A stretch of 64,000 nucleotides of DNA from Candidatus Micrarchaeota archaeon. GTDB lineage: Archaea > Micrarchaeota > Micrarchaeia > Anstonellales > Bilamarchaeaceae. The stretch lies in the NCBI GenBank assembly GCA_964490215.1, contig CAZBAM010000001.1:194962-258961 (forward strand), read 5' to 3'. Positions 1 to 64,000 of the stretch are shown in pieces. How positions within the stretch are numbered: position 1 is the stretch's first letter; every line of letters begins with the position of its first letter. The translations under genes were made by a program, and so were the position numbers. A model generated the notes under the pieces. The model was not told the DNA's origin and made no database searches. It saw nothing but the letters and a program-made list of their open reading frames with translations.

Positions 1-148
1 TTGTTCGGCGCTCCGAACAATGGGGCACAAAGAACGGCACGCCGTTCTTTGTTGTTGCCAAGCGTATGAGGGGCGATGGGGACAGGTTTTTCTTGCTAAT
101 TTTCGCGTAGCGAAAATCGCAAGACGCTGAACAGGGTGCAGGTAAAAA

Positions 149-625
149 ATGCCGTACAAGTTTCTTGAGGGCCTGACGATGGCTGACGTGGCTTTTGAAG
201 CCACGGGAAAAACGCTGGAGGAGATGTTCGCCAGCGCAGCCGATGCCATGATGACCACCCAGGTCAAGGACCTGAAGAAGGTCGAGCATAAGGTGGAAAA
301 GGACTTCAGCCTCAAGGCGGCCGATGAGGAGCGGCTTTTGCACGATTTCCTGCAGGAATTGATATTCTTCAAGGACGCGGAACGGCTGCTGTTCAGCGGA
401 TATGAACTGAGGATAACCAGGGAAGCGGGTGCGAAGGGCGGAAACGCGAAGGGGGGAAGGGGCACGGAAGGCGGCAGATACGTCCTCAACGCCAAGGCGA
501 AGGGCGAGCCGCTTGACATGAAAAAGCACGAGCTTCTCGTGGACGTCAAGGCCGTGAGCTGGCACAAGTTCAGTGTTGAGAAGACCGCGAAGGGATGGAA
601 GGCGGTTGTAATAATAGACGTGTAG
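149..625 (+). CDS. archease-family protein with an internal Gly/Lys-rich low-complexity insert
   Basis: N-terminus MPYKFLEGLTMADVAFEATGKTLEEMF fits the archease signature; 158 aa, ATG start; the AGAKGGNAKGGRGTEGG loop is atypical for the family. Confidence 0.65.
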   Translation: MPYKFLEGLTMADVAFEATGKTLEEMFASAADAMMTTQVKDLKKVEHKVEKDFSLKAADEERLLHDFLQELIFFKDAERLLFSGYELRITREAGAKGGNAKGGRGTEGGRYVLNAKAKGEPLDMKKHELLVDVKAVSWHKFSVEKTAKGWKAVVIIDV

Positions 626-648
626 AAGGCGAGGGGGATGTTGGGTGC

Positions 649-1518
649 CTAGCGGATAATCGTCGTCCCTGCCTTTCCATTTATCGCCCGCGCTACGTTA
701 CTTATGGAGCAGATGACAACCTTCTTCCCGCCCTTTTCCAGGAACCGGATGGCTGACTGGACCTTCGGCCCCATGCTGCCCTCTGCGAAATGCCCGGACG
801 CGGCCAGCCGCCTCATCTGCCTGACGTCCGCCCTGCGTATCGGCCTCTGCGATTTCTTGCCGAAATCCGCGTAGGCCGCGTCCACGGACGTTATGAAAAC
901 CAGAAGGTCTGCGCCCACCGAGGACGCGAGCAACGATGAGAACCGGTCCTTGTCTATCACTGCCTGGACGCCCTTGCCGCTTTTCGCGACAGGTATGCCG
1001 CCGCCTCCGCCGCAGACGACCACGAACCCGGAACGCATGAGCGAGACGATTGCGTCTTTTTCAAGTATGGCCAGCGGCTCAGGCGACGGCACGACCAGGC
1101 GGTAGCCCCTGCCCGCGTCCATCACCATGTGCATGCCCGGCTGGATAGAGTCGTAGAACGGGCCGATGGGCTTTGTCGGATGGCGAAACGCAGCGTCGCG
1201 TTCATCTACGAGGGCGCGCGTGAGCAGCACCGCGGATTTCCTGCGCAGCGCGCTTTGCATGAAATAGCCGATTTCGCCCTGCGTCATCGCGTCAAGCACG
1301 TCAAGCGGCATCTCAGGCACGCGCCGGGTCGCATGCTGCTGGAGCAGGAGCGAGCCGACCTGCGGGCCGTTGCCGTGGGTGAGCGCCACCTGGTGCGCAT
1401 CCATGAGCGTGGAGAGCTTCCTGAGCGCGGAGCGGGCCGCCTTCAGCTGCTCTTTTGCCGTCCCCCGCGCGCCTTTCTGGAGCAGCGCGTTCCCTCCGAG
1501 AGCTATGACTATACGCAT
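649..1518 (-). CDS. arcC: carbamate kinase
   Basis: MRIVIALGGNALL...THGNGPQVG amino-acid-kinase fold motifs typical of carbamate kinase; 289 aa. Confidence 0.8.
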   Translation of the reverse strand: MRIVIALGGNALLQKGARGTAKEQLKAARSALRKLSTLMDAHQVALTHGNGPQVGSLLLQQHATRRVPEMPLDVLDAMTQGEIGYFMQSALRRKSAVLLTRALVDERDAAFRHPTKPIGPFYDSIQPGMHMVMDAGRGYRLVVPSPEPLAILEKDAIVSLMRSGFVVVCGGGGGIPVAKSGKGVQAVIDKDRFSSLLASSVGADLLVFITSVDAAYADFGKKSQRPIRRADVRQMRRLAASGHFAEGSMGPKVQSAIRFLEKGGKKVVICSISNVARAINGKAGTTIIR

Positions 1519-1605
1519 GAACTGGATTCGGGTGATAGGATAAAAAGCTTAACCGGCAAGTGGATTCCATGCAAAGGAACGTGTTGATACTAGGGGCCGC
1601 GGGAC

Positions 1606-2919
1606 GTGATAGGCCGGACTGACGACAGGCTGGCCCACGACTTCCATAATTTCAACATGTTTTTCCGCGACAACCCCGAATACAAGGTAGTGGGATTCAC
1701 GGCGACGCAGATACCGAACATAGCGAAGCGGAGGTATCCGGCTGAGCTTGCAGGCAGGCTGTATCCGAAAGGCATACCTATATACGACGAAAAGGACCTG
1801 GAAGCGCTGATAGTGAAGCACGCGATAGACGAGGTCTATTTCTCCTATTCCGACGTCTCGCACGAATACGTCATGCACCTGGCGTCGCGGACGCAGGCAA
1901 GGGGCGCGAGCTTCGTGCTGCTCGGGCCCAGGGAGACCATGCTGAAGAGCAGCAGGAAGGTCATCGCGGTGACGGCAGTGCGGACCGGCGCTGGAAAGAG
2001 CCCGCTTTCACTCACCCTGGCCCGCATGCTGAGGGCGAGGAAGGCGAGGTTCGTGGTCATCCGCCACCCGATGCCCTACGGCGACCTGCTCAGGCAGAGG
2101 GTGCAGAGGTTCGCGACCATGGCGGACCTGGACAGGCAGGAGTGCACCATAGAGGAGCGGGAGGAATACGAGCCGCACGTGAGGAACGGCACTGTGGTGT
2201 TCGCAGGCGTGGATTACGCAGACGTGCTCAGGGCCGCGGAGAAGGAGGCGGACGTCATAATATGGGACGGCGGTAACAACGACCTGCCGTTCATAAAGCC
2301 GGACTTGTATTTCGTGGTGGCCGACGCTCTGAGGCCGGGCCACGAGATGTGGTATTACCCGGGCGAGTCCAACTTCAGGGCCGCGGGCATAATAATCATA
2401 AACAAGGCTGGCGAGAACCCCACGGACATAAGGAGGATACGCAGGAACGCGCAGAACGCCAACCCAGGCGCGCTCGTGATGGAAACCGACCTTGAGCTGA
2501 CCGCAAGCCCGGACATGGACATCCGGGGTAAGAAGGCGATAGTGATTGAGGACGGCCCGACCACCACGCACGGCGGCATGAAGTTCGGCGCAGGCTACGA
2601 GTATGCGATGCGGCACGGCGCGGTTACCATTGACCCGAGACCGTTCGCGGTGGGAAGCATAAAGGAAATTTACGTGAAGTTCGAGCACCTTGCGAACATC
2701 ATACCGGCCATGGGATACTATGGCAGGCAGGTGGAGGAGCTCTCGGAGACCGTGAACCGGAGCGGCGCGGACGTCGTGGTGTGCGGCACGCCTGTGGACC
2801 TCACGCGCCTGCTGAAGACCAGGAAGCCGATGCTCCACGTCCATTACACGCTCAGGGAAAAGGAGCCGGGCGTGCTGGCGAAGGTGCTGGACAGGTTCCT
2901 GAAAACGGGGAAGAAATAG
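1606..2919 (+). CDS. COG2403-type predicted GTPase / cyclic 2,3-diphosphoglycerate synthetase-like protein (N-terminus apparently disrupted)
   Basis: FHNFNMFFRDNPEYKVVGFTATQIP...AVTAVRTGAGKSP motifs; an out-of-frame GTG at 1573 encodes VLILGAAGRD, the expected family N-terminus. Confidence 0.6.
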   Translation: MIGRTDDRLAHDFHNFNMFFRDNPEYKVVGFTATQIPNIAKRRYPAELAGRLYPKGIPIYDEKDLEALIVKHAIDEVYFSYSDVSHEYVMHLASRTQARGASFVLLGPRETMLKSSRKVIAVTAVRTGAGKSPLSLTLARMLRARKARFVVIRHPMPYGDLLRQRVQRFATMADLDRQECTIEEREEYEPHVRNGTVVFAGVDYADVLRAAEKEADVIIWDGGNNDLPFIKPDLYFVVADALRPGHEMWYYPGESNFRAAGIIIINKAGENPTDIRRIRRNAQNANPGALVMETDLELTASPDMDIRGKKAIVIEDGPTTTHGGMKFGAGYEYAMRHGAVTIDPRPFAVGSIKEIYVKFEHLANIIPAMGYYGRQVEELSETVNRSGADVVVCGTPVDLTRLLKTRKPMLHVHYTLREKEPGVLAKVLDRFLKTGKK

Positions 2920-3031
2920 GGGGACTGAAGGAATAGGGAACGGATAACAAAAATCAGGGGACAAGACCAGGGGGCCTGACGGCAAAAAATCACTCGCACC
3001 TAATCACTTGCCCGTAATCAGCTGCACCTAA

Positions 3032-3523
3032 TCATTTCCCCTTATTCTCCCCCTTGTAGACTCCTTCGTACATCGTCTTCGCTGCCTCGGCCAGCTTCAC
3101 GAAGACCATCTGGCCGATTTTCGCGTTGCGCTTGAGAGCCACCCCGTGCTCGTTCCTCACCACGAGGAGCGCCTCGCTCCTCCCCTCGTAGCCAGGGTCC
3201 CACACAGCGCACTCCAGCGTCACGCCGCAGCGCAGGAGCGATGAGCGGGGGAAGCAGAATGCGGCAGCGTCCGCTGGTATGCGGACGTACTCGTTGAACA
3301 TGACTTTGTAAGCGCCGGGCTGGAGGGTTATCTCGTCGGAGTTGAACGGGATGGGCTCCACCTCGCTTATCTTCCTCTCCCGGTTGTCAAAGTCAATTTT
3401 ACCGGCGGACCTGAACCGGTACGCCTCGCGCAGGGTAACGTCAATGCCTGCCGGCTGGAACTGCGACGGGTGCAGCACATCAACGGGCTTTATTTCCTCA
3501 AGATGCTGTTTTGGCAGAATCAT
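3032..3523 (-). CDS. dCTP deaminase/dUTPase-family protein
   Basis: ATG at 3521-3523 (MILPKQHLEEIK...) followed by dUTPase-like beta-barrel sequence; the 406-aa ORF-track extension upstream is antisense to the aldehyde dehydrogenase gene and was trimmed. Confidence 0.6.
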   Translation of the reverse strand: MILPKQHLEEIKPVDVLHPSQFQPAGIDVTLREAYRFRSAGKIDFDNRERKISEVEPIPFNSDEITLQPGAYKVMFNEYVRIPADAAAFCFPRSSLLRCGVTLECAVWDPGYEGRSEALLVVRNEHGVALKRNAKIGQMVFVKLAEAAKTMYEGVYKGENKGK

Positions 3524-3592
3524 GGCAATCCCTTTCTTCGGATTTCTCCCTTTCCCGGTTTTATTCTCCCGCCAAACCTTTATAATGTTTAG

Positions 3593-5068
3593 ATGGCTTC
3601 CTGTTCCATGGTCCAGGCCTATCGCATGTACATCGGGGGGGAATGGGTGGGTGCAGAGGCGCAGTTTGACGACCTCAATCCTGCGACCGAGGCGGCAATG
3701 GCGCGGTTCCCTGCAGGCAGCGGCGCTGACGTGGATCTGGCGGCTGACGCGGCAGAGGACGCTTTCCGCGCGTGGTCTGAAACGCCGCCTCCGCACAGGG
3801 CAAGGGTGCTCCAGCGCACTGCGGACATCCTGCGGCGGGACAAGCAGAGGCTCGGGAAGCTGGTGGCGACCGAGATGGGCAAGGTCCTGCCTGAGGCCCT
3901 GGGCGACGTGCAGGAGGCCATAGACACCTTTGAGTATTTCGCAGGCGAAGGCAGGCGGCTGTTCGGCCACACCACCACCAGCGAGCTCAGGGACAAGTTC
4001 GCGATGACGCTCCGCAGGCCGGTTGGCGTCGTGGGGCTGATAACCCCGTGGAACTTCCCGATAGCCATACCGGCGTGGAAGCTCGCGCCTGCGCTGGTCT
4101 GCGGCAACACCGTCGTTTTCAAGCCGAGTTCGGACACTCCGCTTTGCGCGCTGGAACTGGTTAAAATCCTCATTAAGGCAGGAGTGCCGCCCGGCGTCCT
4201 GAATTTCGTGACAGGCCCGGCCTCTTCTGTGGGCGAGGCCGTCGTAAGGCACCGGAAGATAGAGGGGCTGTCATTCACCGGCTCAAAGAGCACAGGCGAG
4301 TGGATAACCAGGAACGCTGGCCTGAAGAAGGTCGGGCTGGAACTTGGAGGCAAGAACCCCATAATAGTCATGGATGACGCTGACCTCGGACTTGCGGTGG
4401 AAGGCATACTGTGGGGCGCTTTCGGCACGACCGGGCAGAGGTGCACGGCTGCGAGCAGGGTCATAGTGAGCGGCAGGGTGAAGCGCAGGCTGCTGGACGC
4501 CCTGGTGGCAAGGGCGAAAAAGCTCAGGCTGGGGCCGGGGACGCGAAGGAACACGGACGTCGGGCCCCTGATAAACCGCGCGGCCGTGGAGAAGACCGGG
4601 AAGTACGTGGCCATCGGAAAGAAGGAGGGCGCGAAGCTGCTGTGCGGCGGCGGGCGGCCAAAGGGCAGGGGATTCTTCTACTACCCGACCATTTTTGACG
4701 GGGTTGGCAGGGACATGCGCATCGCGCGCGAGGAGATATTCGGGCCTGTGCTTTCAGTGCTGGAATTCCGGGGGCTGGACGAGGCCATAGACATCGCCAA
4801 TTCAGTGGATTACGGCCTCAGCTCGTCCATATACACGCGGGACGTGAACAGCGCGTTCAGGGCGATCTCGCGCATAGATGCCGGGCTGACCTACGTCAAT
4901 GCGAGCACCATAGGCGCAGAGGTCCACCTGCCGTTCGGGGGCGTGAAGGGCACAGGCCACACGCGCGAGGCAGGCATCCACGGCCTGGAAGAGTTCTCCA
5001 GCGTCAAGACGATTTACGTTGATTATTCCGGGAAGCTGCAGAAGGCGCAGATAGACGTTAAGGAATGA
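3593..5068 (+). CDS. NAD(P)-dependent aldehyde dehydrogenase
   Basis: ALDH motifs ELGGKNPIIVMDDADL and FGTTGQRCTAASRVIV (catalytic Cys); 491 aa. Confidence 0.85.
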   Translation: MASCSMVQAYRMYIGGEWVGAEAQFDDLNPATEAAMARFPAGSGADVDLAADAAEDAFRAWSETPPPHRARVLQRTADILRRDKQRLGKLVATEMGKVLPEALGDVQEAIDTFEYFAGEGRRLFGHTTTSELRDKFAMTLRRPVGVVGLITPWNFPIAIPAWKLAPALVCGNTVVFKPSSDTPLCALELVKILIKAGVPPGVLNFVTGPASSVGEAVVRHRKIEGLSFTGSKSTGEWITRNAGLKKVGLELGGKNPIIVMDDADLGLAVEGILWGAFGTTGQRCTAASRVIVSGRVKRRLLDALVARAKKLRLGPGTRRNTDVGPLINRAAVEKTGKYVAIGKKEGAKLLCGGGRPKGRGFFYYPTIFDGVGRDMRIAREEIFGPVLSVLEFRGLDEAIDIANSVDYGLSSSIYTRDVNSAFRAISRIDAGLTYVNASTIGAEVHLPFGGVKGTGHTREAGIHGLEEFSSVKTIYVDYSGKLQKAQIDVKE

Positions 5069-5209
5069 CTGCCGCACCAGCATGGGCGGAAGGGCGGACT
5101 GCCTAGCCGTCATCGCGGGGCGCAGGAGCCGGAAATGCCGCGAAAGAAGGTGCGGGAACGGGCAGGGGAGTAGGCAGGGTAATAAAGAGGAAAGCGCAGG
5201 AGGAATGGC

Positions 5210-6436
5210 ATGACGAAGTCCGCGGAAATAATCGCCAGGGACGCCAGGGTGATGTCGCCCTCGCTCACCAGGGAAACGCCGTTCGTCTTCGCAAAGGCGC
5301 ACGGCTGCCACATGTGGGACGCCGACGGCAGGCGCTACCTTGACTTCACAGCGTGCATCGCGGTCAACAGCATAGGCCACGACAACCCGGTGATAAGGAA
5401 GGCCATAATGAGGCAGATAAAATACGGCATACACTCGGCCTTCTCGGATTTCTATGCAGAGGAGCCGGTGAAGCTCGCGGAGAAGCTCCTTGGGCTCATG
5501 CCCGGCTTCGGCAAGGTGTTCCTGTGCAATTCAGGGACCGAGAGCGTGGAAGCCGCGTACAAGCTGGCGCGCTGGCACAGCGACCGCACCTGGACCATAG
5601 CGTTCCAGGGCGCGTTCCACGGCAGGACCATGGGCTCGCTTTCCATGACGAACTCCAGGCCTGTGCAGAGGCAGAGGTTCGGGCCTTTCCTGCCTGTGGT
5701 GCACGTCCTCTACCCCAATGCGTTCAGGATGGGCATGGAGCCGGAAGAATGCTCGCAGCACTGCCTCGGGCTGCTTGAGGACAGGATGAGCGCCATGAGG
5801 GACGACCTCGCCGCGGTTTTCCTTGAGCCCATACAGGGCGAGGGCGGATACGTCGTGCCCACGGCCAGCTTCGTGAGGGGCGTGAGGAAGCTCTGCAACG
5901 AATACGGCGCGCTGCTCTGCGACGACGAGGTGCAGGCAGGCTGCTTCAGGACCGGGAAGTTCCTGGCCATTGAGAATTTCGGCGTGAAGCCGGACATCGT
6001 GTCGCTCAGCAAGGCCATAGGCGGTGGCATACCACTCGGCGCCATGGTTTCCACTGACAGGATAATGGACTGGCCGAAAGGGGCGCACGCGAACACGTTC
6101 GGCGGCAACCTGCTGGCGTGCGCCGCAGGCATCGCCACGCTGGACTTCATGGTGAAGAAGGACCTTGGCCGTAACGCGGTGAAAATCGGCAGCTTCATGA
6201 TGAAGGAGCTTGAATCCATGAAGGGCGACGCCATCGTGGACGTGCGCGGCATGGGACTGATGATAGGCGTGGAGATATGCGGGAAAAAGGAGCGCGACGA
6301 CATCCTTCACAGGGCGCTGGACAAGGGGCTGGTGCTGCTGCCCGCGGGGGAAAGCGCCATAAGGATATGCCCGCCGCTCACCATAACGAAGGGCGAGGCC
6401 GGAACCGGACTGCGGATACTGGAGGAAAGCCTGTGA
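5210..6436 (+). CDS. class III PLP-dependent aminotransferase (acetylornithine/4-aminobutyrate aminotransferase family)
   Basis: LCDDEVQAGCFRTGKFLAIENFGVKPDIVSLSKAIGGGIPLGA with Schiff-base Lys; 408 aa. Confidence 0.8.
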   Translation: MTKSAEIIARDARVMSPSLTRETPFVFAKAHGCHMWDADGRRYLDFTACIAVNSIGHDNPVIRKAIMRQIKYGIHSAFSDFYAEEPVKLAEKLLGLMPGFGKVFLCNSGTESVEAAYKLARWHSDRTWTIAFQGAFHGRTMGSLSMTNSRPVQRQRFGPFLPVVHVLYPNAFRMGMEPEECSQHCLGLLEDRMSAMRDDLAAVFLEPIQGEGGYVVPTASFVRGVRKLCNEYGALLCDDEVQAGCFRTGKFLAIENFGVKPDIVSLSKAIGGGIPLGAMVSTDRIMDWPKGAHANTFGGNLLACAAGIATLDFMVKKDLGRNAVKIGSFMMKELESMKGDAIVDVRGMGLMIGVEICGKKERDDILHRALDKGLVLLPAGESAIRICPPLTITKGEAGTGLRILEESL

Positions 6437-6966
6437 AGGAGACGGCAAGGAAGCTCTACGTCATGCAGTTGCAATACGGCGGCATAGCCGAGGACGCGTA
6501 CCACTTCCTCCCGGCGGCCGAGCAGGGGATGCTCGTGGAGAGGAAGGGCAGGTTCTTCCTCAGGGACGGATGGCGCGGGAAGTTAAGGGTGGTGCTCACC
6601 GGCGGCGTGTTTGACGTCCTGCACATAGGCCACGTAGTGACGCTCACGGAAGCGAAAAGCCACGGCGACGTGCTTGTGGTGGCGGTGGCAAAGGACGAGC
6701 ACATCAGGAAAAAGGGCAGGACGCCGGTGCATCCGCAGGAATACCGCAGGATGCTGGTGGAGGCGCTGAAGCCCGTGGACGTCGCCCTGTGCGGCTTTGA
6801 CAGGCCGGAAAAGCTGCTGGCGTTCGTGAAGCCGGACGTCATCGTCTATGGCTACGACCAGAAGGAATTCGTCAGGCCGAAGGGCGTGGAGATAGTGAGG
6901 CTCGCGAGCAGGATAGACGACACGAAGTTCAAGACCGGCAGGATACTGGAGCTCCTCGGCCTCTGA
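6433..6966 (+). CDS. cytidylyltransferase-like nucleotidyltransferase (RibL/FAD-synthetase-like)
   Basis: VLTGGVFDVLHIGHV HxGH motif; GTG 6433 overlaps the upstream stop (alternative ATG at 6463); the ORF-track start at 6277 would overlap the aminotransferase. Confidence 0.55.
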   Translation: MKETARKLYVMQLQYGGIAEDAYHFLPAAEQGMLVERKGRFFLRDGWRGKLRVVLTGGVFDVLHIGHVVTLTEAKSHGDVLVVAVAKDEHIRKKGRTPVHPQEYRRMLVEALKPVDVALCGFDRPEKLLAFVKPDVIVYGYDQKEFVRPKGVEIVRLASRIDDTKFKTGRILELLGL

Positions 6967-7013
6967 CGTTAGCCCATAAATACCTTTAAAAAGCTACCAC
7001 GAGTTTTAACCTC

Positions 7014-7391
7014 ATGTTCCTAGGCCAGTTCAGACCCGTGTTCAAGGGCGAGGATGAAGAGCAGAAAACCGCCCAGAAGCCCCCACAAGAGGAGAAATCC
7101 AGCAGCGCGGAGGAATTCCTTAAGACGCCTGACGCGAAGCGGTTCGTGAAGGACTGGGCGGCCAGGGAACGGAACGGAAAACCAATTTTCACCCGCCGCG
7201 GCGTAACCGACCTGCTTTCCACCCTTTTCCAGGTCACGGGCCTTGACAGCAACAAGGGGATACTGACGGTGGCGGAGAGAATATTGCTCAAGCTCGGCAA
7301 CATGGATGGGCTGCAGGGCTTCCTGATGGGCTGGAAAGCCAAGACCGAAGGCCTCGTGAAGGGACTTAAGAGCATAGTTGGAGCGAAATGA
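7014..7391 (+). CDS. hypothetical protein
   Basis: 125-aa ORF with ATGA overlap onto the downstream zinc-ribbon ORF; no recognisable motif. Confidence 0.4.
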   Translation: MFLGQFRPVFKGEDEEQKTAQKPPQEEKSSSAEEFLKTPDAKRFVKDWAARERNGKPIFTRRGVTDLLSTLFQVTGLDSNKGILTVAERILLKLGNMDGLQGFLMGWKAKTEGLVKGLKSIVGAK

Positions 7392-7522
7392 AGAACGACA
7401 CCGAAGAGATGCGTGAGCTCATAAAGAGGGGCCTCTGCCCTGTGTGCAAGAGCCCTCTCGCCCACAGCGAGGGCTGCATCCAGTGCGAATCGTGCGGCTG
7501 GAGCGAGTGCGAGGAAGCGTAA
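7388..7522 (+). CDS. small zinc-ribbon protein (44 aa, two CxxC pairs)
   Basis: MKNDTEEMRELIKRGLCPVCKSPLAHSEGCIQCESCGWSECEEA; start overlaps the upstream stop codon. Confidence 0.4.
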   Translation: MKNDTEEMRELIKRGLCPVCKSPLAHSEGCIQCESCGWSECEEA

Positions 7523-7543
7523 GGGCGGGGCAGTGTGGTTTTT

Positions 7544-7551
7544 AAAGACGT
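7544..7551 (+). promoter_or_regulatory. TATA-box-like TTTTTAAA upstream of tRNA-Asn
   Basis: A/T octamer centred about -27 from the tRNA 5' end in GC-rich context. Confidence 0.35.
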
Positions 7552-7574
7552 TCTGGAAATGTGCTTATCCTATA

Positions 7575-7701
7575 TGCCTCGGTAGCTCAGTCGGTAGAGC
7601 GGCTGACTGTTAGTCCGCCTTTTTAGTAAAAAGGCGGCCCAAAAACTGGCTTCCCAGTTTACAGCAATCAGCAGGCCGGATGTTCAAATCATCCCCGGGG
7701 C
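7575..7701 (+). tRNA. tRNA-Asn (anticodon GUU) with a ~54-nt intron at the canonical 37/38 position
   Basis: acceptor GCCTCGG/CCGGGGC (one G-U pair), D-arm GCTC-AGTCGGTA-GAGC, anticodon stem GCTGA/TCAGC, loop CTGTTA[intron]A, T-arm GGATG-TTCAAAT-CATCC, discriminator G; no CCA encoded. Confidence 0.75.
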
Positions 7702-7810
7702 GTTTTAATTCATCCTGTTTTGAGACGGTAAGGATAGTTAGTTCACCACGATTTATTCATTTATGCGATATATTGTAAAGACATATGTTCTAAAGTACAA
7801 ATAATCCAGA

Positions 7811-8404
7811 ATGGTCAGGATTGACGATATGAAAGAACAGGAGATAAATTCTAGTCTAAAACAAAAAATTTTAGACGACCCCATAAAGCTCGGTTCTCTA
7901 CTAGTAGCAGTAGTTATGCTAATTGTTGCCATCTATTCACAAATTGAGAAATCGAAAGTAGATAACGAAAATTTAGCTTTGAATAAAGAGATATCGGATC
8001 TTAAAAAGCCGTCTATTATTGCACTGGATTATCGTGTTGAAGGAAATACTGCTTCGGAAGTCTTCTATTTTTATGTAACAAATCCATCAGATACAGAATA
8101 TTATGTAGATTTAACTCAAGGAACCTGCAAATCCAATTCTTCATTATTAAGTATATCTGCACCACCGGCAAAAAATAACCAACAAAACACAGTTGTAAGC
8201 GGCGATGAAATAACGCTGCCTTCTAATCCACCCCAAAATAAAATTCCGATACCACCTCACGGTAAAATCCAGATGCGCTGCGGTCCCTTCGATATAAGCA
8301 ATCCAGTTCGAGATTCTCCGATATATTTAACTACATGTATAAAATTTGAAAAAATTGAACAACCAATTTGTGAAGATTTGCAAATCATGGTTTTGAAAAA
8401 ATAG
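7811..8404 (+). CDS. hypothetical membrane-anchored protein in the AT-rich island
   Basis: 197 aa with an N-terminal hydrophobic helix (LGSLLVAVVMLIVAIY); AT-rich codon usage unlike the flanks. Confidence 0.45.
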   Translation: MVRIDDMKEQEINSSLKQKILDDPIKLGSLLVAVVMLIVAIYSQIEKSKVDNENLALNKEISDLKKPSIIALDYRVEGNTASEVFYFYVTNPSDTEYYVDLTQGTCKSNSSLLSISAPPAKNNQQNTVVSGDEITLPSNPPQNKIPIPPHGKIQMRCGPFDISNPVRDSPIYLTTCIKFEKIEQPICEDLQIMVLKK

Positions 8405-8626
8405 GACGGGTTATTTTTAGAAATCTTTGCATATTCCACATGCAATAATCCTACCAGAACCTGCATGGTTATGCGTGTATTGCGTATGAAAACGTAAAGT
8501 TAATAATGATAATAAGTAGTAAACTGTGTTAAAAAGATATAATTTATAAATGTATTCATACTAAGTTACTATGGGGTTGCTTCGAGGGCATGAGACTGCG
8601 GTCGATTAACCGGTAGGAGAGCCCCA

Positions 8627-9388
8627 TTATATTCTAATCATAGGTGGGACTTCATAAGATTCCAATTGAACTCTTGTCCGATTTTTATGAAATAGACAAT
8701 GCACCAGGTCATAATAATCTTCAATTTGTTTAATATGCCGTTCTCTGATACATCCAACGAGCATATCCGAAATTTGGATAGTTTTATGCGTTTTACTACT
8801 TCCATCCGCAATTTCTTTTATATTACACTTGCCAGTGGCAAAAAGTTTTTTCTTTAAACGGCCGCGTTCCAGTAATTTTTTTTCTTCGGGGACATTAAAA
8901 ATGAGCATATGATTACGCCCACGCGAAGTGGAGTATTGAAACATGTGCTTCTGATGGAATACTTGCTGGTCTATTAAAATTTCGAGATTAGGATCCAACG
9001 CATCTCTGGGGTGCTGATGCGCCCAGATATGAAAGAGGTACTGTGCTTCATCTTCTATTCTAAAGACTCGGTCTTTATTATCAGAAGGAGTTGGGAAAAC
9101 AGTATAGTATGCCTCCAGTTCTAATGTGGCAATTTCCCGTAGTTTCTTTTTTAAAAAGTCATCATAAACCTGCAGTCCTGTGCTCCTACACGCGTGTCGA
9201 AATCCCACATATTTAAATTCACCTTCCATAACTTTGTTATAAAGTGTAATAACCTCAGGTGGATCATCTTCTGAAATTGTCAGGATTTTTTTGACCTTGG
9301 GCAAAATCTGTTGGGGCATACTTACCAGGCATAACGCTGCAATTGGTTGAGTATTGCCCGACTCGTCCATTGTAAGCAGTTTAGACAT
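8627..9388 (-). CDS. hypothetical protein in the AT-rich island
   Basis: 253-aa ORF; no motif recognised. Confidence 0.45.
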   Translation of the reverse strand: MSKLLTMDESGNTQPIAALCLVSMPQQILPKVKKILTISEDDPPEVITLYNKVMEGEFKYVGFRHACRSTGLQVYDDFLKKKLREIATLELEAYYTVFPTPSDNKDRVFRIEDEAQYLFHIWAHQHPRDALDPNLEILIDQQVFHQKHMFQYSTSRGRNHMLIFNVPEEKKLLERGRLKKKLFATGKCNIKEIADGSSKTHKTIQISDMLVGCIRERHIKQIEDYYDLVHCLFHKNRTRVQLESYEVPPMIRI

Positions 9389-9571
9389 TTTACACGGTAT
9401 TAAAAGAGAGATTTCAATTTAAATAATCTTCTACCATAATGCATAGTCGTAAGGAAGTGTCAATACAAAAGGCATATTTACGTCAGAAACCCTCGGTTCC
9501 CCGGGCGTTTTTGTTGATTGCCTTGAACCTCCCGCAGACCAGGCAGAATCGGAACGGACAGAAGTGAAAGC

Positions 9572-10477
9572 ATGATGCGCGAGATATCACTTGAGGAAGC
9601 CAAACCAATCTGGGACAGGTTCGTGCCGGAAAAGCTGGTCTGGACGGACGACTGGGACATCCGCGTAGCGTTGTGCAGGGAATACGGAGAAAAACCCCTC
9701 ATCCTCTACGACGGGAAAAACTTCTTCCCCCTGCAATTTGAGCCTGAACACGGCTACTACACCATCCTGGGCGGGACCACGGCGGAGAGGAACTACGTGA
9801 CCTTCGACCAGCAGGTCATGAAGACGACGAAAGACATACCCGAGGACATATATTTCGATTTTTTGGTGGACAGGTTTGAAGGCTGCCTGGAAGGGGCGTG
9901 CCCGCAATTCTTCATAGACCTGGCAGGGATAAACGGCATAGACGATTACATCAAACGCTTTTCCGGGAAGCATCAGAAGAATTTCAGGAGAACGATAAAG
10001 CAGTTCGGGGAATATGAATTCGTGAAGCAGGGGACGCTCGAGGAAATGGGCCACATGAACAAGATAACGTTCGGGGAAAAATCCGATTTCGCGACCGAGA
10101 ACAGGGCGTGCTATGAGATTCTGGACAGGGACCCGCGGACGGAGTACTGGTCCATAGTCAAGGGCGGGAAAAAAATCCTGATAATCCAGTATTTCTTCTA
10201 CGGCCGCACCATGTCGGTCTGTGTCTGGGGCGTGGATGAGGCATACGGCGAAACGCTGAAGGTCGCGTTGGCAGAAGGGATAAAGCTCGCCAAAAGCAGG
10301 GGCTGCACGAGAATAGATTATGCCCCGACATATTCCAGCTGGAAGTTCCTTTACCGGCTGGATACAGCGCCACTCTGGAGGTATAAGAGGGGCAACATCC
10401 CGGATTCGGTAGATACGGCTGAATACGGAGTTCCGGCGGATGAAAGGGCAAGGCTCAAGGCAGAAGGGCGGCTATGA
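9572..10477 (+). CDS. putative GNAT-fold acyltransferase (FemAB/CelD-like); weak call
   Basis: 301 aa; loose resemblance to Acetyltransf_6-type proteins only. Confidence 0.3.
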   Translation: MMREISLEEAKPIWDRFVPEKLVWTDDWDIRVALCREYGEKPLILYDGKNFFPLQFEPEHGYYTILGGTTAERNYVTFDQQVMKTTKDIPEDIYFDFLVDRFEGCLEGACPQFFIDLAGINGIDDYIKRFSGKHQKNFRRTIKQFGEYEFVKQGTLEEMGHMNKITFGEKSDFATENRACYEILDRDPRTEYWSIVKGGKKILIIQYFFYGRTMSVCVWGVDEAYGETLKVALAEGIKLAKSRGCTRIDYAPTYSSWKFLYRLDTAPLWRYKRGNIPDSVDTAEYGVPADERARLKAEGRL

Positions 10478-10514
10478 GTTGGCGCTTTTCTTTTGAGGGT
10501 TTTTTCAGTTTAAG

Positions 10515-11189
10515 TCACCAGATGAAGGGGAGCAGGCGGTATCGCGTATTCTGGCAATATTCCTTGTATCCAGGCAGGTCGCGCCGGAGGACTTCCTCCT
10601 CGTTCATGATGCGGAAGAGTATAACCGGCACGACGAGCAGGAACGGGGGCAACGCCCAATAAGAGCCAAGCGCTATCGGGGTGGCGATATACAAGAGCAG
10701 CACGCCGAGGTACATGGGGTGCCGGATGATTGAATATGGCCCTGTGGAGATGACCTTCTGCCCCTTCACAACCTCTATTGTGCGCCCGGCGTAGCTGTTC
10801 TCCCTGAAGACCAGGAAGCAGATGAGGTAGCCGAGGAGGACGCACACGTCTGCAGCCGCCACCAGTCCGAACGTAACATCAGACCATCCGAAACGATGAT
10901 CAAGGCCCGGAATCAGGAAGCCAATCACGAAAAGGATGCCTGATAGCTTCACGACCAGCTGCTGCTTTGCCTCCTTTTCCCTTATCTTCATCCTCCGCTC
11001 CAGGAACTCAGGGTCTTTATTCAGGAAATAAAGGATGACGAGGGATGCTGGGATGAACACTATGGCGACATACACCCAGGCCTGCCAGTAATCCAGAGTG
11101 CCGGCGGACACGAATAACATGAGGCCGATTACGGCCAAAGCAGATGTGAACAGCAGCAGGGCCTTTATCCTGATTGCAGCGGCATCCAT
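10515..11189 (-). CDS. ICMT/PEMT-family membrane methyltransferase
   Basis: multi-TM protein with the IIRHPMYLG motif; ATG at 11187-11189 (MDAAAIRIKALL); the ORF-track upstream extension was discarded. Confidence 0.7.
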   Translation of the reverse strand: MDAAAIRIKALLLFTSALAVIGLMLFVSAGTLDYWQAWVYVAIVFIPASLVILYFLNKDPEFLERRMKIREKEAKQQLVVKLSGILFVIGFLIPGLDHRFGWSDVTFGLVAAADVCVLLGYLICFLVFRENSYAGRTIEVVKGQKVISTGPYSIIRHPMYLGVLLLYIATPIALGSYWALPPFLLVVPVILFRIMNEEEVLRRDLPGYKEYCQNTRYRLLPFIW

Positions 11190-11356
11190 GGGGTAGGATG
11201 GGGCTGCGGCCAATAAAAACAGTGGCACGCGTTTTCCTGCGCACAAATTTTTAAGATTAAACACCGCCTGTTTCGCGATAGTGCCACCGAATGAACCAGC
11301 ATATTTAAACGCAGCAGTGCCAGCAGTTCCATAGATGATTATCATAGGGGATACAA

Positions 11357-13540
11357 ATGACTAAAATAAAACAAATAGCCGGGACAGCATTGCGCTGCAT
11401 GGTAATAGCTTTGCTTCTGGTATCAGTTGCCAGTGCCGCATCGGTAACGGTCCGCGTCATCACGGTAGAGACCGGGCCTGCCGGCGTGGATACGCCTTCG
11501 GTCACAGGCGTGAAGGTCTACCTGAAGAGCCCGGCCACAGGCGCCACTCTTGATTCGCACACGACCAGCAGCCAGGGGGTCGGATTTGCGGTGAACGTAA
11601 GCCAGCAGTTCTACGTGACTACTGCCGCCTCAGGCGCACTGGGCGGCGACTATGGGTTCTACCAGGAACTTGACGGAGATGGGGTGCCGAGTTTCACGGT
11701 GAAGCAGAGCGGAAGCAGCTACCAGCTCTGCCGCGTTTCGGACAACTCGTGCTCGTCCATCCTGATGCTCATATTATACAGGATACACGGCACGGCAGCA
11801 CCGGCCGAGACCGGCTACACAGACCTCGTCTGCACAGACACCGATGGCGGTGACAAGATATACACCAAAGGGACAGTGACGTATTCCTACAAGTACAACG
11901 GAGTGCCGTCAAGCAGCACCTACACGGACTACTGCAACGGCACTAGCGCTGTGATAGAGAGTTTCTGCGTCGGCACCACGCCGAACATCTGGAACAGGCC
12001 CTGCCCGACAGGGTATTCCTGCTCTGCAGGTGCGTGCGTGCAACAGCAGCAGGCGCCACAGGAGGCAACTGTGCGCGTCATAGCTGTGGAAACCGGACCG
12101 GCAGGAGTTTCTACCCCGTCGGTTACCGGCGTGAAAGTATATCTTAAAAGCCCGGCCACAGGCGCCACTCTTGATTCGCACACGACCAGCAGCCAGGGCG
12201 TCGGGTTCAACGTGAACGTAAGCCAGCAGTTCTACGTGACTACTGCCGCCTCAGGCGCACTGGGCGGCGACTATGGATTCTACCAGGAACTTGACGGAGA
12301 TGGTGTGCCGTCGTTCGCGGTAAAGGATGTCGGAGGCAGCCTGCAGCTATGCAAGCTGTCGGACAATTCTTGCTCGTCCGTTCTGGTGCTGATATTGTAC
12401 AGGATACACGGGCAGGCAAACCAGACGCCGACCGGCTATACGGACCTCGTCTGCACCGACACAGATGGCGGTGACAAGATATACACCAAGGGGACGGTGA
12501 GTTATTCGTACAAGTACAACGGCCAGCCGTACAGCTACACCTACACGGATTACTGCAACGGCACGACCACGGTCATAGAGAGTTTCTGCGTCGGCACCAC
12601 GCCGAACATCTGGAACAGGCCATGCCCGACAGGATATGCCTGCTCTGCGGGCGTATGCGTGCAACAGCAGCAGGCTGCACAGGAAACGCTCAAGGTGATA
12701 GCGGTTGAAACAGGACCGGCAGGGGTGACCACGCCTTCGGTAACCGGCGTTACAATCCACCTGAAGAGCCCTTCAACAGGTGCGACGCTTGATACCGAAG
12801 TGACGACCACGTCAGGGGTTTCATTTACAGTGAATTCAGGCCAGCAGTTCTACGTGACGACTGCCGCAAGCGGAGCCCTTGGAGGGAACTATGGCTTCTA
12901 CCAGGAGCTTGACGGCGACGGGGTGCCGTCTTTCGTCATAAACAGCAGCGGGCTGTGCCGTGTCTCCAACGGCGAGTGCTCGTCAATAAAGATGCTGATA
13001 TTGTACAGGATACACGGCGCGGCAGCACCGCCCCAGCAGAATCCGACCTTCGCGCTGAAGCTCAGGACCGGCTGGAACCTGGTCAGCATCCCGTATGAGC
13101 GCGGCTGCTTCAAATCAACCACCTGCCCGGCAGGAATCAAGGCATACGCCTACAACTCTGCCACCAACACGTACAGTAACTGGACTGCCAAGCTATACGG
13201 GCAATCGCCTGGCTGCAGCATGATGTCAGGCAGGGCATACTGGATAAAGACAAGCACGCCATGCGAGCTGGAATACGAAGCCAGTGGCGCGGCGTTCCAG
13301 TTCACCGGCCCGACGCCGGCAGTGCCTAACCGCTGGATTGACCTTGGCGCGCCGATTGTAGCGACGACCTGGGAGACGGTGCGCGGCAGCTGTGTAGCGG
13401 AAAAGGGACCGTGGAAATTTGATGCCGCATCCCAGAGCTGGGTGAAGGCGACGAGCATCGCTCCCTTTGATGGATTCTTCGTGAAGGTTGTGAGCAGCTG
13501 CGAGCTGGGAAGCAGCGTCTACCCGCCGCTGCCGGAGTAG
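11357..13540 (+). CDS. secreted surface protein with three tandem ~207-aa repeats, each ending in a Cys-knot (CNGT..CVGTTPNIWNRPCPTGYxCSAGxCVQQQQ)
   Basis: N-terminal signal peptide (ALRCMVIALLLVSVASAAS); repeats are obvious at both protein and DNA level; 727 aa. Confidence 0.7.
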   Translation: MTKIKQIAGTALRCMVIALLLVSVASAASVTVRVITVETGPAGVDTPSVTGVKVYLKSPATGATLDSHTTSSQGVGFAVNVSQQFYVTTAASGALGGDYGFYQELDGDGVPSFTVKQSGSSYQLCRVSDNSCSSILMLILYRIHGTAAPAETGYTDLVCTDTDGGDKIYTKGTVTYSYKYNGVPSSSTYTDYCNGTSAVIESFCVGTTPNIWNRPCPTGYSCSAGACVQQQQAPQEATVRVIAVETGPAGVSTPSVTGVKVYLKSPATGATLDSHTTSSQGVGFNVNVSQQFYVTTAASGALGGDYGFYQELDGDGVPSFAVKDVGGSLQLCKLSDNSCSSVLVLILYRIHGQANQTPTGYTDLVCTDTDGGDKIYTKGTVSYSYKYNGQPYSYTYTDYCNGTTTVIESFCVGTTPNIWNRPCPTGYACSAGVCVQQQQAAQETLKVIAVETGPAGVTTPSVTGVTIHLKSPSTGATLDTEVTTTSGVSFTVNSGQQFYVTTAASGALGGNYGFYQELDGDGVPSFVINSSGLCRVSNGECSSIKMLILYRIHGAAAPPQQNPTFALKLRTGWNLVSIPYERGCFKSTTCPAGIKAYAYNSATNTYSNWTAKLYGQSPGCSMMSGRAYWIKTSTPCELEYEASGAAFQFTGPTPAVPNRWIDLGAPIVATTWETVRGSCVAEKGPWKFDAASQSWVKATSIAPFDGFFVKVVSSCELGSSVYPPLPE
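11444..13020 (+). repeat. intragenic tandem repeat, period 618-621 nt, about 2.5 copies
   Basis: copy starts near 11444, 12065 and 12683; stretches such as GTGAAGGTCTACCTGAAGAGCCCGGCCACAGGCGCCACTCTTGATTCGCACACGACCAGCAGCCAGGG recur almost identically. Confidence 0.8.
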
Positions 13541-13545
13541 GAGGT

Positions 13546-13749
13546 ATGACTATGAAAGCATTGATTGCACTGCTCGTGGTGGCCCTGCTGGTGGCCGGCT
13601 GCGTGACGCCGCAACAGCAGGAGGCGAACGCGGGCCAGGGACAGGATGCCGGGGCCGTTTCCCAGGCGCCTGACATGCCACCCCCCTTCCCGGACGAGGA
13701 GAATGGCGGCACTACGGACCCGGATGGCCCGCCGCCATTGCCGGAATAG
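13546..13749 (+). CDS. small secreted lipoprotein-like protein (lipobox LVAGC) with an acidic Pro-rich tail
   Basis: MTMKALIALLVVALLVAGC signal/lipobox; 67 aa. Confidence 0.4.
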   Translation: MTMKALIALLVVALLVAGCVTPQQQEANAGQGQDAGAVSQAPDMPPPFPDEENGGTTDPDGPPPLPE

Positions 13750-13803
13750 ATTTTTGCTTTTCAGCGACGTGGAACGGATAAACCCAGGCATGGAAGCGAT
13801 GGC

Positions 13804-14280
13804 GTGAAACCCAGGGAAATAGGAACCGCCGTGCTCTCCATACTGCTCTGTCTCGCAGCAGGCGCCATAGGCGGGCTGGTGACCTATCCTGCGATTCCAG
13901 GGTGGTACGCCTCGCTCAACAAGCCTTCCTTCAGCCCGCCAAACTGGGTTTTCGGGCCGGTCTGGACTGCGCTTTACGTGCTCATGGGCATCGCCGCGTA
14001 TGCCGTTTACAGGACCGGCATGAAGAAGCAGGCAGTGCGGGACGCTCTCGCAGTTTTCGGCGTCCAGCTCGGCATCAACGTCCTCTGGTCCCTGCTTTTC
14101 TTCGGACTGCATTCGCCTATTTACGGGCTGATGTGCATAGTGGCGCTCTGGCTGGCCATAGCCATCACCATAATAAGGTTTTACGCGATATCAAAAACCG
14201 CAGGGCTGCTGCTCGTGCCGTATATATTGTGGGTTTCATTCGCGAGCCTGCTTAATTTCTGCGTATGGATGCTTAACTGA
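13804..14280 (+). CDS. tspO: TspO/MBR tryptophan-rich sensory protein
   Basis: WYASLNKPSFSPPNWVFGPVWTALYVLMG and a five-TM layout typical of TspO. Confidence 0.85.
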   Translation: MKPREIGTAVLSILLCLAAGAIGGLVTYPAIPGWYASLNKPSFSPPNWVFGPVWTALYVLMGIAAYAVYRTGMKKQAVRDALAVFGVQLGINVLWSLLFFGLHSPIYGLMCIVALWLAIAITIIRFYAISKTAGLLLVPYILWVSFASLLNFCVWMLN

Positions 14281-14289
14281 GGTTTTTGC

Positions 14290-14448
14290 ATGGGAATGAG
14301 CAAGAAGGATTTGTCAAGGAAGAAGGCCAATATCAAGACCAGGATAGCGGAACTTGAGGAGAAGGCGAGGATGGACCCGCTGAAAAGGAACAGGGCGGTC
14401 CACGACGAGCTCGAGCAGTTGAAGAAGAAGCTCGCGGAAGCGGATTGA
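14290..14448 (+). CDS. small charged coiled-coil protein (52 aa)
   Basis: MGMSKKDLSRKKANIKTRIAELEEKARMDPLKRNRAVHDELEQLKKKLAEAD; sits immediately upstream of 14453. Confidence 0.3.
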   Translation: MGMSKKDLSRKKANIKTRIAELEEKARMDPLKRNRAVHDELEQLKKKLAEAD

Positions 14449-14452
14449 CCAG

Positions 14453-15604
14453 ATGAAGCTTGGCAATAATGGCATCGCAGCGGCCGCCGCCATCTGCACC
14501 ATCCTTATCGCTGCACTGATTGTGCTCGTATTAGCGAACGGTTCGCTTGGGGAACGGCTGGCCGAAACCGAGGCTGCACTCAACAAAACCAGCGCCGAGA
14601 AAGCAGGCATCCAGGCAACGCTGGCAAGGACACAGGCCGCGCTTTTGGAAAGGGAGCTGCAGGTGGGGAACCTCACGTCGCGGCTCGCGGAGAAGGAGCT
14701 GGAATTGAACGCGACCGCCGCCAGCCTCTCGCAGGCCGAGGATGAGCTCAACAGCATCAGGGAGGAGCTGGAGAGGAATGCCATCTCGCTTGCGCAGGCA
14801 AGGGAGGAGTTCGCCTCACTGCGGGAAAACCTGAGCGGGATGGAGGAATCGCTCAACGAGGACGTCCAGTGGTTCAGGGACAACTCGCGGCTGCCGGATT
14901 CCGCGTCCTATTTCGTCCAGTACGTGATGGACAAGTGCGTGAATGACAGCTCCCTCAACCTTGGATGCGTAGCGCTGTTCATGGAGAAGCGCGTGGGCTT
15001 CAGGTACATAGACGAGCAGAATGACAGGCTCTACACCATAGACGAGATGGTGGCGCGGGGAGGTGGCGACTGCGAGGACTATTCACTGTTCGTGAAGGCG
15101 CTCCTCAACAGCCTGCCGGACGGCAGCAACGACCTCTGGCTTCTTGGCTGGAAGCATGGCAGCGGCCAGTTCCTAGCCTACCGGAGCGACAGCGGCACCG
15201 AGTGGCACTACCCGGGCCAGGGGGTTTATCTTGGCAGGCTGGATGAGACAAGCCCATATGCCATCTGCTACCTTACCGACTTGAGCGGGCCTGTGCCCAT
15301 GGGCCACTGCGTAGTCGCGCTTGCCGGCGGGGTGATAGAGTCGGTGGCGGACCTCAGCAACCTTGACGGCGCGGTGGCATTGGAGCCGCAGAACGGCGCC
15401 TACACGGGATACGTAGGCAACGGCGGCCAGTACCACCTTTGCACGGACGGGGAGAGGTCGTGCGGCGGGACGCCCGGCGAGATATTCATCGTCATGACCA
15501 ACGACGACCTTTACGAGTTCAAGAACGGGAAGTGGGAAAGCTTCGGCACCTATCGCGCCCAGGCCGAGGCCCTGCGGGAGAGGCTGGCCGCTACTCATCC
15601 ATGA
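14453..15604 (+). CDS. membrane-anchored coiled-coil protein with a C-terminal transglutaminase-like cysteine-protease core
   Basis: N-terminal TM, ~130-aa coiled coil, then GGGDCEDYSLFVKALL (TGase-like Cys) followed by WHYPGQGVY...LDE (candidate His/Asp). Confidence 0.45.
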   Translation: MKLGNNGIAAAAAICTILIAALIVLVLANGSLGERLAETEAALNKTSAEKAGIQATLARTQAALLERELQVGNLTSRLAEKELELNATAASLSQAEDELNSIREELERNAISLAQAREEFASLRENLSGMEESLNEDVQWFRDNSRLPDSASYFVQYVMDKCVNDSSLNLGCVALFMEKRVGFRYIDEQNDRLYTIDEMVARGGGDCEDYSLFVKALLNSLPDGSNDLWLLGWKHGSGQFLAYRSDSGTEWHYPGQGVYLGRLDETSPYAICYLTDLSGPVPMGHCVVALAGGVIESVADLSNLDGAVALEPQNGAYTGYVGNGGQYHLCTDGERSCGGTPGEIFIVMTNDDLYEFKNGKWESFGTYRAQAEALRERLAATHP

Positions 15605-16670
15605 AGCGCCAGAATACGTAGTCAAAAATCCTCTTTCTCAGGCCTGTCCGCGGGTCTTCAAGAAGCCAGCCCACGAACCATGAGAAGGGCAGCGACGGGT
15701 TGGTGAAAAGGTCAAACAGGAAAACCTGCGCGCGGTGGGTGGATGCGAGGCGCGACATGATGCGGGCGCCTTCCGGGTCGTTGCGGATGTGCTTCGCGAC
15801 TCCTTCGCCGCTTTTCACTGCGTAGTATATCCCTTCGGTGGTCACCGGGTTGAGCAGGCCTGCGGCATCGCCCACGAGGAAAACGCCCGGCCCGCCTATA
15901 CCACCCCGTGTGCCGTCAGGCCCGACGGGAAACTTCCAGCCGCGGTAGTCTGCGTTGCCTCGGTATCCCTCGCTCCTGAGCTCTGCGGGCTCAAGGCCGA
16001 ACTCCTTTTTCGCCCATTTCCTTACCCGCGGTGCGAGTTCGTGCATCTGGACGCCGGCCATGGCCCCGCCTATCATGGTCTGCTTCCTGTTCTTTGACAT
16101 CAGGTAGCCGTAGCCGTGGGTGAATATTCCGGGCAGCCAATAGACGCGGAACTCCTCAGACGGGCGGTCAAGCACGAAATGGAATGCATGGCCGACTACG
16201 TGCTCCATGGGCAGGCCGAGGAACGGCCGGACTACCGAGAACGAGCCGTCAGCGCCCACGAGCCATTTGTAGCGGTAGCGGGTTCTTGGGGTTTCCACGT
16301 ATGCCGGGGTTATCGTTGTCACTGGTTCTGAGAAGCGGATTTCCGTATTGGCGTCGCAGCCGCTGCGGAGCCAGTTCTCAAACTCACAACGGCCCACTGT
16401 CCAGAGGTAGGGGCGGCCGTAGGATACGTGGTGCACGCCTTTCGCAGTGCCGACGCCGACCGTTTTCCATTCCTGCGCGCCCCGGAAGATTGACGAGGGG
16501 TCAGTGCCGGGAATGACCTTGGAGCTGATTTCGCCTGAGCAGATTTTCCTTCCAGGGGCAGAGTTTTTTTCCAGCACGAGCACGCGCAACCCGGAACCGG
16601 AAAGGTTTTTGGCGCAGGAAAGCCCGCCCGGGCCTGCGCCGACAATGACCACGTCGTAGGAGTCAGCCAT
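15591..16670 (-). CDS. geranylgeranyl reductase family FAD-dependent oxidoreductase
   Basis: YDVVIVGAGPGGLSCAKNL dinucleotide-binding motif and overall GGR-family similarity; 359 aa. Confidence 0.85.
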   Translation of the reverse strand: MADSYDVVIVGAGPGGLSCAKNLSGSGLRVLVLEKNSAPGRKICSGEISSKVIPGTDPSSIFRGAQEWKTVGVGTAKGVHHVSYGRPYLWTVGRCEFENWLRSGCDANTEIRFSEPVTTITPAYVETPRTRYRYKWLVGADGSFSVVRPFLGLPMEHVVGHAFHFVLDRPSEEFRVYWLPGIFTHGYGYLMSKNRKQTMIGGAMAGVQMHELAPRVRKWAKKEFGLEPAELRSEGYRGNADYRGWKFPVGPDGTRGGIGGPGVFLVGDAAGLLNPVTTEGIYYAVKSGEGVAKHIRNDPEGARIMSRLASTHRAQVFLFDLFTNPSLPFSWFVGWLLEDPRTGLRKRIFDYVFWRFMDE

Positions 16671-16777
16671 GGCGCATATTCGCGCCTGCGGCTTTTAAGC
16701 CATTGCGTGGGCAGGTGAACAAGATTGATAAAAAGGTTTAAATCATGTATGAACACAGCGTTATTGGGAGTGAAACA

Positions 16778-17638
16778 ATGGCTGCTGAAAGAAGGGTTCT
16801 TGAACGCTGCGCAGTGGGGGACAGGATACTGCTGGGTTTTGCCAAGCACAACTACGAGCCTGCCGTTGAGCACATTAAGAAGATGGCAGGTGGTAGCGCC
16901 CGCAACCTGGAACTGCTGTTCGCCAGGAGGGTGGATGGCTCATCATCGCGAACTGTCTATGATTATGCCACTGGAAAGAGTACGGCGGTAGAACGGCTCC
17001 GTGGCGACGGGAGTTTCATACTGCTCAGGTACATGCCGCACAGAGGATACACCTCGGCAGCGCCGCCTTCCCCGGCCGAAGTCCTGGGGCCTGCGTTCGA
17101 CCTCGGCGAGAGCTTGCAGGGGGAGGGGCTCCGCATCTTCTATAACATGGGCAACAGGCCGGCAGGAGAATGGTTCGAAGTTGCCGAGGCCAGGCTGAAT
17201 GCAGATACAAAACTGATGTATGGCATGTATTATTTTGATTGCGTAAATCTGCTCCGTGTGATGGAAGAAGGGTCACGCCCGTTTGAAGCAGGAGGCGCCC
17301 GCTTCATCAGGAATGCGGTCAGTGAAGGGGCGTATTACAATTCAGGAGGGAACAGAGCGACAAGCTGCGATGACAACTGGGAGCTGGCGCAGAGGGGCCT
17401 GACCGCCCGGATTGTGAACTCCCTGAATGATATGAGGGAACACCAAGACGGCGTGCGCTTGTCACGAAGACTGGGAAGAGAGGGCATGGCGGTGCAGGGG
17501 CCAGGCGACTTCTTGGACGACACCTTAATCTCAGGGGTCCTGCTGGTGTTGAAGGCACAGGGGGAGCACCTGCATATCACTCCGGCCATCGTGCCCTACG
17601 GGCCGTACATAAACGGCTTGCTGGCTACGGTGAGATAG
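16778..17638 (+). CDS. uncharacterised paralog family, member 1
   Basis: SD-like GGGAGTGA 6 nt before the ATG; similar to the next two genes. Confidence 0.6.
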   Translation: MAAERRVLERCAVGDRILLGFAKHNYEPAVEHIKKMAGGSARNLELLFARRVDGSSSRTVYDYATGKSTAVERLRGDGSFILLRYMPHRGYTSAAPPSPAEVLGPAFDLGESLQGEGLRIFYNMGNRPAGEWFEVAEARLNADTKLMYGMYYFDCVNLLRVMEEGSRPFEAGGARFIRNAVSEGAYYNSGGNRATSCDDNWELAQRGLTARIVNSLNDMREHQDGVRLSRRLGREGMAVQGPGDFLDDTLISGVLLVLKAQGEHLHITPAIVPYGPYINGLLATVR

Positions 17639-17686
17639 GCTGCGCGCACAACGTTCATGAGCATAACGTATGATGGGAGTGAAACA

Positions 17687-18586
17687 ATGATAACTGCCAG
17701 GGAGAGACGACTGCTTTCTTACAGCAAAAAAGGGGACAGGATAGGATTCAGCTGCATTAGCTCGTTCTGCAACGAACCGCTCCTGGAACACGTGCGGAGG
17801 ATGGCGGACGGCGTGGCGCCCAACCTGCGGCTGCTGTCAGCCGTTGGGATTGACGGCAGCGGCACGACCAGACCCATCATAAAGCAGCACTGGTACGGAA
17901 TGAGAATGCGCCAGCCGCATCCGGGTGAAAGGATTTTCGTTGGACTGGAATGCACGGCTGACAGGGTCAGACCAAACGGCCTGTTGGACCCGGTCTTTGA
18001 CCTGTCCGAAGCGGTATTAGCCTTCGGAACGTCATCAGACGCCAGAATCTACTATCGCACCGGCGAGCCGACCACGCTGTACGACGTTGCCGGGGTTCGG
18101 CTGAAGCTTGCGATGAAAGTCAGTTACAGTTATGACATCACATACGACCTGACCGGAATCTATTACCTGGATTGCACGAAGATCCTCAACGCGATAAAAG
18201 AACTGTCGCTACCAGCCGAATTCGGAGGGAAACCTTACGTAAGGGAGTGGATAATGAAGGCGGCGTATTACATCCAGGAAAGGCGGGAGAGGCGGAAGAT
18301 TCTTTCCAATAGTGCGTCTGACTGGAGTGACGCGCAGAAAGGGATGGCCGTAAGTACGGCCTGGTTCCTGAACTCCGCAAACGGGTGGAATGGAGGGGTC
18401 AGGTTGTCAGGCTGGCTGAGAGGCGAGGATGAGTGGGGATGGGAACATTGTGGCAATGGGGATAGTGTTGCACTCGCATTCATTCTGGACAGGTTGAAAA
18501 CGGATGACTGGATATACGTCATTCCAAGCGACCCTTCCGGAAGCCACACGGCCGAAATCATTCGGTTCTTGGACGGGATGAAGTAA
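17687..18586 (+). CDS. uncharacterised paralog family, member 2
   Basis: 16-nt start context TGGGAGTGAAACAATG identical to member 1; shared motifs GDRI, APNL, YYLDCTKIL. Confidence 0.6.
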   Translation: MITARERRLLSYSKKGDRIGFSCISSFCNEPLLEHVRRMADGVAPNLRLLSAVGIDGSGTTRPIIKQHWYGMRMRQPHPGERIFVGLECTADRVRPNGLLDPVFDLSEAVLAFGTSSDARIYYRTGEPTTLYDVAGVRLKLAMKVSYSYDITYDLTGIYYLDCTKILNAIKELSLPAEFGGKPYVREWIMKAAYYIQERRERRKILSNSASDWSDAQKGMAVSTAWFLNSANGWNGGVRLSGWLRGEDEWGWEHCGNGDSVALAFILDRLKTDDWIYVIPSDPSGSHTAEIIRFLDGMK

Positions 18587-18644
18587 GCAACAGGAACGAA
18601 AACGCCGGCAGTGGATACACACGCCGGCGATGGAGGATGAGAAC

Positions 18645-19496
18645 ATGGCTGACAGGATATTGCTTCAATGCAGCAAAAAAAATGACGAGATAGCAGTCGG
18701 ATTTAAACGGGACGTGCGAAACAGCAGGCCAATCCTGGACCACATCAGGAAGCTGGTGAATGGGGCGGCACCGAACCTGACGGTGAAGTGTGCCTTTGAG
18801 ATAGATGGCCGAGCCGATACATCCTACGACTATGTTACCAGGAAAACCACGCCGTGCCCGGATGCCATGGTTGGAGGGAGCTTCATGCTGCTTGCATGCA
18901 CAGCGGACGGAATCAAGCCTTCAGAACTGCTGCAGCCGGTGTATGACTTCTGCGGATGCCTGGATAAATCCCCGTCCATCTGGTATTCTCCGGTGGGCAC
19001 AGCATCCAAGGGAAAATACGAGATATCGGAGGCGCGATTGGAATATCTGCCGCTTCCCGGAGAATTCAGCAGCCAAGCCGGCCTCCCCGGAACGTATTAC
19101 TTGGACAGCACGAAGATGCTTAGGGCCATCGAGAGACTGACGCGACAGCCGATGGACGGCGGCAATGGCGAGATAAGGGGCATGGTTGAGGTGGACGCGT
19201 ATCGCTTCCATAAGAAATGGGAGTTTCAAACCCCCGAACTGAACTGGCGCCTTGCCCAGAGCGGGCTGGTCTCAAAAATCATCTGCAATATGCGGAAGGA
19301 CACGCCTTGGAAGATTAAGACGTCAGGACAACTGAGACCGAACAACCCCGTCACCGACTTGATAGACGAAGTGAAGATGGGAATCATCTACATCAATCTC
19401 CTGAGAGAGCTGAAGGGCGACGACAGCATACACCTGGTTACCGCAGGGCTCCCGGTGTGGGTCTACATAAACAACTACCTGACGAAGGGGCATTAA
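18645..19496 (+). CDS. uncharacterised paralog family, member 3
   Basis: GGAGGATGAGAACATG start context; shares the APNL and YYLDSTKML motifs. Confidence 0.55.
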   Translation: MADRILLQCSKKNDEIAVGFKRDVRNSRPILDHIRKLVNGAAPNLTVKCAFEIDGRADTSYDYVTRKTTPCPDAMVGGSFMLLACTADGIKPSELLQPVYDFCGCLDKSPSIWYSPVGTASKGKYEISEARLEYLPLPGEFSSQAGLPGTYYLDSTKMLRAIERLTRQPMDGGNGEIRGMVEVDAYRFHKKWEFQTPELNWRLAQSGLVSKIICNMRKDTPWKIKTSGQLRPNNPVTDLIDEVKMGIIYINLLRELKGDDSIHLVTAGLPVWVYINNYLTKGH

Positions 19497-19568
19497 CAGG
19501 CCGGACGACGACTGACCCGGCAGGCCGCACCCGCGCACTTTTAAAAATCAGGACAGGGATGATTCATC

Positions 19569-20417
19569 ATGCCAGAGCAGACTTTCGGAGGCGACGACGA
19601 CAGCGGCAGCGCCGAGCCGGAACAGCCGAAACGGAAAATCCAGCTCTCAAAGTTCGGCCTGGCACCGGACGTCAACATCCGGGACGTGTTCTGGAAGCTC
19701 ATGGCGTCCTACGCTGCGACGAAGAAGCCGGGCGTGGAGCTCAAGACGCTGGAGCACGACAGGTTCGCGCTGGTGAGGGTGGCCTTGTCCGTGCTTTCAA
19801 GCCCGCACGGCGAGCAATATGGACTCGCGCCCAGGTTCATCGCCACATACACAGCCGCGATGCTTCTTGAAGGCGGCTGGAAGGACGCGTTCGCAGAGTT
19901 CCTGGAGCGCGGCCAGGAAGACGGCGCGGTGGCGAAAGTGCTGTCTTCGGCGCTCGCGAAGCTCGCGGCAGGCGACGAGCACCGGGAAAGGCTGGGCGAG
20001 TGGTTCGGCACCATGATAAGGGACAGGAACAGCAACGCGGTGGCAGTGGCGTACCTGGCCGGCATGAAGGACGGGAAGTTCGCGGCACGCGTGAAAAAGG
20101 AGCTCATGATAATAGCGAGGGGGGACATAGGCGGGAACCAGCTCAACGCCATAGAGGTCCTGTCCAGGATGAAGGACGACGCCGAGGTGAGGCAGTCGCT
20201 CATAATACTGCTGTCCCACTGGGACGAGGGCGCGAGGGAGGCAGCGGCAGGGGCGCTGAAAGGCATGGCCGGGGACCCGGAAGTCAGGGCGGCTGCGGAG
20301 AAAAGGCTCGGGGAGGAAACTGACGCCGGGATAAGGAAGGTGCTGGAGAAGATAGCCGGCAGGAAGGGAAGTGAACGGCAATCCGAAACGGACCGGCAAT
20401 CCGGGACTGAAGCATAG
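19569..20417 (+). CDS. HEAT-repeat (PBS-lyase type) protein
   Basis: repeated ...AxxALGxxGDPEA...-like units (AVAYLAGMKDGKFAARVKKELMIIARGDIGGNQLNAIEVLSRMKDD...); TTTTAAAAA TATA about 25 nt upstream. Confidence 0.6.
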   Translation: MPEQTFGGDDDSGSAEPEQPKRKIQLSKFGLAPDVNIRDVFWKLMASYAATKKPGVELKTLEHDRFALVRVALSVLSSPHGEQYGLAPRFIATYTAAMLLEGGWKDAFAEFLERGQEDGAVAKVLSSALAKLAAGDEHRERLGEWFGTMIRDRNSNAVAVAYLAGMKDGKFAARVKKELMIIARGDIGGNQLNAIEVLSRMKDDAEVRQSLIILLSHWDEGAREAAAGALKGMAGDPEVRAAAEKRLGEETDAGIRKVLEKIAGRKGSERQSETDRQSGTEA

Positions 20418-20453
20418 TGAGCGGCAGGCAGCGAAGGACGCAGGGGCTTTGAA

Positions 20454-20981
20454 ATGACCGAGATTGTGAAGATACCGCTGGAAAGGGTGAAGGTGCTCAT
20501 GGGCGAGAACGGCAGCACCAGGGGGAGGATAGAGAGGAAGTGCAACGTCACGCTTACCGTGGAGGACGAAGGAGACGTGGAGATAGACGGCGACGCCACG
20601 GACGTGTTCTTCGCCAGGGACGTAGTGAAGGCCATCGGGCGGGGGTTCGCGCCGGGCGACGCGCTCAGGCTCGCGGGCCAGGACTACAACCTCTACCTGA
20701 TACCGCTCAAGGACATCGCGCCGTCCGATAAGGCGATGACGCGGCTCAAGGGGCGAGTCATAGGCAGGGAGGGCAGGATAAAGGGCGACATAGAGAGCGC
20801 CACCCAGTCAGTCCTGAGCGTCTATGGCAACACCATAGGCATAATCTCCCGCATAGACACCATGCCATACGCGAAGGAGGCCATAGGGATGCTGCTGGAG
20901 GGCGCCACGCACGCCGCTGTGGAGGCATACCTGTCCAAGGCAAGAAGGGAGATAATGGACGCCAGGCTCAGGGGCGCCTAG
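20454..20981 (+). CDS. KH-domain RNA-binding protein (archaeal Dim2/Pno1-like)
   Basis: two KH-like GxxG segments (IGREGRIKGDIE..., VKAIGRGF); 175 aa. Confidence 0.55.
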   Translation: MTEIVKIPLERVKVLMGENGSTRGRIERKCNVTLTVEDEGDVEIDGDATDVFFARDVVKAIGRGFAPGDALRLAGQDYNLYLIPLKDIAPSDKAMTRLKGRVIGREGRIKGDIESATQSVLSVYGNTIGIISRIDTMPYAKEAIGMLLEGATHAAVEAYLSKARREIMDARLRGA

Positions 20982-21373
20982 CCGAAGCGTATCTTCGCCA
21001 CGTTCGTGCGGACGAACTTGGAGATGCCAGCGAAATCGGTCTTGTTGAAGACAGCGTCAAAGCCGGCGCGGTCTATTTCCTGCGTGGTGAGGGTGGTGCT
21101 GCCAGGCGTGCGGAGGGTGGCAAGCGCCACCAGCGTGCCTGGCGACATGCGCTTTATCGCGTGCAGGATCTCTATGCCGTCCGTCCGCGCTGGCTGGCTG
21201 AGTGACAGGTCGGTTATGACTATTTCAGGCTTGAAGCTACGGAAGAGCGCGAGGGCTGCACCTGTGGAGTGCACGGGGTTCTTGTAGGGGAGCTCCACGC
21301 CGTCTATGCGCCTCATGCGCCTGAGATACAGTGACATGAATTCCGAGGTGTCTTCGAAAATGGCGACGTTCAC
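20978..21373 (-). CDS. stand-alone CheY-like receiver-domain protein (start uncertain)
   Basis: VNVAIFEDT...EIVITDLSL...DGIEILHAIKRMSPGTLVALAT receiver signature; the 310-aa ORF-track extension upstream looks like GC-rich junk; candidate GTG at 21373. Confidence 0.5.
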   Translation of the reverse strand: MNVAIFEDTSEFMSLYLRRMRRIDGVELPYKNPVHSTGAALALFRSFKPEIVITDLSLSQPARTDGIEILHAIKRMSPGTLVALATLRTPGSTTLTTQEIDRAGFDAVFNKTDFAGISKFVRTNVAKIRFG

Positions 21374-21598
21374 GTTTTTCGTCAGGGTATCGGTCAGGGG
21401 CACGGGTAAAAAGAGCCTAATATTTCTGTTGCATCGTGACGCCCGCCTATCCGGTGCGAACACTGTGCTGGAAAGCACGGGTTCATACAGACAGCGCAGG
21501 TATTTAACCTTTTGCCCCACACTTGGCAACCGGCCAGGGTAAATGATTATTAACCTTCCAACAAAAGAGCATAGCGACCAGTTAACAGGAGGTTCCCG

Positions 21599-23233
21599 AT
21601 GGCAGACGACGACATCTTCAGGCAGTTCAGGGAGCACTCCATCGCGGAATTCTTCAAGAAGAACAGGCAGATGCTCGGCTTCTCCGGCAAGGTCCGCTCG
21701 CTCACCATGATAGTGCACGAGTTCGTGACCAATTCGCTGGACGCGTGCGAGGAGGCTGGCATCCTGCCGGAAGTCCATGTGCACGTGGAGGAACTGGATC
21801 ACGAGACCAAGGACCATTACCGGGTGACGGTGAGGGACAACGGCCCGGGCATACCGAAAAGCCACCTGGGCAAGGCGCTCGGCCAGATGCTGGCAGGCAC
21901 CAAGTTCCACCGCTACCTCCAGCAGAGGGGGCAGCAGGGCATAGGCGCTTCAGCGTGCACGATGTATTCCTACCTCACCACCGGCCAGCCAACGAAGGCA
22001 GTCTCGTGCTACCACGGGAAGAAGCTGACCGCCAACATCACCATAGACTTCAAGAGCAACAAGCCGAACGTGGAGGAGCTTGGGGAGGAGCCCGCAGCCG
22101 AAGGCGAGAGCGGCCTGACCGTGACCGCGGAGTTCAAGGACGTGCGCTACGAACGGAGCGACTACGGCGTGTACGAATACCTGCGGAGGACCGCCCTGGC
22201 CAATCCGCACTGCAGCATCACCCTCCTGGAACCGGACGGGCAGACGTCCGCGTTCCCGCGCTCGGTGCAGGCCAACCCGCCGAGGCCGTTTGAGATAAAA
22301 CCCCACCCGCTGGGCATAGGCACGCACGACCTCCTGGAATTCGCCAGGCACAACAAGGAGAACAGGAAGCTGTCGGCGTTCCTCCAGAACGCGTTCTCGC
22401 GGCTGAGCGCGGCCAAGGTGGAAGAGCTCAGGGCGCTCGTGCCCGGGGTGGATTTTGACAAGAGCCCGCAGGAGCTTGACTGGAACGAGGCCGAGCAGGT
22501 GGTGAAGGCGTTCCAGCAGGTGAAATGGGTGGCGCCGGCCACGGACTCGCTTGTGCCGATAGGCAAGGAGCAGATAGAGCTTTCGTTCTCCAACATCTTC
22601 AGGCCAGAGGTGGTGGTGGTCACTGAGAGGAGCCCCAAGGTCTACAGGGGCGGCATACCGTTCATGGTTGAGGTGGGCGTGGCCTACGGCGGCGGGCTCG
22701 CGTCCGCCGGCAGGAAGGGCGACGTCATGCGCTTCTCCAACCGCGTGCCCCTGCTCTTTGACAGCGGCGGGTGCGCCATCACCGAGACCATAAAGACGAT
22801 GGACTGGAAGCGCTACGACATAAGGAACTTTGAGGAGGAGCCGGTGGCGGTGCTGGTCAACCTCGTAAGCGTGCACGTTCCGTACACCGGCGCTGGCAAG
22901 CAGGCGATATCCCCCGAGGAGGACGTGATGGACGAGATAAAGTTCGCGCTCATGGAAGCGTGCCGCACCGTGCAGAAATACCTGTCCGGCAGGAGGCGCG
23001 CCCACGACATAGCCAACAAGAAGAAGCTGGTGAGCCGCTACGTGGGCCAGCTCTCCTCGGACCTGGCAATCCTTTCCGGGGGGAAAAAGGAACCCATAGA
23101 GAAGAGCCTCGTGCGGATAATAGAGGAGAAATACGCCCAGAAAGACGAAGGGGACGAAGGCGGCGGGAAGGACGAAGCCGGAAAACCTGAGGCCGGAAAT
23201 GAGGGGGGAAAGGAGGAGGGCGATGAGGAATGA
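21599..23233 (+). CDS. top6B: DNA topoisomerase VI subunit B
   Basis: GHKL/Bergerat ATPase motifs (HEFVTNSLDA, RDNGPGIP) and transducer domain; 544 aa. Confidence 0.9.
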   Translation: MADDDIFRQFREHSIAEFFKKNRQMLGFSGKVRSLTMIVHEFVTNSLDACEEAGILPEVHVHVEELDHETKDHYRVTVRDNGPGIPKSHLGKALGQMLAGTKFHRYLQQRGQQGIGASACTMYSYLTTGQPTKAVSCYHGKKLTANITIDFKSNKPNVEELGEEPAAEGESGLTVTAEFKDVRYERSDYGVYEYLRRTALANPHCSITLLEPDGQTSAFPRSVQANPPRPFEIKPHPLGIGTHDLLEFARHNKENRKLSAFLQNAFSRLSAAKVEELRALVPGVDFDKSPQELDWNEAEQVVKAFQQVKWVAPATDSLVPIGKEQIELSFSNIFRPEVVVVTERSPKVYRGGIPFMVEVGVAYGGGLASAGRKGDVMRFSNRVPLLFDSGGCAITETIKTMDWKRYDIRNFEEEPVAVLVNLVSVHVPYTGAGKQAISPEEDVMDEIKFALMEACRTVQKYLSGRRRAHDIANKKKLVSRYVGQLSSDLAILSGGKKEPIEKSLVRIIEEKYAQKDEGDEGGGKDEAGKPEAGNEGGKEEGDEE

Positions 23234-24321
23234 CTGACGCTTCCGCGAAGCTTGATGCGCTCGGCAGGCAGATGGTGGCGCAGATAGGGAAGGGAGAGGG
23301 CCCGACGTTTGAGACCGTCCTGCGCACCAGGAGCAACACCATATACGACGAGGCGCTTGGCTGCCTGCGCACCGGCGACAGGAAGGAGCTCAGAAAATTC
23401 CTCAGCATGGCGCAGGCGCGCACGTTCATGCAGACAGTGGCGATAGGTGCGAAGACGAAGCAGTTCCTGAAGGAGAACCTGCACACGTCCATCAGGGGCC
23501 TTTTCTACCAGCTCAAGTTCACCCTCGGCGAGGACATAGACGAGGACCTCTTCACTGAGCAGAGCGAATCAAACGCATTGATAGAGGATATAGAGGTGGC
23601 GCTCAGGATAAAGAGGGAAGACCTCAACCTCACGACCGACAGGAAGGGATTCGTCGCCGGCCCGATGACCATAATGGACAGGTTCGGCGGCGATGACACG
23701 CTCATAGACCTGGAAAAGCAGGGAAGGAGCGGCTGGAGCATACCAAGCGACGTGGACAACGGCATGGAGATAAAAACGCTGGACGCGGACTACGTGCTGG
23801 TGGTGGAGAAGGACGCGCTCTGGCAGAGGCTGAACGAGGACAAGTTCTGGAAGAAGGAGAACTGCCTGCTGGTGACGCCCAAGGGCCAGTCCACCCGTGG
23901 CACCCGGAGGCTGCTGAGGAAGCTTGCCGACAGGAAGCTGCCGGTTTATTGCCTGATGGACTGCGACGCCTGGGGATGGTACATCTACTGGACCATAAAG
24001 ACAGGCAGTATGAACCTCGCCTACCTGGGCAGGGACTTCGCGGTCCCGGAGGCAAGGTTCATCGGCGTGACCATGAGCGACATAAACGAGTTTGAGTTCC
24101 TGCAGAAGCTCACCATAAAGGCGAAAGACGTTGACGTGAAGCGCGCCGAGGAGATGCTCGGCTATCCCTGGATAAACCGCCATGCTGACTGGGTACGCGA
24201 GCTGAAGATGGTCCTGAAGACGAGGAAGAAGATAGAGCAGGACGCGCTCCAGGGCCAGAGGCTCACGTTCGTGGGCGAATACATAAGGAAGAAGATAAAG
24301 AACAAAGAATGGCTGGCGTAG
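23230..24321 (+). CDS. top6A: DNA topoisomerase VI subunit A (Spo11-like)
   Basis: ATGA overlap with top6B; Toprim region VLVVEKDA...CLMDCDAWG; 363 aa. Confidence 0.9.
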   Translation: MTDASAKLDALGRQMVAQIGKGEGPTFETVLRTRSNTIYDEALGCLRTGDRKELRKFLSMAQARTFMQTVAIGAKTKQFLKENLHTSIRGLFYQLKFTLGEDIDEDLFTEQSESNALIEDIEVALRIKREDLNLTTDRKGFVAGPMTIMDRFGGDDTLIDLEKQGRSGWSIPSDVDNGMEIKTLDADYVLVVEKDALWQRLNEDKFWKKENCLLVTPKGQSTRGTRRLLRKLADRKLPVYCLMDCDAWGWYIYWTIKTGSMNLAYLGRDFAVPEARFIGVTMSDINEFEFLQKLTIKAKDVDVKRAEEMLGYPWINRHADWVRELKMVLKTRKKIEQDALQGQRLTFVGEYIRKKIKNKEWLA

Positions 24322-24562
24322 TTTGACTGCTGCGCGTAGTCTGACTACGGCCCTTACGTCCTCCGTAGTATAAACCAGGCCTCTCTCAGTATAAACCATG
24401 TATCGGTGGACAACTGTTTCTCTTGGGCCACCGAAGCCGATGCTGGTTTCTCTTAGGGGAGGTCTGACTTGTCAGGCCACCGAAGTCTGGGAGGTTCCTC
24501 TTAGGGGAGGTCAGAATTAGGCAAACTGCCGAGCGCCAGCGAGGCCATCCGTCTGTTTTTGG

Positions 24563-24583
24563 GCGCTTTTTCCCAAAAAGCGC
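24563..24583. terminator. palindromic hairpin GCGCTTTTT-CCC-AAAAAGCGC between the convergent top6A gene and the 840-aa gene
   Basis: perfect 9-bp stem containing T5/A5 runs, 6 nt after the minus-strand stop codon. Confidence 0.4.
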
Positions 24584-24589
24584 AGACTG

Positions 24590-27112
24590 CTATCCGCCGT
24601 AAGGCACCTTGTTCGTGCCTCCGTTCGCAGTCGTCCATTTTCTCATCTTGTCCAGGCGCTTCCAGGAAGGGCAGAAGCTGTTCGGGCACTTGTCCCTCAG
24701 GTAATAGTAGGCAGCCATCCTTGACGCCCCGCGGTCCTTGTTCGCGTCGCTTTCGCAATTGCGGACATAATCAACGAAATCAGTGTAACCTTTGTAGCCG
24801 TAGCAGTTGTCAAGCTGGCCTGACACGCATCCTTTTCCATTCGGATTCTGGGCGCAGTAAGCGGCAGTCGTGCTCCAGCTTATGTAGTAATCCCCCACCC
24901 AGTTGTTCACGTCGCTGCCATCAGACGGCCAGGTGCCTGCGTAAAGGTTTGCGGCAATGTATGCTATGAACACCTGGTCCTTGTCAGTGCCTGCCTCCCA
25001 GTCCAGCAGGTTGACACCCCTGTCGTTATGGTATTTGCGGACTTTCTCCGCGGCAATGCGCATCTTCTCAGCGAGTTTCATCGTGCCCACGCACGCCGAG
25101 TCTGCCGCGTTGAATGGGTTGAATGACGTCGGATTGCATGCCTTTGCCAGGTCAAGCCTGATGTCCAGCCCGCGGCGCAGGGCGTCGTTGTATATCGCCA
25201 CGTGGGCCGGGTCGCCGGTCTTGCCGGCCGGCTGGTACGAGTCTGGCCAGTAGTCAATGGGCGGCTCAAGGCTCTGCATCAGGCCCAGGCCGCACCAGCG
25301 CCATGATGGCTGGCTGGTGCCTGAATTTGGCGCATTTGCCAGTGGGCACTGTGCCGCAGGGTCGCTCATGCTGTTGAAACCCGTGGAGTAGCATTCGTCA
25401 TTCGTGCTGTCGTCCGTGTCAAAGCATCCGGTGGTGCCTGGATTGGCTTTGCAGACCTTGGCTGCCTGGCAGGGCTTGAAATTGCTCTCTCCGGCGGCGA
25501 TTGCGCGCACGTAAGACGGGTCAAGGCTGAACTGGCTTGCGAAATAATCAAGCTCAGGGAAGCTGTCGCAGTATGTCAGGGGAACCGACGCCGTACCGAA
25601 TTTGAACGGCGGGTCGCCCAGCTTCTCTGATATGCACGCATCGCAGCGCACCAGGGTGTCGGTGGCCTTTTCCATCTCCGGCTGCCCAGGGCTGAGGAAG
25701 TCGTTGTCGGTGAATGACATCTGATTCACCTGGAATGCCGCGTTGAAGTTCTCATTGCAGGAGCCGGACGCCTGGTCCGGGAAGCGGATGAACGTTCCAG
25801 GCTGTGGTGATATGTCAGTGTCCTGCGCAGTATTGATGCTCTGCTCTGTGTAGGCCTGGCAGCCGCCGTACCACGAGCTTATGCGCTCGTTGTTCTTCCC
25901 GAGGGCGCAGTCAGTGCACGCGAGAGGGTTGCCGAGGCTGGACGCGGTGCTGGTGAAGGAGTATGGCGCGACGCCGATGACGCCTGCCTGCGGAAGGACC
26001 TGGGAATACGTGGCGATGAAGGCCGAATAGCCGTTAATGAGGCTGGACTCGTCCCAGGGGCAGGTGCCGCTGGCGTCGGTGCCGCCTGCGTCAAAAAGCA
26101 CGTATGGGATTATGGATGGCTTGCCGCCTTCCCTATGAAGCGCGTATTCCGAGAATTCCACTGCGGCGTTCCATGCCGAAGTCGGGTCGCAGGAACCGCT
26201 GAAGTCCAGGTAGCGGGAGTCTATGCCATATGCGATGAGGTCAACCTGCTTTGAGATGGCGCTCGGCTTGCAGCTGGCAGGGTCAGTGGGTTTCAGGTTG
26301 CATGCCGCGGGGTCATCTACCATGACCGCGTTGAGCGCATCGTAATCCCCGAGCTTCGGCGCGAGCGCGACCTGGCAGTATATTTTCGGCGGGTTGGTTG
26401 AGCGGTCGTTTCTGCACCCGGTGTTTATGGCTTCTATCTGCGCCTTCACCGCCTCGGCCTGGGAAACGTCGTAATTCATCTCGGTGGTGACGACTACGGG
26501 CCCCACGGGCTTGATGGTGAGCCTGCCCGTGGCCACGTCCTGGCCGCCTGTGCCGAGGACGTTGGCGATTTGCAGCGTCTGCGTGGCGTCTATGTTCTCA
26601 CCATCGCTGTAGAGGACATAGACAGGCATCACGCCCTTGTCAAGCAGGCAGACCGCCCTTGACGCGCTCGGAAGCGGGTAGGGCATGGTCTTGCTGCCCG
26701 CGAGCCATTGCACTGCCATGCCCAGGCGGGTGTTGCAGTAGCCGTTGGCGTCCCCGAAATCCGCGAACGACGGCCCCTGGCCCAGCCTGAAATAATTCAG
26801 GGTGAGGTCCTTGCCGTATCCGCCAGCTCCTATTGACTGGAACTTCTCCGGCTTGCAGTCCTTGTCAAAATAGCAGTAGCCGCCAACGTAGGAGGTCAGC
26901 CAGGGGAAGAACTCGGTGCCCTTCTTGCACACCATGCAGACGCAATTCGCCTCCAGGCAGTTCTGCGTCAGGGCTGAGTCCGATATGGGCACGTTCGCCA
27001 TCTGCTGCACGTAATCGTTGACGTAATACCTGCTGGAAGAGATGTGGTTGAGGCATCCTGCGGCAAGAAGGAACGCCAGCAATGTGATGACCGTCGCAGG
27101 GGCCGCCCTCAT
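24590..27112 (-). CDS. secreted Cys-rich 840-aa protein with a lytic-transglycosylase (SLT/lysozyme-like) domain
   Basis: signal peptide with lipobox-like LAAGC; residues ~515-655 carry YVRAIAAGESNF ... WCGLGLMQ ... AIYNDA (ES / GLMQ / A-YN SLT motifs); about 40 Cys. Confidence 0.5.
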   Translation of the reverse strand: MRAAPATVITLLAFLLAAGCLNHISSSRYYVNDYVQQMANVPISDSALTQNCLEANCVCMVCKKGTEFFPWLTSYVGGYCYFDKDCKPEKFQSIGAGGYGKDLTLNYFRLGQGPSFADFGDANGYCNTRLGMAVQWLAGSKTMPYPLPSASRAVCLLDKGVMPVYVLYSDGENIDATQTLQIANVLGTGGQDVATGRLTIKPVGPVVVTTEMNYDVSQAEAVKAQIEAINTGCRNDRSTNPPKIYCQVALAPKLGDYDALNAVMVDDPAACNLKPTDPASCKPSAISKQVDLIAYGIDSRYLDFSGSCDPTSAWNAAVEFSEYALHREGGKPSIIPYVLFDAGGTDASGTCPWDESSLINGYSAFIATYSQVLPQAGVIGVAPYSFTSTASSLGNPLACTDCALGKNNERISSWYGGCQAYTEQSINTAQDTDISPQPGTFIRFPDQASGSCNENFNAAFQVNQMSFTDNDFLSPGQPEMEKATDTLVRCDACISEKLGDPPFKFGTASVPLTYCDSFPELDYFASQFSLDPSYVRAIAAGESNFKPCQAAKVCKANPGTTGCFDTDDSTNDECYSTGFNSMSDPAAQCPLANAPNSGTSQPSWRWCGLGLMQSLEPPIDYWPDSYQPAGKTGDPAHVAIYNDALRRGLDIRLDLAKACNPTSFNPFNAADSACVGTMKLAEKMRIAAEKVRKYHNDRGVNLLDWEAGTDKDQVFIAYIAANLYAGTWPSDGSDVNNWVGDYYISWSTTAAYCAQNPNGKGCVSGQLDNCYGYKGYTDFVDYVRNCESDANKDRGASRMAAYYYLRDKCPNSFCPSWKRLDKMRKWTTANGGTNKVPYGG

Positions 27113-27135
27113 GATGTGTATTGGTTAGGAAACGG

Positions 27136-27143
27136 ATAAAAAA
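27136..27143 (-). promoter_or_regulatory. TATA box (TTTTTTAT on minus strand) at -31..-24 of the 840-aa gene ATG; implies a leaderless transcript
   Basis: A/T octamer at the canonical archaeal distance from the start codon. Confidence 0.4.
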
Positions 27144-27161
27144 GCACGGGTTGCGACAGCT

Positions 27162-27208
27162 GGTTCCCCCGTGCCGGTTCACGGAGGCATTTCTTATGGG
27201 ATTTCTAC
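27162..27208 (+). repeat. 47-nt exact repeat GGTTCCCCCGTGCCGGTTCACGGAGGCATTTCTTATGGGATTTCTAC, copy 1 (hairpin CCGTG-N6-CACGG)
   Basis: identical to 35497..35543; lies 3' of the giant minus-strand gene after a T-rich tract. Confidence 0.9.
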
Positions 27209-27262
27209 TAATCCAAAGAATGAATCAAAATGAATCAGAAGAAAGGCAAAAGAAAGAAGTCG

Positions 27263-30200
27263 CTACTGGACCCGCCCGCACTTCCTGCACCTGCTGCCGC
27301 GATAGTTGGAAGTGCCGCAGCAGTAGGTGGTGCGGGCCAGCATCTGCGGCTGGACGGCCCTCGTCACTGACCTGCCGATGTTTTCCACGGTCGTCTGGAG
27401 CCTCTGCGTGAAGCTTGTTGAGCCACCGGTCTTGGACCTTGCCAGGTAGCCGGACACGATGTCCTTCGTGGACGGGCCTCCCATCGGGAAGCCGTGCCAC
27501 AGCGGCATCAGCGGGTTGAGCAGGCTGAACATCTGGTTCTGCATTATGCCGAAGCTGTAAAGCTCCTGGTTCCGCCTCATTGCGAGCGCTTCGGCGCCCA
27601 CGGTCCGGTTCACGGTGTTGGTGAATGCCGCCGCGCGTATGCGCTCGTCGTACATGAAAGCGCCCTCGTTCATGCGGAAGGCGTATTCCGCGGCCTTGAC
27701 CGTGGGATTAAGCACATGGCGGTAGTCGTAATCGCTGATGCCGGGGTTGGCCTCGTCCGTCCTCGCACTGGAATACACGCCCTTCCTCGTCAGGTAGATG
27801 TCCTGGGGCCCCTGGAGGAGTCCCTTGGTGAAGTCACGGCCTGCAAGCTGGTGCTTCTCAAGGCTGCCTCCGTAGACGTTAAGGCCGGCCAGCCGGTCCC
27901 AGGTCTTGCCTGAGAACCACTTGAACGAGAACGGGTTCACGGACTGCATTGCTTCCCTTATGCGGGGCTGGGTGTAGTTCCACTGCGCGAGCGCGTTCCC
28001 GGTGGAATCCCACTTGGACGCGTAGCCCTGCATGGACATCTGCAGGCCCCTCATCATGGAGGTGTAGGGCCTCATGATCTTGCCTGCCAGGTCCAGCGGG
28101 AAGCCGTAGAACGCCATGAAGTTGGTGTACTGGCCCCGGTCCATGAACGCCCTCAGGTTGTCTTTGATGTCGTATACCTGGGCCGGGCCGAAGTGGAAGA
28201 ACGAGCCCCACGCCTGGTGGGCGCCGAAGGACGTTGACGTTCCCCACGGGTTCCTGTCTATTATATAGTCCCACGCCTGGTGGTAGCCGAAGTGCGTCAT
28301 GGCGTATGCGCGGGCCGCTGTGCGCTGGTCCGGGGTCATGCCCTTCAGGGCCTCGCCCGAGAGTATGGACTGGGCGTTGTGCCAGGACTGCTGCCTCTGC
28401 ATCTCGCTCAGCGGCGCGATGTCGTAGGCTGCCTGGTGGACCCCGCGGTCCATGCCTCCTGCGGCCAGTGCGACTGTGGAAACGTAGTCGCCGAGGTGCA
28501 GGCCGATGTCCCTCCACGGCCTCAGGAACGTGGAAAGCCCGGGCGAGTCCACGCCGAAGAACCTCAGCATGGACGGCGCCACAGGGGCGGTCTGCCTCTT
28601 GGACTGGACGGAAACCGCGCTCTCGTTCCAGAACTTTGTGTAGTCCCACGTGGTGGTGGCGTACTGCCAGAGGACCGCTGCGAACACCTTCTCCTTGCCG
28701 TAGTTGTATCCGCCTGCCTTGGTGTCGTTCTTGGCAGCTTCCAGGAACGCTTTCCAGGCCTCGGGGTCCTTTGACGACGCTATGCGCTCAAACTCGCGCT
28801 GGAGCGCATCGCTGCTGAACTTGATTGTGACGTCCTCGGGCCTGAACGGCCTGAGCTGGCCCTTGTCGTCGCGCAGCGCCACGTCCCCGGCCAGAACGCG
28901 GTCCAGGTCGCTGAGCATCATGCCCTTGTGGTAATAGGCAAGCCCGCCTTCGTGGAGCATAACCATGGCTTTGTCGGACCTGACGAGGTCGTTGTAGGTC
29001 ACGGGCCTGGCCTGGCCGTTGCTGTCAAAGAGCCGCCCCTCCAGCTCACGCTTGTACCTGCCCATCAGCTTGTTTAGCTCTGCCTGTGCCGAAGGGTCGC
29101 TCACGTTCATCTTCTGCAGGAAGACCAGGTCAGGGTGGTTGGCCTCCATGCCCTTTTCCAGCAGGGCCTTTTCCAGCACGCCGGCCAGCACTCCGCCGTA
29201 GAACCTCGCGGTCTCGCGGGTGGTGCCGCCGTAGCAGTTCTGGCCGAACTGTGAATTGAAGCGGTTCTGCAGGTCCTGGGTCATAAGTTTCTCAGTAAGG
29301 AGCTCTTTTGCCATCCTGGTCCTCTGCTCATTGGACCATTGGGCGGAGCCGGGCATGCGGTCAAGCTGTGCCTCTATCCCTGCGTCGTAGTAAGGAACGT
29401 AGCTCTTGGTGAACCTGGACTGAACCCACTGCCCCAGGGCGAAGTTCTCCCTGGCGTCAAGGGAGGTTATCCAGTGCCTCTTGACGTCAACGATGGTGGC
29501 CTCCTTCGGCAGGCCGAGTTCGCTCTTCGGACCCCATATCATCTGGCCGGTCTTCTTGTCGTACATGTGCTGCCCGTCTTTGTCAGCTCTCAGCTCGGCA
29601 CCGGGCTGGCTCGTGACGCCTCCGTACATGAAGCCCACTATCTCGGCCATGGAAGCTGCACCCATGCCCTTGCCCATTGCCTTCTGGAAACCGGCCCTGC
29701 CCTCCTCTGTGAACAGCGATATCATGTCTGCCTTGTTCCTGGCAGCCAGTGCCTCAAGCTCTGCCTTGTTCTGCATGAACTCCGGCAGCTGGGACATGCT
29801 CATCTGGCCGGTCTTCGGGTCCACGTAGACCGGGTCAAGCCCGACGCACCGGTTTGACATGTTCAGGCGGAAGGATACAAGCCAGTCCTGCACGCCGCCG
29901 CGGCCGTAGCCGTGCTCGCAGTCCCATATCATGGTGCCGAATATCATGGTCCTGGCCAGGTGGCTGCCCTCAAGCGATTCCGTGCCCACGTTGCAGACGT
30001 AGGCGTCGGCGCCGTGCTTGCCGCTCAGCGTCGCCATGCGCGCGCGGTTTTCCTCGTTCAGCACTGTCTGCACCATGCCCATTTTCAGGTATTCCGGCTT
30101 GGCGTCGTGCTCTATGCCCTCCAGCCTCTGCGTTATGGCAAGCGCCTGCCTGTCTATGTGGGCGCCGTGGGATTCCATCAGCGCAGCCAGCCTCCGTATC

Positions 30201-32116
30201 TTCTCCGGCTGGCTGAGGCTCTTGTTGGACAGTATTTCCTTTGCCGCTGCCCCCACTGCCCTTACTGCCGCAGGGTCTGCCGTGTTGAGGCCGCAGCGCC
30301 TTAGTATGTCAACGTTCTTGTACCCCAGTTCCATGAGCTCCTTGTGGGTGAAGTCAGTCCTTACGCCCACGGCCTTGAAGCCCTGCTGGAGGATGTATTC
30401 CTGCACGTCGCGGTAGTGCGCGTTGAGGGTGATCTTGTACTGCGCTGCCAGCTTCTGGGTTATGGGGTACATGGTTCCTATCTTTATGTCGCCAGGGTGC
30501 TGCCCCATCTTCGTTGAGAGCCATGCGCCGGCTGCAGTGGACTTGAAGCTTGAGGCAGCTGCATTGAGGTTCAGCGCCATCCGCTCGGCAGCCCTCTTGC
30601 CGCCTATCATCCCGGCAGTGGTCGTCGCCACCTGGCCCGCGACAATCGGCGCGCCCCGGATTGCGGCCTTTGTGCCACGCGCGCCAACCTGCCAGCTCCT
30701 CACGAGCGATGCCGCGCCAGAGGTCACCACCGGGCCGACTATGGCGTACCTGTTGACGTTCATCATGGGCTGGAGCGCCTTGTCTATCCCGGACATTATC
30801 GCGCTCCTCTTGCCGATTTCAGCGTGGCCGGTTATCGCCTCAAGGCTCTGGTGGACCCTCGCGTCCATCACGTAGCCCTTCATGACGCTGGCCATCGTGG
30901 CGTGCTTGCCGCCAAGCGCCTGCGCCTTGTTGAATATCTCGGAAATTATCTTGTGCTCCTCGTTGCCGTAGCTATAGACGCTTTTCCTGGCGAGTTTTTC
31001 CAGGTCTGAGGTGCTTGCGCCGGTCTTCTGGCCGAGCGAGAGAGCGCCTTTGGCGACTTCCTTGTCGCCTGGCGTCATGCTTTTCCAGTTCATCAGCCTG
31101 TTGAAGCCTGCAGTGGAAGGGCCGCCCTGGGCGAGCTTGCGTATGAAAGCACCACCCGCCGTCAGTTTCTTCAGGTTGGCTCCCTTCAGCTCGCTCCAGC
31201 CGAAGGGCATCAGCACCTGGCCGCCTGCCGCCACGCCTTTCGGTGCGGGAAGCCTCGGCGTGGTTATGTCAAGCAGGGAAACCGGGGACTTGCCTGTGAA
31301 GTAGAGCGATGCGAGAAGCAGGCCGAGTATGAGGAACACTCCGACGCAGGGGAGCGTGGCGCCATTGGCCGTATAGCCAGGGGCCTGTGCTATGCCTGCC
31401 ATCAGGTCGCCGAGCTTCCTCGTGAGGGCCTGGGCGGCGCTGCTCGGCGGGTTCCTTATGACGTAGTCGTAAGTGGCTGCCTGGGCGGTTTCTTCCTTGC
31501 CGTTTATCGTGACCTGGGCCGGCAGGGACACTGCCTTTATCTCGGTCGTCGGCTGGCCCTCGCGGAGGGACTTGGGAATCTTGCACTGGGCTATGTAATA
31601 GTCAATCGGAATCGGGATGGAAGTCCCGGACGGCATATTACCGGTCTTCTTTATGTCCGCTGTCAGGCCGGCGCAGCCGTCCACCGGGGCGTAAGTACCT
31701 GACGCCAGCCTATACATGAACGTAATCTTGGCGTTCTGGATAGCCACGAACGTGGGGTTCTGGGTCGGTGATGTGCCGAACCGCTGCATGCTCCGGGCAT
31801 ACAGGCACCCCTGCAGGTCGTTGGCGTAGGCCGGGTCGGCCTTGCACTCGGCCAGCAGCTTCCTCACGGCCTCGCTCTTGGTCTCCCCGCTGGCACTCAC
31901 CGCAGGCTCAAATGCGAACGCTGTGGCGGTCAGGATGCAGTCCTTTGCCGGGTCCACGCAGCCGTAGGCGTCTGCCGGCGTCACCACCAGCTGGGTGAAC
32001 GCCTGCGACTGCTCGCCGAGCATGCCGCCTGCCGGGCCTGGCGTGCTAACCGCGAAGAGCGCGGCTGCCATGAAGAGGAAGACGAATGCCCCGAACACGT
32101 TCTTCAACGATATCAT
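27263..32116 (-). CDS. giant (1617-aa) secreted/membrane-anchored protein of unknown function
   Basis: N-terminal signal peptide (FVFLFMAAALFAVS), hydrophobic helix near residue 265 (LPCVGVFLILGLLLASLYF), Cys-rich C-terminus; TATA TTTATAAA at -33..-26 of the ATG; uninterrupted ORF. Confidence 0.75.
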   Translation of the reverse strand: MISLKNVFGAFVFLFMAAALFAVSTPGPAGGMLGEQSQAFTQLVVTPADAYGCVDPAKDCILTATAFAFEPAVSASGETKSEAVRKLLAECKADPAYANDLQGCLYARSMQRFGTSPTQNPTFVAIQNAKITFMYRLASGTYAPVDGCAGLTADIKKTGNMPSGTSIPIPIDYYIAQCKIPKSLREGQPTTEIKAVSLPAQVTINGKEETAQAATYDYVIRNPPSSAAQALTRKLGDLMAGIAQAPGYTANGATLPCVGVFLILGLLLASLYFTGKSPVSLLDITTPRLPAPKGVAAGGQVLMPFGWSELKGANLKKLTAGGAFIRKLAQGGPSTAGFNRLMNWKSMTPGDKEVAKGALSLGQKTGASTSDLEKLARKSVYSYGNEEHKIISEIFNKAQALGGKHATMASVMKGYVMDARVHQSLEAITGHAEIGKRSAIMSGIDKALQPMMNVNRYAIVGPVVTSGAASLVRSWQVGARGTKAAIRGAPIVAGQVATTTAGMIGGKRAAERMALNLNAAASSFKSTAAGAWLSTKMGQHPGDIKIGTMYPITQKLAAQYKITLNAHYRDVQEYILQQGFKAVGVRTDFTHKELMELGYKNVDILRRCGLNTADPAAVRAVGAAAKEILSNKSLSQPEKIRRLAALMESHGAHIDRQALAITQRLEGIEHDAKPEYLKMGMVQTVLNEENRARMATLSGKHGADAYVCNVGTESLEGSHLARTMIFGTMIWDCEHGYGRGGVQDWLVSFRLNMSNRCVGLDPVYVDPKTGQMSMSQLPEFMQNKAELEALAARNKADMISLFTEEGRAGFQKAMGKGMGAASMAEIVGFMYGGVTSQPGAELRADKDGQHMYDKKTGQMIWGPKSELGLPKEATIVDVKRHWITSLDARENFALGQWVQSRFTKSYVPYYDAGIEAQLDRMPGSAQWSNEQRTRMAKELLTEKLMTQDLQNRFNSQFGQNCYGGTTRETARFYGGVLAGVLEKALLEKGMEANHPDLVFLQKMNVSDPSAQAELNKLMGRYKRELEGRLFDSNGQARPVTYNDLVRSDKAMVMLHEGGLAYYHKGMMLSDLDRVLAGDVALRDDKGQLRPFRPEDVTIKFSSDALQREFERIASSKDPEAWKAFLEAAKNDTKAGGYNYGKEKVFAAVLWQYATTTWDYTKFWNESAVSVQSKRQTAPVAPSMLRFFGVDSPGLSTFLRPWRDIGLHLGDYVSTVALAAGGMDRGVHQAAYDIAPLSEMQRQQSWHNAQSILSGEALKGMTPDQRTAARAYAMTHFGYHQAWDYIIDRNPWGTSTSFGAHQAWGSFFHFGPAQVYDIKDNLRAFMDRGQYTNFMAFYGFPLDLAGKIMRPYTSMMRGLQMSMQGYASKWDSTGNALAQWNYTQPRIREAMQSVNPFSFKWFSGKTWDRLAGLNVYGGSLEKHQLAGRDFTKGLLQGPQDIYLTRKGVYSSARTDEANPGISDYDYRHVLNPTVKAAEYAFRMNEGAFMYDERIRAAAFTNTVNRTVGAEALAMRRNQELYSFGIMQNQMFSLLNPLMPLWHGFPMGGPSTKDIVSGYLARSKTGGSTSFTQRLQTTVENIGRSVTRAVQPQMLARTTYCCGTSNYRGSRCRKCGRVQ

Positions 32117-32138
32117 GATATAGACGCGTGTCCGGCGC

Positions 32139-32261
32139 TTTATAAATGTTTATGTTCACAAGGGATATGAAAACTACAAAAACTACAAAAGTTGTAGTTT
32201 AATGTTATAGAAAATAGACGATAGCGAGGTGTATGGTATTGGCGAGGCGCATGGTATTGGC
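32139..32261. promoter_or_regulatory. divergent control region: TATA TTTATAAA (32139-32146), 2x AAACTACAA direct repeat plus 9-bp palindrome AAACTACAA-aag-TTGTAGTTT (32171-32200), 2x ATGGTATTGGC (32233-32261)
   Basis: AT-rich intergenic stretch between the giant gene (-) and the Arch_ATPase gene (+) carrying an operator-like inverted repeat and direct repeats. Confidence 0.45.
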
Positions 32262-32317
32262 TGGGCGCAGGATAAGGGGTGGCAGGGCATGAGACGGCAG
32301 GACAAGGGGTGCGTGGC

Positions 32318-33409
32318 ATGAAGGGGCCGAACCCGTTCGCCTTCCTTGAGGACAACCCAGGGGAAGCGGTCGGAAGGAAATACGAATCAGGGGTGTTTGA
32401 CGCCATGGCGCGGGCGTGCTCGGCAAGGCAGCCGCGGGTGCTGGCAGTCCATGGCGGCCCTGGCACAGGCAAGACCTTCCTGCTGCGCTACTTCAGGCGC
32501 GAGGCAGAGGGGATGGGCATGCTGGCGCCCTATGCAAAGGCCGAGGAGGGCGAGGATGCGGCCGACGTGGCCGGCAGGCTATACCAGGAAACCGCGTCGC
32601 TGCTGGAATTCCGCACGCAGGGAGCAGGTGCACACCCTGGCACCTTTGCCGGACTCGTGGAATCGCTTGGGAAGGGCGGCCAGGGGAAGTATTTCGGCAC
32701 CCTCGTGTTCATAGACGACTTTGACGACGTCAGGAAGGCTGACGAGGCAGCGGCGGAGCTGGTGCGGCTCGCAGCCTCGCTGGAAGGCAGGAGGGCGGTG
32801 GGCTTCGTCCTGGCGTACACGAGGGAGCTGCGGCTTCCCGAAAGCCCGGCCCTTGGCGTCCTCAGGCTCAAGCCCTTTGACGAGCACGACGCCAGGGAGG
32901 CCATAGACAAGGCGCTGGGCGCAGGACCCGGGCCTGGCAAGGGGCCGAAGATGGGCGAGGAGTGCCTCCACAGCGTGATGACGGACACCGGCGGGAACCC
33001 CCGCCTGCTGAAGGCGGTCTGCAGGCACGTCTATGACAGGCTGAAGGACAACGAGAAGATAATAAACAAGGGCCATTACCTCGCCTACCTGCCGTACATA
33101 ATGAACATGCTATCCGGCGAATGGTTCGGCAGGATGTACCAGGCGACGCCTGAGGCTGAGCGGAGGATTCTCGCGGTCATGGCAGGAAACAGCGAGGGGA
33201 TGCACGTGTCGGACATCGCCAGGACGCTCGGCAGGCCGCTCGGCCCCACGACCGCGCTGGTCGGAAGGCTCCTGGACAGGGGGCAGATAACGAGGCTGGA
33301 CAGGGGAAAATACAGGATTTTCGCAGGGCTATACGCGCGCTATGTATTGCAGAGGGGCGAGGGGCGGGCGGAGGAAAAATCCGCGGGCTCCGCGCAGAAA
33401 CGGCGCTGA
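32318..33409 (+). CDS. archaeal-type AAA ATPase (Arch_ATPase/PF01637-like) with a C-terminal wHTH (DUF234-like)
   Basis: Walker A VHGGPGTGKTFLL, Walker B LVFIDDFDDV, C-terminal GKYRIFAGLYARYV; alternative GTG start at 32279. Confidence 0.65.
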   Translation: MKGPNPFAFLEDNPGEAVGRKYESGVFDAMARACSARQPRVLAVHGGPGTGKTFLLRYFRREAEGMGMLAPYAKAEEGEDAADVAGRLYQETASLLEFRTQGAGAHPGTFAGLVESLGKGGQGKYFGTLVFIDDFDDVRKADEAAAELVRLAASLEGRRAVGFVLAYTRELRLPESPALGVLRLKPFDEHDAREAIDKALGAGPGPGKGPKMGEECLHSVMTDTGGNPRLLKAVCRHVYDRLKDNEKIINKGHYLAYLPYIMNMLSGEWFGRMYQATPEAERRILAVMAGNSEGMHVSDIARTLGRPLGPTTALVGRLLDRGQITRLDRGKYRIFAGLYARYVLQRGEGRAEEKSAGSAQKRR

Positions 33410-33430
33410 ATGACAGGCAGGAAAAACCGG

Positions 33431-33949
33431 TCAGGAAGCGAGCCGCCAGTCCTTTTCAAAAACAGAGCTGAACGCAGCGACAGTGGCCGCGTCCCTGATG
33501 ATGACCGAGGCCTCGCGGTTGTCGTATAACGCAGCGCCTGAGAAGTTGTGCGAGCCGACCAGGACAGCCCTGCCGTCGGCGATGACGAACTTGGCGTGGG
33601 TCAGGGCGTATTTCGCCGTGGCGTACCGGACGTTGATTCCGTCCGACGCGAGCTGGCCGTAGGCGTCCTGGTTCTGGTTCTCCATCACGTTCCGCTCCAG
33701 AATGACGCGCACATCTACTCCGCGCGCCTTTGCCCGCTTCAGCGCTGCCAGGGCTTCGTGCGAGGTGAATACGTACATTTCCACGTCCAGCGAGCTTTGC
33801 GCAGAATCAATGAGCGACAGGATTTCAGGCCCGCCGCCTGGCGAGAAAACGGGCGTTATCACAGGCGGGAACAATGCAGGAGCGGCAAGCGTGCAGATGG
33901 CGATGCCGAATAATACTCCTAGCACGAACCTGCCCATCCCCCAGAGCAT
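33431..33949 (-). CDS. secreted phospholipase-D-family (Nuc-like) nuclease
   Basis: N-terminal signal/TM; HKD motif HAKFVIADGRAVLVGSHNFS; 172 aa. Confidence 0.75.
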   Translation of the reverse strand: MLWGMGRFVLGVLFGIAICTLAAPALFPPVITPVFSPGGGPEILSLIDSAQSSLDVEMYVFTSHEALAALKRAKARGVDVRVILERNVMENQNQDAYGQLASDGINVRYATAKYALTHAKFVIADGRAVLVGSHNFSGAALYDNREASVIIRDAATVAAFSSVFEKDWRLAS

Positions 33950-34081
33950 ACTGACGGATTGCAGACGAAATTATAAAACCCTTTCCTGCGGCGTGCCGCG
34001 CGTCTTTCGGACGGTCTGAATTGTTCAGAACTCAAGAGTTACTATCTTGCCCCGATGACCGTTCGGGAACCCCATCCGGCG

Positions 34082-34426
34082 CTATCGGTCATATTTACCA
34101 AGAATAGTTCTGACAGCCGTTTCAAGGGCAGGCAGCTTGTTGGTCACAACATCCCAGACAATCGCCATATCCACAGCCGAGTATTCGTGGACGAGAATGT
34201 CCCGTAAGCCGGATATTTTCTTCCATTTGATATCCTGGTGCTGCTTTTTGATTTCAGCCGGTACGCATTTTGCGGCTTCACCGATGATGAGGAGATTTCG
34301 TATCACTGCATCGGATACGAGGCTGTTCCCGGCGAACGCTTCAAAGTCCATGCCTTCTGAGTATTTGCGTATTTTGCCTGCCGCTTCAAGGATATCCTCC
34401 AGATAAACCCTATAGTCCTTGGACAT
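34082..34426 (-). CDS. hepT: HepT-like (DUF86, HEPN) toxin
   Basis: DUF86 sequence with conserved RNLLIIGEAAK...ILVHEY region; overlaps the cognate MNT gene. Confidence 0.75.
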   Translation of the reverse strand: MSKDYRVYLEDILEAAGKIRKYSEGMDFEAFAGNSLVSDAVIRNLLIIGEAAKCVPAEIKKQHQDIKWKKISGLRDILVHEYSAVDMAIVWDVVTNKLPALETAVRTILGKYDR

Positions 34427-34718
34427 AAAGCGCCTCTTCTTTTACATATCTGAGAGCAGGTTTCAGGCTGTTTTCCATCACCAGATCCACTTTCCTGTGG
34501 AATAGGCGTTCAAGGAAGAATTTCAGATCCATGTAGTTGTCAAACGTCGCCATTCTGAAAGAAACGAGGAAATCCAGGTCGCTGCCCTTCTTTTCCGTGC
34601 CTTTGAGGACCGAGCCGAAAAGCCCTATCTGCTCAACCCCGTATTGCCTTATCTCCTCCCTGTGCTCTTCAAGCGTCTGCACTATTCTGTTTGGAGTAAG
34701 TACCAGCACGCGCTTCAT
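34410..34718 (-). CDS. mntA: MNT nucleotidyltransferase antitoxin (type VII TA partner of HepT)
   Basis: GLFGSVLKGTEKKGSDLDFLV minimal nucleotidyltransferase motif; ATG at 34716-34718 (MKRVLVL...). Confidence 0.75.
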   Translation of the reverse strand: MKRVLVLTPNRIVQTLEEHREEIRQYGVEQIGLFGSVLKGTEKKGSDLDFLVSFRMATFDNYMDLKFFLERLFHRKVDLVMENSLKPALRYVKEEALYVQGL

Positions 34719-34866
34719 GGATGATGATTGCCCTTTAGGCATTAAAAAAGGCTCTGATTTCGTAATTATCACCAGTCCAGGAATTGGAAACATGCAAGGT
34801 TCTCCAGCTGGTAGAGCCGGGCCGTCTTCCCCGGACGTATGGCCCTGTCAAGCTTAATGCACGAAG

Positions 34867-35047
34867 TTCATTCAGAACTCAATCGCTAGCTATGCTGGCG
34901 AGCAGTTCTGATGAGCGAAGCGATTCAGAACTCAAGATCCGCCGGCTGATGCCGCCAGCTCTCGAGTTCTTCATTTCATTCAGAACTCAATCGCCAGCAA
35001 GGCTGGCGAGCAGTTCTGATGAGCGAAGCGATTCAGAACTCAAGATC
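34867..35047 (+). repeat. two direct copies of a 73-nt unit spaced 108 nt apart (TTCATTCAGAACTCAATCGC...GAGCAGTTCTGATGAGCGAAGCGATTCAGAACTCAAGATC); a partial third copy (TTCAGAACTCAAGAG) at 34024-34038 on the other side of the HepT/MNT pair
   Basis: near-identical copies at 34867-34939 and 34975-35047; the 96-aa ORF over them is an artefact. Confidence 0.8.
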
Positions 35048-35306
35048 TCAGTCATCGCGCCGAAGCGCTCGTAGGTATTGCATTGTCATCATTATGGAAC
35101 TGATTCTCAATACGCCCTTTTAATTTGAGCGATGCAAGGGAAAGACCGGGATGATGACTGTTCGACAGACCGAGGACGCAAGCCCGATGAGGTATACATC
35201 ACGTCTGACCGCAAATAAGATAAAAATAAGGGCTCTGTAGAAAAGCTCAGGCCCTTGCCGGGCTAGTCTTATTTTTGACCCATAGACGCCCTTTGGGCAC
35301 AGGACC

Positions 35307-35483
35307 CACAACAATCCAGGGTGCGCGGGAGCCCATGCTTTCAAATAGGGGCGGAGCGCACCCGACTCGGCTTGCGGGCTCCCGCCTAAAGCCACTTCCG
35401 CAAGCCAAGGGCTTTCTAGCGACCGGTTCGCCGGTCGCTGGAATCCAGGGAGCAAAGCTCCCTAGATTAGCCCTGGATTGTTG
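35307..35483 (+). repeat. 177-nt multi-hairpin palindromic element (outer stem CACAACAATCCAGGG/CCCTGGATTGTTG enclosing three internal hairpins); MITE-like and related to the region upstream of tnpB
   Basis: 35410-35467 is the reverse complement of 41128-41185 (58 nt); nested inverted repeats GCGGGAGCCC/GGGCTCCCGC, AGCGACCGG-ttcg-CCGGTCGCT and AGGGAGC-aaag-GCTCCCT. Confidence 0.6.
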
Positions 35484-35496
35484 ACCATCTGCGGAC

Positions 35497-35543
35497 GGTT
35501 CCCCCGTGCCGGTTCACGGAGGCATTTCTTATGGGATTTCTAC
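35497..35543 (+). repeat. 47-nt exact repeat, copy 2 (identical to 27162..27208)
   Basis: exact match; lies 3' of the TFB gene after a T-rich tract. Confidence 0.9.
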
Positions 35544-35564
35544 AAAGCAAAATAAGGAAAAAAA

Positions 35565-36479
35565 TCAGAGGTTTACCTTCAGCCCGAGTTCCTTCTTCAG
35601 CTCGCGGTAGCGGTTGCGTATCGTGACTTCGGTCACGCCGGCGACGTCAGCGACCTCCTTCTGCGTCTTCTTCTCGCCGTGCATCGCGCTGGTTATGTAG
35701 AGCGCGGCAGCGGCCACGCCTGTCGGGCCCCTGCCTGATATCAGGCCCTTCTTCAGCGCCTTCCTTATGAGCTTTATGGCCTCCTCCTGGACCTCGCCGC
35801 CGAGCTTCAGCGCGGTGGCGAACTTCGGCACGTATTGCGCCGGGTCAGTGAGCGGCACGTCTATGCGCAGCTCTGACTTCAGGAAGCGGTACGCGCGGCC
35901 TATCTCCTTCTTCTCTATGCCCGACGCGCGCGAGATTTCGTCCAGCGTCCTTGGTATGCCCTGGATGCGGCAGATGCCATAGACGACAGCGGCGACGACG
36001 CTCTCAATGAGCCTGCCGCGTATGAGTTCCTCCTTTACCGCCCTGCGGTAAAGCAGCGCTGCGCTCTCCTTTATGTTCTCCGGAAGGCCGAGCGAGGACG
36101 CGACGCGGTCAAGTTCCGCGAGCGCGATGACGAGGTTCCTTTCCATGGACGTGGCGATGGACACGCGCTTGTGCCATTTCCTCATGCGGTAGAGCTGGGC
36201 CTGCTTCTTCGGGCTTATCTTGCCGCCGCGTATGTCCCTGTTGTACTGGTCTATCTCGGTGACGAGGCCCTTGTTCGGCCTCATGTATTTTATCGGCGCG
36301 CCGCCGCGGGCCTTCTTCTCCTTCTGCTCCGCGTCAAACGCGCGCCATTCCGGGCCGAGGTCCTGTATGTTCTCAGCGACGATGAGGCCGCAGTTGGCGC
36401 ACAGGAGTTCCCCCTTCTCATAATCCCTTACGAGCCTCTTGCTTTTGCACTCTGGACACTTTGTAGCCGTAGACTCCAT
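35565..36479 (-). CDS. tfb: transcription initiation factor IIB (TFB)
   Basis: N-terminal zinc ribbon CPECKS...CANCG plus two cyclin-fold repeats; ATG at 36477-36479 (MESTATKCPEC); the ORF-track TTG extension was discarded. Confidence 0.9.
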   Translation of the reverse strand: MESTATKCPECKSKRLVRDYEKGELLCANCGLIVAENIQDLGPEWRAFDAEQKEKKARGGAPIKYMRPNKGLVTEIDQYNRDIRGGKISPKKQAQLYRMRKWHKRVSIATSMERNLVIALAELDRVASSLGLPENIKESAALLYRRAVKEELIRGRLIESVVAAVVYGICRIQGIPRTLDEISRASGIEKKEIGRAYRFLKSELRIDVPLTDPAQYVPKFATALKLGGEVQEEAIKLIRKALKKGLISGRGPTGVAAAALYITSAMHGEKKTQKEVADVAGVTEVTIRNRYRELKKELGLKVNL

Positions 36480-36737
36480 CAAAATCCCTCTCAAAAGTTG
36501 TAGCAACTTTTTAAAAACTTGCTATCAAATTATGAAACGGAGCATTTATATATTTTTCGGTCAAGGCACGGAGAAGAAAGAAGGCGGGTGGAGAAGGGGA
36601 ATCTGCAACGGGGACTGCGCCGGGCAGGGGAAGCGTGCAGCGGGAGCATACGGCATGGATTGCGCCGTAAAGCCGCTCAGCGCCTGACCATTCCGGCTGC
36701 CAGCGGGAAGCCACGCAGGCATCCTGACACCGCCGCG

Positions 36738-38060
36738 TCAGCGCCTGACTATGTCGGCAGCCCGCTGGTCCGCCTCTTCCATGACCGCCTTCTCGTCCAG
36801 CGTGAGTATTTCCCGGTCCAGCATGACCGGACGCCCGTCTATTATGACGTCGCTGACGTTCTGCGGCCCTGCGGCATAGACCACGTTTGCGACAAGGTCG
36901 TGCGCCGGCCTCATGTTGGGCAGGCGCTCAAGCAGGACTATGTCCGCCAGCCTGCCCTCCTCCAGTGCACCGGCGTTGAAGCCCATCGCCCTGGCGCCGT
37001 TCACCGTGGCGAAATCCAGGGCCCTGCCGCAGGGGAGCGCGTCCGCCCGCCAGTAGTGGTGCTTCTGGAGCAGGGCCGCCATCTTGGCTGTCTGGAACAT
37101 GTCAAGGGAGTTGTTGCTTGCCACGCCGTCCGTGCCCAGGCAGACGTTTGCGCCAGCGGCGTCCAGCTCGGCGGCCTGGGCTATCCCGCCCGTGGCCAGC
37201 TTCAGGCTGCTGACCGGGCACCAGGCCACGCTGACGCCCCTCCTGCCGGCGAGCGCTATCTCCCGCCGGGTGAGCCAGCCGCCATGGGCGAATACCGAAT
37301 CGCGGTCCATCAGCCCTATGGAATCCAGGTATTCGTAGGGGTATTTGCCGCGCTTTTTCAGCACGTCAAAAACCTCCTGGCGGGTCTCGCTGACGTGGAT
37401 GTGGTATTTCAGGTGCTTCCTTTTCGCCAGCGCCTTGGACTTGAGTAGTATCTCCTCGGAGCAGGCGTAGGCCTTCTTCCTTGCCAGGGCCTTGGACTTT
37501 ATCAGCAGCTCCTCTGAGCAGGTGTATGGCGCGTGCGCGGCCACGGACGGCCGGAGCGTGGTGCCGTTGCCGTATTCAAGGGATTTGGGCACTTCCCTCA
37601 ACTGCTCCGTGGTGCGGGCATGGTCCTCAAAGTCTATGAAACATCGGGAAATGATGCCGCGCATGCCGGCCTGCTCCGCGGCACGGAATATGCCGCGGGT
37701 GTCAAACAGGCACATCTCTGCGAAGGCGGTCGTGCCGCCCCGTATCATCTCGCAGAAGGCGAGCCTGGCCGCAGCCTCGGCGTCCGCCGCGGTTTCTTTC
37801 GCCTCTATGGGCCATATCTTCTCCTCCAGCCAGCGCTGCAGCGGAAGGTCCTCCCCGTAGCCGCGGAAGAGGGTCATGGCGACGTGCGTGTGCATATTAA
37901 CCAGGCCGGGCATGGCGATTTTCCCCTTCGCGTCTATCACGTGCTCTGCCCTTTCCCTGCACGTACCTATGCCGACTATGGTGTTGGCCTCGGTGTAGAT
38001 GTCGCCCCGGACGACGCGGCCGGGCGTGAGGATTGTTGCGCCCCGGATTAGTATTGACAT
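36738..38060 (-). CDS. amidohydrolase-family deaminase (5'-methylthioadenosine/S-adenosylhomocysteine deaminase-like)
   Basis: GLVNMHTHVAMTLFRG metal-binding HxH, HAPYTCSEE, HIHVSETRQE, C-terminal TDG; TATA-like TTTTATAT sits over the first two ATGs, so the third ATG (38060, MSILIRG) is taken as a leaderless start. Confidence 0.7.
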   Translation of the reverse strand: MSILIRGATILTPGRVVRGDIYTEANTIVGIGTCRERAEHVIDAKGKIAMPGLVNMHTHVAMTLFRGYGEDLPLQRWLEEKIWPIEAKETAADAEAAARLAFCEMIRGGTTAFAEMCLFDTRGIFRAAEQAGMRGIISRCFIDFEDHARTTEQLREVPKSLEYGNGTTLRPSVAAHAPYTCSEELLIKSKALARKKAYACSEEILLKSKALAKRKHLKYHIHVSETRQEVFDVLKKRGKYPYEYLDSIGLMDRDSVFAHGGWLTRREIALAGRRGVSVAWCPVSSLKLATGGIAQAAELDAAGANVCLGTDGVASNNSLDMFQTAKMAALLQKHHYWRADALPCGRALDFATVNGARAMGFNAGALEEGRLADIVLLERLPNMRPAHDLVANVVYAAGPQNVSDVIIDGRPVMLDREILTLDEKAVMEEADQRAADIVRR

Positions 38061-38119
38061 GGGGGAATCACCACGCGAAGGCATATAAAACATGGGCTGG
38101 ATTTAGCCCCGGTGGTCTG

Positions 38120-38527
38120 ATGGTCGTGGGTCTTGTCCCGCCGGAAGAGGAGGAAAGGCTGTGCAAAAAGCTCATTGGTTATTACGGGCAGATCTACCCG
38201 GGAGTCGGGTTCACGCGCAGGGACGTGACGCTCACGCGCGTGGAGATAGGGGAGCTGTATTACACTTATTCGGGCGAGGAGACCGAGGCCACGGCGGCAG
38301 AGAAGATGAAGATGATAAACTCTGCCATAGGCGGGGGGTATGCCACGCCGCTCATCGTGTTGCAGAAAAAGGGCAGGCGGATTCTTCTTGACGGCCACCG
38401 CAGGGCGCGCGTGGCGTATTCACAGGGCATGGGCTGGAAGGCCATGCTGATAGTGCCGGACAAGGACGTGAAATTCGGCATAGAGGACATGATACTCGGG
38501 AAGGTAAAGGACCTTTACGGGAAGTAG
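38120..38527 (+). CDS. ParB/sulfiredoxin-fold domain protein
   Basis: ILLDGHRRARVAYSQG resembles the ParB/Srx DGHHR motif; ATG at 38120. Confidence 0.4.
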   Translation: MVVGLVPPEEEERLCKKLIGYYGQIYPGVGFTRRDVTLTRVEIGELYYTYSGEETEATAAEKMKMINSAIGGGYATPLIVLQKKGRRILLDGHRRARVAYSQGMGWKAMLIVPDKDVKFGIEDMILGKVKDLYGK

Positions 38528-39667
38528 TCAGTTCTGGCTGTCCGCCTTTTTCGGCAGCATGCCGGTGGATTTCACCCACCAGTAGGACAGGAATGTTGCC
38601 ACGACCGTTGACAGGAGGAGCAGCACGCTGTACCAGCCTGCGTCAGCCGGCTTCAGGTCGTACGCGGGATTGCTCAGCGCGGTGGCGATGGTATTCGGCA
38701 CCAGCACAGCAGTGCCGATTATCGTGAGGTAGGCGACGATGTACGCCAGCTTGTTGTTGAGGACCTGCAGCTGGTTGTTGTATATGCTCTGCATGACCTC
38801 AAGGCCGCTCGCCAGGACGTCGCTGAGGTGCTCGGCCAGGCCTATCTGGTAGTTCACCTCGACCACCAGGCCGCTCAGCCTCTGCAGGAGCTTCGGGTCG
38901 TCCGTGAGCAGTTCCGGGTCGCCGTAGCGCAGCGCGTTCAGCACGTCCACGGTTTCCCAGAGGCCGCTGAGGTATGTTATGAGCGCGTGCTTCATGGCAT
39001 GTATGTCGTGGCCTATCTCGTCCCGGGGCGTCTCCACCTTGGACAGTTTCTCGCTGACCAGGTCGGAGTTCTCCTCTATCTCGCGCAGGTGGTCAAAGTT
39101 CCTGCTGTTGTTCTCGTCAAGCACGCGGATGAGGACTGTGGTGACCCGGTCCTCGGAGGTGACGGCCGGCTTGATTTTCTTCATGTATATCTTCGCGTAG
39201 CGCCTGAGCCTGAAGAACCGCTTCACTTCCGTGGTGTGGATGGTGGCCACCAGGTTGTTGCGGAGGAGGATGAGCAGGTATTCTATGCGGACGTTGAAGC
39301 CGTTCACCAGTATTGCCGGGATGAGGAAGCCCATTTCCGTGTCCAGGTCCTCATAGCCGCTGCGTGACGATTTCAGGAGGGGGACGATAAGCTGCTCGCT
39401 GAAGCCTAGGTCCATGGCGATTTTCTTCGCGCCCTCGTTCCGAAGGTCGTCGCAGATGTAGTCCACCCAGCTGACCTGGGAGGATTTCACCAGTTCAAGG
39501 AATTCGTCCACGGCGCGGGCCTCTTTTTCCACCGTGGTGCCGTCCCTGCACAGCGACACGCAGAACCCGCGCTCCTCCAGGGAGAGGATGACCCTGCTTT
39601 CGCCGTGTCGGATACGCACCTTCTGGATGAGCTGCTTGTCCAAGGGCATCCCTATCGCCTCAAGCAT
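38528..39667 (-). CDS. CorA-like divalent-cation transporter
   Basis: large cytoplasmic domain with two C-terminal TM helices in the CorA arrangement; 379 aa. Confidence 0.55.
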   Translation of the reverse strand: MLEAIGMPLDKQLIQKVRIRHGESRVILSLEERGFCVSLCRDGTTVEKEARAVDEFLELVKSSQVSWVDYICDDLRNEGAKKIAMDLGFSEQLIVPLLKSSRSGYEDLDTEMGFLIPAILVNGFNVRIEYLLILLRNNLVATIHTTEVKRFFRLRRYAKIYMKKIKPAVTSEDRVTTVLIRVLDENNSRNFDHLREIEENSDLVSEKLSKVETPRDEIGHDIHAMKHALITYLSGLWETVDVLNALRYGDPELLTDDPKLLQRLSGLVVEVNYQIGLAEHLSDVLASGLEVMQSIYNNQLQVLNNKLAYIVAYLTIIGTAVLVPNTIATALSNPAYDLKPADAGWYSVLLLLSTVVATFLSYWWVKSTGMLPKKADSQN

Positions 39668-39687
39668 TCACTGGTTTCCATCGTGAA

Positions 39688-40851
39688 CTACCCACGCCTG
39701 AAGGCGTTGGCTTCCTGCTTCAACGAAGATACTTGCCAGTTATGTTTATAACCAGTAGTGGTTTCTTCTCCACAGGCGTTACTTCCCAGCGTTCCGCCGG
39801 TAGCTCGTTGGAGTATATTTATCGCCGCATTGAGATCCCTGTGCATGGATGCTCCGCAGGGGCAGTCATGCCACCTCTCAGCAAGCGATTTCTTCAGTAC
39901 CAGACCGCAGTTGCTGCACCTCTGCGAGGTGTGGGCCGGATCCACCAGCACGATTTCGCAACCAGCTTCTTCCGCTTTGTAACGAATCATACTGACAAAC
40001 TCTGCCCAACTGCAATCCAGCACGGATTTTGCAAGTAAACCTTTTGCCAGACCGGCAACATTCAGGTTTTCCAGTGCAAGAAAAGAATATGCGCTAACCA
40101 GCCGTCTGCTGGTTTTATGGAGGAAATCACGTCTTCTGTTTGTGAGCCGTTCATAGGCAATTGCAACCCGATGTTTTGCCTTCTGCCTGTTTTTGCTGCC
40201 CTTCTTTTTTCGTGAGAGATGCTGCTGGGTTTCCTTCAGGCACTCTTCTGCCTGCCTGAGATGCCGGGGATTTTCTATGACCTCGCCGTCGCTGAGGCAG
40301 GCAAAGTGCTCCACGCCGAGGTCTAATCCCGCCTCAGGGCCAGTTTTTCTGCAAGGTGCAATCCGTTCCGCTTCAGTAGTGAAAACGGTGAACCACTTCC
40401 CTGAAGGAGATCTTTTGATCGTCAGTGTTTTGACTTCTCCTTGCATTTGCCGGTGCTTCTTGATTGAAATACTTCCTATGCCTGAAAGCTCAAGGCGTTT
40501 GTCCAGCCTGAAACCGAACTGGGGGTAAGTGAATGATTTCATCCGTTCAAGTGGTTTGAAGCGCGGAAACCCGGCCTTCAAGCCTGCCTTCTTTCTGGCA
40601 ATCACGCCCCTGAGGCTTTTTACCAGCCGATCTGCGACGTTCTGGGCTACCTGTGAAAAAAGAGGAGTGTCTTTCGTCTGGAGATAAAGCTGTTTTCTGG
40701 TTGGAAACTTGCTGGTTTCTTCATAATATTTTTTCGTGTATTCCAGAAGGCGGTTCCAGAGCGTTTTGCATTCGTGGAGGCATCCGGACAACTCCCTTTG
40801 CTGGGTTTTTGACGGGTACAGTCGGAACTTCCAGGCCCTTGTTGTCTTCAT
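39688..40851 (-). CDS. tnpB: IS200/IS605-family TnpB (OrfB) RNA-guided nuclease
   Basis: RuvC-like motifs (LDLGVEHFA, ...) and C-terminal zinc finger CSNCG...CPCG; 387 aa. Confidence 0.9.
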   Translation of the reverse strand: MKTTRAWKFRLYPSKTQQRELSGCLHECKTLWNRLLEYTKKYYEETSKFPTRKQLYLQTKDTPLFSQVAQNVADRLVKSLRGVIARKKAGLKAGFPRFKPLERMKSFTYPQFGFRLDKRLELSGIGSISIKKHRQMQGEVKTLTIKRSPSGKWFTVFTTEAERIAPCRKTGPEAGLDLGVEHFACLSDGEVIENPRHLRQAEECLKETQQHLSRKKKGSKNRQKAKHRVAIAYERLTNRRRDFLHKTSRRLVSAYSFLALENLNVAGLAKGLLAKSVLDCSWAEFVSMIRYKAEEAGCEIVLVDPAHTSQRCSNCGLVLKKSLAERWHDCPCGASMHRDLNAAINILQRATGGTLGSNACGEETTTGYKHNWQVSSLKQEANAFRRG

Positions 40852-40967
40852 GGGAATATTGCTGAAAACGTCTTTTATATGTGTTATCGGGGTTCATTTC
40901 CGCGGTGCTATCGACGAAGCAGTATACATTCGGCCCGCTCATCTCAAGGCCGGCGGCCCGACCTCGT

Positions 40968-41185
40968 CAAGGTCGACGTTTCGACCTTGAGCGTGTTCGC
41001 GAACGAATCGTCGTTCGCGACATGAGCATGCTCGGGAACGTTGCGACGTTCCCGATATCCAACGGCAGGGAACGACGCTTCGTTCCCTGCGTCCCATTGT
41101 CCGGTGCGCCGGACAATAGGACGGCTGATCTAGGGAGCTTTGCTCCCTGGATTCCAGCGACCGGCGAACCGGTCGCTAGAAAGCC
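40968..41185 (+). repeat. array of six short perfect hairpins (8-9-bp stems, 4-6-nt loops) including three similar G[CG]GAACG-N4-6-CGTTC[CG]C palindromes about 37 nt apart
   Basis: CAAGGTCGA-cgtt-TCGACCTTG; GCGAACGA-atcg-TCGTTCGC; CGGGAACGT-tgcg-ACGTTCCCG; CAGGGAACG-acgctt-CGTTCCCTG; GTCCGG-tgcg-CCGGAC; AGCGACCGG-cgaa-CCGGTCGCT. Confidence 0.75.
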
Positions 41186-41380
41186 GTCTTCTTGTGCTCC
41201 CCTCAGGATGGATTTCCAGGGCCTATATCAATTGAATGCCGTCCGCCCGGATGCCGGATGGGGTGGGGCCGGACGAGGTGCTGAGCCGGATTAGATGCCG
41301 AGCCAGATGCCTGGTCGGATGCCTGAGTGAATGAGATGCCGGGGGCAGGACCCGGAACATATCGTGAGGCAGTGCCAGAA

Positions 41381-42577
41381 TCAGACCTTGGGGAAGTGCT
41401 TCTTGTTCTCTTCCAGCGCAGCCAGGCCAGGCAACTCCATGCCGCACAGGTATTCTATGAGCGCCTTGCCGGAGAGGCTGACGTAGCCGAAATTCTTCCT
41501 GTCTATGCCGAGCTTCTCCAGGGCGGTTATCGTGTGGCCGCCGCCCAGCAGGGAGAAGGCGTCGCAGCGGGCGATTGCCTCAAGCAGCACTCTTGTGCCG
41601 CGCGAGAACTCGTCCAGCTCGTACACGCCTGCCGGGCCGTTCATGACCACGCAATGCGAGTTGTTTATGGCCTCGGTGTAGCGCTCCATGGTCCGGGCGC
41701 CTATGTCCCATATCTGGCCCGTGGTTATGCCGTCCGCGTTGCATTCCACGCGCTGCATGTCAATTGAAAGGCCGACGTCCACCGGCAGCACTATCCTGCC
41801 GTTGAACTTGTCCAGCATCTCCTTCGCCGCGGGCACGTGCTCCATCAGGCCGGAGTCACGGAGGTACCCGAGCGAGTCGCCCACCTGCCTGCCGCTCGCG
41901 TAGAGGAACAGCACCGATAGCGCCCCGGCCACCAGCACCTCCCGCGCCGTGCCGTCCGCCAGCCATTTCTGCATGACCGCGAACGAGTCCTCCACCTTGG
42001 AGCCGCCGAATATGAATGTCACGTCCCTGCTGTGGCGCACCTTTGAGACCGCCTCCACCTCGCCTGCGAGCACGTCGCCAGCGAAGCAGGGCATCTTCCT
42101 GCAGAAGCCGACCACGCTGGAATGCTTCCTGTGCGCCACTGAAAGGGCGTCCAGCACGTAATAGTCCGCCAGGGGGGCGAGGTGGAACACTATCTCGCCC
42201 TCGCCGCTGGGATGCCTGGTCTCGCAATGGAGGTGGCGGACGTTGTCAAGCACGAGTATGTCGCCGTCCTTCATGCGGCCTATTGCAGCCTTTGCCCGGT
42301 CGCCGATGACGTCGTCCACGAAACCGACGTCCCTGCCCACGGCTGCATGGAGGAGCCGTGCGTGCTGCTCCAGGCCCATGAAATCGTCACGGCCCTTGCG
42401 GCCCTGGTGGGAGAGCACTATCACCCTCGCGCCCCTGTCGCTGAGTTCCTTCACGGTCCTCGCATGGGCGCCTATGCGCACGGTCCCGGATATCTTCCCG
42501 TTCTCCACAGGGCAGTTCAGGTCCACTCTTACAAGGATTTTCCTGCCTTTCACCGGATAGTCGGCTATCTTTCTCAT
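41381..42577 (-). CDS. pgk: phosphoglycerate kinase
   Basis: archaeal PGK layout with N- and C-domain motifs (GRKILVRVDLN, FGGSKVEDS, GGGHT); 398 aa. Confidence 0.85.
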   Translation of the reverse strand: MRKIADYPVKGRKILVRVDLNCPVENGKISGTVRIGAHARTVKELSDRGARVIVLSHQGRKGRDDFMGLEQHARLLHAAVGRDVGFVDDVIGDRAKAAIGRMKDGDILVLDNVRHLHCETRHPSGEGEIVFHLAPLADYYVLDALSVAHRKHSSVVGFCRKMPCFAGDVLAGEVEAVSKVRHSRDVTFIFGGSKVEDSFAVMQKWLADGTAREVLVAGALSVLFLYASGRQVGDSLGYLRDSGLMEHVPAAKEMLDKFNGRIVLPVDVGLSIDMQRVECNADGITTGQIWDIGARTMERYTEAINNSHCVVMNGPAGVYELDEFSRGTRVLLEAIARCDAFSLLGGGHTITALEKLGIDRKNFGYVSLSGKALIEYLCGMELPGLAALEENKKHFPKV

Positions 42578-42792
42578 GTATTACGCCTCTAGGGTATTAC
42601 GCCTCTATTATGCCGCTATGGGTATGCAGCGATGTATGCAGCTATGATTACGCTTCAATGCAAGTGCTTCCGCCCGGATATGCACTATGTCCGGCAATAT
42701 TTATTACTACACTACTTTCGCGGCTTATTACCGCTCTTCGCATCTTCGCGGCTTGTTAGTGCTCTTCGCCTCTTCGCGGTTCAGTACTACTC

Positions 42793-44985
42793 CTAGGCCT
42801 GTCCGGTCTGTTCAGGCCCTGGCACTGCCTGGGTCCCGCCGGCAGCGACGGCCTTCCTGGCCGGCTTTCTCGCAGGCTTCACCGGTTTCTTCTTTTCGGC
42901 CCCGGCCTCCGGCGCCTTTTCCGGAACGGCTGGCTTCGCTGCCTGCACGGCAACGGCCTCCTTTTTCCTGCCCCAGTCGGCCTTTGACGGGCACTTGGGG
43001 TCTATGCACATGGTGAACGGCCGGCCCCCGCTCCGCTTCACGAAAATGGTCGGCTTGCCGCACTGCGGGCATGGCTTGCCGGTGACCTTCACGAACGCGC
43101 CGCCCGGGAGCGGGTATGCGTTCCTGCACGCGGGGTAGCCGGTGCAGCCTATGAACTGCCTGCCTGCGCCCAGCCGGATTATGCGCAGGTTCTTGCCGCA
43201 CTTGTCGCACACGCCGACCATGTTCTCCTGCTCCATAGTGGCTTTCAGCGCCTCGGCCAGGTCTGCGCCTATCTTCGCCTCGTTGGCCTTCCACCTGCCC
43301 AGTATGCCTGTGAGTATCTCCTTGCCGTCGGCTATGACCTGCTCCTTGGCTATCTTGCCTTCCTGTATGCCCTCCATCTCGTCCTCAAGCCGCCGGGTGA
43401 GGTTCTCGTCAAGGATTTCAGGCGCGTATTTCTGGAGCACCTCGCACACCTTGAGGCCGAAGTCGCTCACCTCTATGGACGCGGTGCCGCCTGCATAGCC
43501 GCGCTTCAGGAGCGTGTCTATTATCACCGCGCGGGTGGACTTGGTGCCGAGGTGCCGGTCTTCCAGCTCTGACACCAGCGACGCCTGGCTGTACCGCTTC
43601 GGCGGCTTGGTCTCCTTTGCGGTCTTCTTTTTCTTCTCCACGCCGACGCGCTCGCCCTGCGTGAAGGCCGGGACCTCAGTGTCCTCGCTGGTGTAGTATT
43701 TGCCGTAGAACTCGGTCCATCCCTTTCCGGTGAGCCTGCTGCCTGAGGCCGAGTAGCCCTCGCCGCCCGCGTCCAGCTCCACGCGCACCTTTTCCCGGGT
43801 GGCAGGTGGCGCGAATGCGGCCAGGAAGCGCCTGACTATCAGGTCGTAGAGGTTCTTCTCTGCCGCGTCCATACTGCCGGGCGCCTGGCCTGTGGGGTGG
43901 ATTGCCGGGTGCGCAGGGTCCTCCTTCTTGCCCTGGACCGGCCTGAACCATTTTTCCGAGGCGATTTTCTTCGCCAGCGGCGCGTATTCGGGGTTGGAAG
44001 ACAGGCTGGCGATTATTTTGGGAAGGTTGATTGACGGCGGGATTTTCTGCGACGACGTCCTCGGGTAGGTGATGAGCGACGCCTCGTAAAGCGCCTGCGA
44101 CAGCTCAAGCACGCGGGACGGCGCGTATTTGAACAGGCGGTACGCCTCCAGTTGCAGGCTCGTCAGGTCAAAGCAGGGCATCGGCGGCACCTGCTGCTCC
44201 TTCCGGTCCACAGACCGGACCGTCGCGCTGTCGGCAGTGCGGCTTAGCGCGGCCTCTGCCTCCTTCTCGTCCTGGAACCTGCCCCGCACGTGGGAGAACT
44301 CGGCACCGCGGGCGTGGATGGTAAGCTCCCAGTAGGGCGTGGGGACGAAGGCGCGGATGTCCTTCTCAAGCGAGGAGAGCAGGCCGAGCGCCGGCCCCTG
44401 CACACGGCCGATTGACAGCACGCGGTAGCGCGACGCGGCCCTGAGCGAGCCCATGAGGGCGCGGCTGAGGTTGATGCCGTAGAACCAGTCCAGTATGTGC
44501 CGCGCCTCGCCGGCATAGGCGTTGTTGTAGTCAAAGTCGCCGCGCTGCTCGTACGCGTCGGTCAGGTCTGACTGCGTGAGCGCCGAGAACTTCATCCTCC
44601 GGCCCTCGCGGATGGTGGTTGCGAAGCGGAAAACATTCCAGGCAATGGTCGATCCTTCTATGTCGTAGTCGCACGCTGACACGAACGTGTCAGCCTTCCT
44701 GCCGAGCTTCTGGATCAGCTCCACGTAGCTGCGGGTGTAGGCCGCCTCCTTTGACGCCCGGTAGGCAGGCACCCATTCTATGTCAAATGCCGGGTAGCCA
44801 CGGCTCTTCTCCTTTTCCACGAGCGAATAGACGTGGCCCACGGCAGGCGCTATGGCTATCTGCTTCCCGTTCCTGACCACTTCGTAATAGGATACGCCCT
44901 CGTACGCCTTCTTCTCCACCTTGTCGCCTATGGCAGAGGCTATTTTTTCAGCTACGCGTGGCTTTTCCGCTACAATGAGCTCCAT
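42793..44985 (-). CDS. topA: DNA topoisomerase I (type IA) with C-terminal zinc ribbons and a Lys/Ala-rich tail
   Basis: Toprim start MELIVAEKPRVAEKIA, type IA core, 3-4 CxxC zinc ribbons; ATG at 44983-44985; no helicase domain, so not reverse gyrase. Confidence 0.85.
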   Translation of the reverse strand: MELIVAEKPRVAEKIASAIGDKVEKKAYEGVSYYEVVRNGKQIAIAPAVGHVYSLVEKEKSRGYPAFDIEWVPAYRASKEAAYTRSYVELIQKLGRKADTFVSACDYDIEGSTIAWNVFRFATTIREGRRMKFSALTQSDLTDAYEQRGDFDYNNAYAGEARHILDWFYGINLSRALMGSLRAASRYRVLSIGRVQGPALGLLSSLEKDIRAFVPTPYWELTIHARGAEFSHVRGRFQDEKEAEAALSRTADSATVRSVDRKEQQVPPMPCFDLTSLQLEAYRLFKYAPSRVLELSQALYEASLITYPRTSSQKIPPSINLPKIIASLSSNPEYAPLAKKIASEKWFRPVQGKKEDPAHPAIHPTGQAPGSMDAAEKNLYDLIVRRFLAAFAPPATREKVRVELDAGGEGYSASGSRLTGKGWTEFYGKYYTSEDTEVPAFTQGERVGVEKKKKTAKETKPPKRYSQASLVSELEDRHLGTKSTRAVIIDTLLKRGYAGGTASIEVSDFGLKVCEVLQKYAPEILDENLTRRLEDEMEGIQEGKIAKEQVIADGKEILTGILGRWKANEAKIGADLAEALKATMEQENMVGVCDKCGKNLRIIRLGAGRQFIGCTGYPACRNAYPLPGGAFVKVTGKPCPQCGKPTIFVKRSGGRPFTMCIDPKCPSKADWGRKKEAVAVQAAKPAVPEKAPEAGAEKKKPVKPARKPARKAVAAGGTQAVPGPEQTGQA

Positions 44986-45097
44986 AGGTATCCTTGCTTC
45001 CGATTGATTGTGTTTCTTCAGGTTGGTTGTGTTTCCTGTTAAATGTGAAGGAATATATAGGTTTACAGTTTCCGGAACGCAAACCGGTAGCAGGAAA

Positions 45098-46324
45098 TCA
45101 GATGTACCCAAGCGCCTGCACCGGGTCGAGCTTGGCTGCCTGGCGCGCTGGCAGGTAGCCTGCGAGTATGCCCACCCCGGCTGAGAACAGGAAGACGAAA
45201 GCCACCCACTTCGGCTGTATGAGGTAGGGGACGCCGAACGCCTGCGCCGCCACGAGAATGACGAAGGCGCACAGGAAGCCGAGCACGCCGCCTGCGATGC
45301 CTATGAGCGCGCTCTCCGTAAGGAAAATCAGCTGGATGTCACGGTCGGTGGCGCCCACGGACTTGAGGATGCCGATTTCGCGCACGCGCTCAAGAACCGC
45401 CATGAACATGGTATTGGATATGCCTATGCCGCCGACGACCGTCGCCACCGCTGTTATGGCCAGCAGGAGCTGGCCCAGGAGGTCCAGGACGCTGCCCACG
45501 GTCTTCTTTATGTAGTCGGAGGTTATCACGCTGAAGTCCTTCTCGTCCAGCGTCACGCGGTGGTTGGCTGCTATCTTGTGCTCTATGGCATCCTTCACAT
45601 CTTCCATGTTGTATGCCGCGTCAACGTTCAGGTATATGAACGTGACCTCGTTCCTGGCGAGCTGGGTCGTGAAGAGGTCCCTCCCTTCGTCGAAGGGCAG
45701 GATTATGACGCCATTGTCCTGGGATGCGAAGGAGCCGGGGATTTCCTTGAGCGTCCCTACGACCTTGTAGTCCTTGCCGTTTATGGTGAATGTGTTGCCC
45801 ACGTCCAGCTTGTCGTTGCCGAAGAACTTGTTGGCCGCGTCGTAGCCAAGCACGGCCACCCGCCGCTCCGATTCCGTGTAGAGCCTGCCCTTATCCAGCT
45901 GGAAGTAGCTGCTGTACATCTCAAGGCCGCTGGGGTCCATGCCGTAGACCGCCGTCTGTATGCCCTTGGCCCTGAAGCCGACCGAGGCGCGGCCATAGAC
46001 TGTGCGGGCAGTCTCCTTCACGCCCGGGACGCCGGCTATTGAATCCACATCCCGCTGGTAGAGCTTGCCCATCGGCATGCCTGCAGGCCCCAGGTTCGCC
46101 AGGCCGCTGGTACCGCTATCAATGTTGATCGGCACCACGAACATCATGTCGGAGCCGAAGGTGGCGAGGAGGTCATTCACGCTCTGGTTCACGCCTTCGG
46201 TTACCGATGTGATGACGACCATGGCTATGACGCCTATGACGACCCCGATTATCGTGAGCCAGCTCCTCACGTGGCGCGTCCGTAGGTTTTTCACCGCGTA
46301 TGCCGCCGCATCCTGCACGTTCAT
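45098..46324 (-). CDS. ABC transporter permease, FtsX/MacB-like
   Basis: N-terminal TM, periplasmic domain, C-terminal FtsX 3-TM bundle; 408 aa. Confidence 0.75.
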   Translation of the reverse strand: MNVQDAAAYAVKNLRTRHVRSWLTIIGVVIGVIAMVVITSVTEGVNQSVNDLLATFGSDMMFVVPINIDSGTSGLANLGPAGMPMGKLYQRDVDSIAGVPGVKETARTVYGRASVGFRAKGIQTAVYGMDPSGLEMYSSYFQLDKGRLYTESERRVAVLGYDAANKFFGNDKLDVGNTFTINGKDYKVVGTLKEIPGSFASQDNGVIILPFDEGRDLFTTQLARNEVTFIYLNVDAAYNMEDVKDAIEHKIAANHRVTLDEKDFSVITSDYIKKTVGSVLDLLGQLLLAITAVATVVGGIGISNTMFMAVLERVREIGILKSVGATDRDIQLIFLTESALIGIAGGVLGFLCAFVILVAAQAFGVPYLIQPKWVAFVFLFSAGVGILAGYLPARQAAKLDPVQALGYI

Positions 46325-46328
46325 GCCA

Positions 46329-47546
46329 TCACTCGTAACGGAGGGCCTCCACCGCGTCCTGCATGGCTGCCTGCCTCGCAGGCACGTAGCCGGCGACGAT
46401 GCCGACTATGGCCGAGAAGGCCACCGCCCCGAACGCGAACTCAGGGAGTATCACGGCCGGGAAGCCGAGGAGGTTTATGACCAGTATTATGACTGCCGCA
46501 ACTGCGAGCCCGAGAGAGCCGCCTGCCGCGCCTATCAGGGCAGCCTCGGTCAGGAACAGGCCCTCTATGCTGGTTTCTATCATGCCGACCGCCTTGAGTA
46601 TCCCGATTTCCCTCCTTCTTTCAAGGACGGCCATGAACATCGTATTAGCCACGCCGACTGCGCCAACCAGGAGCGATATGCCTGCGATGGCACCCAGGAA
46701 GATGGACAGGAGGGACGTGGTCTGGTCTATCTGCTGGGATATGAATTTCTGCGACAGGACGCTGAAGTCCTTGTTTTCGGCGGTCTTGCGGTGGGCCGCG
46801 AGCAGGATTGACTCCACCTGTTCCGCAGCCTCGTCCACATTCTCGCCCTCCTTTATCACCAGGCGGATGGCCGAGATCTCGTTGTCCGCCATGGAATCGC
46901 CGAGGAGTTCCAGTGCATCGTCAAACGGTATTATTGCAGCGCTGTCGGTCTGGGATACCGTGCCCCCGGATTTTTTCAGTATGCCCACGACCTTGAACCG
47001 CTCGCCGCCCAGGAGGATTATGCTGCCCACTTCGACCTTTTTGTCGAAAAGATTGTCTGCCATATCTGCGCCCACCACCATGGCCCGCCGGTCTGCCGAA
47101 GTGAGGAACCTGCCGCTGCCGATCTCCACGCTTGAGCCGGCCGTCTCCAGGTAGGTGTCCGCCTGCACGCCAAATGCTGATATGGACTTGGAGCTGTCCT
47201 TGTACTCTGCGTTGAAACGGCCCATCAGCACCTTCGTGCCGGTCTCTATTGACGCGACCTTCATTACGCGGGCGTAATCCCGCTCGTACAGCTTGCCAGC
47301 GGTTGGGACGAACTGCGTGCTGCCATAGGCTGCGGCCTTGGTCACATCGGCCGGGAATATTACCAGGGTGTTGGGGCCGAAGCTCTTCAGCTGGTCCTCA
47401 ACGCTGTTCTTCAGGCCCTGGACCATGCCCACGAGTATCACCATGGAGGTTATGCCCACGATGATGCCCAGGATTGTGAGCCAGGAACGGAGGCTGCGGC
47501 TGCGCATGGAATGCAGCGCATATGCCAGCGCATCGGTCAGTCTCAT
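46329..47546 (-). CDS. ABC transporter permease, FtsX/MacB-like (paralog)
   Basis: same layout; ATG at 47544-47546 (MRLTDALAYALH) overlaps the upstream stop (ATGA). Confidence 0.75.
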   Translation of the reverse strand: MRLTDALAYALHSMRSRSLRSWLTILGIIVGITSMVILVGMVQGLKNSVEDQLKSFGPNTLVIFPADVTKAAAYGSTQFVPTAGKLYERDYARVMKVASIETGTKVLMGRFNAEYKDSSKSISAFGVQADTYLETAGSSVEIGSGRFLTSADRRAMVVGADMADNLFDKKVEVGSIILLGGERFKVVGILKKSGGTVSQTDSAAIIPFDDALELLGDSMADNEISAIRLVIKEGENVDEAAEQVESILLAAHRKTAENKDFSVLSQKFISQQIDQTTSLLSIFLGAIAGISLLVGAVGVANTMFMAVLERRREIGILKAVGMIETSIEGLFLTEAALIGAAGGSLGLAVAAVIILVINLLGFPAVILPEFAFGAVAFSAIVGIVAGYVPARQAAMQDAVEALRYE

Positions 47547-49093
47547 CCTTTCTTCCTCAGCCTGAAGTACCACACCGCGGCCGCGGCGATTGCCACTAAG
47601 CCAACCAGCAGGTATAGCGTGCCGCTGCCGTTGGACGGCACCCCCTTGACCGAAGCGGCTTGGTCTATGGTTCTGGTCACCCACGCACCTGACGCGTCCC
47701 TGTAGCGCACGTTTATGGATATCGGGTAGTCGCCCGGACCGGAGTCCACCTTGACCTTGAACTGCACGGTGGAGAAGTCGTCCTTGGCCAGCGAGCCGAT
47801 GTACTGCCTTGGCGTGATGTCCAGGGACTCAAACGCCGGCGAGCTTATGCCCACGTCCACGTTGTCTATGCCGTATGAGCCCACGTTGGACACGAGCACG
47901 GATATCGTGTGCTCCACGCCGGTGGTGAGCGGGCTGGGCTTGGAGTCAAGGTAAACGCTGACGTCGGCGTCAGAGCCGATGGTCAGCGGGACGTCAAGCT
48001 GCTGCTCCTTGCGGATGTCCCTCTCAATCCAGCTTATCTTCGCGCCAACCCGGTTGAGGCCTGGCGTGAGGTCGTTATAGACCGCGGCTGAGACGGTTTT
48101 CTTCTCGCCTGCCGCCAGGTCGCCTATGACCACCTCGTTCCTGTCCCTGAGGCGCATGGACGTGTTCGTGAATGACAGGCGGACGTCGGAAAGCGCCTGG
48201 CCGTTGTTCGTCACTTCCAGTGAGAGCGTGCCGTCCGTTCTGGTCACGAGCGGCTGGAGCTGGTTGAAGCGCAGGTCCAGCACCTCGTTCTTGACCGTGA
48301 GGTGCAGGGTGCTGGCGTCAGAATGCGGAAGCCCCAGCTCGTCCTCGTAGTTCATGGTGAATGATACGCCGGTCGCTCCGTCGCTGGCGTTCCTGGCGTC
48401 AAGCGTCAGGTTAACTACCTTGGACGCGAGCACGTCGCCCACGTAGAGTTCGTTCAGGCCGTAAAAGGCTACGGTGGAGGCAGAAGTCAGGGCATGTTCC
48501 ATGCACATCTGAGTATCTGTGGCGTTCAGGCCGTAAAACGCGACGGTGGAGGTGGATGGGATGCTGATGCGCAGGTTCCTGAGGGGCCCGCCGTTGTTGG
48601 ACACGGTGAGCGCCACCGCCTCTATGCCGCCTATGACCTGCTTGTCAGTGGAAAGCGAAAGTATGGGCGCGTTGAGCACGGTGACCGGGATGGTGGTGCT
48701 CCTGGAGAACGTGTCATAGCCGCCGCCGTCGGACCGGTCTGACACGCCAGTAAGCCGCACTTCCACGGAATATATGGAACTGGTCGCGGTTGCGCCCACT
48801 CTGAACGGCAGGGAGACGCGCGTCGTTCCGCCCGGCTCTATGCTGCCGATGAACTGCTGGCCCGTGACGGTTATCTCTGGCGGGGAGAATATCTCCATGG
48901 ACACCGAGCTGACCGACTTCACGGTTACGCCAGTGACGAGCGGGTTGGATATGTCAAGCGTTATGACGCCGCTCGCCCCGGGCTTGAACGAAGCCTGGGA
49001 CACCGAGAAACTTGATACCGAAAGCCCTGCTGACGCCATGCCAGCGAGCAGCACCAAAGCAAACATAACCCCGAACGCATTATCCATTTTCAT
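47543..49093 (-). CDS. cell-surface protein (signal peptide, Ig/CARDB-like repeats, C-terminal TM anchor)
   Basis: N-terminal signal peptide, C-terminal LYLLVGLVAIAAAAVWYFRLRKKG anchor, internal STVAFYGLN duplication; embedded in the ABC operon. Confidence 0.6.
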   Translation of the reverse strand: MKMDNAFGVMFALVLLAGMASAGLSVSSFSVSQASFKPGASGVITLDISNPLVTGVTVKSVSSVSMEIFSPPEITVTGQQFIGSIEPGGTTRVSLPFRVGATATSSIYSVEVRLTGVSDRSDGGGYDTFSRSTTIPVTVLNAPILSLSTDKQVIGGIEAVALTVSNNGGPLRNLRISIPSTSTVAFYGLNATDTQMCMEHALTSASTVAFYGLNELYVGDVLASKVVNLTLDARNASDGATGVSFTMNYEDELGLPHSDASTLHLTVKNEVLDLRFNQLQPLVTRTDGTLSLEVTNNGQALSDVRLSFTNTSMRLRDRNEVVIGDLAAGEKKTVSAAVYNDLTPGLNRVGAKISWIERDIRKEQQLDVPLTIGSDADVSVYLDSKPSPLTTGVEHTISVLVSNVGSYGIDNVDVGISSPAFESLDITPRQYIGSLAKDDFSTVQFKVKVDSGPGDYPISINVRYRDASGAWVTRTIDQAASVKGVPSNGSGTLYLLVGLVAIAAAAVWYFRLRKKG

Positions 49094-49809
49094 ATCAGCA
49101 CCTCAACCTTCACGATTTTTCCGTCCTTGATCCTTACAACCTTTTCCGTGATCCTCACGACGCTCTCATCGTGGGTTACTATTATTATGGTCTTCCCCTC
49201 GTGGTGGAGGCCCTCAAGAATCTGGAGGACATCCTGCCCGGTCCTGGAATCCAGGTTGCCGGTCGGCTCGTCCGCGAGTATTATCTCCGGGTCGTTTATC
49301 AGCGCCCGCGCGATGGCGACGCGCTGCCGCTCGCCGCCGCTGAGCTGCGAGGGCAGGTGCTCCAGCCGCGCGCCAAGGCTCAGCCTTGTCAGTATTTCCG
49401 CGGCCTTTTTTCTCCTCTGGTCCTTCGGCACGTCGTATATGGTGAGCGGGAGTTCCACATTCTCCAGCGCCGTCAGAGACGGCACGAGGTTGAACGCCTG
49501 GAATATGAAGCCTATCTTCTTGCCGCGTATGCGCGCCTGGCCGTTGGGGTTGATTTTCGTGGTGTCCACCCCGTCCACGTATATCTTCCCGGACGTCGGG
49601 CGGTCAAGCAGGCCCATCAGGTGGAGCAGCGTGGACTTTCCGGAGCCGCTGGGGCCGAGTATGCTGGTCAGCTCGCCCTTGTGGACCGTGAAATTAACGT
49701 CGCAAACCGCCGTGACGCCGCTTGCACCCTCCTTGTAGGTCTTGCATACGTTCTCCAGTTTCAGTATCTCCTTCACGTGGAGTTCCTTATCCGCTTCGGT
49801 GTGCTTCAT
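49090..49809 (-). CDS. ABC transporter ATP-binding protein (MacB/LolD-type)
   Basis: Walker A GPSGSGKST, signature LSGGERQRVAIARAL, Walker B IILADEPTGNLD. Confidence 0.9.
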   Translation of the reverse strand: MKHTEADKELHVKEILKLENVCKTYKEGASGVTAVCDVNFTVHKGELTSILGPSGSGKSTLLHLMGLLDRPTSGKIYVDGVDTTKINPNGQARIRGKKIGFIFQAFNLVPSLTALENVELPLTIYDVPKDQRRKKAAEILTRLSLGARLEHLPSQLSGGERQRVAIARALINDPEIILADEPTGNLDSRTGQDVLQILEGLHHEGKTIIIVTHDESVVRITEKVVRIKDGKIVKVEVLI

Positions 49810-50123
49810 GTCAGCATCTCCCTCAGGAACTGGGCCCTCAGGCTGTCGCGGAAGTGCGCCTTCCTCATCTCAAGAAGCTTTTTCCTGCCCAATGATGTCA
49901 CCGAGTAGAGCTTTTTTATCCTTTTGCCGCTCGCCACCAGCCTCACGCTTATGAGGCCGCCGCGTGCCAGCCCGGCGAGCACGGGGTAGACGTGGGCCGG
50001 CCCGATCTTCATGGAGTCGTGCTCCTTGCGCAGGAGGCGCATCATCTCGTAGCCGTGGGTGGGCTTTTTCGCTATGAGCCACAGCAGGAAGGCCGACATC
50101 ATGACGGTCATCTGCTGCCGCAT
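49806..50123 (-). CDS. PadR-family transcriptional regulator
   Basis: KPTHGYEMMRLL...YPVLAGLARGGLISV wHTH; three possible ATG starts (50111/50123/50162); overlaps the ABC ATPase start. Confidence 0.7.
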   Translation of the reverse strand: MRQQMTVMMSAFLLWLIAKKPTHGYEMMRLLRKEHDSMKIGPAHVYPVLAGLARGGLISVRLVASGKRIKKLYSVTSLGRKKLLEMRKAHFRDSLRAQFLREMLT

Positions 50124-50312
50124 GACGGCCACGCCGCACCCGCGGGGTTTCGCCACCACCATAGGTAATCACTGGGATATATCAGAATCTGATACATCTT
50201 ACGGTGCATGGGTTTATAAAAGAAACTGCCGCCCGCGTGCTGCGGCCGCTTTTTCCGTGCCTTTTTTAAGATAGCCCTGCCAACATATTTCCGCTTGTTG
50301 TATGGTGTTCTT

Positions 50313-51563
50313 ATGGCAGACTACGAAGTGAAGGACCTCTCGCTCGCAGGGCAGGGGAAGCTGAACATAGAATACGCTGAGCGGAACATGCCGCTCATGC
50401 AGGGCATAAAGGCGCGTTTCGCCAGGGAGCAGCCTTTCAGGGGACTGGTCATAGGGCTGGCGCTGCACGTCACCAAGGAAACGGCGGTGCTCGTGCGCAC
50501 GCTCATCGCCGGCGGGGCGAATGTTGCCATAGCCAGCTGCAACCCGCTCTCCACCCAGGACGACGTGGCCGCCGCGCTCGCGAAGGAAGGCGTCGCCGTC
50601 TTCGCCAAGAAGGGCGAGAGCAGGGACGAATATTATAAGTATATCAACGCGGTCGCGGACCGCAGCCCGGACATCACCATAGACGACGGATGCGACCTGA
50701 TATCGCTGCTGCACACGAAGCGCAGCGAGAAGCTGGCGAAGGTGATCGGCGGCTGCGAGGAGACGACCACAGGCGTGATACGGCTCCGCGCGATGGAGAA
50801 GGACAAGGCGCTCAGATACCCGGTCATCGCTGTGAACGACAACAGGACCAAACACCTGCTTGACAACTACTACGGGACCGGCCAGTCGTCCATAGACGGC
50901 ATATTGCGGGCGACGAACACGCTGCTCGCAGGGAAGTCGTTCGTCGTCTGCGGCTACGGCGACTGCGGCAAGGGCGTGGCCATGCGCGCGAAGGGCATGG
51001 GCGCGAACGTCATAGTCACTGAGGTGGACGCAGTGCGCGCGCTGCAGGCGGCGCTTGACGGCTACAGGGTGATGCCCGTGGCGGACGCGGCCGCGCTCGG
51101 GGACATATTCCTCACGGTCACGGGCGACAAGCACGTGATACGCACAGAGCACATGGGTAAGATGAAGGACGGCGCGATACTCGCCAACGCAGGCCATTTT
51201 GACGTTGAAATAGACGTGGAGGGGCTGGAGAAGATTGCGAAGAAGAGGAAGATACGGCCGTTCCTGGACGAATACGACATCGGCGGGAAGAGGATATACC
51301 TGTGCGCAGAGGGCAGGCTGGTCAATCTCGGCGCTGCCGAGGGCCACCCCAGCGAGGTGATGGCAACGTCGTTCGCCGGCCAGTCGCTTGCGTGCGAATA
51401 CATAGTGAAGAACAGGGGGAAATTGAAGCCGGGCGTCATCGTCCTGCCGGAGTCCATTGACAATCACATAGCAGAACTCCAGCTGGGGGCGATGGGCGTG
51501 AGGAAGGACTCGCTCACCGGCGAGCAGAAGAAGTACCTGGGAAGCTGGCAGGAAGGGACGTAA
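50313..51563 (+). CDS. ahcY: adenosylhomocysteinase
   Basis: NAD-binding GYGDCGKG and SAHH family motifs; ATG at 50313. Confidence 0.9.
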   Translation: MADYEVKDLSLAGQGKLNIEYAERNMPLMQGIKARFAREQPFRGLVIGLALHVTKETAVLVRTLIAGGANVAIASCNPLSTQDDVAAALAKEGVAVFAKKGESRDEYYKYINAVADRSPDITIDDGCDLISLLHTKRSEKLAKVIGGCEETTTGVIRLRAMEKDKALRYPVIAVNDNRTKHLLDNYYGTGQSSIDGILRATNTLLAGKSFVVCGYGDCGKGVAMRAKGMGANVIVTEVDAVRALQAALDGYRVMPVADAAALGDIFLTVTGDKHVIRTEHMGKMKDGAILANAGHFDVEIDVEGLEKIAKKRKIRPFLDEYDIGGKRIYLCAEGRLVNLGAAEGHPSEVMATSFAGQSLACEYIVKNRGKLKPGVIVLPESIDNHIAELQLGAMGVRKDSLTGEQKKYLGSWQEGT

Positions 51564-51615
51564 AGAATGGCAGGGATGACGAGTGATTAAAAATCATTCC
51601 GTCGCTAATCCCTTC

Positions 51616-52026
51616 ATGAGTTCTGAGAATTACGACAGGCTACTTGACAGCATATACGCCAACCTTCCGGAGAAGGTGACCAGGAGCGAAAGGTTTGAGA
51701 TGCCGAAATTTGAGTTCTTCAGCGAGGGCAACAAGACCATAATCAGGAACTACAAGGCGGTGGTGGACAAGATAAGGCGCCAGCCTGAGTTCCTGTCCAA
51801 GCACCTCTCCAAGGAGCTGGCCGTGCCGGTTGAGGTCCAGGGCGAGAGGCTCATCCTCCAGAGGAAGCTCAGCGGCGACATACTCAACAAGAAACTGGAG
51901 GAGTTCGTGCTCAAATACGTCATCTGCAAGCAGTGCAAGAGGCCTGACACCCACGTCCAGGAGATGGGGCACGGCCTGCGCCAGCTGGTATGCGAGAGCT
52001 GCGGCGCGCGGATGGCAATACGATGA
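51616..52026 (+). CDS. eif2b: translation initiation factor 2 beta subunit (aIF2-beta)
   Basis: C-terminal zinc ribbon CKQCKRPDT...CESCGA and eIF2-beta core; ATG at 51616. Confidence 0.8.
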   Translation: MSSENYDRLLDSIYANLPEKVTRSERFEMPKFEFFSEGNKTIIRNYKAVVDKIRRQPEFLSKHLSKELAVPVEVQGERLILQRKLSGDILNKKLEEFVLKYVICKQCKRPDTHVQEMGHGLRQLVCESCGARMAIR

Positions 52027-52081
52027 TATGGCAGATGAAGAACCGGCGCAAAACCGGTCACTGCAGCAGGCATAAGGTGAT

Positions 52082-52414
52082 ATGATGGCATTCTACAGGG
52101 GAGGGCACAGGAAGACGCCGGCACCACAGCTGAGCCAGGAGGAGGAAAGGAGGAGGCTCAGGCTTCCGCGCGAAGGCGAGGTGCTCGGGCTTGTGCTCGG
52201 CCTGATGGGCGGTTCCAGGATGAAGGTCGCCTGCAAGGACAGCAAGGAAAGGATGTGCCGCATACCTGGCAAGCTCAGGAACAGGATATGGGTGAAGGAG
52301 GGCGACGTTGTCGTCGTCAGGCCGTGGCCTATACAGGGAGACGAGAAGGGCGACATCGTATGGAGATACCTGCCCATGCAGGCAAGGATACTGAAGGAAG
52401 AGGGCTATATTTGA
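52082..52414 (+). CDS. eif1a: translation initiation factor 1A (aIF1A)
   Basis: S1-like OB fold EGEVLGLVLGLMGGSRMKVACKDSKERMCRIPGKLRNRIWVKEGDVVVV. Confidence 0.8.
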   Translation: MMAFYRGGHRKTPAPQLSQEEERRRLRLPREGEVLGLVLGLMGGSRMKVACKDSKERMCRIPGKLRNRIWVKEGDVVVVRPWPIQGDEKGDIVWRYLPMQARILKEEGYI

Positions 52415-52536
52415 GGAGCGAGACTCCGGCATTTTTTCGTGCCTTCTGCTTCTCTCTTCCCGCAGTTCTTCGCTTTTTGAGTTGTTTTCCGCCTCGGCCA
52501 GTGAATTTATAAGAAAGAACGTCCCACTTTATCCGA

Positions 52537-53280
52537 ATGTCAGGAAGCACATCAGGGAAGCAAAAGCCGCTGAAGGAGGTTTACCAGCTCAAGGAGCGCT
52601 TCAAGACCGAGAGCGAGGTCTTTGACAAGCGCGTCCTGCTCATCCTGTGGGGCTTCATAAAGAAGGGCATGCTCCAGAGGGTGGATTACCCTATATCCAC
52701 GGGCAAGGAGGCCAACGTGTTCATGGCAACCACGCCCAACGGCAGCCACGTCGCGGTGAAGATATACAAGATGGAGACTGCGCCGTTCTTCCGCAAGGAG
52801 GAATACCTTGACGGGGACCCGCGGTTCGGGAACATAAAGCACAACGACCGGGAGATAGTCAAGGCGTTCGCGCGCAAGGAGTTCAAGAACCTGCAGGTAT
52901 GCGAGAAGGCCGGCGTGCACGCGCCGAAGCCGTATTACATCACGGACAACGTCCTGGTGATGGGGTTCCTGGGCGAGGGCGACCTGCCATACCCCACGAT
53001 GAACATGGTCGGGCCGCTGCACGGCGAGAAGGACCTGGATTCCATACTTGACGATTTGAGGAAGATGCACAGGGCAGGGCTGGTGCACGCCGATTTGAGC
53101 GAATACAACGTCATGATGGGAGACGTGCCATACCTGATTGATTTCGGGCAGGGCGTGGTGCTCAGGCATCCGCGCGCCGAGCGGTTTTTGGAGCGCGATG
53201 TGGCGATAATACTGAAGTATTTCGCGAAATACGGCGTGAAGCGCGACCTGGAGAAGACGCTGAAGTGGATACGCGACTAA
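52537..53280 (+). CDS. RIO-type serine/threonine protein kinase
   Basis: RIO motifs STGKEANVF, LVHADLSEYNVMM, IDFGQ. Confidence 0.85.
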   Translation: MSGSTSGKQKPLKEVYQLKERFKTESEVFDKRVLLILWGFIKKGMLQRVDYPISTGKEANVFMATTPNGSHVAVKIYKMETAPFFRKEEYLDGDPRFGNIKHNDREIVKAFARKEFKNLQVCEKAGVHAPKPYYITDNVLVMGFLGEGDLPYPTMNMVGPLHGEKDLDSILDDLRKMHRAGLVHADLSEYNVMMGDVPYLIDFGQGVVLRHPRAERFLERDVAIILKYFAKYGVKRDLEKTLKWIRD

Positions 53281-53346
53281 TCAGTGGTCCGGGAATAGTA
53301 TTAAAAATCACACTTTTCATAATATTAATAAAAAGGAGGTGAGAGA

Positions 53347-53583
53347 TTGGCGAATATGCTTTCGGTTCCGTTGCCAGAAGAGCTAAAGGAAGAGATGGAA
53401 AGGCACAAAGAAATCAAATGGGTAGAAGTTGCCAGGCAGGCATTATGGGAAAAGGTCAAGGCCATTGAGAAACTGGATGAGATAATGGCAAAAAGCAAGC
53501 TTTCGGAAGAGGATGCTGAAAAACATTCCAGGATATTGAAGGAGAAAGTCTGGAAAGCGCACAGGAAAGGGCTGGGCGTGTAG
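53347..53583 (+). CDS. putative antitoxin partner of the PIN protein (VapB-like)
   Basis: 78-aa charged helical protein directly upstream of, and 1 nt from, the PIN gene; AT-rich locus. Confidence 0.45.
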   Translation: MANMLSVPLPEELKEEMERHKEIKWVEVARQALWEKVKAIEKLDEIMAKSKLSEEDAEKHSRILKEKVWKAHRKGLGV

Positions 53584-53584
53584 C

Positions 53585-54025
53585 ATGGTGCTGGAACTGA
53601 TAGTCGATGCAAACGTGCTATTTTCGGCATTGCTGGCAAAAAGCACGACAAGAAAGCTCCTATTCAGTCCTCACCTGAAGCTATCTGCTCCGGAGTATCT
53701 CATAACCGAGCTGGAGAAACATCTTGAATCTGATTCGGAGCTCAGAGAAAAGCTCAATCAAACCAAAGAAGAAACCGAGGTTGTCATCCATGAACTATTG
53801 CATAACATCGAAACGATTCCGGCAGTAGAATACAGGCAATTGATTGGGCAGGCGCTAAAGATTTCGCCGGATGAATTCGACGCCCCGTACTTTGCATTGG
53901 CGCTTCATCTGAAGCTACCAATCTGGTCCAATGATAAACGATTAAAGAAACAGAAGATGGTTCAGGTTCACAATACATGGGAGATTCTTGAAAAATTGAA
54001 AGGCTCGGGATACCATGAAATATGA
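53585..54025 (+). CDS. PIN-domain ribonuclease (VapC-like toxin)
   Basis: IVDANVLFSAL (first acidic residue), DAPYFALAL, IWSNDK; 146 aa. Confidence 0.65.
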   Translation: MVLELIVDANVLFSALLAKSTTRKLLFSPHLKLSAPEYLITELEKHLESDSELREKLNQTKEETEVVIHELLHNIETIPAVEYRQLIGQALKISPDEFDAPYFALALHLKLPIWSNDKRLKKQKMVQVHNTWEILEKLKGSGYHEI

Positions 54026-54347
54026 AAAATCCATGCTGCTTGAAGTGATTGGCGATACGCCTGAGAACAGGGCGATAGACTTCCTCATGGAAGGGAAGGG
54101 AATTGATTACAGCATAACTGACATCGCAGAAGGCTGCGGCGTTTCTAGGCCGACGATATACAAGGTCTTGCCTAAACTCGTCAAAGAACAGGTTGTGCTG
54201 GCAGCGAGGAAAATCGGCAAGATTACCCTATACCGTCTCAACGGGCAGAATGAGAAAGTGCGGGCTCTCATGAAATTGGAGGAGATTCTGCTCAAGGAAT
54301 CGTTCAATCAGGTTGAAGGAAAAGAAAGCGTGCCAGCGCCTCAGTAG
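54015..54347 (+). CDS. winged-helix transcriptional regulator
   Basis: ITDIAEGCGVSRPTIYKVLPKLVKEQVV HTH; overlaps the PIN gene end; AT-rich. Confidence 0.5.
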   Translation: MKYEKSMLLEVIGDTPENRAIDFLMEGKGIDYSITDIAEGCGVSRPTIYKVLPKLVKEQVVLAARKIGKITLYRLNGQNEKVRALMKLEEILLKESFNQVEGKESVPAPQ

Positions 54348-54360
54348 AAAAACCGCTTCC

Positions 54361-56259
54361 CTACATCCTTTCCGGGCAGTCAATCCCGAGCAGGCCGAGC
54401 CCGTTCCTTATGACGATGCCGGTGGCGAGCGTTATCGCGAGCCTGGTGGAGCGCGTGTCCGCGTCCTCCGCGCCCAGCACGGGCGACGAGCCGTAGAACG
54501 CAGTGAAATCGGCCGCGACCTCAAGGACGTACTGGGCGACGTGGTGCGGGGCCAGGTCACGCGAGCTGCGGGAGACCAGTTCGTTGAGCATCGCGAGCTT
54601 TTTGAGGAGCTGCTTCTCAGACTCGTTGAACGACTCGCTCCTGATTTCCGCCTTGGCGCCCTGTTCCTTCGCCTTGGCGAGTATGCCGTTGGTGCGGACG
54701 CAGGCGTATTGGACGTACGGGCCCGAGTTGCCCTCCATGCTCAGCGCCTCGCCCCACCTGAACGTTATGCGCTTTTCCGAACTCGTGCGCAGCAAGGAGA
54801 ACTTTATAGCGCCGACGCCGACTGCGCGCGCGATTTTCCGCTTCTCAGCCTCGGGAACGTCCACCTTTATCTTCTCCATGACGCGGGTTTCGGCCTCGGC
54901 CAGGAGCTCGTCAGCTGTGAAACCGACCCATGTGCCCTTGCGCCCGGAGAACTTCTCGTCCGGCAGCCCCACGTGCTCGTAGGAAAGGTGCTGGAGCCCT
55001 GCGGCCTCCTTTTCCATCTTCAGCCTGCGGAAAACCTCTGCAATCACGCGCTGGGGGTATTTCTGCTCCACGCCGATTACGTTTATCACGCGGGTGGCGC
55101 CGCCGAAACCCATTTCTTTTGCCGCAGGGCCGGCTGCCGGCGCGGAAACCGTCTTGTATGAAGTCTTCCCGTCCGGCTGCTTTATGAACGGCTCGTAGCG
55201 GAACCGGCTCTTCAGCTTCCCGAACTTCCACAGGTGGAATATCACGTCCTTGCCGGTATAGACTGCAGTGCCGTCGCTGCGGATGAGCACCTTGTCAGGG
55301 TTCTCCATCTTCCCGAACTCCTTCTCAAATTCGTCGCCGAGCTTCACAACCCAGCAGCCCGCGTTCTTCCCTTCGGCCTCCAGCACGACCGCGTCGTTGT
55401 CCTCTATCAGCCCGCGCCCTTCACCGAAAATCGTGCGCATGATGTCGCTCTCAAACACGAGCACGTCGTGGTGCACGCCGAACGCGAATGCCGTCTCGTA
55501 CTGCGCGCGGACGCATTTCTCGGCCAGGTCCCTGCCGGCCCTGGCGATTTCGGTATCGCCACCTTCCATGGCCTTGAGGGTGTCGCGCACGCCCTCCACG
55601 ACGGATTTGTCCTCCTCAAATTTCTTCGCTATGCCCACGTACTGGTGGCCGAGCCAGGAATCAAACTTGCCCTGCGGATTGGAGTCGTAATTGAGGAAGC
55701 CCCACAGGCTCTGGGCGACCTGGAGGCCGAGGTCGTCTATGTAATTCATGCGCTCCACAGGATAGCCGTCTGCCTCCAGTATGCGCGCCACGGACTCTCC
55801 GAGCACAGCGTTGCGCAGGTGGCCTATGTGCCACGGCTTGTTCGGGTTCACGGACGGGAATTCCATTATCGTCTTGCCCTTTTTCGCCCTGCCCGTGCCG
55901 TATTTGCCCTTTTTCGCCAGCACGTCGGCAAGGAGCCTCGCGTACGCCTTCCCGCTGAGATGGAAGTTTATGTACGGGCCTGCGGCCTCCACCTTTTCCA
56001 CCAGGGCGCTCCTGGCGAGCTTTGCCGTTATCGCCGCAGCCAGCTTCGCCGGGTTCTCGTTCTTCTCCTTGTCGCCTTCGGCAATCCGAAGGCGGGCATG
56101 CTCGCGGTCTGCAGACCGCGACATCGCGAGGACGAACGCGAGCCTGCTGGACAGGTCGCCTATCCGGCCCGGCTCCAGCGACGCGAACGCGTCTTCTTTG
56201 CTGGCACCGCTCGCAGTCGCAAGCAGCGCAGCTATCTCTTCCTTTATGTCGTCAATCAT
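54361..56259 (-). CDS. argS: arginyl-tRNA synthetase
   Basis: class I HIGH motif PNKPWHIGHLRN, anticodon-binding C-terminal domain; 632 aa. Confidence 0.9.
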   Translation of the reverse strand: MIDDIKEEIAALLATASGASKEDAFASLEPGRIGDLSSRLAFVLAMSRSADREHARLRIAEGDKEKNENPAKLAAAITAKLARSALVEKVEAAGPYINFHLSGKAYARLLADVLAKKGKYGTGRAKKGKTIMEFPSVNPNKPWHIGHLRNAVLGESVARILEADGYPVERMNYIDDLGLQVAQSLWGFLNYDSNPQGKFDSWLGHQYVGIAKKFEEDKSVVEGVRDTLKAMEGGDTEIARAGRDLAEKCVRAQYETAFAFGVHHDVLVFESDIMRTIFGEGRGLIEDNDAVVLEAEGKNAGCWVVKLGDEFEKEFGKMENPDKVLIRSDGTAVYTGKDVIFHLWKFGKLKSRFRYEPFIKQPDGKTSYKTVSAPAAGPAAKEMGFGGATRVINVIGVEQKYPQRVIAEVFRRLKMEKEAAGLQHLSYEHVGLPDEKFSGRKGTWVGFTADELLAEAETRVMEKIKVDVPEAEKRKIARAVGVGAIKFSLLRTSSEKRITFRWGEALSMEGNSGPYVQYACVRTNGILAKAKEQGAKAEIRSESFNESEKQLLKKLAMLNELVSRSSRDLAPHHVAQYVLEVAADFTAFYGSSPVLGAEDADTRSTRLAITLATGIVIRNGLGLLGIDCPERM

Positions 56260-56270
56260 AAGAAAACCCG

Positions 56271-59216
56271 TCAGCCGGTGCCCTTGTCGTACGCTTCCCT
56301 GAGGTTCTCCACCGGCTCGTTTATGAGGGGCTGGCCCTGGAACTTGAGTATCACGCGCCTGTCACCGCGCACCCTGCCTGCCTTCGCGAACGCGGTCCCT
56401 TTCATCGCGCGCTCAAACTTCTCAGCGTTCCCGGGCGGGACGCTGACCACGAACCTGCCGGCGCTCTCCCCGAACAGCAATGCGTCTGCCTTGTCCGTGC
56501 CGGCTGGGATTGCGTCCAGGTCAAGCTCGGCCCCCAGGCCGAAGCCGAGTGCGCACTCGGCGAACGCCACGGCGAGGCCGCCGTCCGAGACGTCGTGGAC
56601 CGACGCGGCAAGCCCTTCCTCCATCGCAGCCGAAAGCGCCTTGTAGAGCGGGACGTGCTCATCAGGATGGGTGGCCGGCGCGCTGTTGCCGGTCCCGTTG
56701 AAAAGCCTGTAGAACTGGCTGCCGCCAAGCTCGTCCCTGGTGGTGCCGAGCAGGTATATCACGTCGCCCGGGTTCTTGAATTCCGAGCTGGCCGCCAGGT
56801 GTATGGAATCCATCTTGCCCACCACGGTGACCAGGACGGTCGGCTTGATTGAGTATTTCGTGTCGCCGGCGTAGTAGTCGTTCTTCATGCTGTCCTTGCC
56901 AGAGATGAACGGGATGCCGTAGCTGGTGGCCGAGTCGTACAGCCCCAGGCAGGCGCGCACCAGCGCGCCCAGCTTCTGCTCGCCGTCCGGCGTCTTCGCG
57001 GACTTTATGGGGTCGGGCCAGCAGAAGTTGTCCAGCGCGGCCAGGTAGCCGAACTTCGCGCCCACTGCCAGCGCGTTCCTGACCGCCTCGTCAAAAGCGA
57101 GGCACGCCAGTGCATAGCCGTCCTGGACGTAGCGCGGGCAGATGCCGTGCGCCACGACCAGCCCTTCCTCGGACCCGAACAGCGGCCTGAGCACTGCGCC
57201 GTCCGACGGCCCGGGCATGGCCGGCTTTATCACGCTCATGCCCTTGACCTCGTGGTCGTAGCGCCTGACGACGCTTTCCTTGGTGGTTATGTCCGGCGAC
57301 GACAGGAGGCGCTTCAGCACATCGCCCGGCTCAAACGGCGGGATTACCGGCTCCGGGTGGAGCAGCGGCTTCCAGGACGCCCTCAGCTTCATCTGCGGCA
57401 CGCCGTCATGCAGGAAGTGCATGTCAAGGTATGCGACGGTCTGGTCCTTGTAGAGCGCGTGGAAGCGCCTGTTTTTCGTGAACCTGCCGACCACAGTGGC
57501 TTCCACGTCGTGCACCCTGGCCAGGGCCATGAGCCTGTCCAGGTTCTCCGGCTTCACCGCGAGCGTCATGCGCTCCTGCGATTCGGAGAGCAGTATCTCC
57601 CAGGGCTCAAGGCCGGCGTATTTCAGCGGGCACTTGTCCAGCCATATCTCGCATCCGCCGCTGAGCTGGGCCAGCTCGCCCACGCTGGAGGACAGGCCGC
57701 CGGCGCCGTTGTCCGTGATCGCCTCGTAGAGGCACGCGTCCCTCGCCTCAAGCGTGAAATCAAGCGTCTTCTTCTGGGTTATGGGGTCGCCTATCTGGAC
57801 CACGCTCTGCGGGACCGAGGCGTCCATCTGCATGGACGAGAAGGTCGCCCCGTGTATGCCGTCCTTGCCTATCCTGCCGCCCACCATGACCGCCAGGTAG
57901 CCGGGCTCTATGGCCTTGTCGCAGGTGCGCCTTCCGCCAAGCAGCGACGGCATGATGCCGACGGTGCCGCAATAGACCAGCGGCCTGCAGGTGTATGCCC
58001 TGTCAAACAGTATGGAGCCGTTCACGGTCGGTATGCCCATCTTGTTGCCGCCGTGCTCTATGCCGCGCACCACGCCGTCGTATATCGTCTTCGGGTGGAG
58101 CACGCCCTTGGGCACTTCGCCCTGCGGCGTGTCCTGATACCCGAAACACAGGACGTCCAGGTTCGCGATGGGATTGGCGCCAAGCCCGGTGCCCAGGACG
58201 TCCCTCTGGACCCCCAGGATGCCGGTGAGGGCGCCCCCGTACGGGTCAAGGGCGGACGGCGCGTTGTGCGTCTCCACCTTGACCGCGATGTCGTACTCGT
58301 GGTTGAACTTTATGATGCCGCCGTTGTCCTTGAACACGCTGACCACGTACGGCTTCTTGACCTGCTCCGTGGCCGCCTTTATGAAAGTCCTGAAGAGCGA
58401 GTTTATGGCGTGCGATTCGCCGTTCTCCTCGTAGCTTATGCGCGCGTTGAATATCTTGTGCTTGCAGTGCTCGCTCCAGGTCTGGGCGATGCATTCAAGC
58501 TCCACGTCGGTTATCTTGTTGTCCAGCCCGACCTTCCTGCGCGCCTCCACCACCCGCTCGTTCCTGAAATACTGCTTTATGGCCGCGAACTCATCGGGGC
58601 TGAGGGCGAGCAGGCGCTCCTTTGCGAGCGCCTCGGACCGCGCCTCGCTCATGTGCAGGCTTATCCGCTGCACCGACGGCTCGCCGGATATGCTGACTTT
58701 GGGGATATACGGGGGCGGGTCGGTGCCGGGCCGGTAGATGTGGTATTTTTCCACGAGGGGGTTGTGCAGCATGGCTGCGACGCGCGCGCAGAGCTCCAGG
58801 CTCACGGCGCCGGCGAGCACGTACACGCGGCAGTAATATACGTCAACGTCCCGGCCGAGCCGGTCCCTGATGGCTGCCGAGGCGGTCCTGCCGACGTTGT
58901 CCGTGACGCCCGGCAGCAGGCCTATCTCTATGCGCCAGGCGTCCCTGAAAAGGGGCTCACTGGATGAGCATTGCTGCGCCACCGGGTCGCAGAAGACTTC
59001 GGAAGCTATGGCCGCCAGGTCCGCGTCAGGCAGCTTCACGCCGAGGTTGTATGCCTCCACGAACCTGCACCGCACCGCAGCGCCGCAGGACGCCCTGATG
59101 CGTTCCGCGAGCTGGTCGCCCTGGACGTCCCTGAGCCCCTCCCGCACGGATATCTCCAAACGCTGCTCCATCGCCATCAGCTCCATATGGCAAATCAAGG
59201 GTTTTATTGCTATCAT
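56271..59216 (-). CDS. purL: phosphoribosylformylglycinamidine synthase PurL with two N-terminal PurS-like domains (PurS-PurS-PurL fusion)
   Basis: PurL core from ~residue 225 (WSEHCKHKIF...), 981 aa versus ~730 for stand-alone archaeal PurL; N-terminus has two PurS-like ~80-aa units (GLRDVQGDQLAERI..., GVTDNVGRTASAAIRDRLG...). Confidence 0.8.
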   Translation of the reverse strand: MIAIKPLICHMELMAMEQRLEISVREGLRDVQGDQLAERIRASCGAAVRCRFVEAYNLGVKLPDADLAAIASEVFCDPVAQQCSSSEPLFRDAWRIEIGLLPGVTDNVGRTASAAIRDRLGRDVDVYYCRVYVLAGAVSLELCARVAAMLHNPLVEKYHIYRPGTDPPPYIPKVSISGEPSVQRISLHMSEARSEALAKERLLALSPDEFAAIKQYFRNERVVEARRKVGLDNKITDVELECIAQTWSEHCKHKIFNARISYEENGESHAINSLFRTFIKAATEQVKKPYVVSVFKDNGGIIKFNHEYDIAVKVETHNAPSALDPYGGALTGILGVQRDVLGTGLGANPIANLDVLCFGYQDTPQGEVPKGVLHPKTIYDGVVRGIEHGGNKMGIPTVNGSILFDRAYTCRPLVYCGTVGIMPSLLGGRRTCDKAIEPGYLAVMVGGRIGKDGIHGATFSSMQMDASVPQSVVQIGDPITQKKTLDFTLEARDACLYEAITDNGAGGLSSSVGELAQLSGGCEIWLDKCPLKYAGLEPWEILLSESQERMTLAVKPENLDRLMALARVHDVEATVVGRFTKNRRFHALYKDQTVAYLDMHFLHDGVPQMKLRASWKPLLHPEPVIPPFEPGDVLKRLLSSPDITTKESVVRRYDHEVKGMSVIKPAMPGPSDGAVLRPLFGSEEGLVVAHGICPRYVQDGYALACLAFDEAVRNALAVGAKFGYLAALDNFCWPDPIKSAKTPDGEQKLGALVRACLGLYDSATSYGIPFISGKDSMKNDYYAGDTKYSIKPTVLVTVVGKMDSIHLAASSEFKNPGDVIYLLGTTRDELGGSQFYRLFNGTGNSAPATHPDEHVPLYKALSAAMEEGLAASVHDVSDGGLAVAFAECALGFGLGAELDLDAIPAGTDKADALLFGESAGRFVVSVPPGNAEKFERAMKGTAFAKAGRVRGDRRVILKFQGQPLINEPVENLREAYDKGTG

Positions 59217-59223
59217 TTGACGC

Positions 59224-62200
59224 TCATTTCAGCTCCACATAGACAGCCACGATGTTGCTGGTGCCGGTGTAGTTGCCAAGGGTGAACGGCACCTGGCCCA
59301 GGTAATCGTAGGTGCCGTAAACGTCGCTGGCGCTCGCATTCGCCTTCACCACCCAGACGGTCGTCTGGTTGTAGGCGTTGCTGTACTGGGTGCCGACGCC
59401 GGTCGTGTCCCACAGTATGCCGGTGCGGAACGTCGTGTTCGTCGCAGTGGAGTTGGCTATGGGCACGAAGTCTATCGCCCTGCCGAACACCGTGTAGTTT
59501 TCCGTCTGCCTCGGGGTGCTGTTGTCAATGGAATACGTCTTGTTGATGTTGTCCTGGTAGGAGGTGGTGTTGAATGCCACGTCAAGCTCAACGAAATCGT
59601 TCGTCGTAGTGCCGTTTGACGTGTTCCTGCCGATGGCCTGGAGCTGGGACCAGTGTATGTTTGAATCGTAGTCTGCCATGTAGACGTTGAGCGCGGAGCC
59701 GTTCCAGGAGTAGGCATAGGGCGTGGAGTTGGTGCCGCCAAGGAATATGGTCCTGTTGACGTTCCCGAATATGCGCGTCCACATGGACGTGCATGCGAAC
59801 TCGCAGCCGAGGTGGCCGTTCTCGGTCCAGCCCGCGAACGAGTCGCACGAGTCCAGCGTGCCGTTGTTCCGCACGCCGAGGTTCTGGACGTCAAGGACGG
59901 AGTTGTAGCAGGCGCGGTTGGAGGTAGTGTTGGTGCTGTTGCTGGCGGAGTCAAGCCGCAGGCCGGTGTTGGTATTGTTGGTGATGTTGTTGCGGGTGAA
60001 GTTGTTGAGGGTGGAGTTGATGACGTACACGCCGTAGGCGTTGAGGAAGACCAGGTTGCTGATGAAGGTGTTGTTGTCCGAACGCGAAGTCAGGAAGATG
60101 CCACTGGCAGTGTTGTTGTAGGCGGAATTGTTGGTGTAGCTGTTGTTGGAACTGGAGTTAAGGTAGAAGCCGTAGCGGGGGTTGTCGTAGGCGGAGTTGT
60201 TGGCGAGGGTGTTGTTGTTGGAGTTGGTGACGAAAAAGCCATCATAGATGCTGTTGTAGGCGCTGTTGCTGGTGAGGTTGTTGCTGCTGGAGTAGCTGAT
60301 GTTGAAGCCGCTGAGGGAGTTGTTGTATGCGAGGTTGCCGGTGAAGTTGTTGTCTGAGCTGGAGGCGAGCAGGAAGCCGTTGTATGTATTGTTGTAGGCC
60401 GAATTGTTGGCGATGCTGATTCGGGAAACGTAGCCGAGGTTGAAGCCGTGCTGGAGGTTGTTGTAGGCGGTGTTGTTGGTGAGGGTGTTGTCGTTTGAAG
60501 CGAGGTTGAAGCCATGCTGGGAGTTGTTGTAGGCTGTATTGTTGGCGAGGGTGTTGTTGGAGCCGGATGACAGGATGAAGCCATCCGCGGAATTACTGTA
60601 GACGGTGTTGTTGGTGAGGGTGTTGTTGTAGCTGGAATAGAGGTAGAATCCCTGGGAATTGTTATATGCGGTGTTGTTGGCCAGGAGGTTGTATCCTGAA
60701 GTCTCAAGGTCGAAGCCGACGGAGGTGTTGTAGGCGGTGTTGTTGGTGATGTTGTTGCTGTTGCTGTGGTAGATGTAGAAGGCCGGGTGGCCGTTGTCAT
60801 GCACGATGTTGCCCTCAAGGCGGTTGTTGGGGCTGGACACGAGGTAGATCACCGGGTCATAGGTATTGTAGGCGAAGTTGTAGGTAATGTTGCTGTTGGA
60901 GCCGGAGAAAAGGCAGATGGCTGACTGTAGGTTGTCGAAGGTAGTGTTGCTGAGGTTGATATTGCCGTCAACGCTGTTGTTGCTGATGAGATTGCCGGAA
61001 CTGAGGTTCGTGGCGATGCCGCACAGGGTGCTGTTGAAGACAAGGTTGTTGAGGAACTGGCTGTAGTTGGACTGGTAGGCGTAGATGCCGTAGCTGTAGT
61101 AGGATATGTTGGAGCAGTTCCTCACCGTGACGTTGGTGAGGGAGCCGTTGAGCACGATGCCATAGGTCGTGCCTGCGGTGCCGTTGTTTGTGATGCTGAA
61201 GCCGGCGCAGTCAAATATGACGTTGGATGCAGCTATCTTGACGCACGCCGTGTCAGTCAGCGGCGATGCGTCGTTGGGCGCGCCGGTGTAGTTGCCTGGC
61301 TGGGTGTAGGTGCCGCTGGAGGGTATGACGGGACAGTTGGAAACGTTTACCTGGATGGTGACGTTGTTGGAGCTGTTGGTCGGGCCGACCAGCCATGCGG
61401 ACAGCGGCGTCACCGTGCACTGCCAGGTGTCGCCCACATGGAGCTCCTGGGAGACCATGACCGGGCTGTTGTTGAAGAGCAGGCTTATCTGCGCCGCGGA
61501 CAGGGCCCGCGGATAGACCTGGATTTCGCCTACCGAACCGTTGAGCGGATATGAAGCGTTGGCAAGGGCTCCTATGTAAAGCGGGCCGTTGATTGTCGTG
61601 TTCAGGCCGGTCCAGCTGACGTTCTCGGTCACCTGCTCCACTGCCGTGTTGTTCCAGGACTGGTTGCTGAATACTGCGCTCCAGATTGCCTGTGCCATGA
61701 CCCGGGCACCGGCCTGGTTTGGATGAAGGGCGTCGGGGTAGGAGTAAAGCGGGTTAAAGCTGCAGTTGTCAGCCGCGACAAGCGGCGTCCAGGTGTCCAC
61801 GAACGGGATGCTGTTGTTGGTGGTGAAATTCCTCAGCCAGGCGTTCACTTCCTTTATTTCCGTACAGTACGGGTTATAGGGCGTGATTGTCATCATTATC
61901 ATGTGGTCGGTCTTGTTGACTGAGCGGTTGTACAGCTGCTGGAGGTTGGATTCCACCTCGGATGCGTTATCGCCCAGGACGAGGTCTACCACGCCGCACA
62001 TGGATATGACCGAGGAGCCGTTGGGGACCTCGCTGCCATACAGGTCGTATGAGCCAGGGAAGCGTGCTGACGGCCCCAGAAGGTCGTCGCAAATTAGTGC
62101 GCCCCATCCCTTGTTGTAGTGGAACGGCTCGTATCCTCCCTGGACCAGGGGCGTCTTGTTCATGCTCTCTGAACCGGCATATGTCCAAGCATAGTGGTCC

Positions 62201-64000
62201 AGCCAGTACGCATAACTGTATTTCAACCACTCCACATTGCCGCCGTCAAAGCCGTAATCGACAGTGCCGTCGCCGGCGTGCCAGCCCGTCGAATGGCCAT
62301 TGCCCTGGGTGATTGAATCGCCGAGGGTATAAATCGGAGCGTCTGGGAAGGATGGGGTGCCGCCGGAATTGATGAAGATGCGTATGCTTGAGCCGTTGAT
62401 GACGCAGGCGATGGTCTGGTACCTGTTCGGGATTATGGGCGCCTCCTTTGTCCTCACCCATGCGGTTGAGTTGCCGCAATAGACGCGTGACTGGTTGTCC
62501 GATATGAACAGCACGTAGGAGCCGTTCTTGCTGAGAACCTGGGTGTAGTTGTCGTTGAGCCGGTCGTTGCGCATCACTTTCGCTATGAGCGTCACGCTGC
62601 CGGTGATGTTCAATGCGGTGTAGTTGGGGACGCTGATGTAGTCATTCACGCCGTCGAACCTGTAGGCGCTGGTGCCGTTGGGCCCTCCTGACGGGTCCCA
62701 CACCGGGCTGCTCACAACCGTGGCGTTGTTCCGGTATCCGGAATAGTCCAGCAGCGTCTTGTCCACGCTGCTGTTCTTGCCTTCGAACGGCAGGTAGAGG
62801 GCCATGAAGGGCGTGGAATTCCTTGACCAGGACAGGGCGACGTGCGTTACCGTGCCATTGAGCACGTAGTTGCAGGTGAGGTTGTCGGATGAGAGGTTCT
62901 GGGGCGAGGTGGCGTTCAGCGAGATGCTCAGGAGGCCGGGCGCATAGCCGGGGTTGTTCGTCAGGGGCAGGTAGTCGGTCGCATTTCCCACCAGGTATAT
63001 GGTGGCGCCTATCCCGCTTCCGTCATAGGTGTACCCGGCGTAATCGGAGTAGAAGTTCCCTCCTGTGCAGTTGCCCCCTATGATGTTGGTCACGCAGTTC
63101 TTGGTCGTGTTCCAGTAGTTGGCAGCGTCGTCGGTTGCAACTGACTGGGGGGCAAACGCCGTGAAATTATTGTTGTATATCAGGTTGCCTGTTGATGCGG
63201 AGAGAATAATCTGGTAGACCTCGTTGTTGTAAACGGTGTTGCTGGTGATATTGTTGCCGGTGCTGGAGACGAGGTAGAAGCCGTAGCGGGGGTTGTTGTA
63301 GGCGCTGTTGTTGGTGAGGTTGTTGTTGGAGTTGAAGATGACGACAAAGCCATCCTGGGTGTTGTTGTAGGCGCTGTTGCTGGTGAGGTTGTTGCTGCTG
63401 GCGCTGGTGGTGAGGAAGAAGCCGAATAGGTTGTTGTAGGCGCTGTTGTTGGTGAGGTTGTTGTTGGAAGCATAGTAGAGGTAGAAGCCGTAGCGGGGGT
63501 TGTTGTAGGCGGAGTTGTTGGCGAGGGTGGTGTTGTTGGAGTTGGTGACGAAAAAGCCATCATAGGTGCTGTTGTAGGCGCTGTTGTTGGTGAGGCTGCT
63601 GCCTGCGACGTTGTTGATGTGGAAGCCGTCCTGGGTGTTGTTGTAGGCGCTGTTGTTGGTGAGGCTGCTGCCGGAGACGGTGTCGAGGTAGAAGCCGTAG
63701 CGGAGGTTGTCGTAGGCGGAGTTGTTGGTGAGGTTGTTGCCGGAGTTGAAGATGACGACGAAGCCATCCTGGGTGTTGTTGTAGGCGCTGTTGTTGGTGA
63801 GGTTGTTGCTGCTGGCGCTGGTGGTGAGGAAGAAGCCGAATAGGTTGTTGTAGGCGCTGTTGTTGGTGAGGTTGTTGTTGGAAGCATAGTAGAGGTAGAA
63901 GCCGTAGCGGGGGTTGTTGTAGGCGGAGTTGTTGGCGAGGGTGGTGTTGTTGGAGTTGGTGACGAAAAAGCCATCATAGGTGCTGTTGTAGGCGCTGTTG
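59224..64000 (-). CDS. very large N-glycosylation-sequon-rich surface protein: right-handed beta-helix (PbH1) repeats, SGNH/GDSL hydrolase-like and LamG/ConA-like segments; 5' end lies beyond the window
   Basis: reading frame stays open from 63093 to 64000 (no stop; the ORF track begins only at the first GTG); dozens of NNTAYNNSQGF/NNS..NxT beta-helix repeats; GDSITQG ... DALHPNQAG SGNH blocks; GSVGEIQVYPRALSAAQI LamG-like; >120 N-x-S/T sequons. Confidence 0.75.
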   Translation of the reverse strand, partial: NSAYNSTYDGFFVTNSNNTTLANNSAYNNPRYGFYLYYASNNNLTNNSAYNNLFGFFLTTSASSNNLTNNSAYNNTQDGFVVIFNSGNNLTNNSAYDNLRYGFYLDTVSGSSLTNNSAYNNTQDGFHINNVAGSSLTNNSAYNSTYDGFFVTNSNNTTLANNSAYNNPRYGFYLYYASNNNLTNNSAYNNLFGFFLTTSASSNNLTSNSAYNNTQDGFVVIFNSNNNLTNNSAYNNPRYGFYLVSSTGNNITSNTVYNNEVYQIILSASTGNLIYNNNFTAFAPQSVATDDAANYWNTTKNCVTNIIGGNCTGGNFYSDYAGYTYDGSGIGATIYLVGNATDYLPLTNNPGYAPGLLSISLNATSPQNLSSDNLTCNYVLNGTVTHVALSWSRNSTPFMALYLPFEGKNSSVDKTLLDYSGYRNNATVVSSPVWDPSGGPNGTSAYRFDGVNDYISVPNYTALNITGSVTLIAKVMRNDRLNDNYTQVLSKNGSYVLFISDNQSRVYCGNSTAWVRTKEAPIIPNRYQTIACVINGSSIRIFINSGGTPSFPDAPIYTLGDSITQGNGHSTGWHAGDGTVDYGFDGGNVEWLKYSYAYWLDHYAWTYAGSESMNKTPLVQGGYEPFHYNKGWGALICDDLLGPSARFPGSYDLYGSEVPNGSSVISMCGVVDLVLGDNASEVESNLQQLYNRSVNKTDHMIMMTITPYNPYCTEIKEVNAWLRNFTTNNSIPFVDTWTPLVAADNCSFNPLYSYPDALHPNQAGARVMAQAIWSAVFSNQSWNNTAVEQVTENVSWTGLNTTINGPLYIGALANASYPLNGSVGEIQVYPRALSAAQISLLFNNSPVMVSQELHVGDTWQCTVTPLSAWLVGPTNSSNNVTIQVNVSNCPVIPSSGTYTQPGNYTGAPNDASPLTDTACVKIAASNVIFDCAGFSITNNGTAGTTYGIVLNGSLTNVTVRNCSNISYYSYGIYAYQSNYSQFLNNLVFNSTLCGIATNLSSGNLISNNSVDGNINLSNTTFDNLQSAICLFSGSNSNITYNFAYNTYDPVIYLVSSPNNRLEGNIVHDNGHPAFYIYHSNSNNITNNTAYNTSVGFDLETSGYNLLANNTAYNNSQGFYLYSSYNNTLTNNTVYSNSADGFILSSGSNNTLANNTAYNNSQHGFNLASNDNTLTNNTAYNNLQHGFNLGYVSRISIANNSAYNNTYNGFLLASSSDNNFTGNLAYNNSLSGFNISYSSSNNLTSNSAYNSIYDGFFVTNSNNNTLANNSAYDNPRYGFYLNSSSNNSYTNNSAYNNTASGIFLTSRSDNNTFISNLVFLNAYGVYVINSTLNNFTRNNITNNTNTGLRLDSASNSTNTTSNRACYNSVLDVQNLGVRNNGTLDSCDSFAGWTENGHLGCEFACTSMWTRIFGNVNRTIFLGGTNSTPYAYSWNGSALNVYMADYDSNIHWSQLQAIGRNTSNGTTTNDFVELDVAFNTTSYQDNINKTYSIDNSTPRQTENYTVFGRAIDFVPIANSTATNTTFRTGILWDTTGVGTQYSNAYNQTTVWVVKANASASDVYGTYDYLGQVPFTLGNYTGTSNIVAVYVELK

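Follow-up and report, generated by a model that had tools for sequence, protein, structure and literature searches.

A probable GH23/SLT domain, diverged and with large insertions, in a conserved exported protein of Micrarchaeota

The window (the whole 64-kb stretch of DNA that was analysed) encodes an 840-aa Cys-rich protein, henceforth p840, whose C-terminal half is very probably homologous to the GH23/SLT lysozyme-like enzymes, and whose N-terminal half appears, from its modelled fold, to be a glycoside-hydrolase-like TIM barrel. Support for the GH23/SLT homology is transitive and family-level and is joined by the predicted structure. The presence of a GH23 domain and a GH-like barrel in one protein suggests that these Micrarchaeota cut bacterial walls.

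The exported protein and its GH23-like domain

The open reading frame named in the original prediction was found on the minus strand (Table 1), and the window is archaeal as had been supposed, since TFIIB, Topo VI A/B and archease are encoded in it. A homologue search returned one identical protein (P0001) and 54 homologues with 29-86% identity to the query, and all named homologues come from Micrarchaeota/DPANN MAGs. The AlphaFold model of the full-length protein had a pLDDT of 87 and a pTM of 0.86. The description of p840 as Cys-rich holds, with 31 of its Cys at least 80% conserved among the homologues, but the count is 36 and not about 40. Residues 1-26 are hydrophobic and form the sole TM-like stretch in the protein, and the LAAGC lipobox recognised previously lies at residues 16-20, behind this hydrophobic N-terminus. 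C20 is kept in 96% of the family and is always preceded by G; the strict lipobox pattern [LVI..][AST..][GAS]-C occurs in 36/54 members and G-C in essentially all full-length members. As judged from its sequence, p840 is an exported protein with a conserved lipobox-like G-C, at which it may be lipid-modified. In the C-terminal extension, conservation in the family reaches 91% or more at each of Cys 753, 762, 770, 786, 809 and 814.

Table 1. Features of p840 and its gene neighbourhood, in window positions.
Feature	Position	Strand	Basis
p840 gene (840-aa Cys-rich exported protein)	24590..27112	(-)	ORF list; 36 Cys; homologues; AlphaFold model
Signal peptide with lipobox-like LAAG-C20 at its end	27053..27112	(-)	Hydrophobic segment, conserved C20
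N-terminal Cys cluster and putative (beta/alpha)8 barrel (residues ~52-445)	25778..26959	(-)	Model, Foldseek
Probable diverged SLT/GH23 lysozyme-like domain (residues ~518-730)	24923..25561	(-)	Pfam, profile and fold searches
Motif I, YVRAIAAGESNF (residues 534-545)	25478..25513	(-)	Conservation; alignment to known GH23 enzymes
Cys-rich insertion, motif I to II (residues 546-603)	25304..25477	(-)	Spacing compared with Slt70; model
Motif II, RWCGLGLMQ (residues 605-613)	25274..25300	(-)	Conservation; goose lysozyme alignment
HVAIYNDA, originally taken as motif III (residues 637-644)	25181..25204	(-)	Variable insertion, not conserved
Probable motif III equivalent, AYIAANLYAGTW (residues 717-728)	24929..24964	(-)	hhalign to P0055
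C-terminal Cys-rich helical extension (residues 731-840)	24593..24922	(-)	Model helices 737-829; conserved Cys
p1617, upstream partner of p840 (1617-aa membrane protein)	27263..32116	(-)	ORF, topology, synteny
AAA ATPase (AAA_16/AAA_22), third member of the trio	32279..33409	(+), divergent	Pfam

Direct scans with full-length p840 returned no Pfam, NCBIfam or PDB-sequence match. The excised domain matched Pfam SLT (PF01464; gathering cut-off 21.3 bits) at E 0.16 and 12 bits, or at E 0.0063 and 16.5 bits with the insert removed. The original prediction had named the lack of a significant SLT-profile hit, or of an aligned catalytic Glu, as grounds for giving up the domain; on the first count the query, at no more than 16.5 bits, formally speaks against it. 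At the family level, however, the domain assignment stands. No Pfam family other than SLT was matched by the excised domain or the scanned members, and 9/54 members matched SLT (best E 1.1e-5), three of them above the gathering threshold; P0048 (25.4 bits) and P0054 (22.3 bits) are among the members above the cut-off, as are P0055 (33.3 bits) and P0176 (32.9 bits) among distant relatives. The profile of the p840 domain aligned with P0055, a relative carrying SLT and M23 domains, at 98.5% probability and E 2e-15 (hhalign), and the C-terminal extension of p840 aligned with P0055 as well. When the PDB was searched with the domain profile, 8/10 matches were GH23 proteins (EtgA, an EscI-EtgA fusion, a goose-type lysozyme and five MltE chains), the best EtgA match having an E of 0.0088 and the goose-type lysozyme being a weak match (E 0.09). 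The profile also matched the single Slt70 sequence weakly (E 0.2, hhalign), with the correct Glu aligned. On the second count, the conserved Glu of the family falls on the catalytic Glu-Ser in all four reference enzymes (EtgA, MltE, goose-type lysozyme and Slt70). Searching for homologues by word index with a profile of the domain alone recovered just 5 proteins and added little, and the best 150 of the 310 matches in an exhaustive search all share the domains and architecture of the p840 family itself. We attribute the oversight of this family by Pfam to two large inter-motif insertions (about 53 and about 56 residues), which lower the domain score below threshold; being cryptic to Pfam, the family would also be missed by the CAZy/Pfam screens of published DPANN surveys. 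On sequence grounds, the domain could equally be a lytic transglycosylase, which cuts MurNAc-beta-1,4-GlcNAc non-hydrolytically to yield 1,6-anhydro-MurNAc, a hydrolase of the goose type or one of the GH23 chitinases.

The original prediction had placed the domain, with three SLT signatures, at positions 25147-25570 (residues 515-656); the domain does lie there, but it extends beyond the lower boundary of that span. Motif I is present as described and its E-S is nearly invariant: the predicted catalytic residue E542 (window 25487-25489) is found in 53/54 homologues, the single exception being Asp, and the adjacent S543 in 49/54. Both residues end helix 532-543 of the model, and the motif is matched to the ES of three enzymes (EtgA, MltE and goose lysozyme) and to the ARQES of Slt70 (reference catalytic residues: Slt70 E478, MltE E64 and goose lysozyme E73). 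The Cys-rich insertion said to separate motifs I and II is seen in p840 and family-wide, mostly with 4-6 Cys. The spacing from Glu to GLMQ is 68 residues in p840 and 46-102 (median 69) across the family, compared with 15 in E. coli Slt70, and in the model the insertion lies, with lower pLDDT (56-60), in the loop that joins strands 550-554 and 604-609. Motif II, also correctly identified, follows strand 604-609, aligns to GFGLMQ of goose-type lysozyme and has a G-L-M-Q that is nearly invariant in the family (G610 in 53/54, M612 in 44/54 and Q613 in 50/54 homologues). The third signature had been put in the wrong place: the letters HVAIYNDA are present, but N642 occurs in only 7/54 and Y641 in 23/54 members, the flanks are mostly gaps and the segment is left unaligned in the hhalign comparison with P0055. 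The segment that aligns on LLAYNAGPGG of P0055 (hhalign) is AYIAANLYAGTW, with a register uncertain by one residue; its core, AYIAANLYAG (residues 717-726), lies beyond the flagged span. Within its N-L-Y724-A-G726, Y724 is kept in 46/54 and G726 in 53/54 members and the canonical Asn is absent, and the segment is plausibly a degenerate form of the AYNAG motif. As the catalytic Glu, the Ser and GLMQ stay near-invariant down to ~29% identity, the pattern resembles purifying selection on an active site, and we predict that the SLT domain of p840 is likely to be catalytically competent.

Structure prediction, which had been proposed as a check, bore out the assignment: a confident model of the excised domain (pLDDT 86.4) retrieved MltE/MltF and phage LT_GEWL proteins. 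MltE or MltF made up 14 of the top 15 Foldseek matches in the PDB, with target-normalised TM-scores of ~0.45-0.55 for MltE and ~0.25 for the longer MltF. In a viral library the top matches were LT_GEWL proteins, endolysins and the PRD1 transglycosylase (probability up to 0.99). The Foldseek E-values were weak, at 0.1 (PDB) and 0.01 (viral library), none being 0.001 or lower. The model is consistent with a lysozyme-like fold.

The N-terminal barrel and the conserved gene trio

The N-terminal glycoside-hydrolase-like barrel did not figure in the original prediction. Strands and helices alternate over residues 109-422 of the model, and Foldseek matched the barrel to GH2, GH5, GH26 and GH140 structures in the PDB (E 1e-5 to 1e-3, 8-14% identity, TM-scores on the target 0.3-0.5); the Pfam scan gave no match to the barrel. 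E211 (window 26480-26482), which closes strand 206-211, is invariant in the family, and D341, behind strand 333-339, is at least 90% conserved. The clan GH-A signature, Asn-Glu at the end of beta-4 and Glu at the end of beta-7, was not found in the barrel, which has T210-E211 in place of Asn-Glu and D341 in place of Glu (strand numbering from the model); since this catalytic signature is missing, we call the barrel GH-like and not a member of clan GH-A.

The p840 gene belongs to a conserved trio that had likewise gone unmentioned. The gene for p1617 is immediately upstream of the p840 gene and on the same strand in 29/30 Micrarchaeota (GTDB species-level) loci, as well as in L001 and L003, and the AAA ATPase gene adjoins the p1617 homologue in 23/30 loci; the trio survives where adjacency to Topo VI is lost. 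All 30 GTDB loci with p840 homologues are from Micrarchaeota. The predicted topology of p1617 comprises a signal/TM segment (1-29), an ectodomain of ~220 aa with 6 Cys, a second TM segment (249-276) and a presumably cytoplasmic part of ~1340 aa with a CC..C..C cluster at the C-terminus, and searches of Pfam, NCBIfam and the PDB yielded no meaningful relative. The p840 gene is a syntenic core gene of the lineage and sits in the core chromosome, not in a mobile element. In a limited scan, the lineages that carry the family were of the Anstonellales/Bilamarchaeaceae type and not the acidophilic Micrarchaeales. Neither peptidoglycan-recycling genes nor wall-synthesis genes were seen within the 64-kb window.

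Three further candidates at this locus were rejected. The AAA ATPase was considered as Orc1/Cdc6, in which case the synteny would simply reflect the neighbourhood of a replication origin, but it gave no PDB, NCBIfam or Cdc6 C-terminal domain match; a terminator-like hairpin between p1617 and p840 was unsupported by pattern scan or folding (z = -1.6); and an ORF of ~385 aa between the two genes in L010 and L026 is of low complexity, unrelated to p840 and probably spurious.

Proposed function and substrate

The explanation that we favour, with moderate confidence in it as a whole, is that p840 is a glycan-cleaving protein of two domains, tethered to the cell surface and stabilised by disulfides. 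After export it would be anchored on the outer membrane face via the G-C lipobox. E542, at the end of its helix, would act as the single acid/base catalyst of the diverged GH23/SLT domain, with GLMQ and the degenerate Tyr-x-Gly motif lining the substrate groove, and the two large insertions, one of them Cys-rich and in a beta-hairpin loop, may remodel the substrate-binding surface. The TIM barrel with its invariant E211 probably provides a second glycan-binding or glycan-cleaving activity, and the synteny suggests that p840 acts in concert with the products of the two neighbouring genes, p1617 (a giant membrane protein) and the AAA ATPase. The likeliest substrate of the GH23 domain would be the beta-1,4 MurNAc-GlcNAc backbone of bacterial peptidoglycan outside the archaeal cell, derived from a bacterial partner, prey or bacterial wall debris; murein synthesis by the archaeon itself would not be expected. 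We put bacterial peptidoglycan as the putative substrate at slightly better than even, and regard it as the best reading; it is supported by M23 fusions in relatives, one of which is encoded in a pilus cluster. Against this reading, the M23 fusion belongs to a paralogous or distant sub-family and not to p840, motif III is without its canonical Asn and the SLT scores of the query are never significant. Status as a syntenic core gene and coupling to p1617 and the ATPase fit a constitutive surface function as well as a weapon. A more specific proposal, which we advance tentatively and consider improbable as it stands, is that the trio forms a Micrarchaeota-specific surface apparatus with which metabolically capable, non-acidophilic Anstonellales-type cells open the wall peptidoglycan of bacteria, whether these are partners or prey. 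To our knowledge, episymbiosis or predation of an archaeon on a bacterium has been shown for no cultured DPANN archaeon, and all the cultured Micrarchaeota that we know of grow on wall-less archaea, not on bacteria.

An unlikely alternative is that the glycan cleaved by the GH23 domain (and possibly by the TIM barrel too) is not murein but another beta-1,4-HexNAc glycan, such as a chitin-like polymer, or the glycocalyx, N-glycans or exopolysaccharide of an archaeal host, in which case p840 would breach or graze the surface of an archaeal and not a bacterial partner. The size of the two insertions and the degeneracy of motif III hint at an altered binding groove, the barrel resembles general polysaccharide hydrolases (GH5, GH26, GH2 and GH140) and not peptidoglycan-specific families, GH23 includes chitinases, goose-type lysozymes cleave chitin oligomers, and the known hosts of Micrarchaeota are archaea, all of which count for this alternative. 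A discussion of host dependency in Micrarchaeota mentions no bacterial host (PMC12892359). However, the closest annotated relatives pair the same core with M23, a peptidase of peptidoglycan cross-links, the sequence and fold neighbours of the p840 domain are mostly murein enzymes, and the lineages seen in the limited scan are not the acidophilic Micrarchaeales with wall-less hosts.

Less probable still is a housekeeping, autolysin-like system in which p840 remodels a glycan layer of the cell's own envelope, for example during division or pilus assembly, with p1617 and the AAA ATPase exerting control from the cytoplasm in the manner of the FtsEX-type complexes that govern wall hydrolases in bacteria. 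The constancy of p1617 (29/30 loci) and the ATPase (23/30), a trio that outlasts Topo VI adjacency, the core chromosomal location and the bitopic layout of p1617, with its small Cys-containing ectodomain and very large cytoplasmic part, would all suit such a system. Yet we know of no murein-like or other HexNAc wall polymer in Micrarchaeota, the 64-kb window showed no wall-synthesis genes, and the analogy to FtsEX is architectural alone, p1617 and the AAA protein having no detectable homology to it. We consider it very unlikely that the SLT-like domain has no catalytic role and serves in glycan binding or adhesion, with ancestral residues simply retained: motif III is degenerate and the large insertions, where model confidence is lower, could occlude the groove, but near-invariance of the Glu (53/54), Ser and GLMQ to ~29% identity looks like purifying selection on an active site. 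That there is no SLT domain, the motifs being chance matches in a Cys-rich protein of another fold, would suit the lack of a significant direct Pfam, NCBIfam or PDB match and the Foldseek E-values above 0.001, but is effectively refuted by the convergence on GH23 of conservation, above-threshold Pfam matches in members, the P0055 link (E 2e-15), a mostly GH23 PDB profile search and top fold matches dominated by lytic transglycosylases (LTs) in two libraries.

The hosts and lifestyles of most DPANN are obscure, and exported murein-cleaving enzymes are a rare genomic clue to interaction with bacteria. With p840, this clue would extend to Micrarchaeota, where the gene occurs almost throughout the sampled lineage and is coupled to two other conserved genes. 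Surveys that rely on CAZy/Pfam find too few of these enzymes in deep-branching lineages, and if the proposal for the trio were true, the enzyme family behind a cross-domain relation of archaeon on bacterium would be one that standard screens do not see. p840 is a concrete, expressible target for asking whether these archaea digest bacterial walls, and a handle for finding their partners.

Comparison with known systems

The relatives with a peptidoglycan-specific partner domain are P0055 and P0176 (both Micrarchaeia), which combine the core shared with p840 with a C-terminal M23 peptidoglycan endopeptidase. P0055, which has the whole of this core (N-terminal barrel, SLT domain and C-terminal extension), is 23% identical to p840 over 96% of the query, and their C-terminal halves align as described above. 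In contrast to p840, which has no M23 domain and is encoded beside p1617, P0055 keeps the canonical AYNAG and a full-length Pfam SLT match, and its gene lies in a type IV pilus cluster, directly behind T2SSE and two T2SSF pilus genes. A tblastn comparison of P0055 with plasmids gave a match limited to the M23 part. SLT-M23 pairing of a similar kind occurs in bacterial and phage lysins.

With MltE, Slt70, P. aeruginosa MltF and the T3SS protein EtgA, which are family-1 lytic transglycosylases and its best profile and fold matches, the p840 domain shares a predicted lysozyme-like helical fold and the order of a Glu-Ser at a helix end, a beta-hairpin and G-L-M-Q; MltE is a lipoprotein, as p840 appears to be. 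Unlike these enzymes, p840 has two large insertions, a motif III cut to Y-x-G without Asn, many conserved disulfide-type Cys, a fused TIM barrel, a Cys-rich C-terminal extension and a sub-threshold direct Pfam score, and it comes from an archaeon. Motifs I (..ES..) and II (GFGLMQ) also align with those of goose-type lysozymes, the GH23 hydrolases, and both proteins are secreted and disulfide-stabilised. In goose lysozymes, one or more additional acidic residues account for hydrolysis in place of lytic transglycosylation, and D584, nearly invariant within the insertion, is a candidate for such a residue.

That DPANN archaea may attack bacterial walls has already been published for other lineages (PMC8204110, PMC9723730, PMC11537232): murein is "normally absent in Archaea", and the inference to bacterial walls was drawn there for GH23 proteins of Woese- and Pacearchaeota. 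The giant LT-domain proteins of fam00969 are extracellular, reach ~3000 aa and come from Woese-/Pacearchaeota, to which LT proteins have been called specific (PMC8204110); the same paper credits Rinke et al. 2013 with having reported archaeal LT genes before. p840 has in common with these LT proteins and with the GH23 proteins of Vigneron et al. 2022 (PMC9723730) a DPANN exporter, a GH23/LT domain and the same ecological inference, namely the binding or degrading of bacterial walls, possibly those of bacterial hosts. It differs from fam00969 in belonging to Micrarchaeota, in its length (about 840 aa, compared with up to 3000 aa) and in its combination of lipobox, TIM barrel and SLT domain, and we regard it as a functional analogue of these giant LT proteins that forms a separate family.

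SLT/GH23 homology of the p840 family

The original prediction had placed a lytic transglycosylase (SLT) domain with three motifs at window positions 25147-25570, which lie within the p840 ORF and correspond to residues 515-656 of this 840-aa protein. Searches with full-length p840 against Pfam, NCBIfam and PDB sequences gave no match. With the excised domain, SLT (PF01464) was the sole Pfam family returned (E 0.16), and removing the Cys-rich insert by hand brought the match to E 0.0063 and 16.5 bits, still below the 21.3-bit cut-off. Taken literally, the query alone thus gives no significant SLT-profile match, the outcome that the original prediction had named as its refutation; evidence at the family level reverses this negative verdict of the direct tests. 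We recovered 55 homologues of p840, nearly all full length and throughout from Micrarchaeota/DPANN metagenome-assembled genomes, and in an alignment of 54 sequences (29-86% identity to the query) E542 was conserved in 53, S543 in 49, G610 in 53, M612 in 44 and Q613 in 50. Nine single family members matched Pfam SLT at E ≤0.01, and the homologues P0048 (25.4 bits) and P0054 (22.3 bits) passed the gathering score. In P0055, a distant, full-length Micrarchaeia relative, the SLT match is complete, covering profile positions 6-111 of 117 at 33.3 bits, and hhalign aligned the family profile of residues 495-840 with this protein at a probability of 98.5% (E 2e-15). When the same profile was compared with PDB sequences, eight of the ten matches were GH23 proteins, including EtgA (E 0.0088), an EscI-EtgA fusion, MltE and goose-type lysozyme, the last with both motifs aligned. 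As the original prediction had anticipated for the catalytic Glu, the family Glu-Ser falls on the catalytic Glu-Ser of each of these enzymes; a weak alignment with E. coli Slt70 puts it on ARQES, whose Glu corresponds to E478 of mature Slt70 (E505 when the precursor is numbered). Overall, these results demonstrate that p840 is homologous to GH23 enzymes and that the catalytic apparatus is conserved.

Structure prediction, both of full-length p840 (pLDDT 87, pTM 0.86) and of the domain only (pLDDT 86.4), agrees with the family evidence. In the model, a helix (residues 532-543) ends with E542/S543 and is followed by a beta-hairpin (strands 550-554 and 604-609) and then by GLMQ, and this predicted order is the lysozyme-fold arrangement. 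MltE or MltF made up 14 of the 15 top Foldseek matches of the domain model in the PDB (for MltE, target-normalised TM-score about 0.45-0.55 and probability 0.5-0.9), and the top matches in a viral library were LT_GEWL proteins, endolysins and the PRD1 transglycosylase, with probabilities up to 0.99.

Motifs and architecture of p840

The peptides quoted for the three motifs all occur in p840, YVRAIAAGESNF at residues 534-545, RWCGLGLMQ at 605-613 and HVAIYNDA at 637-644. The choice of HVAIYNDA as motif III was mistaken, as N642 is present in only 7 of the 54 sequences and the neighbouring columns are largely gaps. The hhalign partner of the canonical LLAYNAGPGG of P0055 is instead AYIAANLYAGTW (residues 717-728), outside the span first flagged, in which Y724 (46/54) and G726 (53/54) are kept and the Asn is missing. 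Compared with Slt70, the distance from Glu to GLMQ is 68 rather than 15 residues and that from GLMQ to motif III 114 rather than 58, and it is because of these two insertions between motifs that Pfam fails on p840. The first insertion is indeed Cys-rich, as proposed, mostly with 4-6 Cys, and the Glu-to-GLMQ region holding it varies in length among family members, from 46 to 102 residues.

Features of p840 and its gene neighbourhood
Feature	p840 residues	Window position	Strand
p840 ORF, 840 aa (ORF list)		24590-27112	minus
SLT/GH23 domain	roughly 518-730	24923-25561	minus
Conserved Cys-rich helical extension	after 730, to 840		minus
p1617, 1617-aa bitopic membrane protein, no recognisable domains		27263-32116	minus
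AAA_16/AAA_22 ATPase, divergently transcribed		32279-33409	plus
IS605-type OrfB/TnpB (HTH_OrfB_IS605, OrfB_IS605 and Cas12f1-like TNB domains)		39688-40851	minus

Residues ~52-445 are modelled as a (beta/alpha)8 barrel, and in the PDB this barrel best matches glycoside hydrolases of the clan GH-A type (GH2, GH5, GH26 and GH140; E 1e-5 to 1e-3, 8-14% identity). E211 is invariant and ends strand 206-211, and D341 follows strand 333-339; since the clan GH-A signature (Asn-Glu, Glu) was sought in the barrel and was absent, we term it GH-like only. p840 carries export signals: its sole hydrophobic segment is N-terminal, and the signal peptide ends in G-C20, with C20 conserved at 96% and always preceded by Gly. 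The LAAGC noted originally is present at residues 16-20, and this ending is, by sequence, compatible with a lipobox. The protein is Cys-rich as described, with 36 Cys rather than the claimed 40 or so, and 31 of the 36 are conserved at ≥80%, as expected of an extracellular disulfide-rich protein.

Distribution and gene neighbourhood

All 30 confirmed loci (GTDB species representatives) belong to Micrarchaeota, from groundwater, sediment and soil, and the named members of the family are Anstonellales, Bilamarchaeaceae. Searched exhaustively with a profile, 1.84 billion representatives yielded only 310 related clusters, among them stand-alone C-terminal-domain proteins and longer variants. The gene neighbourhood is conserved: in 29 of the 30 loci the gene immediately upstream, on the same strand, encodes a p1617 homologue, and in 23 a divergent AAA_16/AAA_22 ATPase adjoins the latter. 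Adjacency to Topo VI, the B and A genes of which are immediately downstream of p840, is looser than this linkage. In p1617, a signal/TM segment precedes an ectodomain of ~220 aa that contains six Cys; after a second TM come ~1340 residues, presumably cytoplasmic, and finally a terminal Cys cluster. Pfam, NCBIfam and PDB searches with p1617 detected no relative of known function. The ATPase is not recognisable as Orc1/Cdc6. p1617 and the ATPase may exceed the SLT domain in novelty.

In the region between these two divergent genes (32117-32278), CGCCAATACCAT occurs twice as a short direct repeat and TTTTGTAG is likewise repeated, and CTACAA..TTGTAG forms a small inverted repeat; the repeats may be regulatory elements that both genes share. 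At locus L010 (5995-11176, one MAG), two tandem full-length SLT-protein paralogues of 852 and 878 aa, both sharing about 38-39% identity with the query, lie behind the p1617 homologue, and here and at locus L026 a ~1.3-kb spacer with only a low-complexity ORF separates p1617 from the first SLT copy.

By gene content the window is ordinary archaeal chromosome (TFIIB, archease, ArgRS, PurL, PGK), and the TnpB gene is the only mobile-element marker noted. A low-GC island (8001-10000; 0.41 against about 0.59 elsewhere), with three ORFs lacking Pfam matches (7811-8404, 8627-9388 and 9572-10477), may be foreign DNA. Three consecutive plus-strand ORFs (16745-19496; about 290-310 aa) with similar N-termini (..SETM..ERR.L..), each without a Pfam match, seem to be paralogues arranged in tandem. 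A possible export or surface module (45098-49093, minus) comprises two neighbouring MacB/FtsX-type permease genes and, after them, the gene of a secreted CARDB/NPCBM_assoc protein of 516 aa. A 1289-aa protein (59224-63093, minus) with Laminin_G_3, GDSL/SGNH esterase and right-handed beta-helix/NosD repeats seems to be another large protein acting on polysaccharides; O-acetyl-peptidoglycan esterases are among the SGNH esterases. This gene and a Thr/Pro-rich ORF (63180-63977) coincide with very strong GC skew (+0.28 to +0.33 in 60001-64000).

Substrate and relation to known systems

A C-terminal M23 peptidoglycan endopeptidase is added in the sub-family of P0055, P0172 and P0176. At locus L006 (2900-9839; GCA_041660725.1, contig JBAZVU010000021.1), a cluster of the type IV pilus type, with genes for a T2SSE ATPase and two T2SSF platform proteins, immediately precedes the P0055 gene, which is followed by three small ORFs (99, 86 and 174 aa) that could be pilins.

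We propose that p840 would be lipid-anchored through G-C20 and catalytically competent, and that it may cooperate with p1617 and the AAA ATPase. Its substrate would be peptidoglycan, because its sequence and fold neighbours are all murein enzymes and because relatives carry M23 fusions. Against this stand the presumably remodelled groove, the core-gene character of p840, the inclusion of chitinases in GH23 and, to our knowledge, the wall-less archaeal hosts of cultured Micrarchaeota. Peptidoglycan is further suggested as the substrate since murein is normally absent in Archaea (PMC8204110). Anstonellales have substantial metabolic capacity and perhaps lower host dependence (PMC12892359), which makes it as plausible that they graze on the walls or wall debris of bacteria as that they are parasites. 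The same account mentions no peptidoglycan-related functions.

Exported GH23/LT domains, with an inferred interaction with bacteria, have already been published for Woese-/Pacearchaeota (PMC8204110, PMC9723730, PMC11537232), an extracellular GH23 is mentioned once, in passing, for a MAG from the DPANN order 'Ca. Norongarragalinales' (PMC8561730), and two distant relatives of p840 already bear NCBI labels, one as SLT-domain protein and the other as M23 protein. Beside these, what appears to be new is a Micrarchaeota-wide, Pfam-cryptic family combining a lipobox, a TIM barrel and an insert-bearing SLT domain, together with the conserved trio that it forms with p1617 and the AAA ATPase.

Follow-up and report, generated by a model that had tools for sequence, protein, structure and literature searches.

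We analysed a window of 64,000 nucleotides, which is part of a chromosome belonging to Micrarchaeota (DPANN). An initial annotation of this DNA listed six genes, and an ORF check found all of them at the coordinates given there (Table 1). The locus is centered on a giant protein of 1617 aa. An 840-aa protein is encoded downstream of it, and an AAA+ ATPase is encoded divergently. Genes for a PLD-family protein and a HepT/MNT toxin-antitoxin pair follow. Genes for FGAM synthase and phosphoglycerate kinase (PGK) are also present in the window, as is a TnpB gene near the module. The cluster has no pilin or secretion-ATPase genes, according to the gene tables of the window and related loci.

Table 1. 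Coordinates of features at the locus (residues refer to the protein concerned)
Feature	Position	Strand	Residues	Evidence or remark
840-aa protein gene	24590-27112	-		ORF
Divergent SLT (GH23)-like domain	24923-25555	-	~520-730	homologues and motifs
Clan GH-A-like (beta/alpha)8 TIM barrel	25823-26815	-	~100-430
Repeat copy 1, 68 nt (47 exact)	27162-27229			between giant stop codon and 840-aa gene promoter
Giant protein gene, 1617 aa	27263-32116	-		ORF
Giant, C-terminal 4-Cys zinc ribbon		-	~1597-1617	CC...CxxC tail
Giant, predicted cytoplasmic body, about 1,300-1,340 aa		-	after TM	mostly alpha-helical
Giant, TM helix and juxtamembrane segment	31187-31366	-	~251-310	highest conservation in protein
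Giant, ectodomain		-	~30-250	6 Cys, 4 conserved
Giant, N-terminal signal or anchor		-	1-29	hydrophobic segment
Divergent control region, giant/ATPase	32117-32317			TATA and repeats
AAA+ ATPase ORF, 376 aa from GTG at 32279	32279-33409	+		ORF
AAA+ ATPase	32318-33409	+		AAA_16/AAA_22, C-terminal winged helix; GTG at 32279 is alternative start
Single-HKD PLD-family protein, 172 aa	33431-33949	-		ORF; PLDc_2 7e-31 (Pfam)
HepT/MNT pair, 17-nt overlap	34082-34793	-		Pfam
HepT gene, 114 aa	34082-34426	-		ORF
MNT gene, 127 aa	34410-34793	-		ORF
Repeat copy 2	35497-35564			directly after TFB stop codon

The giant and 840-aa genes had been described as each having its own TATA box. We indeed found TATA-like boxes 22-23 nt upstream of the two ATGs (TTTATAAA, at 32139-32146, and TTTTTTAT, respectively). 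The divergent region is also as rich in potential operators as had been noted: it contains two copies of AAACTACAA and an inverted copy, which make up the palindromic AAACTACAA/TTGTAGTTT set at 32171-32200, and two more direct-repeat pairs (18-nt and 15-nt, each present twice). The AAA+ wHTH protein probably acts on this palindrome-rich, shared promoter region.

Conservation of the locus in Micrarchaeota

We compared the window with 56 related loci. The order in which the ATPase gene diverges from the giant gene, which is followed by a gene for a Cys-rich protein of ~850 aa, is kept in these loci. The ATPase gene is adjacent to and divergent from the giant gene in 53 of the 56, and a homologue of the 840-aa protein is encoded directly downstream of the giant in 51 (median gap, 81 nt). 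The cluster usually lies between TFB and topoisomerase VI; two loci (L002 and L003) have other flanks and still keep the core. The constant core consists of three genes, encoding the giant, the Cys-rich lipoprotein and the AAA+ ATPase with a winged helix.

Full-length homologues of the giant (n=63) are 26-87% identical, and those with a given source name are all from Micrarchaeota, Micrarchaeia, "ainarchaeum" or Bilamarchaeum. Each of 52 species-representative genomes has one locus. As far as this sampling shows, the module is specific to Micrarchaeota. In the related loci, identity is 26-53% for the giant and 25-53% for the 840-like proteins, compared with 69-92% for Top6A and 88-100% for TFB, so the two module proteins evolve fast relative to their neighbours.

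The initial annotation proposed that the giant gene, the toxin-antitoxin pair and everything between them had moved as a unit, bracketed by a 47-nt exact direct repeat at 27162 and 35497. The repeat is real (0 chance matches are expected) and lengthens to 68 nt at 90% identity. Copy 1 includes a hairpin of 8 bp that follows a T-rich tract on the minus strand, and copy 2 lies at the 5′ end of a non-coding stretch with strong structure. This repeat, together with the toxin-antitoxin pair and the nearby TnpB gene, would suit a mobile island. However, the 56 related loci have the same gene order, with giants at the identities just given, and none carries the 47-mer, which is also absent from JGI metagenome contigs. 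There is no integrase in the window, and the GC content of the module equals that of its flanks. Moreover, one copy of the 47-mer stands between the gene for the giant and that for its constant downstream partner, so the repeat cannot mark the edges of a unit. The 47-mer is an intergenic element that was duplicated locally rather than an island boundary, the cluster is vertically inherited core DNA, and we give a mobile island almost no credence.

The HepT/MNT genes are a genuine toxin-antitoxin pair flanked by repeats, as annotated, but they do not belong to the module. Pfam matches are strong (HepT-like, 1.9e-30; NTP_transf_2, 2.3e-13) and the motifs RX4HXY (RDILVHEY) and GSX10DXD are readable. 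Copies of TTCAGAACTCAAGA occur on either side (one at 34024 and four at 34871-35045), and GC content around the pair is 0.53-0.55, versus ~0.61 in the module. The pair is present in 0 of the 56 related loci, and is an unrelated, window-specific insertion at a variable spot.

Features of the encoded proteins

The giant has no Pfam match and no recognised family or fold, in agreement with the initial annotation, which could not name a family. Its N-terminal hydrophobic segment, one internal TM helix (at about residues 255-275) and Cys-containing C-terminal tail had been reported and were all seen. However, it is not a "secreted" protein in the sense then proposed. Because of its topology (two hydrophobic segments, with net positive charge after the second) and the distribution of its cysteines, it is predicted to be a bitopic membrane protein with about 83% of its length in the cytoplasm. 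Family members have 4-8 Cys in the ~230-aa ectodomain versus 4-10 in the remaining ~1,330 aa, where four sit in a terminal CxxC...CxxC. The ectodomain is probably disulfide-bonded. It is the least conserved part of the protein, with column conservation of 0.33-0.42 versus 0.67-0.77 for the TM/juxtamembrane segment. An almost invariant motif in this segment, GKSPxSLLDITTPRLPAPKG..GGQ (residues ~255-310), retrieved 52 Micrarchaeota loci when used alone as a query.

The 840-aa protein, which contains 36 Cys, is an extracellular lipoprotein whose N-terminus is lipobox-like (LLAAGC). In it, a clan GH-A TIM barrel is joined to a divergent SLT domain. Based on its sequence and an AF2 model (pLDDT 86, pTM 0.86), both domains are glycosidase-like, and their catalytic activity is putative. 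The barrel has an invariant E211 at the end of beta4 and, after beta7, D341, which is at least 90% conserved. The SLT-like domain has an ES motif (542-543), a ~60-aa Cys-rich insert, GLMQ (610-613) and a degenerate third motif, in that order. The earlier description as a lysozyme-like, SLT-domain exoprotein had missed the large barrel, and its SLT part holds via homologues and motifs, since Pfam gives no match for the window protein itself, which is below the SLT threshold. Pfam SLT is matched by 15 of 36 family members (best 1.1e-5), and bit scores are 25.4 for P0111 and 33.3 for P0118, versus a curated cut-off of 21.3. Over the SLT region, P0118 and the window protein give a colinear alignment (E 4e-30). 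The ES motif of the family profile aligns to EtgA/EmtA (E 0.06-0.6), and in structural comparisons no match to lytic transglycosylases reaches significance (E 0.18-0.5). P0118 is a paralogue that has both SLT and Peptidase_M23 domains, and its gene adjoins a type-IV-pilus-like locus. These features connect the hydrolase family with surface appendages and with substrates of the murein type.

In the ATPase, the Walker A (GGPGTGKT) and Walker B (VFIDD) motifs are intact. The 376-aa protein has AAA_16/AAA_22 and weak wHTH matches in Pfam, and its homologues match Arch_ATPase (PF01637). It also has weak BrxC_BrxD and MkoC matches, and no match to PDB sequences or to Orc1/Cdc6 models. All orthologues (n=113) are ~325-380 aa long, and nearly all those with a named source are from Micrarchaeota.

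The PLD protein is a frequent, not universal, neighbour of the module: its gene adjoins the module in 38 of 56 loci (tblastn) and is missing from about a third. Its HKD motif (HAKFVIAD) is intact and an N-terminal hydrophobic segment is present, as annotated. Related loci have 34 HxK(x)4D ORFs, at least one of which is probably spurious, and the N-terminus is hydrophobic in 32. The closest PDB entries are Nuc (1byr, 3e-15), MitoPLD/Zucchini and NucT. Matches of the protein to PLD family models are generic to the superfamily, with scores under NCBIfam equivalog cut-offs.

Similarity to known systems

Large extracellular SLT-domain proteins (fam00969) occur in Woesearchaeota and Pacearchaeota (Castelle et al. 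2021, PMC8204110; Vigneron et al. 2022, PMC9723730). Like the lipoprotein, they are lineage-specific DPANN proteins with an extracellular lytic-transglycosylase-like domain, and binding or degradation of a partner's wall was proposed for them. By contrast, the SLT-like domain of the module is highly divergent, has the Cys-rich insert and is fused to a GH-A barrel in a ~850-aa lipoprotein, in fixed synteny with genes for a giant membrane protein and an AAA+ wHTH protein. The domain also resembles EtgA, VirB1 and EmtA, in that the ES region aligns and the gene is part of a larger envelope-spanning set, but E-values are marginal and secretion-system genes are absent from the cluster.

Compared with clan GH-A enzymes (GH5 mannanases/cellulases, GH26 and GH53) and GH5-like phage depolymerases, the barrel has 7-13% identity, no Pfam family match, many extra disulfide cysteines and Asp instead of Glu at beta7. 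The PLD protein resembles Nuc, NucT and MitoPLD-Zucchini in its size (about 170 aa), single HKD and N-terminal signal or anchor. It differs in scoring below the equivalog cut-offs, and its candidate substrates are nucleic acid or phospholipid.

FtsEX (with EnvC, PcsB, RipC or CwlO) exerts transmembrane control over extracellular cell-wall hydrolases. As a functional analogy only, the module likewise groups genes for an ATPase in the cytoplasm, a membrane protein that has an ectodomain, and a hydrolase outside the cell. However, it has no sequence or fold relationship to FtsEX, its wHTH-containing ATPase looks like a regulator, its bitopic membrane protein has a cytoplasmic body of 1,340 aa, and the coupling of its parts is putative.

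Possible functions

The most likely function is that of a glycan-cleaving, cell-contact apparatus at the surface, anchored by the giant, to which we assign a probability of roughly 45%. We infer that the giant and lipoprotein are physically coupled, what kind of substrate is cut, and that the apparatus acts in cell-cell contact. The giant would anchor or organise the lipoprotein within the narrow gap below the S-layer, linking it to the cytoplasm. The lipoprotein might cut glycan chains on a cell that serves as partner or prey, or surrounding envelope polymers, which could permit contact by membranes or appendages. The PLD enzyme may break down released nucleic acid or phospholipid, and the ATPase-wHTH protein would govern expression. 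The beta7 Asp counts against this reading, as do the sub-threshold SLT score of the window protein, its non-significant structural similarity to lytic transglycosylases and the lack, to our knowledge, of murein in the best-studied Micrarchaeota hosts. A universal single copy beside TFB and topoisomerase VI would be just as expected if the module served the cell's own envelope.

Such a housekeeping role, in which the lipoprotein trims or remodels the cell's own S-layer glycans or another envelope polymer during growth and division, and the giant is a positioning scaffold like those of the divisome or elongasome that control extracellular hydrolases, is an alternative that we consider rather less likely. 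It would fit the position and near-universality of the single-copy module, its flank-like GC content and the glycosylated S-layer of Micrarchaeota, which encloses a 20-25 nm pseudoperiplasm (doi 10.1101/2021.04.28.441871). However, the giant and lipoprotein diverge much faster than their housekeeping neighbours, SLT and GH5-like domains are elsewhere tied to foreign polymers (phage depolymerases; DPANN SLT proteins, PMC8204110), and the M23 peptidase domain of the paralogue is suggestive of murein.

The proteins could also serve nucleic-acid uptake or transfer, with the SLT enzyme opening the wall (a role likened to VirB1 or EtgA), the Nuc-like nuclease processing DNA, and the giant and ATPase as conduit or motor. 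Nuc, presumably encoded by the conjugative plasmid pKM101, is the closest solved PLD relative, NucT also matches, the best SLT profile alignment is to the secretion-system-associated EtgA, and the ATPase gene adjoins that of the giant. This role is improbable given that the ATPase is not an FtsK/VirD4/VirB4/HerA-type translocase, that the giant lacks a channel-like polytopic domain, having one TM helix beyond its signal segment, that many loci have no PLD gene, and that pilin and secretion-ATPase genes are missing. Still less probable is anti-virus defence by a DrmC-like PLD nuclease, a STAND-like or BREX-like ATPase, a giant effector and the toxin-antitoxin pair. PADLOC matches the PLD protein with DrmC-type models (3e-19) and MNT with PDC-S09, and the BrxC_BrxD and MkoC matches point the same way, but those to PLD are superfamily-generic, and the giant, 840-aa protein and ATPase had no meaningful PADLOC match. 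Moreover, this module is universal and syntenic, unlike defence loci, which are mobile and patchily distributed; its partner protein is extracellular, and HepT/MNT is an unrelated insertion.

The initial annotation saw in these proteins the toolkit of an archaeon that feeds on, or attaches to, other cells. Feeding is a speculative reading, and murein is a putative substrate of the divergent SLT domain. Some Micrarchaeota orders have been suggested to be metabolically fairly complete (PMC12892359), and together with the FGAM synthase and PGK genes in the window, this implies that scavenging need not be essential. The literature that we searched contains no description, for Micrarchaeota, of such an SLT/GH-A lipoprotein in synteny with a giant membrane protein and an AAA+ wHTH protein. 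The uncharacterised cell-envelope module that had been proposed is real, and comprises a giant protein, a glycan-hydrolase-like surface protein, a divergent Arch_ATPase-type AAA+ wHTH protein and an anchored, Nuc-like PLD protein.

Conservation of the module in Micrarchaeota

We found that the genes for the giant 1617-aa protein, the 840-aa protein and the ATPase form a module that is core and syntenic, and that evolves much faster than its housekeeping neighbours. The PLD gene is a frequent neighbour of this module. All six ORFs named in the initial annotation, which also include a HepT/MNT pair, are present (table below). The giant protein has 63 full-length homologues, nearly all of 1565-1646 aa, with identities of 26-87% and no Pfam domain in any of them. 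All source names given for these homologues are Candidatus Micrarchaeota, Micrarchaeia, 'ainarchaeum' or Bilamarchaeum, and the window is therefore derived from a Micrarchaeota (DPANN) chromosome.

In the gene tables of five homologous loci, a PLDc_2 gene, a divergent AAA_16/22 ATPase gene, the giant gene and a gene for an unannotated protein of ~840-920 aa occur in the same order, and HepT/MNT is present in none of the five. The module arrangement is kept in the loci L002 and L003, in which the flanking genes differ. A scan of one genome per GTDB species yielded 52 loci, with a single locus in each record; the labels are Micrarchaeota, Micrarchaeia, Bilamarchaeaceae, 'ainarchaeum', 'archaeon' or 'uncultured archaeon'. 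The invariant transmembrane/juxtamembrane motif of the giant protein by itself retrieved these 52 species-level genomes. The module is also a useful lineage marker.

We compared the window proteins to 56 loci by tblastn. A divergent ATPase gene lies upstream of the giant gene in 53 of them, and an 840-like protein is encoded downstream on the same strand in 51; the misses fall mostly at the ends of contigs or in the two loci that diverge most. PLD is adjacent to the module in 38/56 loci, Top6A is nearby in 39/56 and TFB in 25/56. Neither HepT nor MNT was detected in any of the 56. Identities to the window proteins in the same loci are 69-92% for Top6A and 88-100% for TFB, far above those of the giant (26-53%) and the 840-like protein (25-53%), which is why we regard the module as the faster-evolving part. 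It is present in every related genome sampled, with a fixed gene order. These observations show a vertically inherited module of fixed architecture, and it appears to be restricted to Micrarchaeota.

Some lineages (the group of loci L049, L050, L041, L048 and L056) have longer giants of 1720-1980 aa with insertions. L055 and L056 have diverged so far that the tblastn alignment of the giant is confined to its transmembrane and juxtamembrane region, yet Top6A and an 840-like gene are again found behind it.

The neighbours in the window are housekeeping genes: topoisomerase VI B and A, a KH-domain protein, TFB, an amidohydrolase, CorA, PGK, topoisomerase I, ArgRS and FGAM synthase. Between CorA and PGK is a TnpB / IS605 OrfB-type gene with OrfB_IS605, Cas12f1-like TNB and HTH domains; the corresponding position lacks TnpB in the related loci L001 and L004. 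A low-GC stretch (0.41 vs ~0.60 elsewhere) contains a DUF3800 gene and ORFs without family matches, and may be an integrated element. It is bordered by an intron-containing tRNA (57 bits in Rfam) that ARAGORN missed. A second lower-GC stretch carries a PIN_2 gene beside an HTH_7 gene, probably another toxin-antitoxin-like cassette. A 1289-aa protein with LamG, GDSL-lipase and NosD/beta-helix domains, encoded in a region of strong GC skew, is a probable further large surface protein.

Positions of the features discussed, in the window and in related loci
Feature	Sequence	Position	Strand
Intron-containing tRNA	window	7576-7702	+
Low-GC stretch	window	7000-10000	
DUF3800 gene	window	8627-9388	
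840-aa protein	window	24590-27112	-
47-mer, copy 1	window	27162	
Giant protein (1617 aa)	window	27263-32116	-
ATPase with wHTH (376 aa)	window	32279/32318-33409	+
PLD protein (172 aa)	window	33431-33949	-
TTCAGAACTCAAGA, one copy	window	34024-34037	
HepT (114 aa)/MNT (127 aa)	window	34082-34793	-
TTCAGAACTCAAGA, four copies	window	34871-35045, within 34867-35047	
Structured non-coding stretch	window	35075-35570	-
111-aa ORF	window	35120-35455	
C/D-box-sRNA-like sequence	window	35147-35210	+
47-mer, copy 2	window	35497	
TnpB / IS605 OrfB-type gene	window	39688-40851	-
Second lower-GC stretch	window	52-55 kb	
PIN_2 and HTH_7 genes	window	53585-54347	+
1289-aa protein	window	59224-63093	-
Gene with sigma-70 region 2/4 matches	L003	5898-6767	
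Two unannotated ORFs in place of PLD	L035	1500-4850	
P0201 and neighbouring small genes	L057	4290-6239	
P0118	L058	7026-9839	

Predicted properties of the module proteins

The giant protein had been described as secreted and exposed at the surface, and this does not agree with its hydropathy and composition. It has an N-terminal hydrophobic segment (residues 1-29) and one transmembrane helix (residues ~255-275), and the region between the two contains six cysteines, of which four are conserved. Beside the membrane, the other ~1,340 residues carry a net positive charge, which predicts that they lie on the cytoplasmic side. This large part is poor in cysteine, with nine in the window and 4-10 (0.3-0.7%) across 49 unique loci, and four of these form a terminal C(P)xC...CxxC tail resembling a zinc ribbon. 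The extracellular 840-aa family, by contrast, has 29-42 cysteines. Judging from sequence features, the best reading is that the giant is not secreted, and is instead bitopic, with a cytoplasmic body that makes up most of the chain and a small ectodomain that is probably disulfide-bonded. Conservation is highest in the transmembrane helix and the ~35 residues after it (GKSPxSLLDITTPRLPAPKG..GGQ), which include many invariant positions; the ectodomain is poorly conserved.

The earlier statement that no family could be named for this protein holds. Sequence profiles from Pfam, NCBIfam, PADLOC, PHROGs and the PDB do not match it, and no solved fold matched the 1,200 residues that could be modelled confidently. 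A full HMMER search of 1.84 billion cluster representatives with a profile of residues 440-1617 (alignment of 19 rows) found only 121 proteins, almost all of which are either 1,400-2,000-aa proteins, matched at the corresponding relative position, or pieces of them. In a few proteins of 120-250 aa, the match is limited to one beta-rich subdomain (residues ~1030-1140). Pfam scans of remote family members and of these small homologues gave nothing except a weak zinc ribbon. The invariant polar residues show no evident catalytic motif. Given this and the 121 matches, we regard the giant as a narrowly distributed family whose fold and function are not recognizable. The stand-alone subdomain proteins are P0191-P0196, P0201 and P0204, and the sole named source (for P0201) is a Micrarchaeota genome, in which the gene belongs to an uninformative row of five small unannotated genes.

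The 840-aa protein begins with a lipobox-like LLAAGC sequence and contains 36 cysteines. Nearly all of its 55 homologues are 720-960 aa long. Pfam does not match this protein or the giant. Its AlphaFold2 model (pLDDT 86, pTM 0.86) contains a predicted TIM barrel of the clan GH-A type, and the identity of this barrel to its structural matches is 7-13%. An invariant glutamate, E211, is located at the end of the strand 206-211 (beta4). The beta7 strand (333-339) is followed by D341, conserved in at least 90% of sequences, and not by a Glu as in the nucleophile of clan GH-A. Neither Pfam nor NCBIfam assigns the barrel to a named GH family.

The C-terminal half resembles SLT domains. It has the SLT/GH23-type motifs ESNFKP, with the predicted catalytic Glu, and GLGLMQ, in which the ES (E542/S543) and GLMQ are separated by a Cys-rich insert of ~60 aa, and E542, S543 and Q613 are each conserved in at least 90% of sequences. 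The third motif is degenerate in the window protein (AANLYAG) compared with the AYNAGPG of P0118. With the family profile, the ES motif can be aligned to EtgA and EmtA at marginal E-values. Pfam SLT (PF01464) matches 15 of 36 family members at E<=0.1, and two exceed the curated cut-off of 21.3 bits, namely P0111 (25.4 bits) and P0118 (33.3 bits, covering model positions 6-111 of 117). In this region, the window protein and P0118 can be aligned colinearly (E 4e-30). Thus, the SLT exoprotein of the initial annotation is supported by motifs and transitive homology, but not by a direct match of the SLT model to the window protein at E<=0.01. A BFVD structure search intended to expose the SLT fold was dominated by GH5-like barrels, and the matches to LT_GEWL proteins and the PRD1 transglycosylase were not significant. 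P0118 itself is a distant paralogue, in another Micrarchaeia MAG, that combines SLT with a C-terminal Peptidase_M23 and is encoded directly downstream of a type-IV-pilus-like locus with T2SSE and two T2SSF genes.

We also considered whether the giant or the 840-aa protein could be an S-layer protein. The known Micrarchaeum S-layer protein belongs to PF05123 and has almost no sulfur-containing residues (doi 10.1101/2021.04.28.441871). This rules out the 840-aa protein, with its many cysteines, and neither protein matches in Pfam; the giant is moreover predicted to be mostly cytoplasmic.

The ATPase matches Pfam AAA_16/AAA_22 and, weakly, winged-helix models, as had been proposed. Its Walker A (GGPGTGKT), Walker B (VFIDD) and C-terminal wHTH are conserved in orthologues, and the orthogroup comprises 113 proteins, nearly all of ~325-380 aa, the named ones being almost all from Micrarchaeota. 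The AAA+wHTH gene, which is next to topoisomerase VI, and the repeat-rich intergenic region raised the idea of an Orc1/Cdc6 protein at a replication origin. We rejected this idea, as NCBIfam Orc1/Cdc6 models and PDB sequences do not match, and Pfam ORC-CDC6-like reaches 16 bits vs a cut-off of 27. The 200-nt region between the divergent genes is indeed rich in potential operators, with a palindromic AAACTACAA/TTGTAGTTT set and two further direct-repeat pairs. The position of the ATPase gene across this palindrome-rich promoter region suggests that its product regulates the operon. The giant and 840-aa genes each have their own TATA-like box, 22-23 nt upstream of the ATG, a distance consistent with leaderless transcripts.

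The PLD protein was correctly placed in the PLD/Nuc family. It matches PLDc_2 (7e-31, 107 bits vs a cut-off of 27) and has a single, intact HKD motif (HAKFVIAD), as in Nuc. Its closest relatives in the PDB are Nuc (1byr, 3e-15), MitoPLD/Zucchini and NucT. Nucleases (Nuc, NucT, Zucchini, PLD3) are among its PDB matches, together with a phospholipase and a cardiolipin hydrolase, and its scores are under the NCBIfam equivalog cut-offs. Among 34 module-linked ORFs with HxK(x)4D, at least one of which is probably spurious, 32 have a hydrophobic N-terminus.

The direct repeat and the variable interval

The 47-nt exact direct repeat is real and not expected by chance, and its two copies extend to 68 nt at 90% identity. 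In the initial annotation, it was taken to bound a block that moved as a unit, and conserved synteny without the repeat was named as the observation that would count against this. The 56 related loci display just that: the module is conserved across them, and all lack the 47-mer core. The repeat was also not found in JGI metagenome contigs. Copy 1 lies between the giant stop codon and the promoter of the 840-aa gene, so a repeat-bounded unit would split the two most tightly linked genes of the module. A search for an integrase found none anywhere in the window, and the TnpB gene is 4 kb outside the block. The GC content of 0.60-0.62 is the same inside and outside, with a decrease only near the toxin-antitoxin pair. 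We therefore reject a mobile island bounded by direct repeats.

Both copies of the repeat are directly downstream of a minus-strand stop codon, contain an 8-bp hairpin and are preceded by a T-rich tract; a tRNA fragment was ruled out. In our reading, the 47-mer is an intergenic element that was duplicated locally and would be a terminator or 3'-end element, or else the 5' end of an RNA. Copy 2 opens a non-coding stretch of ~490 nt downstream of TFB with several perfect hairpins and a folding energy of -202.6 kcal/mol (z = -5.6 vs shuffled controls). This stretch matches no Rfam family and could be an undescribed structured RNA. A 111-aa ORF within it has no family match and may not be a gene. 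On the opposite strand lies a sequence that resembles a C/D box sRNA, with GAUGAUGA as its C box and CUGA at its terminus; it scores 21.7 bits with Rfam sR15, under the gathering score of 40.

The interval from TFB to the ATPase gene is a variable spot. It contains PLD in most genomes and PLD with HepT/MNT in the window; in L035, two unannotated ORFs of 399 and 550 aa take the place of PLD. A gene with sigma-70 region 2/4 matches is located between PLD and the ATPase gene in L003.

The HepT/MNT pair is confirmed by Pfam HepT-like (1.9e-30) and NTP_transf_2 (2.3e-13). Its adjacent genes overlap by 17 nt, and the RX4HXY motif of HepT (RDILVHEY) and the GSX10DXD motif of MNT (GSVLKGTEKKGSDLD) are present, as expected of a type VII toxin-antitoxin system. 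The flanking repeats that had been noted are copies of a 14-nt sequence, TTCAGAACTCAAGA. These copies bracket the cassette, which fits an independent small insertion. Four copies lie within a pair of 73-nt direct repeats, which are 96% identical and also include an inverted repeat.

Possible roles of the module

The module combines a giant protein that is mostly cytoplasmic by prediction, a lipoprotein in which two domains resemble glycosidases, an ATPase-wHTH protein and, in many loci, an anchored PLD protein. The enzyme domains are novel versions of known types, and the giant is without known relatives. A role in cell-cell interaction is the reading we favour, at a probability of about 0.45. 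In such a role, the giant would anchor or organize the lipoprotein at the membrane and couple it to the cytoplasm, the lipoprotein would cleave glycans, either those of another cell or those of envelope polymers, the PLD protein would process released nucleic acid or lipid, and the ATPase-wHTH protein would control expression. This reading is favoured by the rapid divergence of the giant and the lipoprotein, by the poorly conserved ectodomain, and by resemblances to phage depolymerases and to the large SLT proteins known from other DPANN archaea, namely Woesearchaeota and Pacearchaeota (PMC8204110, PMC9723730). The main rival is that the module remodels the glycosylated S-layer or envelope of the organism itself. 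Its universal position in the genome, like that of a housekeeping gene, fits this function equally well, and we consider it somewhat unlikely overall. Nucleic acid uptake or transfer and anti-virus defence are both much less likely.

A bolder and rather doubtful idea is that the giant joins the AAA+wHTH ATPase and the lipoprotein with its two glycosidase domains in an unrecognized trans-membrane machine that arose in Micrarchaeota. A cytoplasmic module of 1,340 aa with a new fold, tethered by the invariant transmembrane/juxtamembrane segment, would then control extracellular glycan cleavage from inside. Alternatively, it could be a symbiont-side docking platform for contact with a partner cell or for a nanotube connection. 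In the literature searched, we found no description of the Micrarchaeota triad or the giant family.

Little is understood of the molecular basis on which DPANN archaea recognize other cells, attach to them and exchange material with them, and most of their lineage-specific proteins lack annotation. The module is a concrete, testable candidate for cell contact in Micrarchaeota, in which a giant protein is paired with an enzyme of two recognizable glycan-cleaving domains. If the giant links the cytoplasm with glycan cleavage at the surface or with contact between cells, it would represent both a new protein family and a new mechanism.
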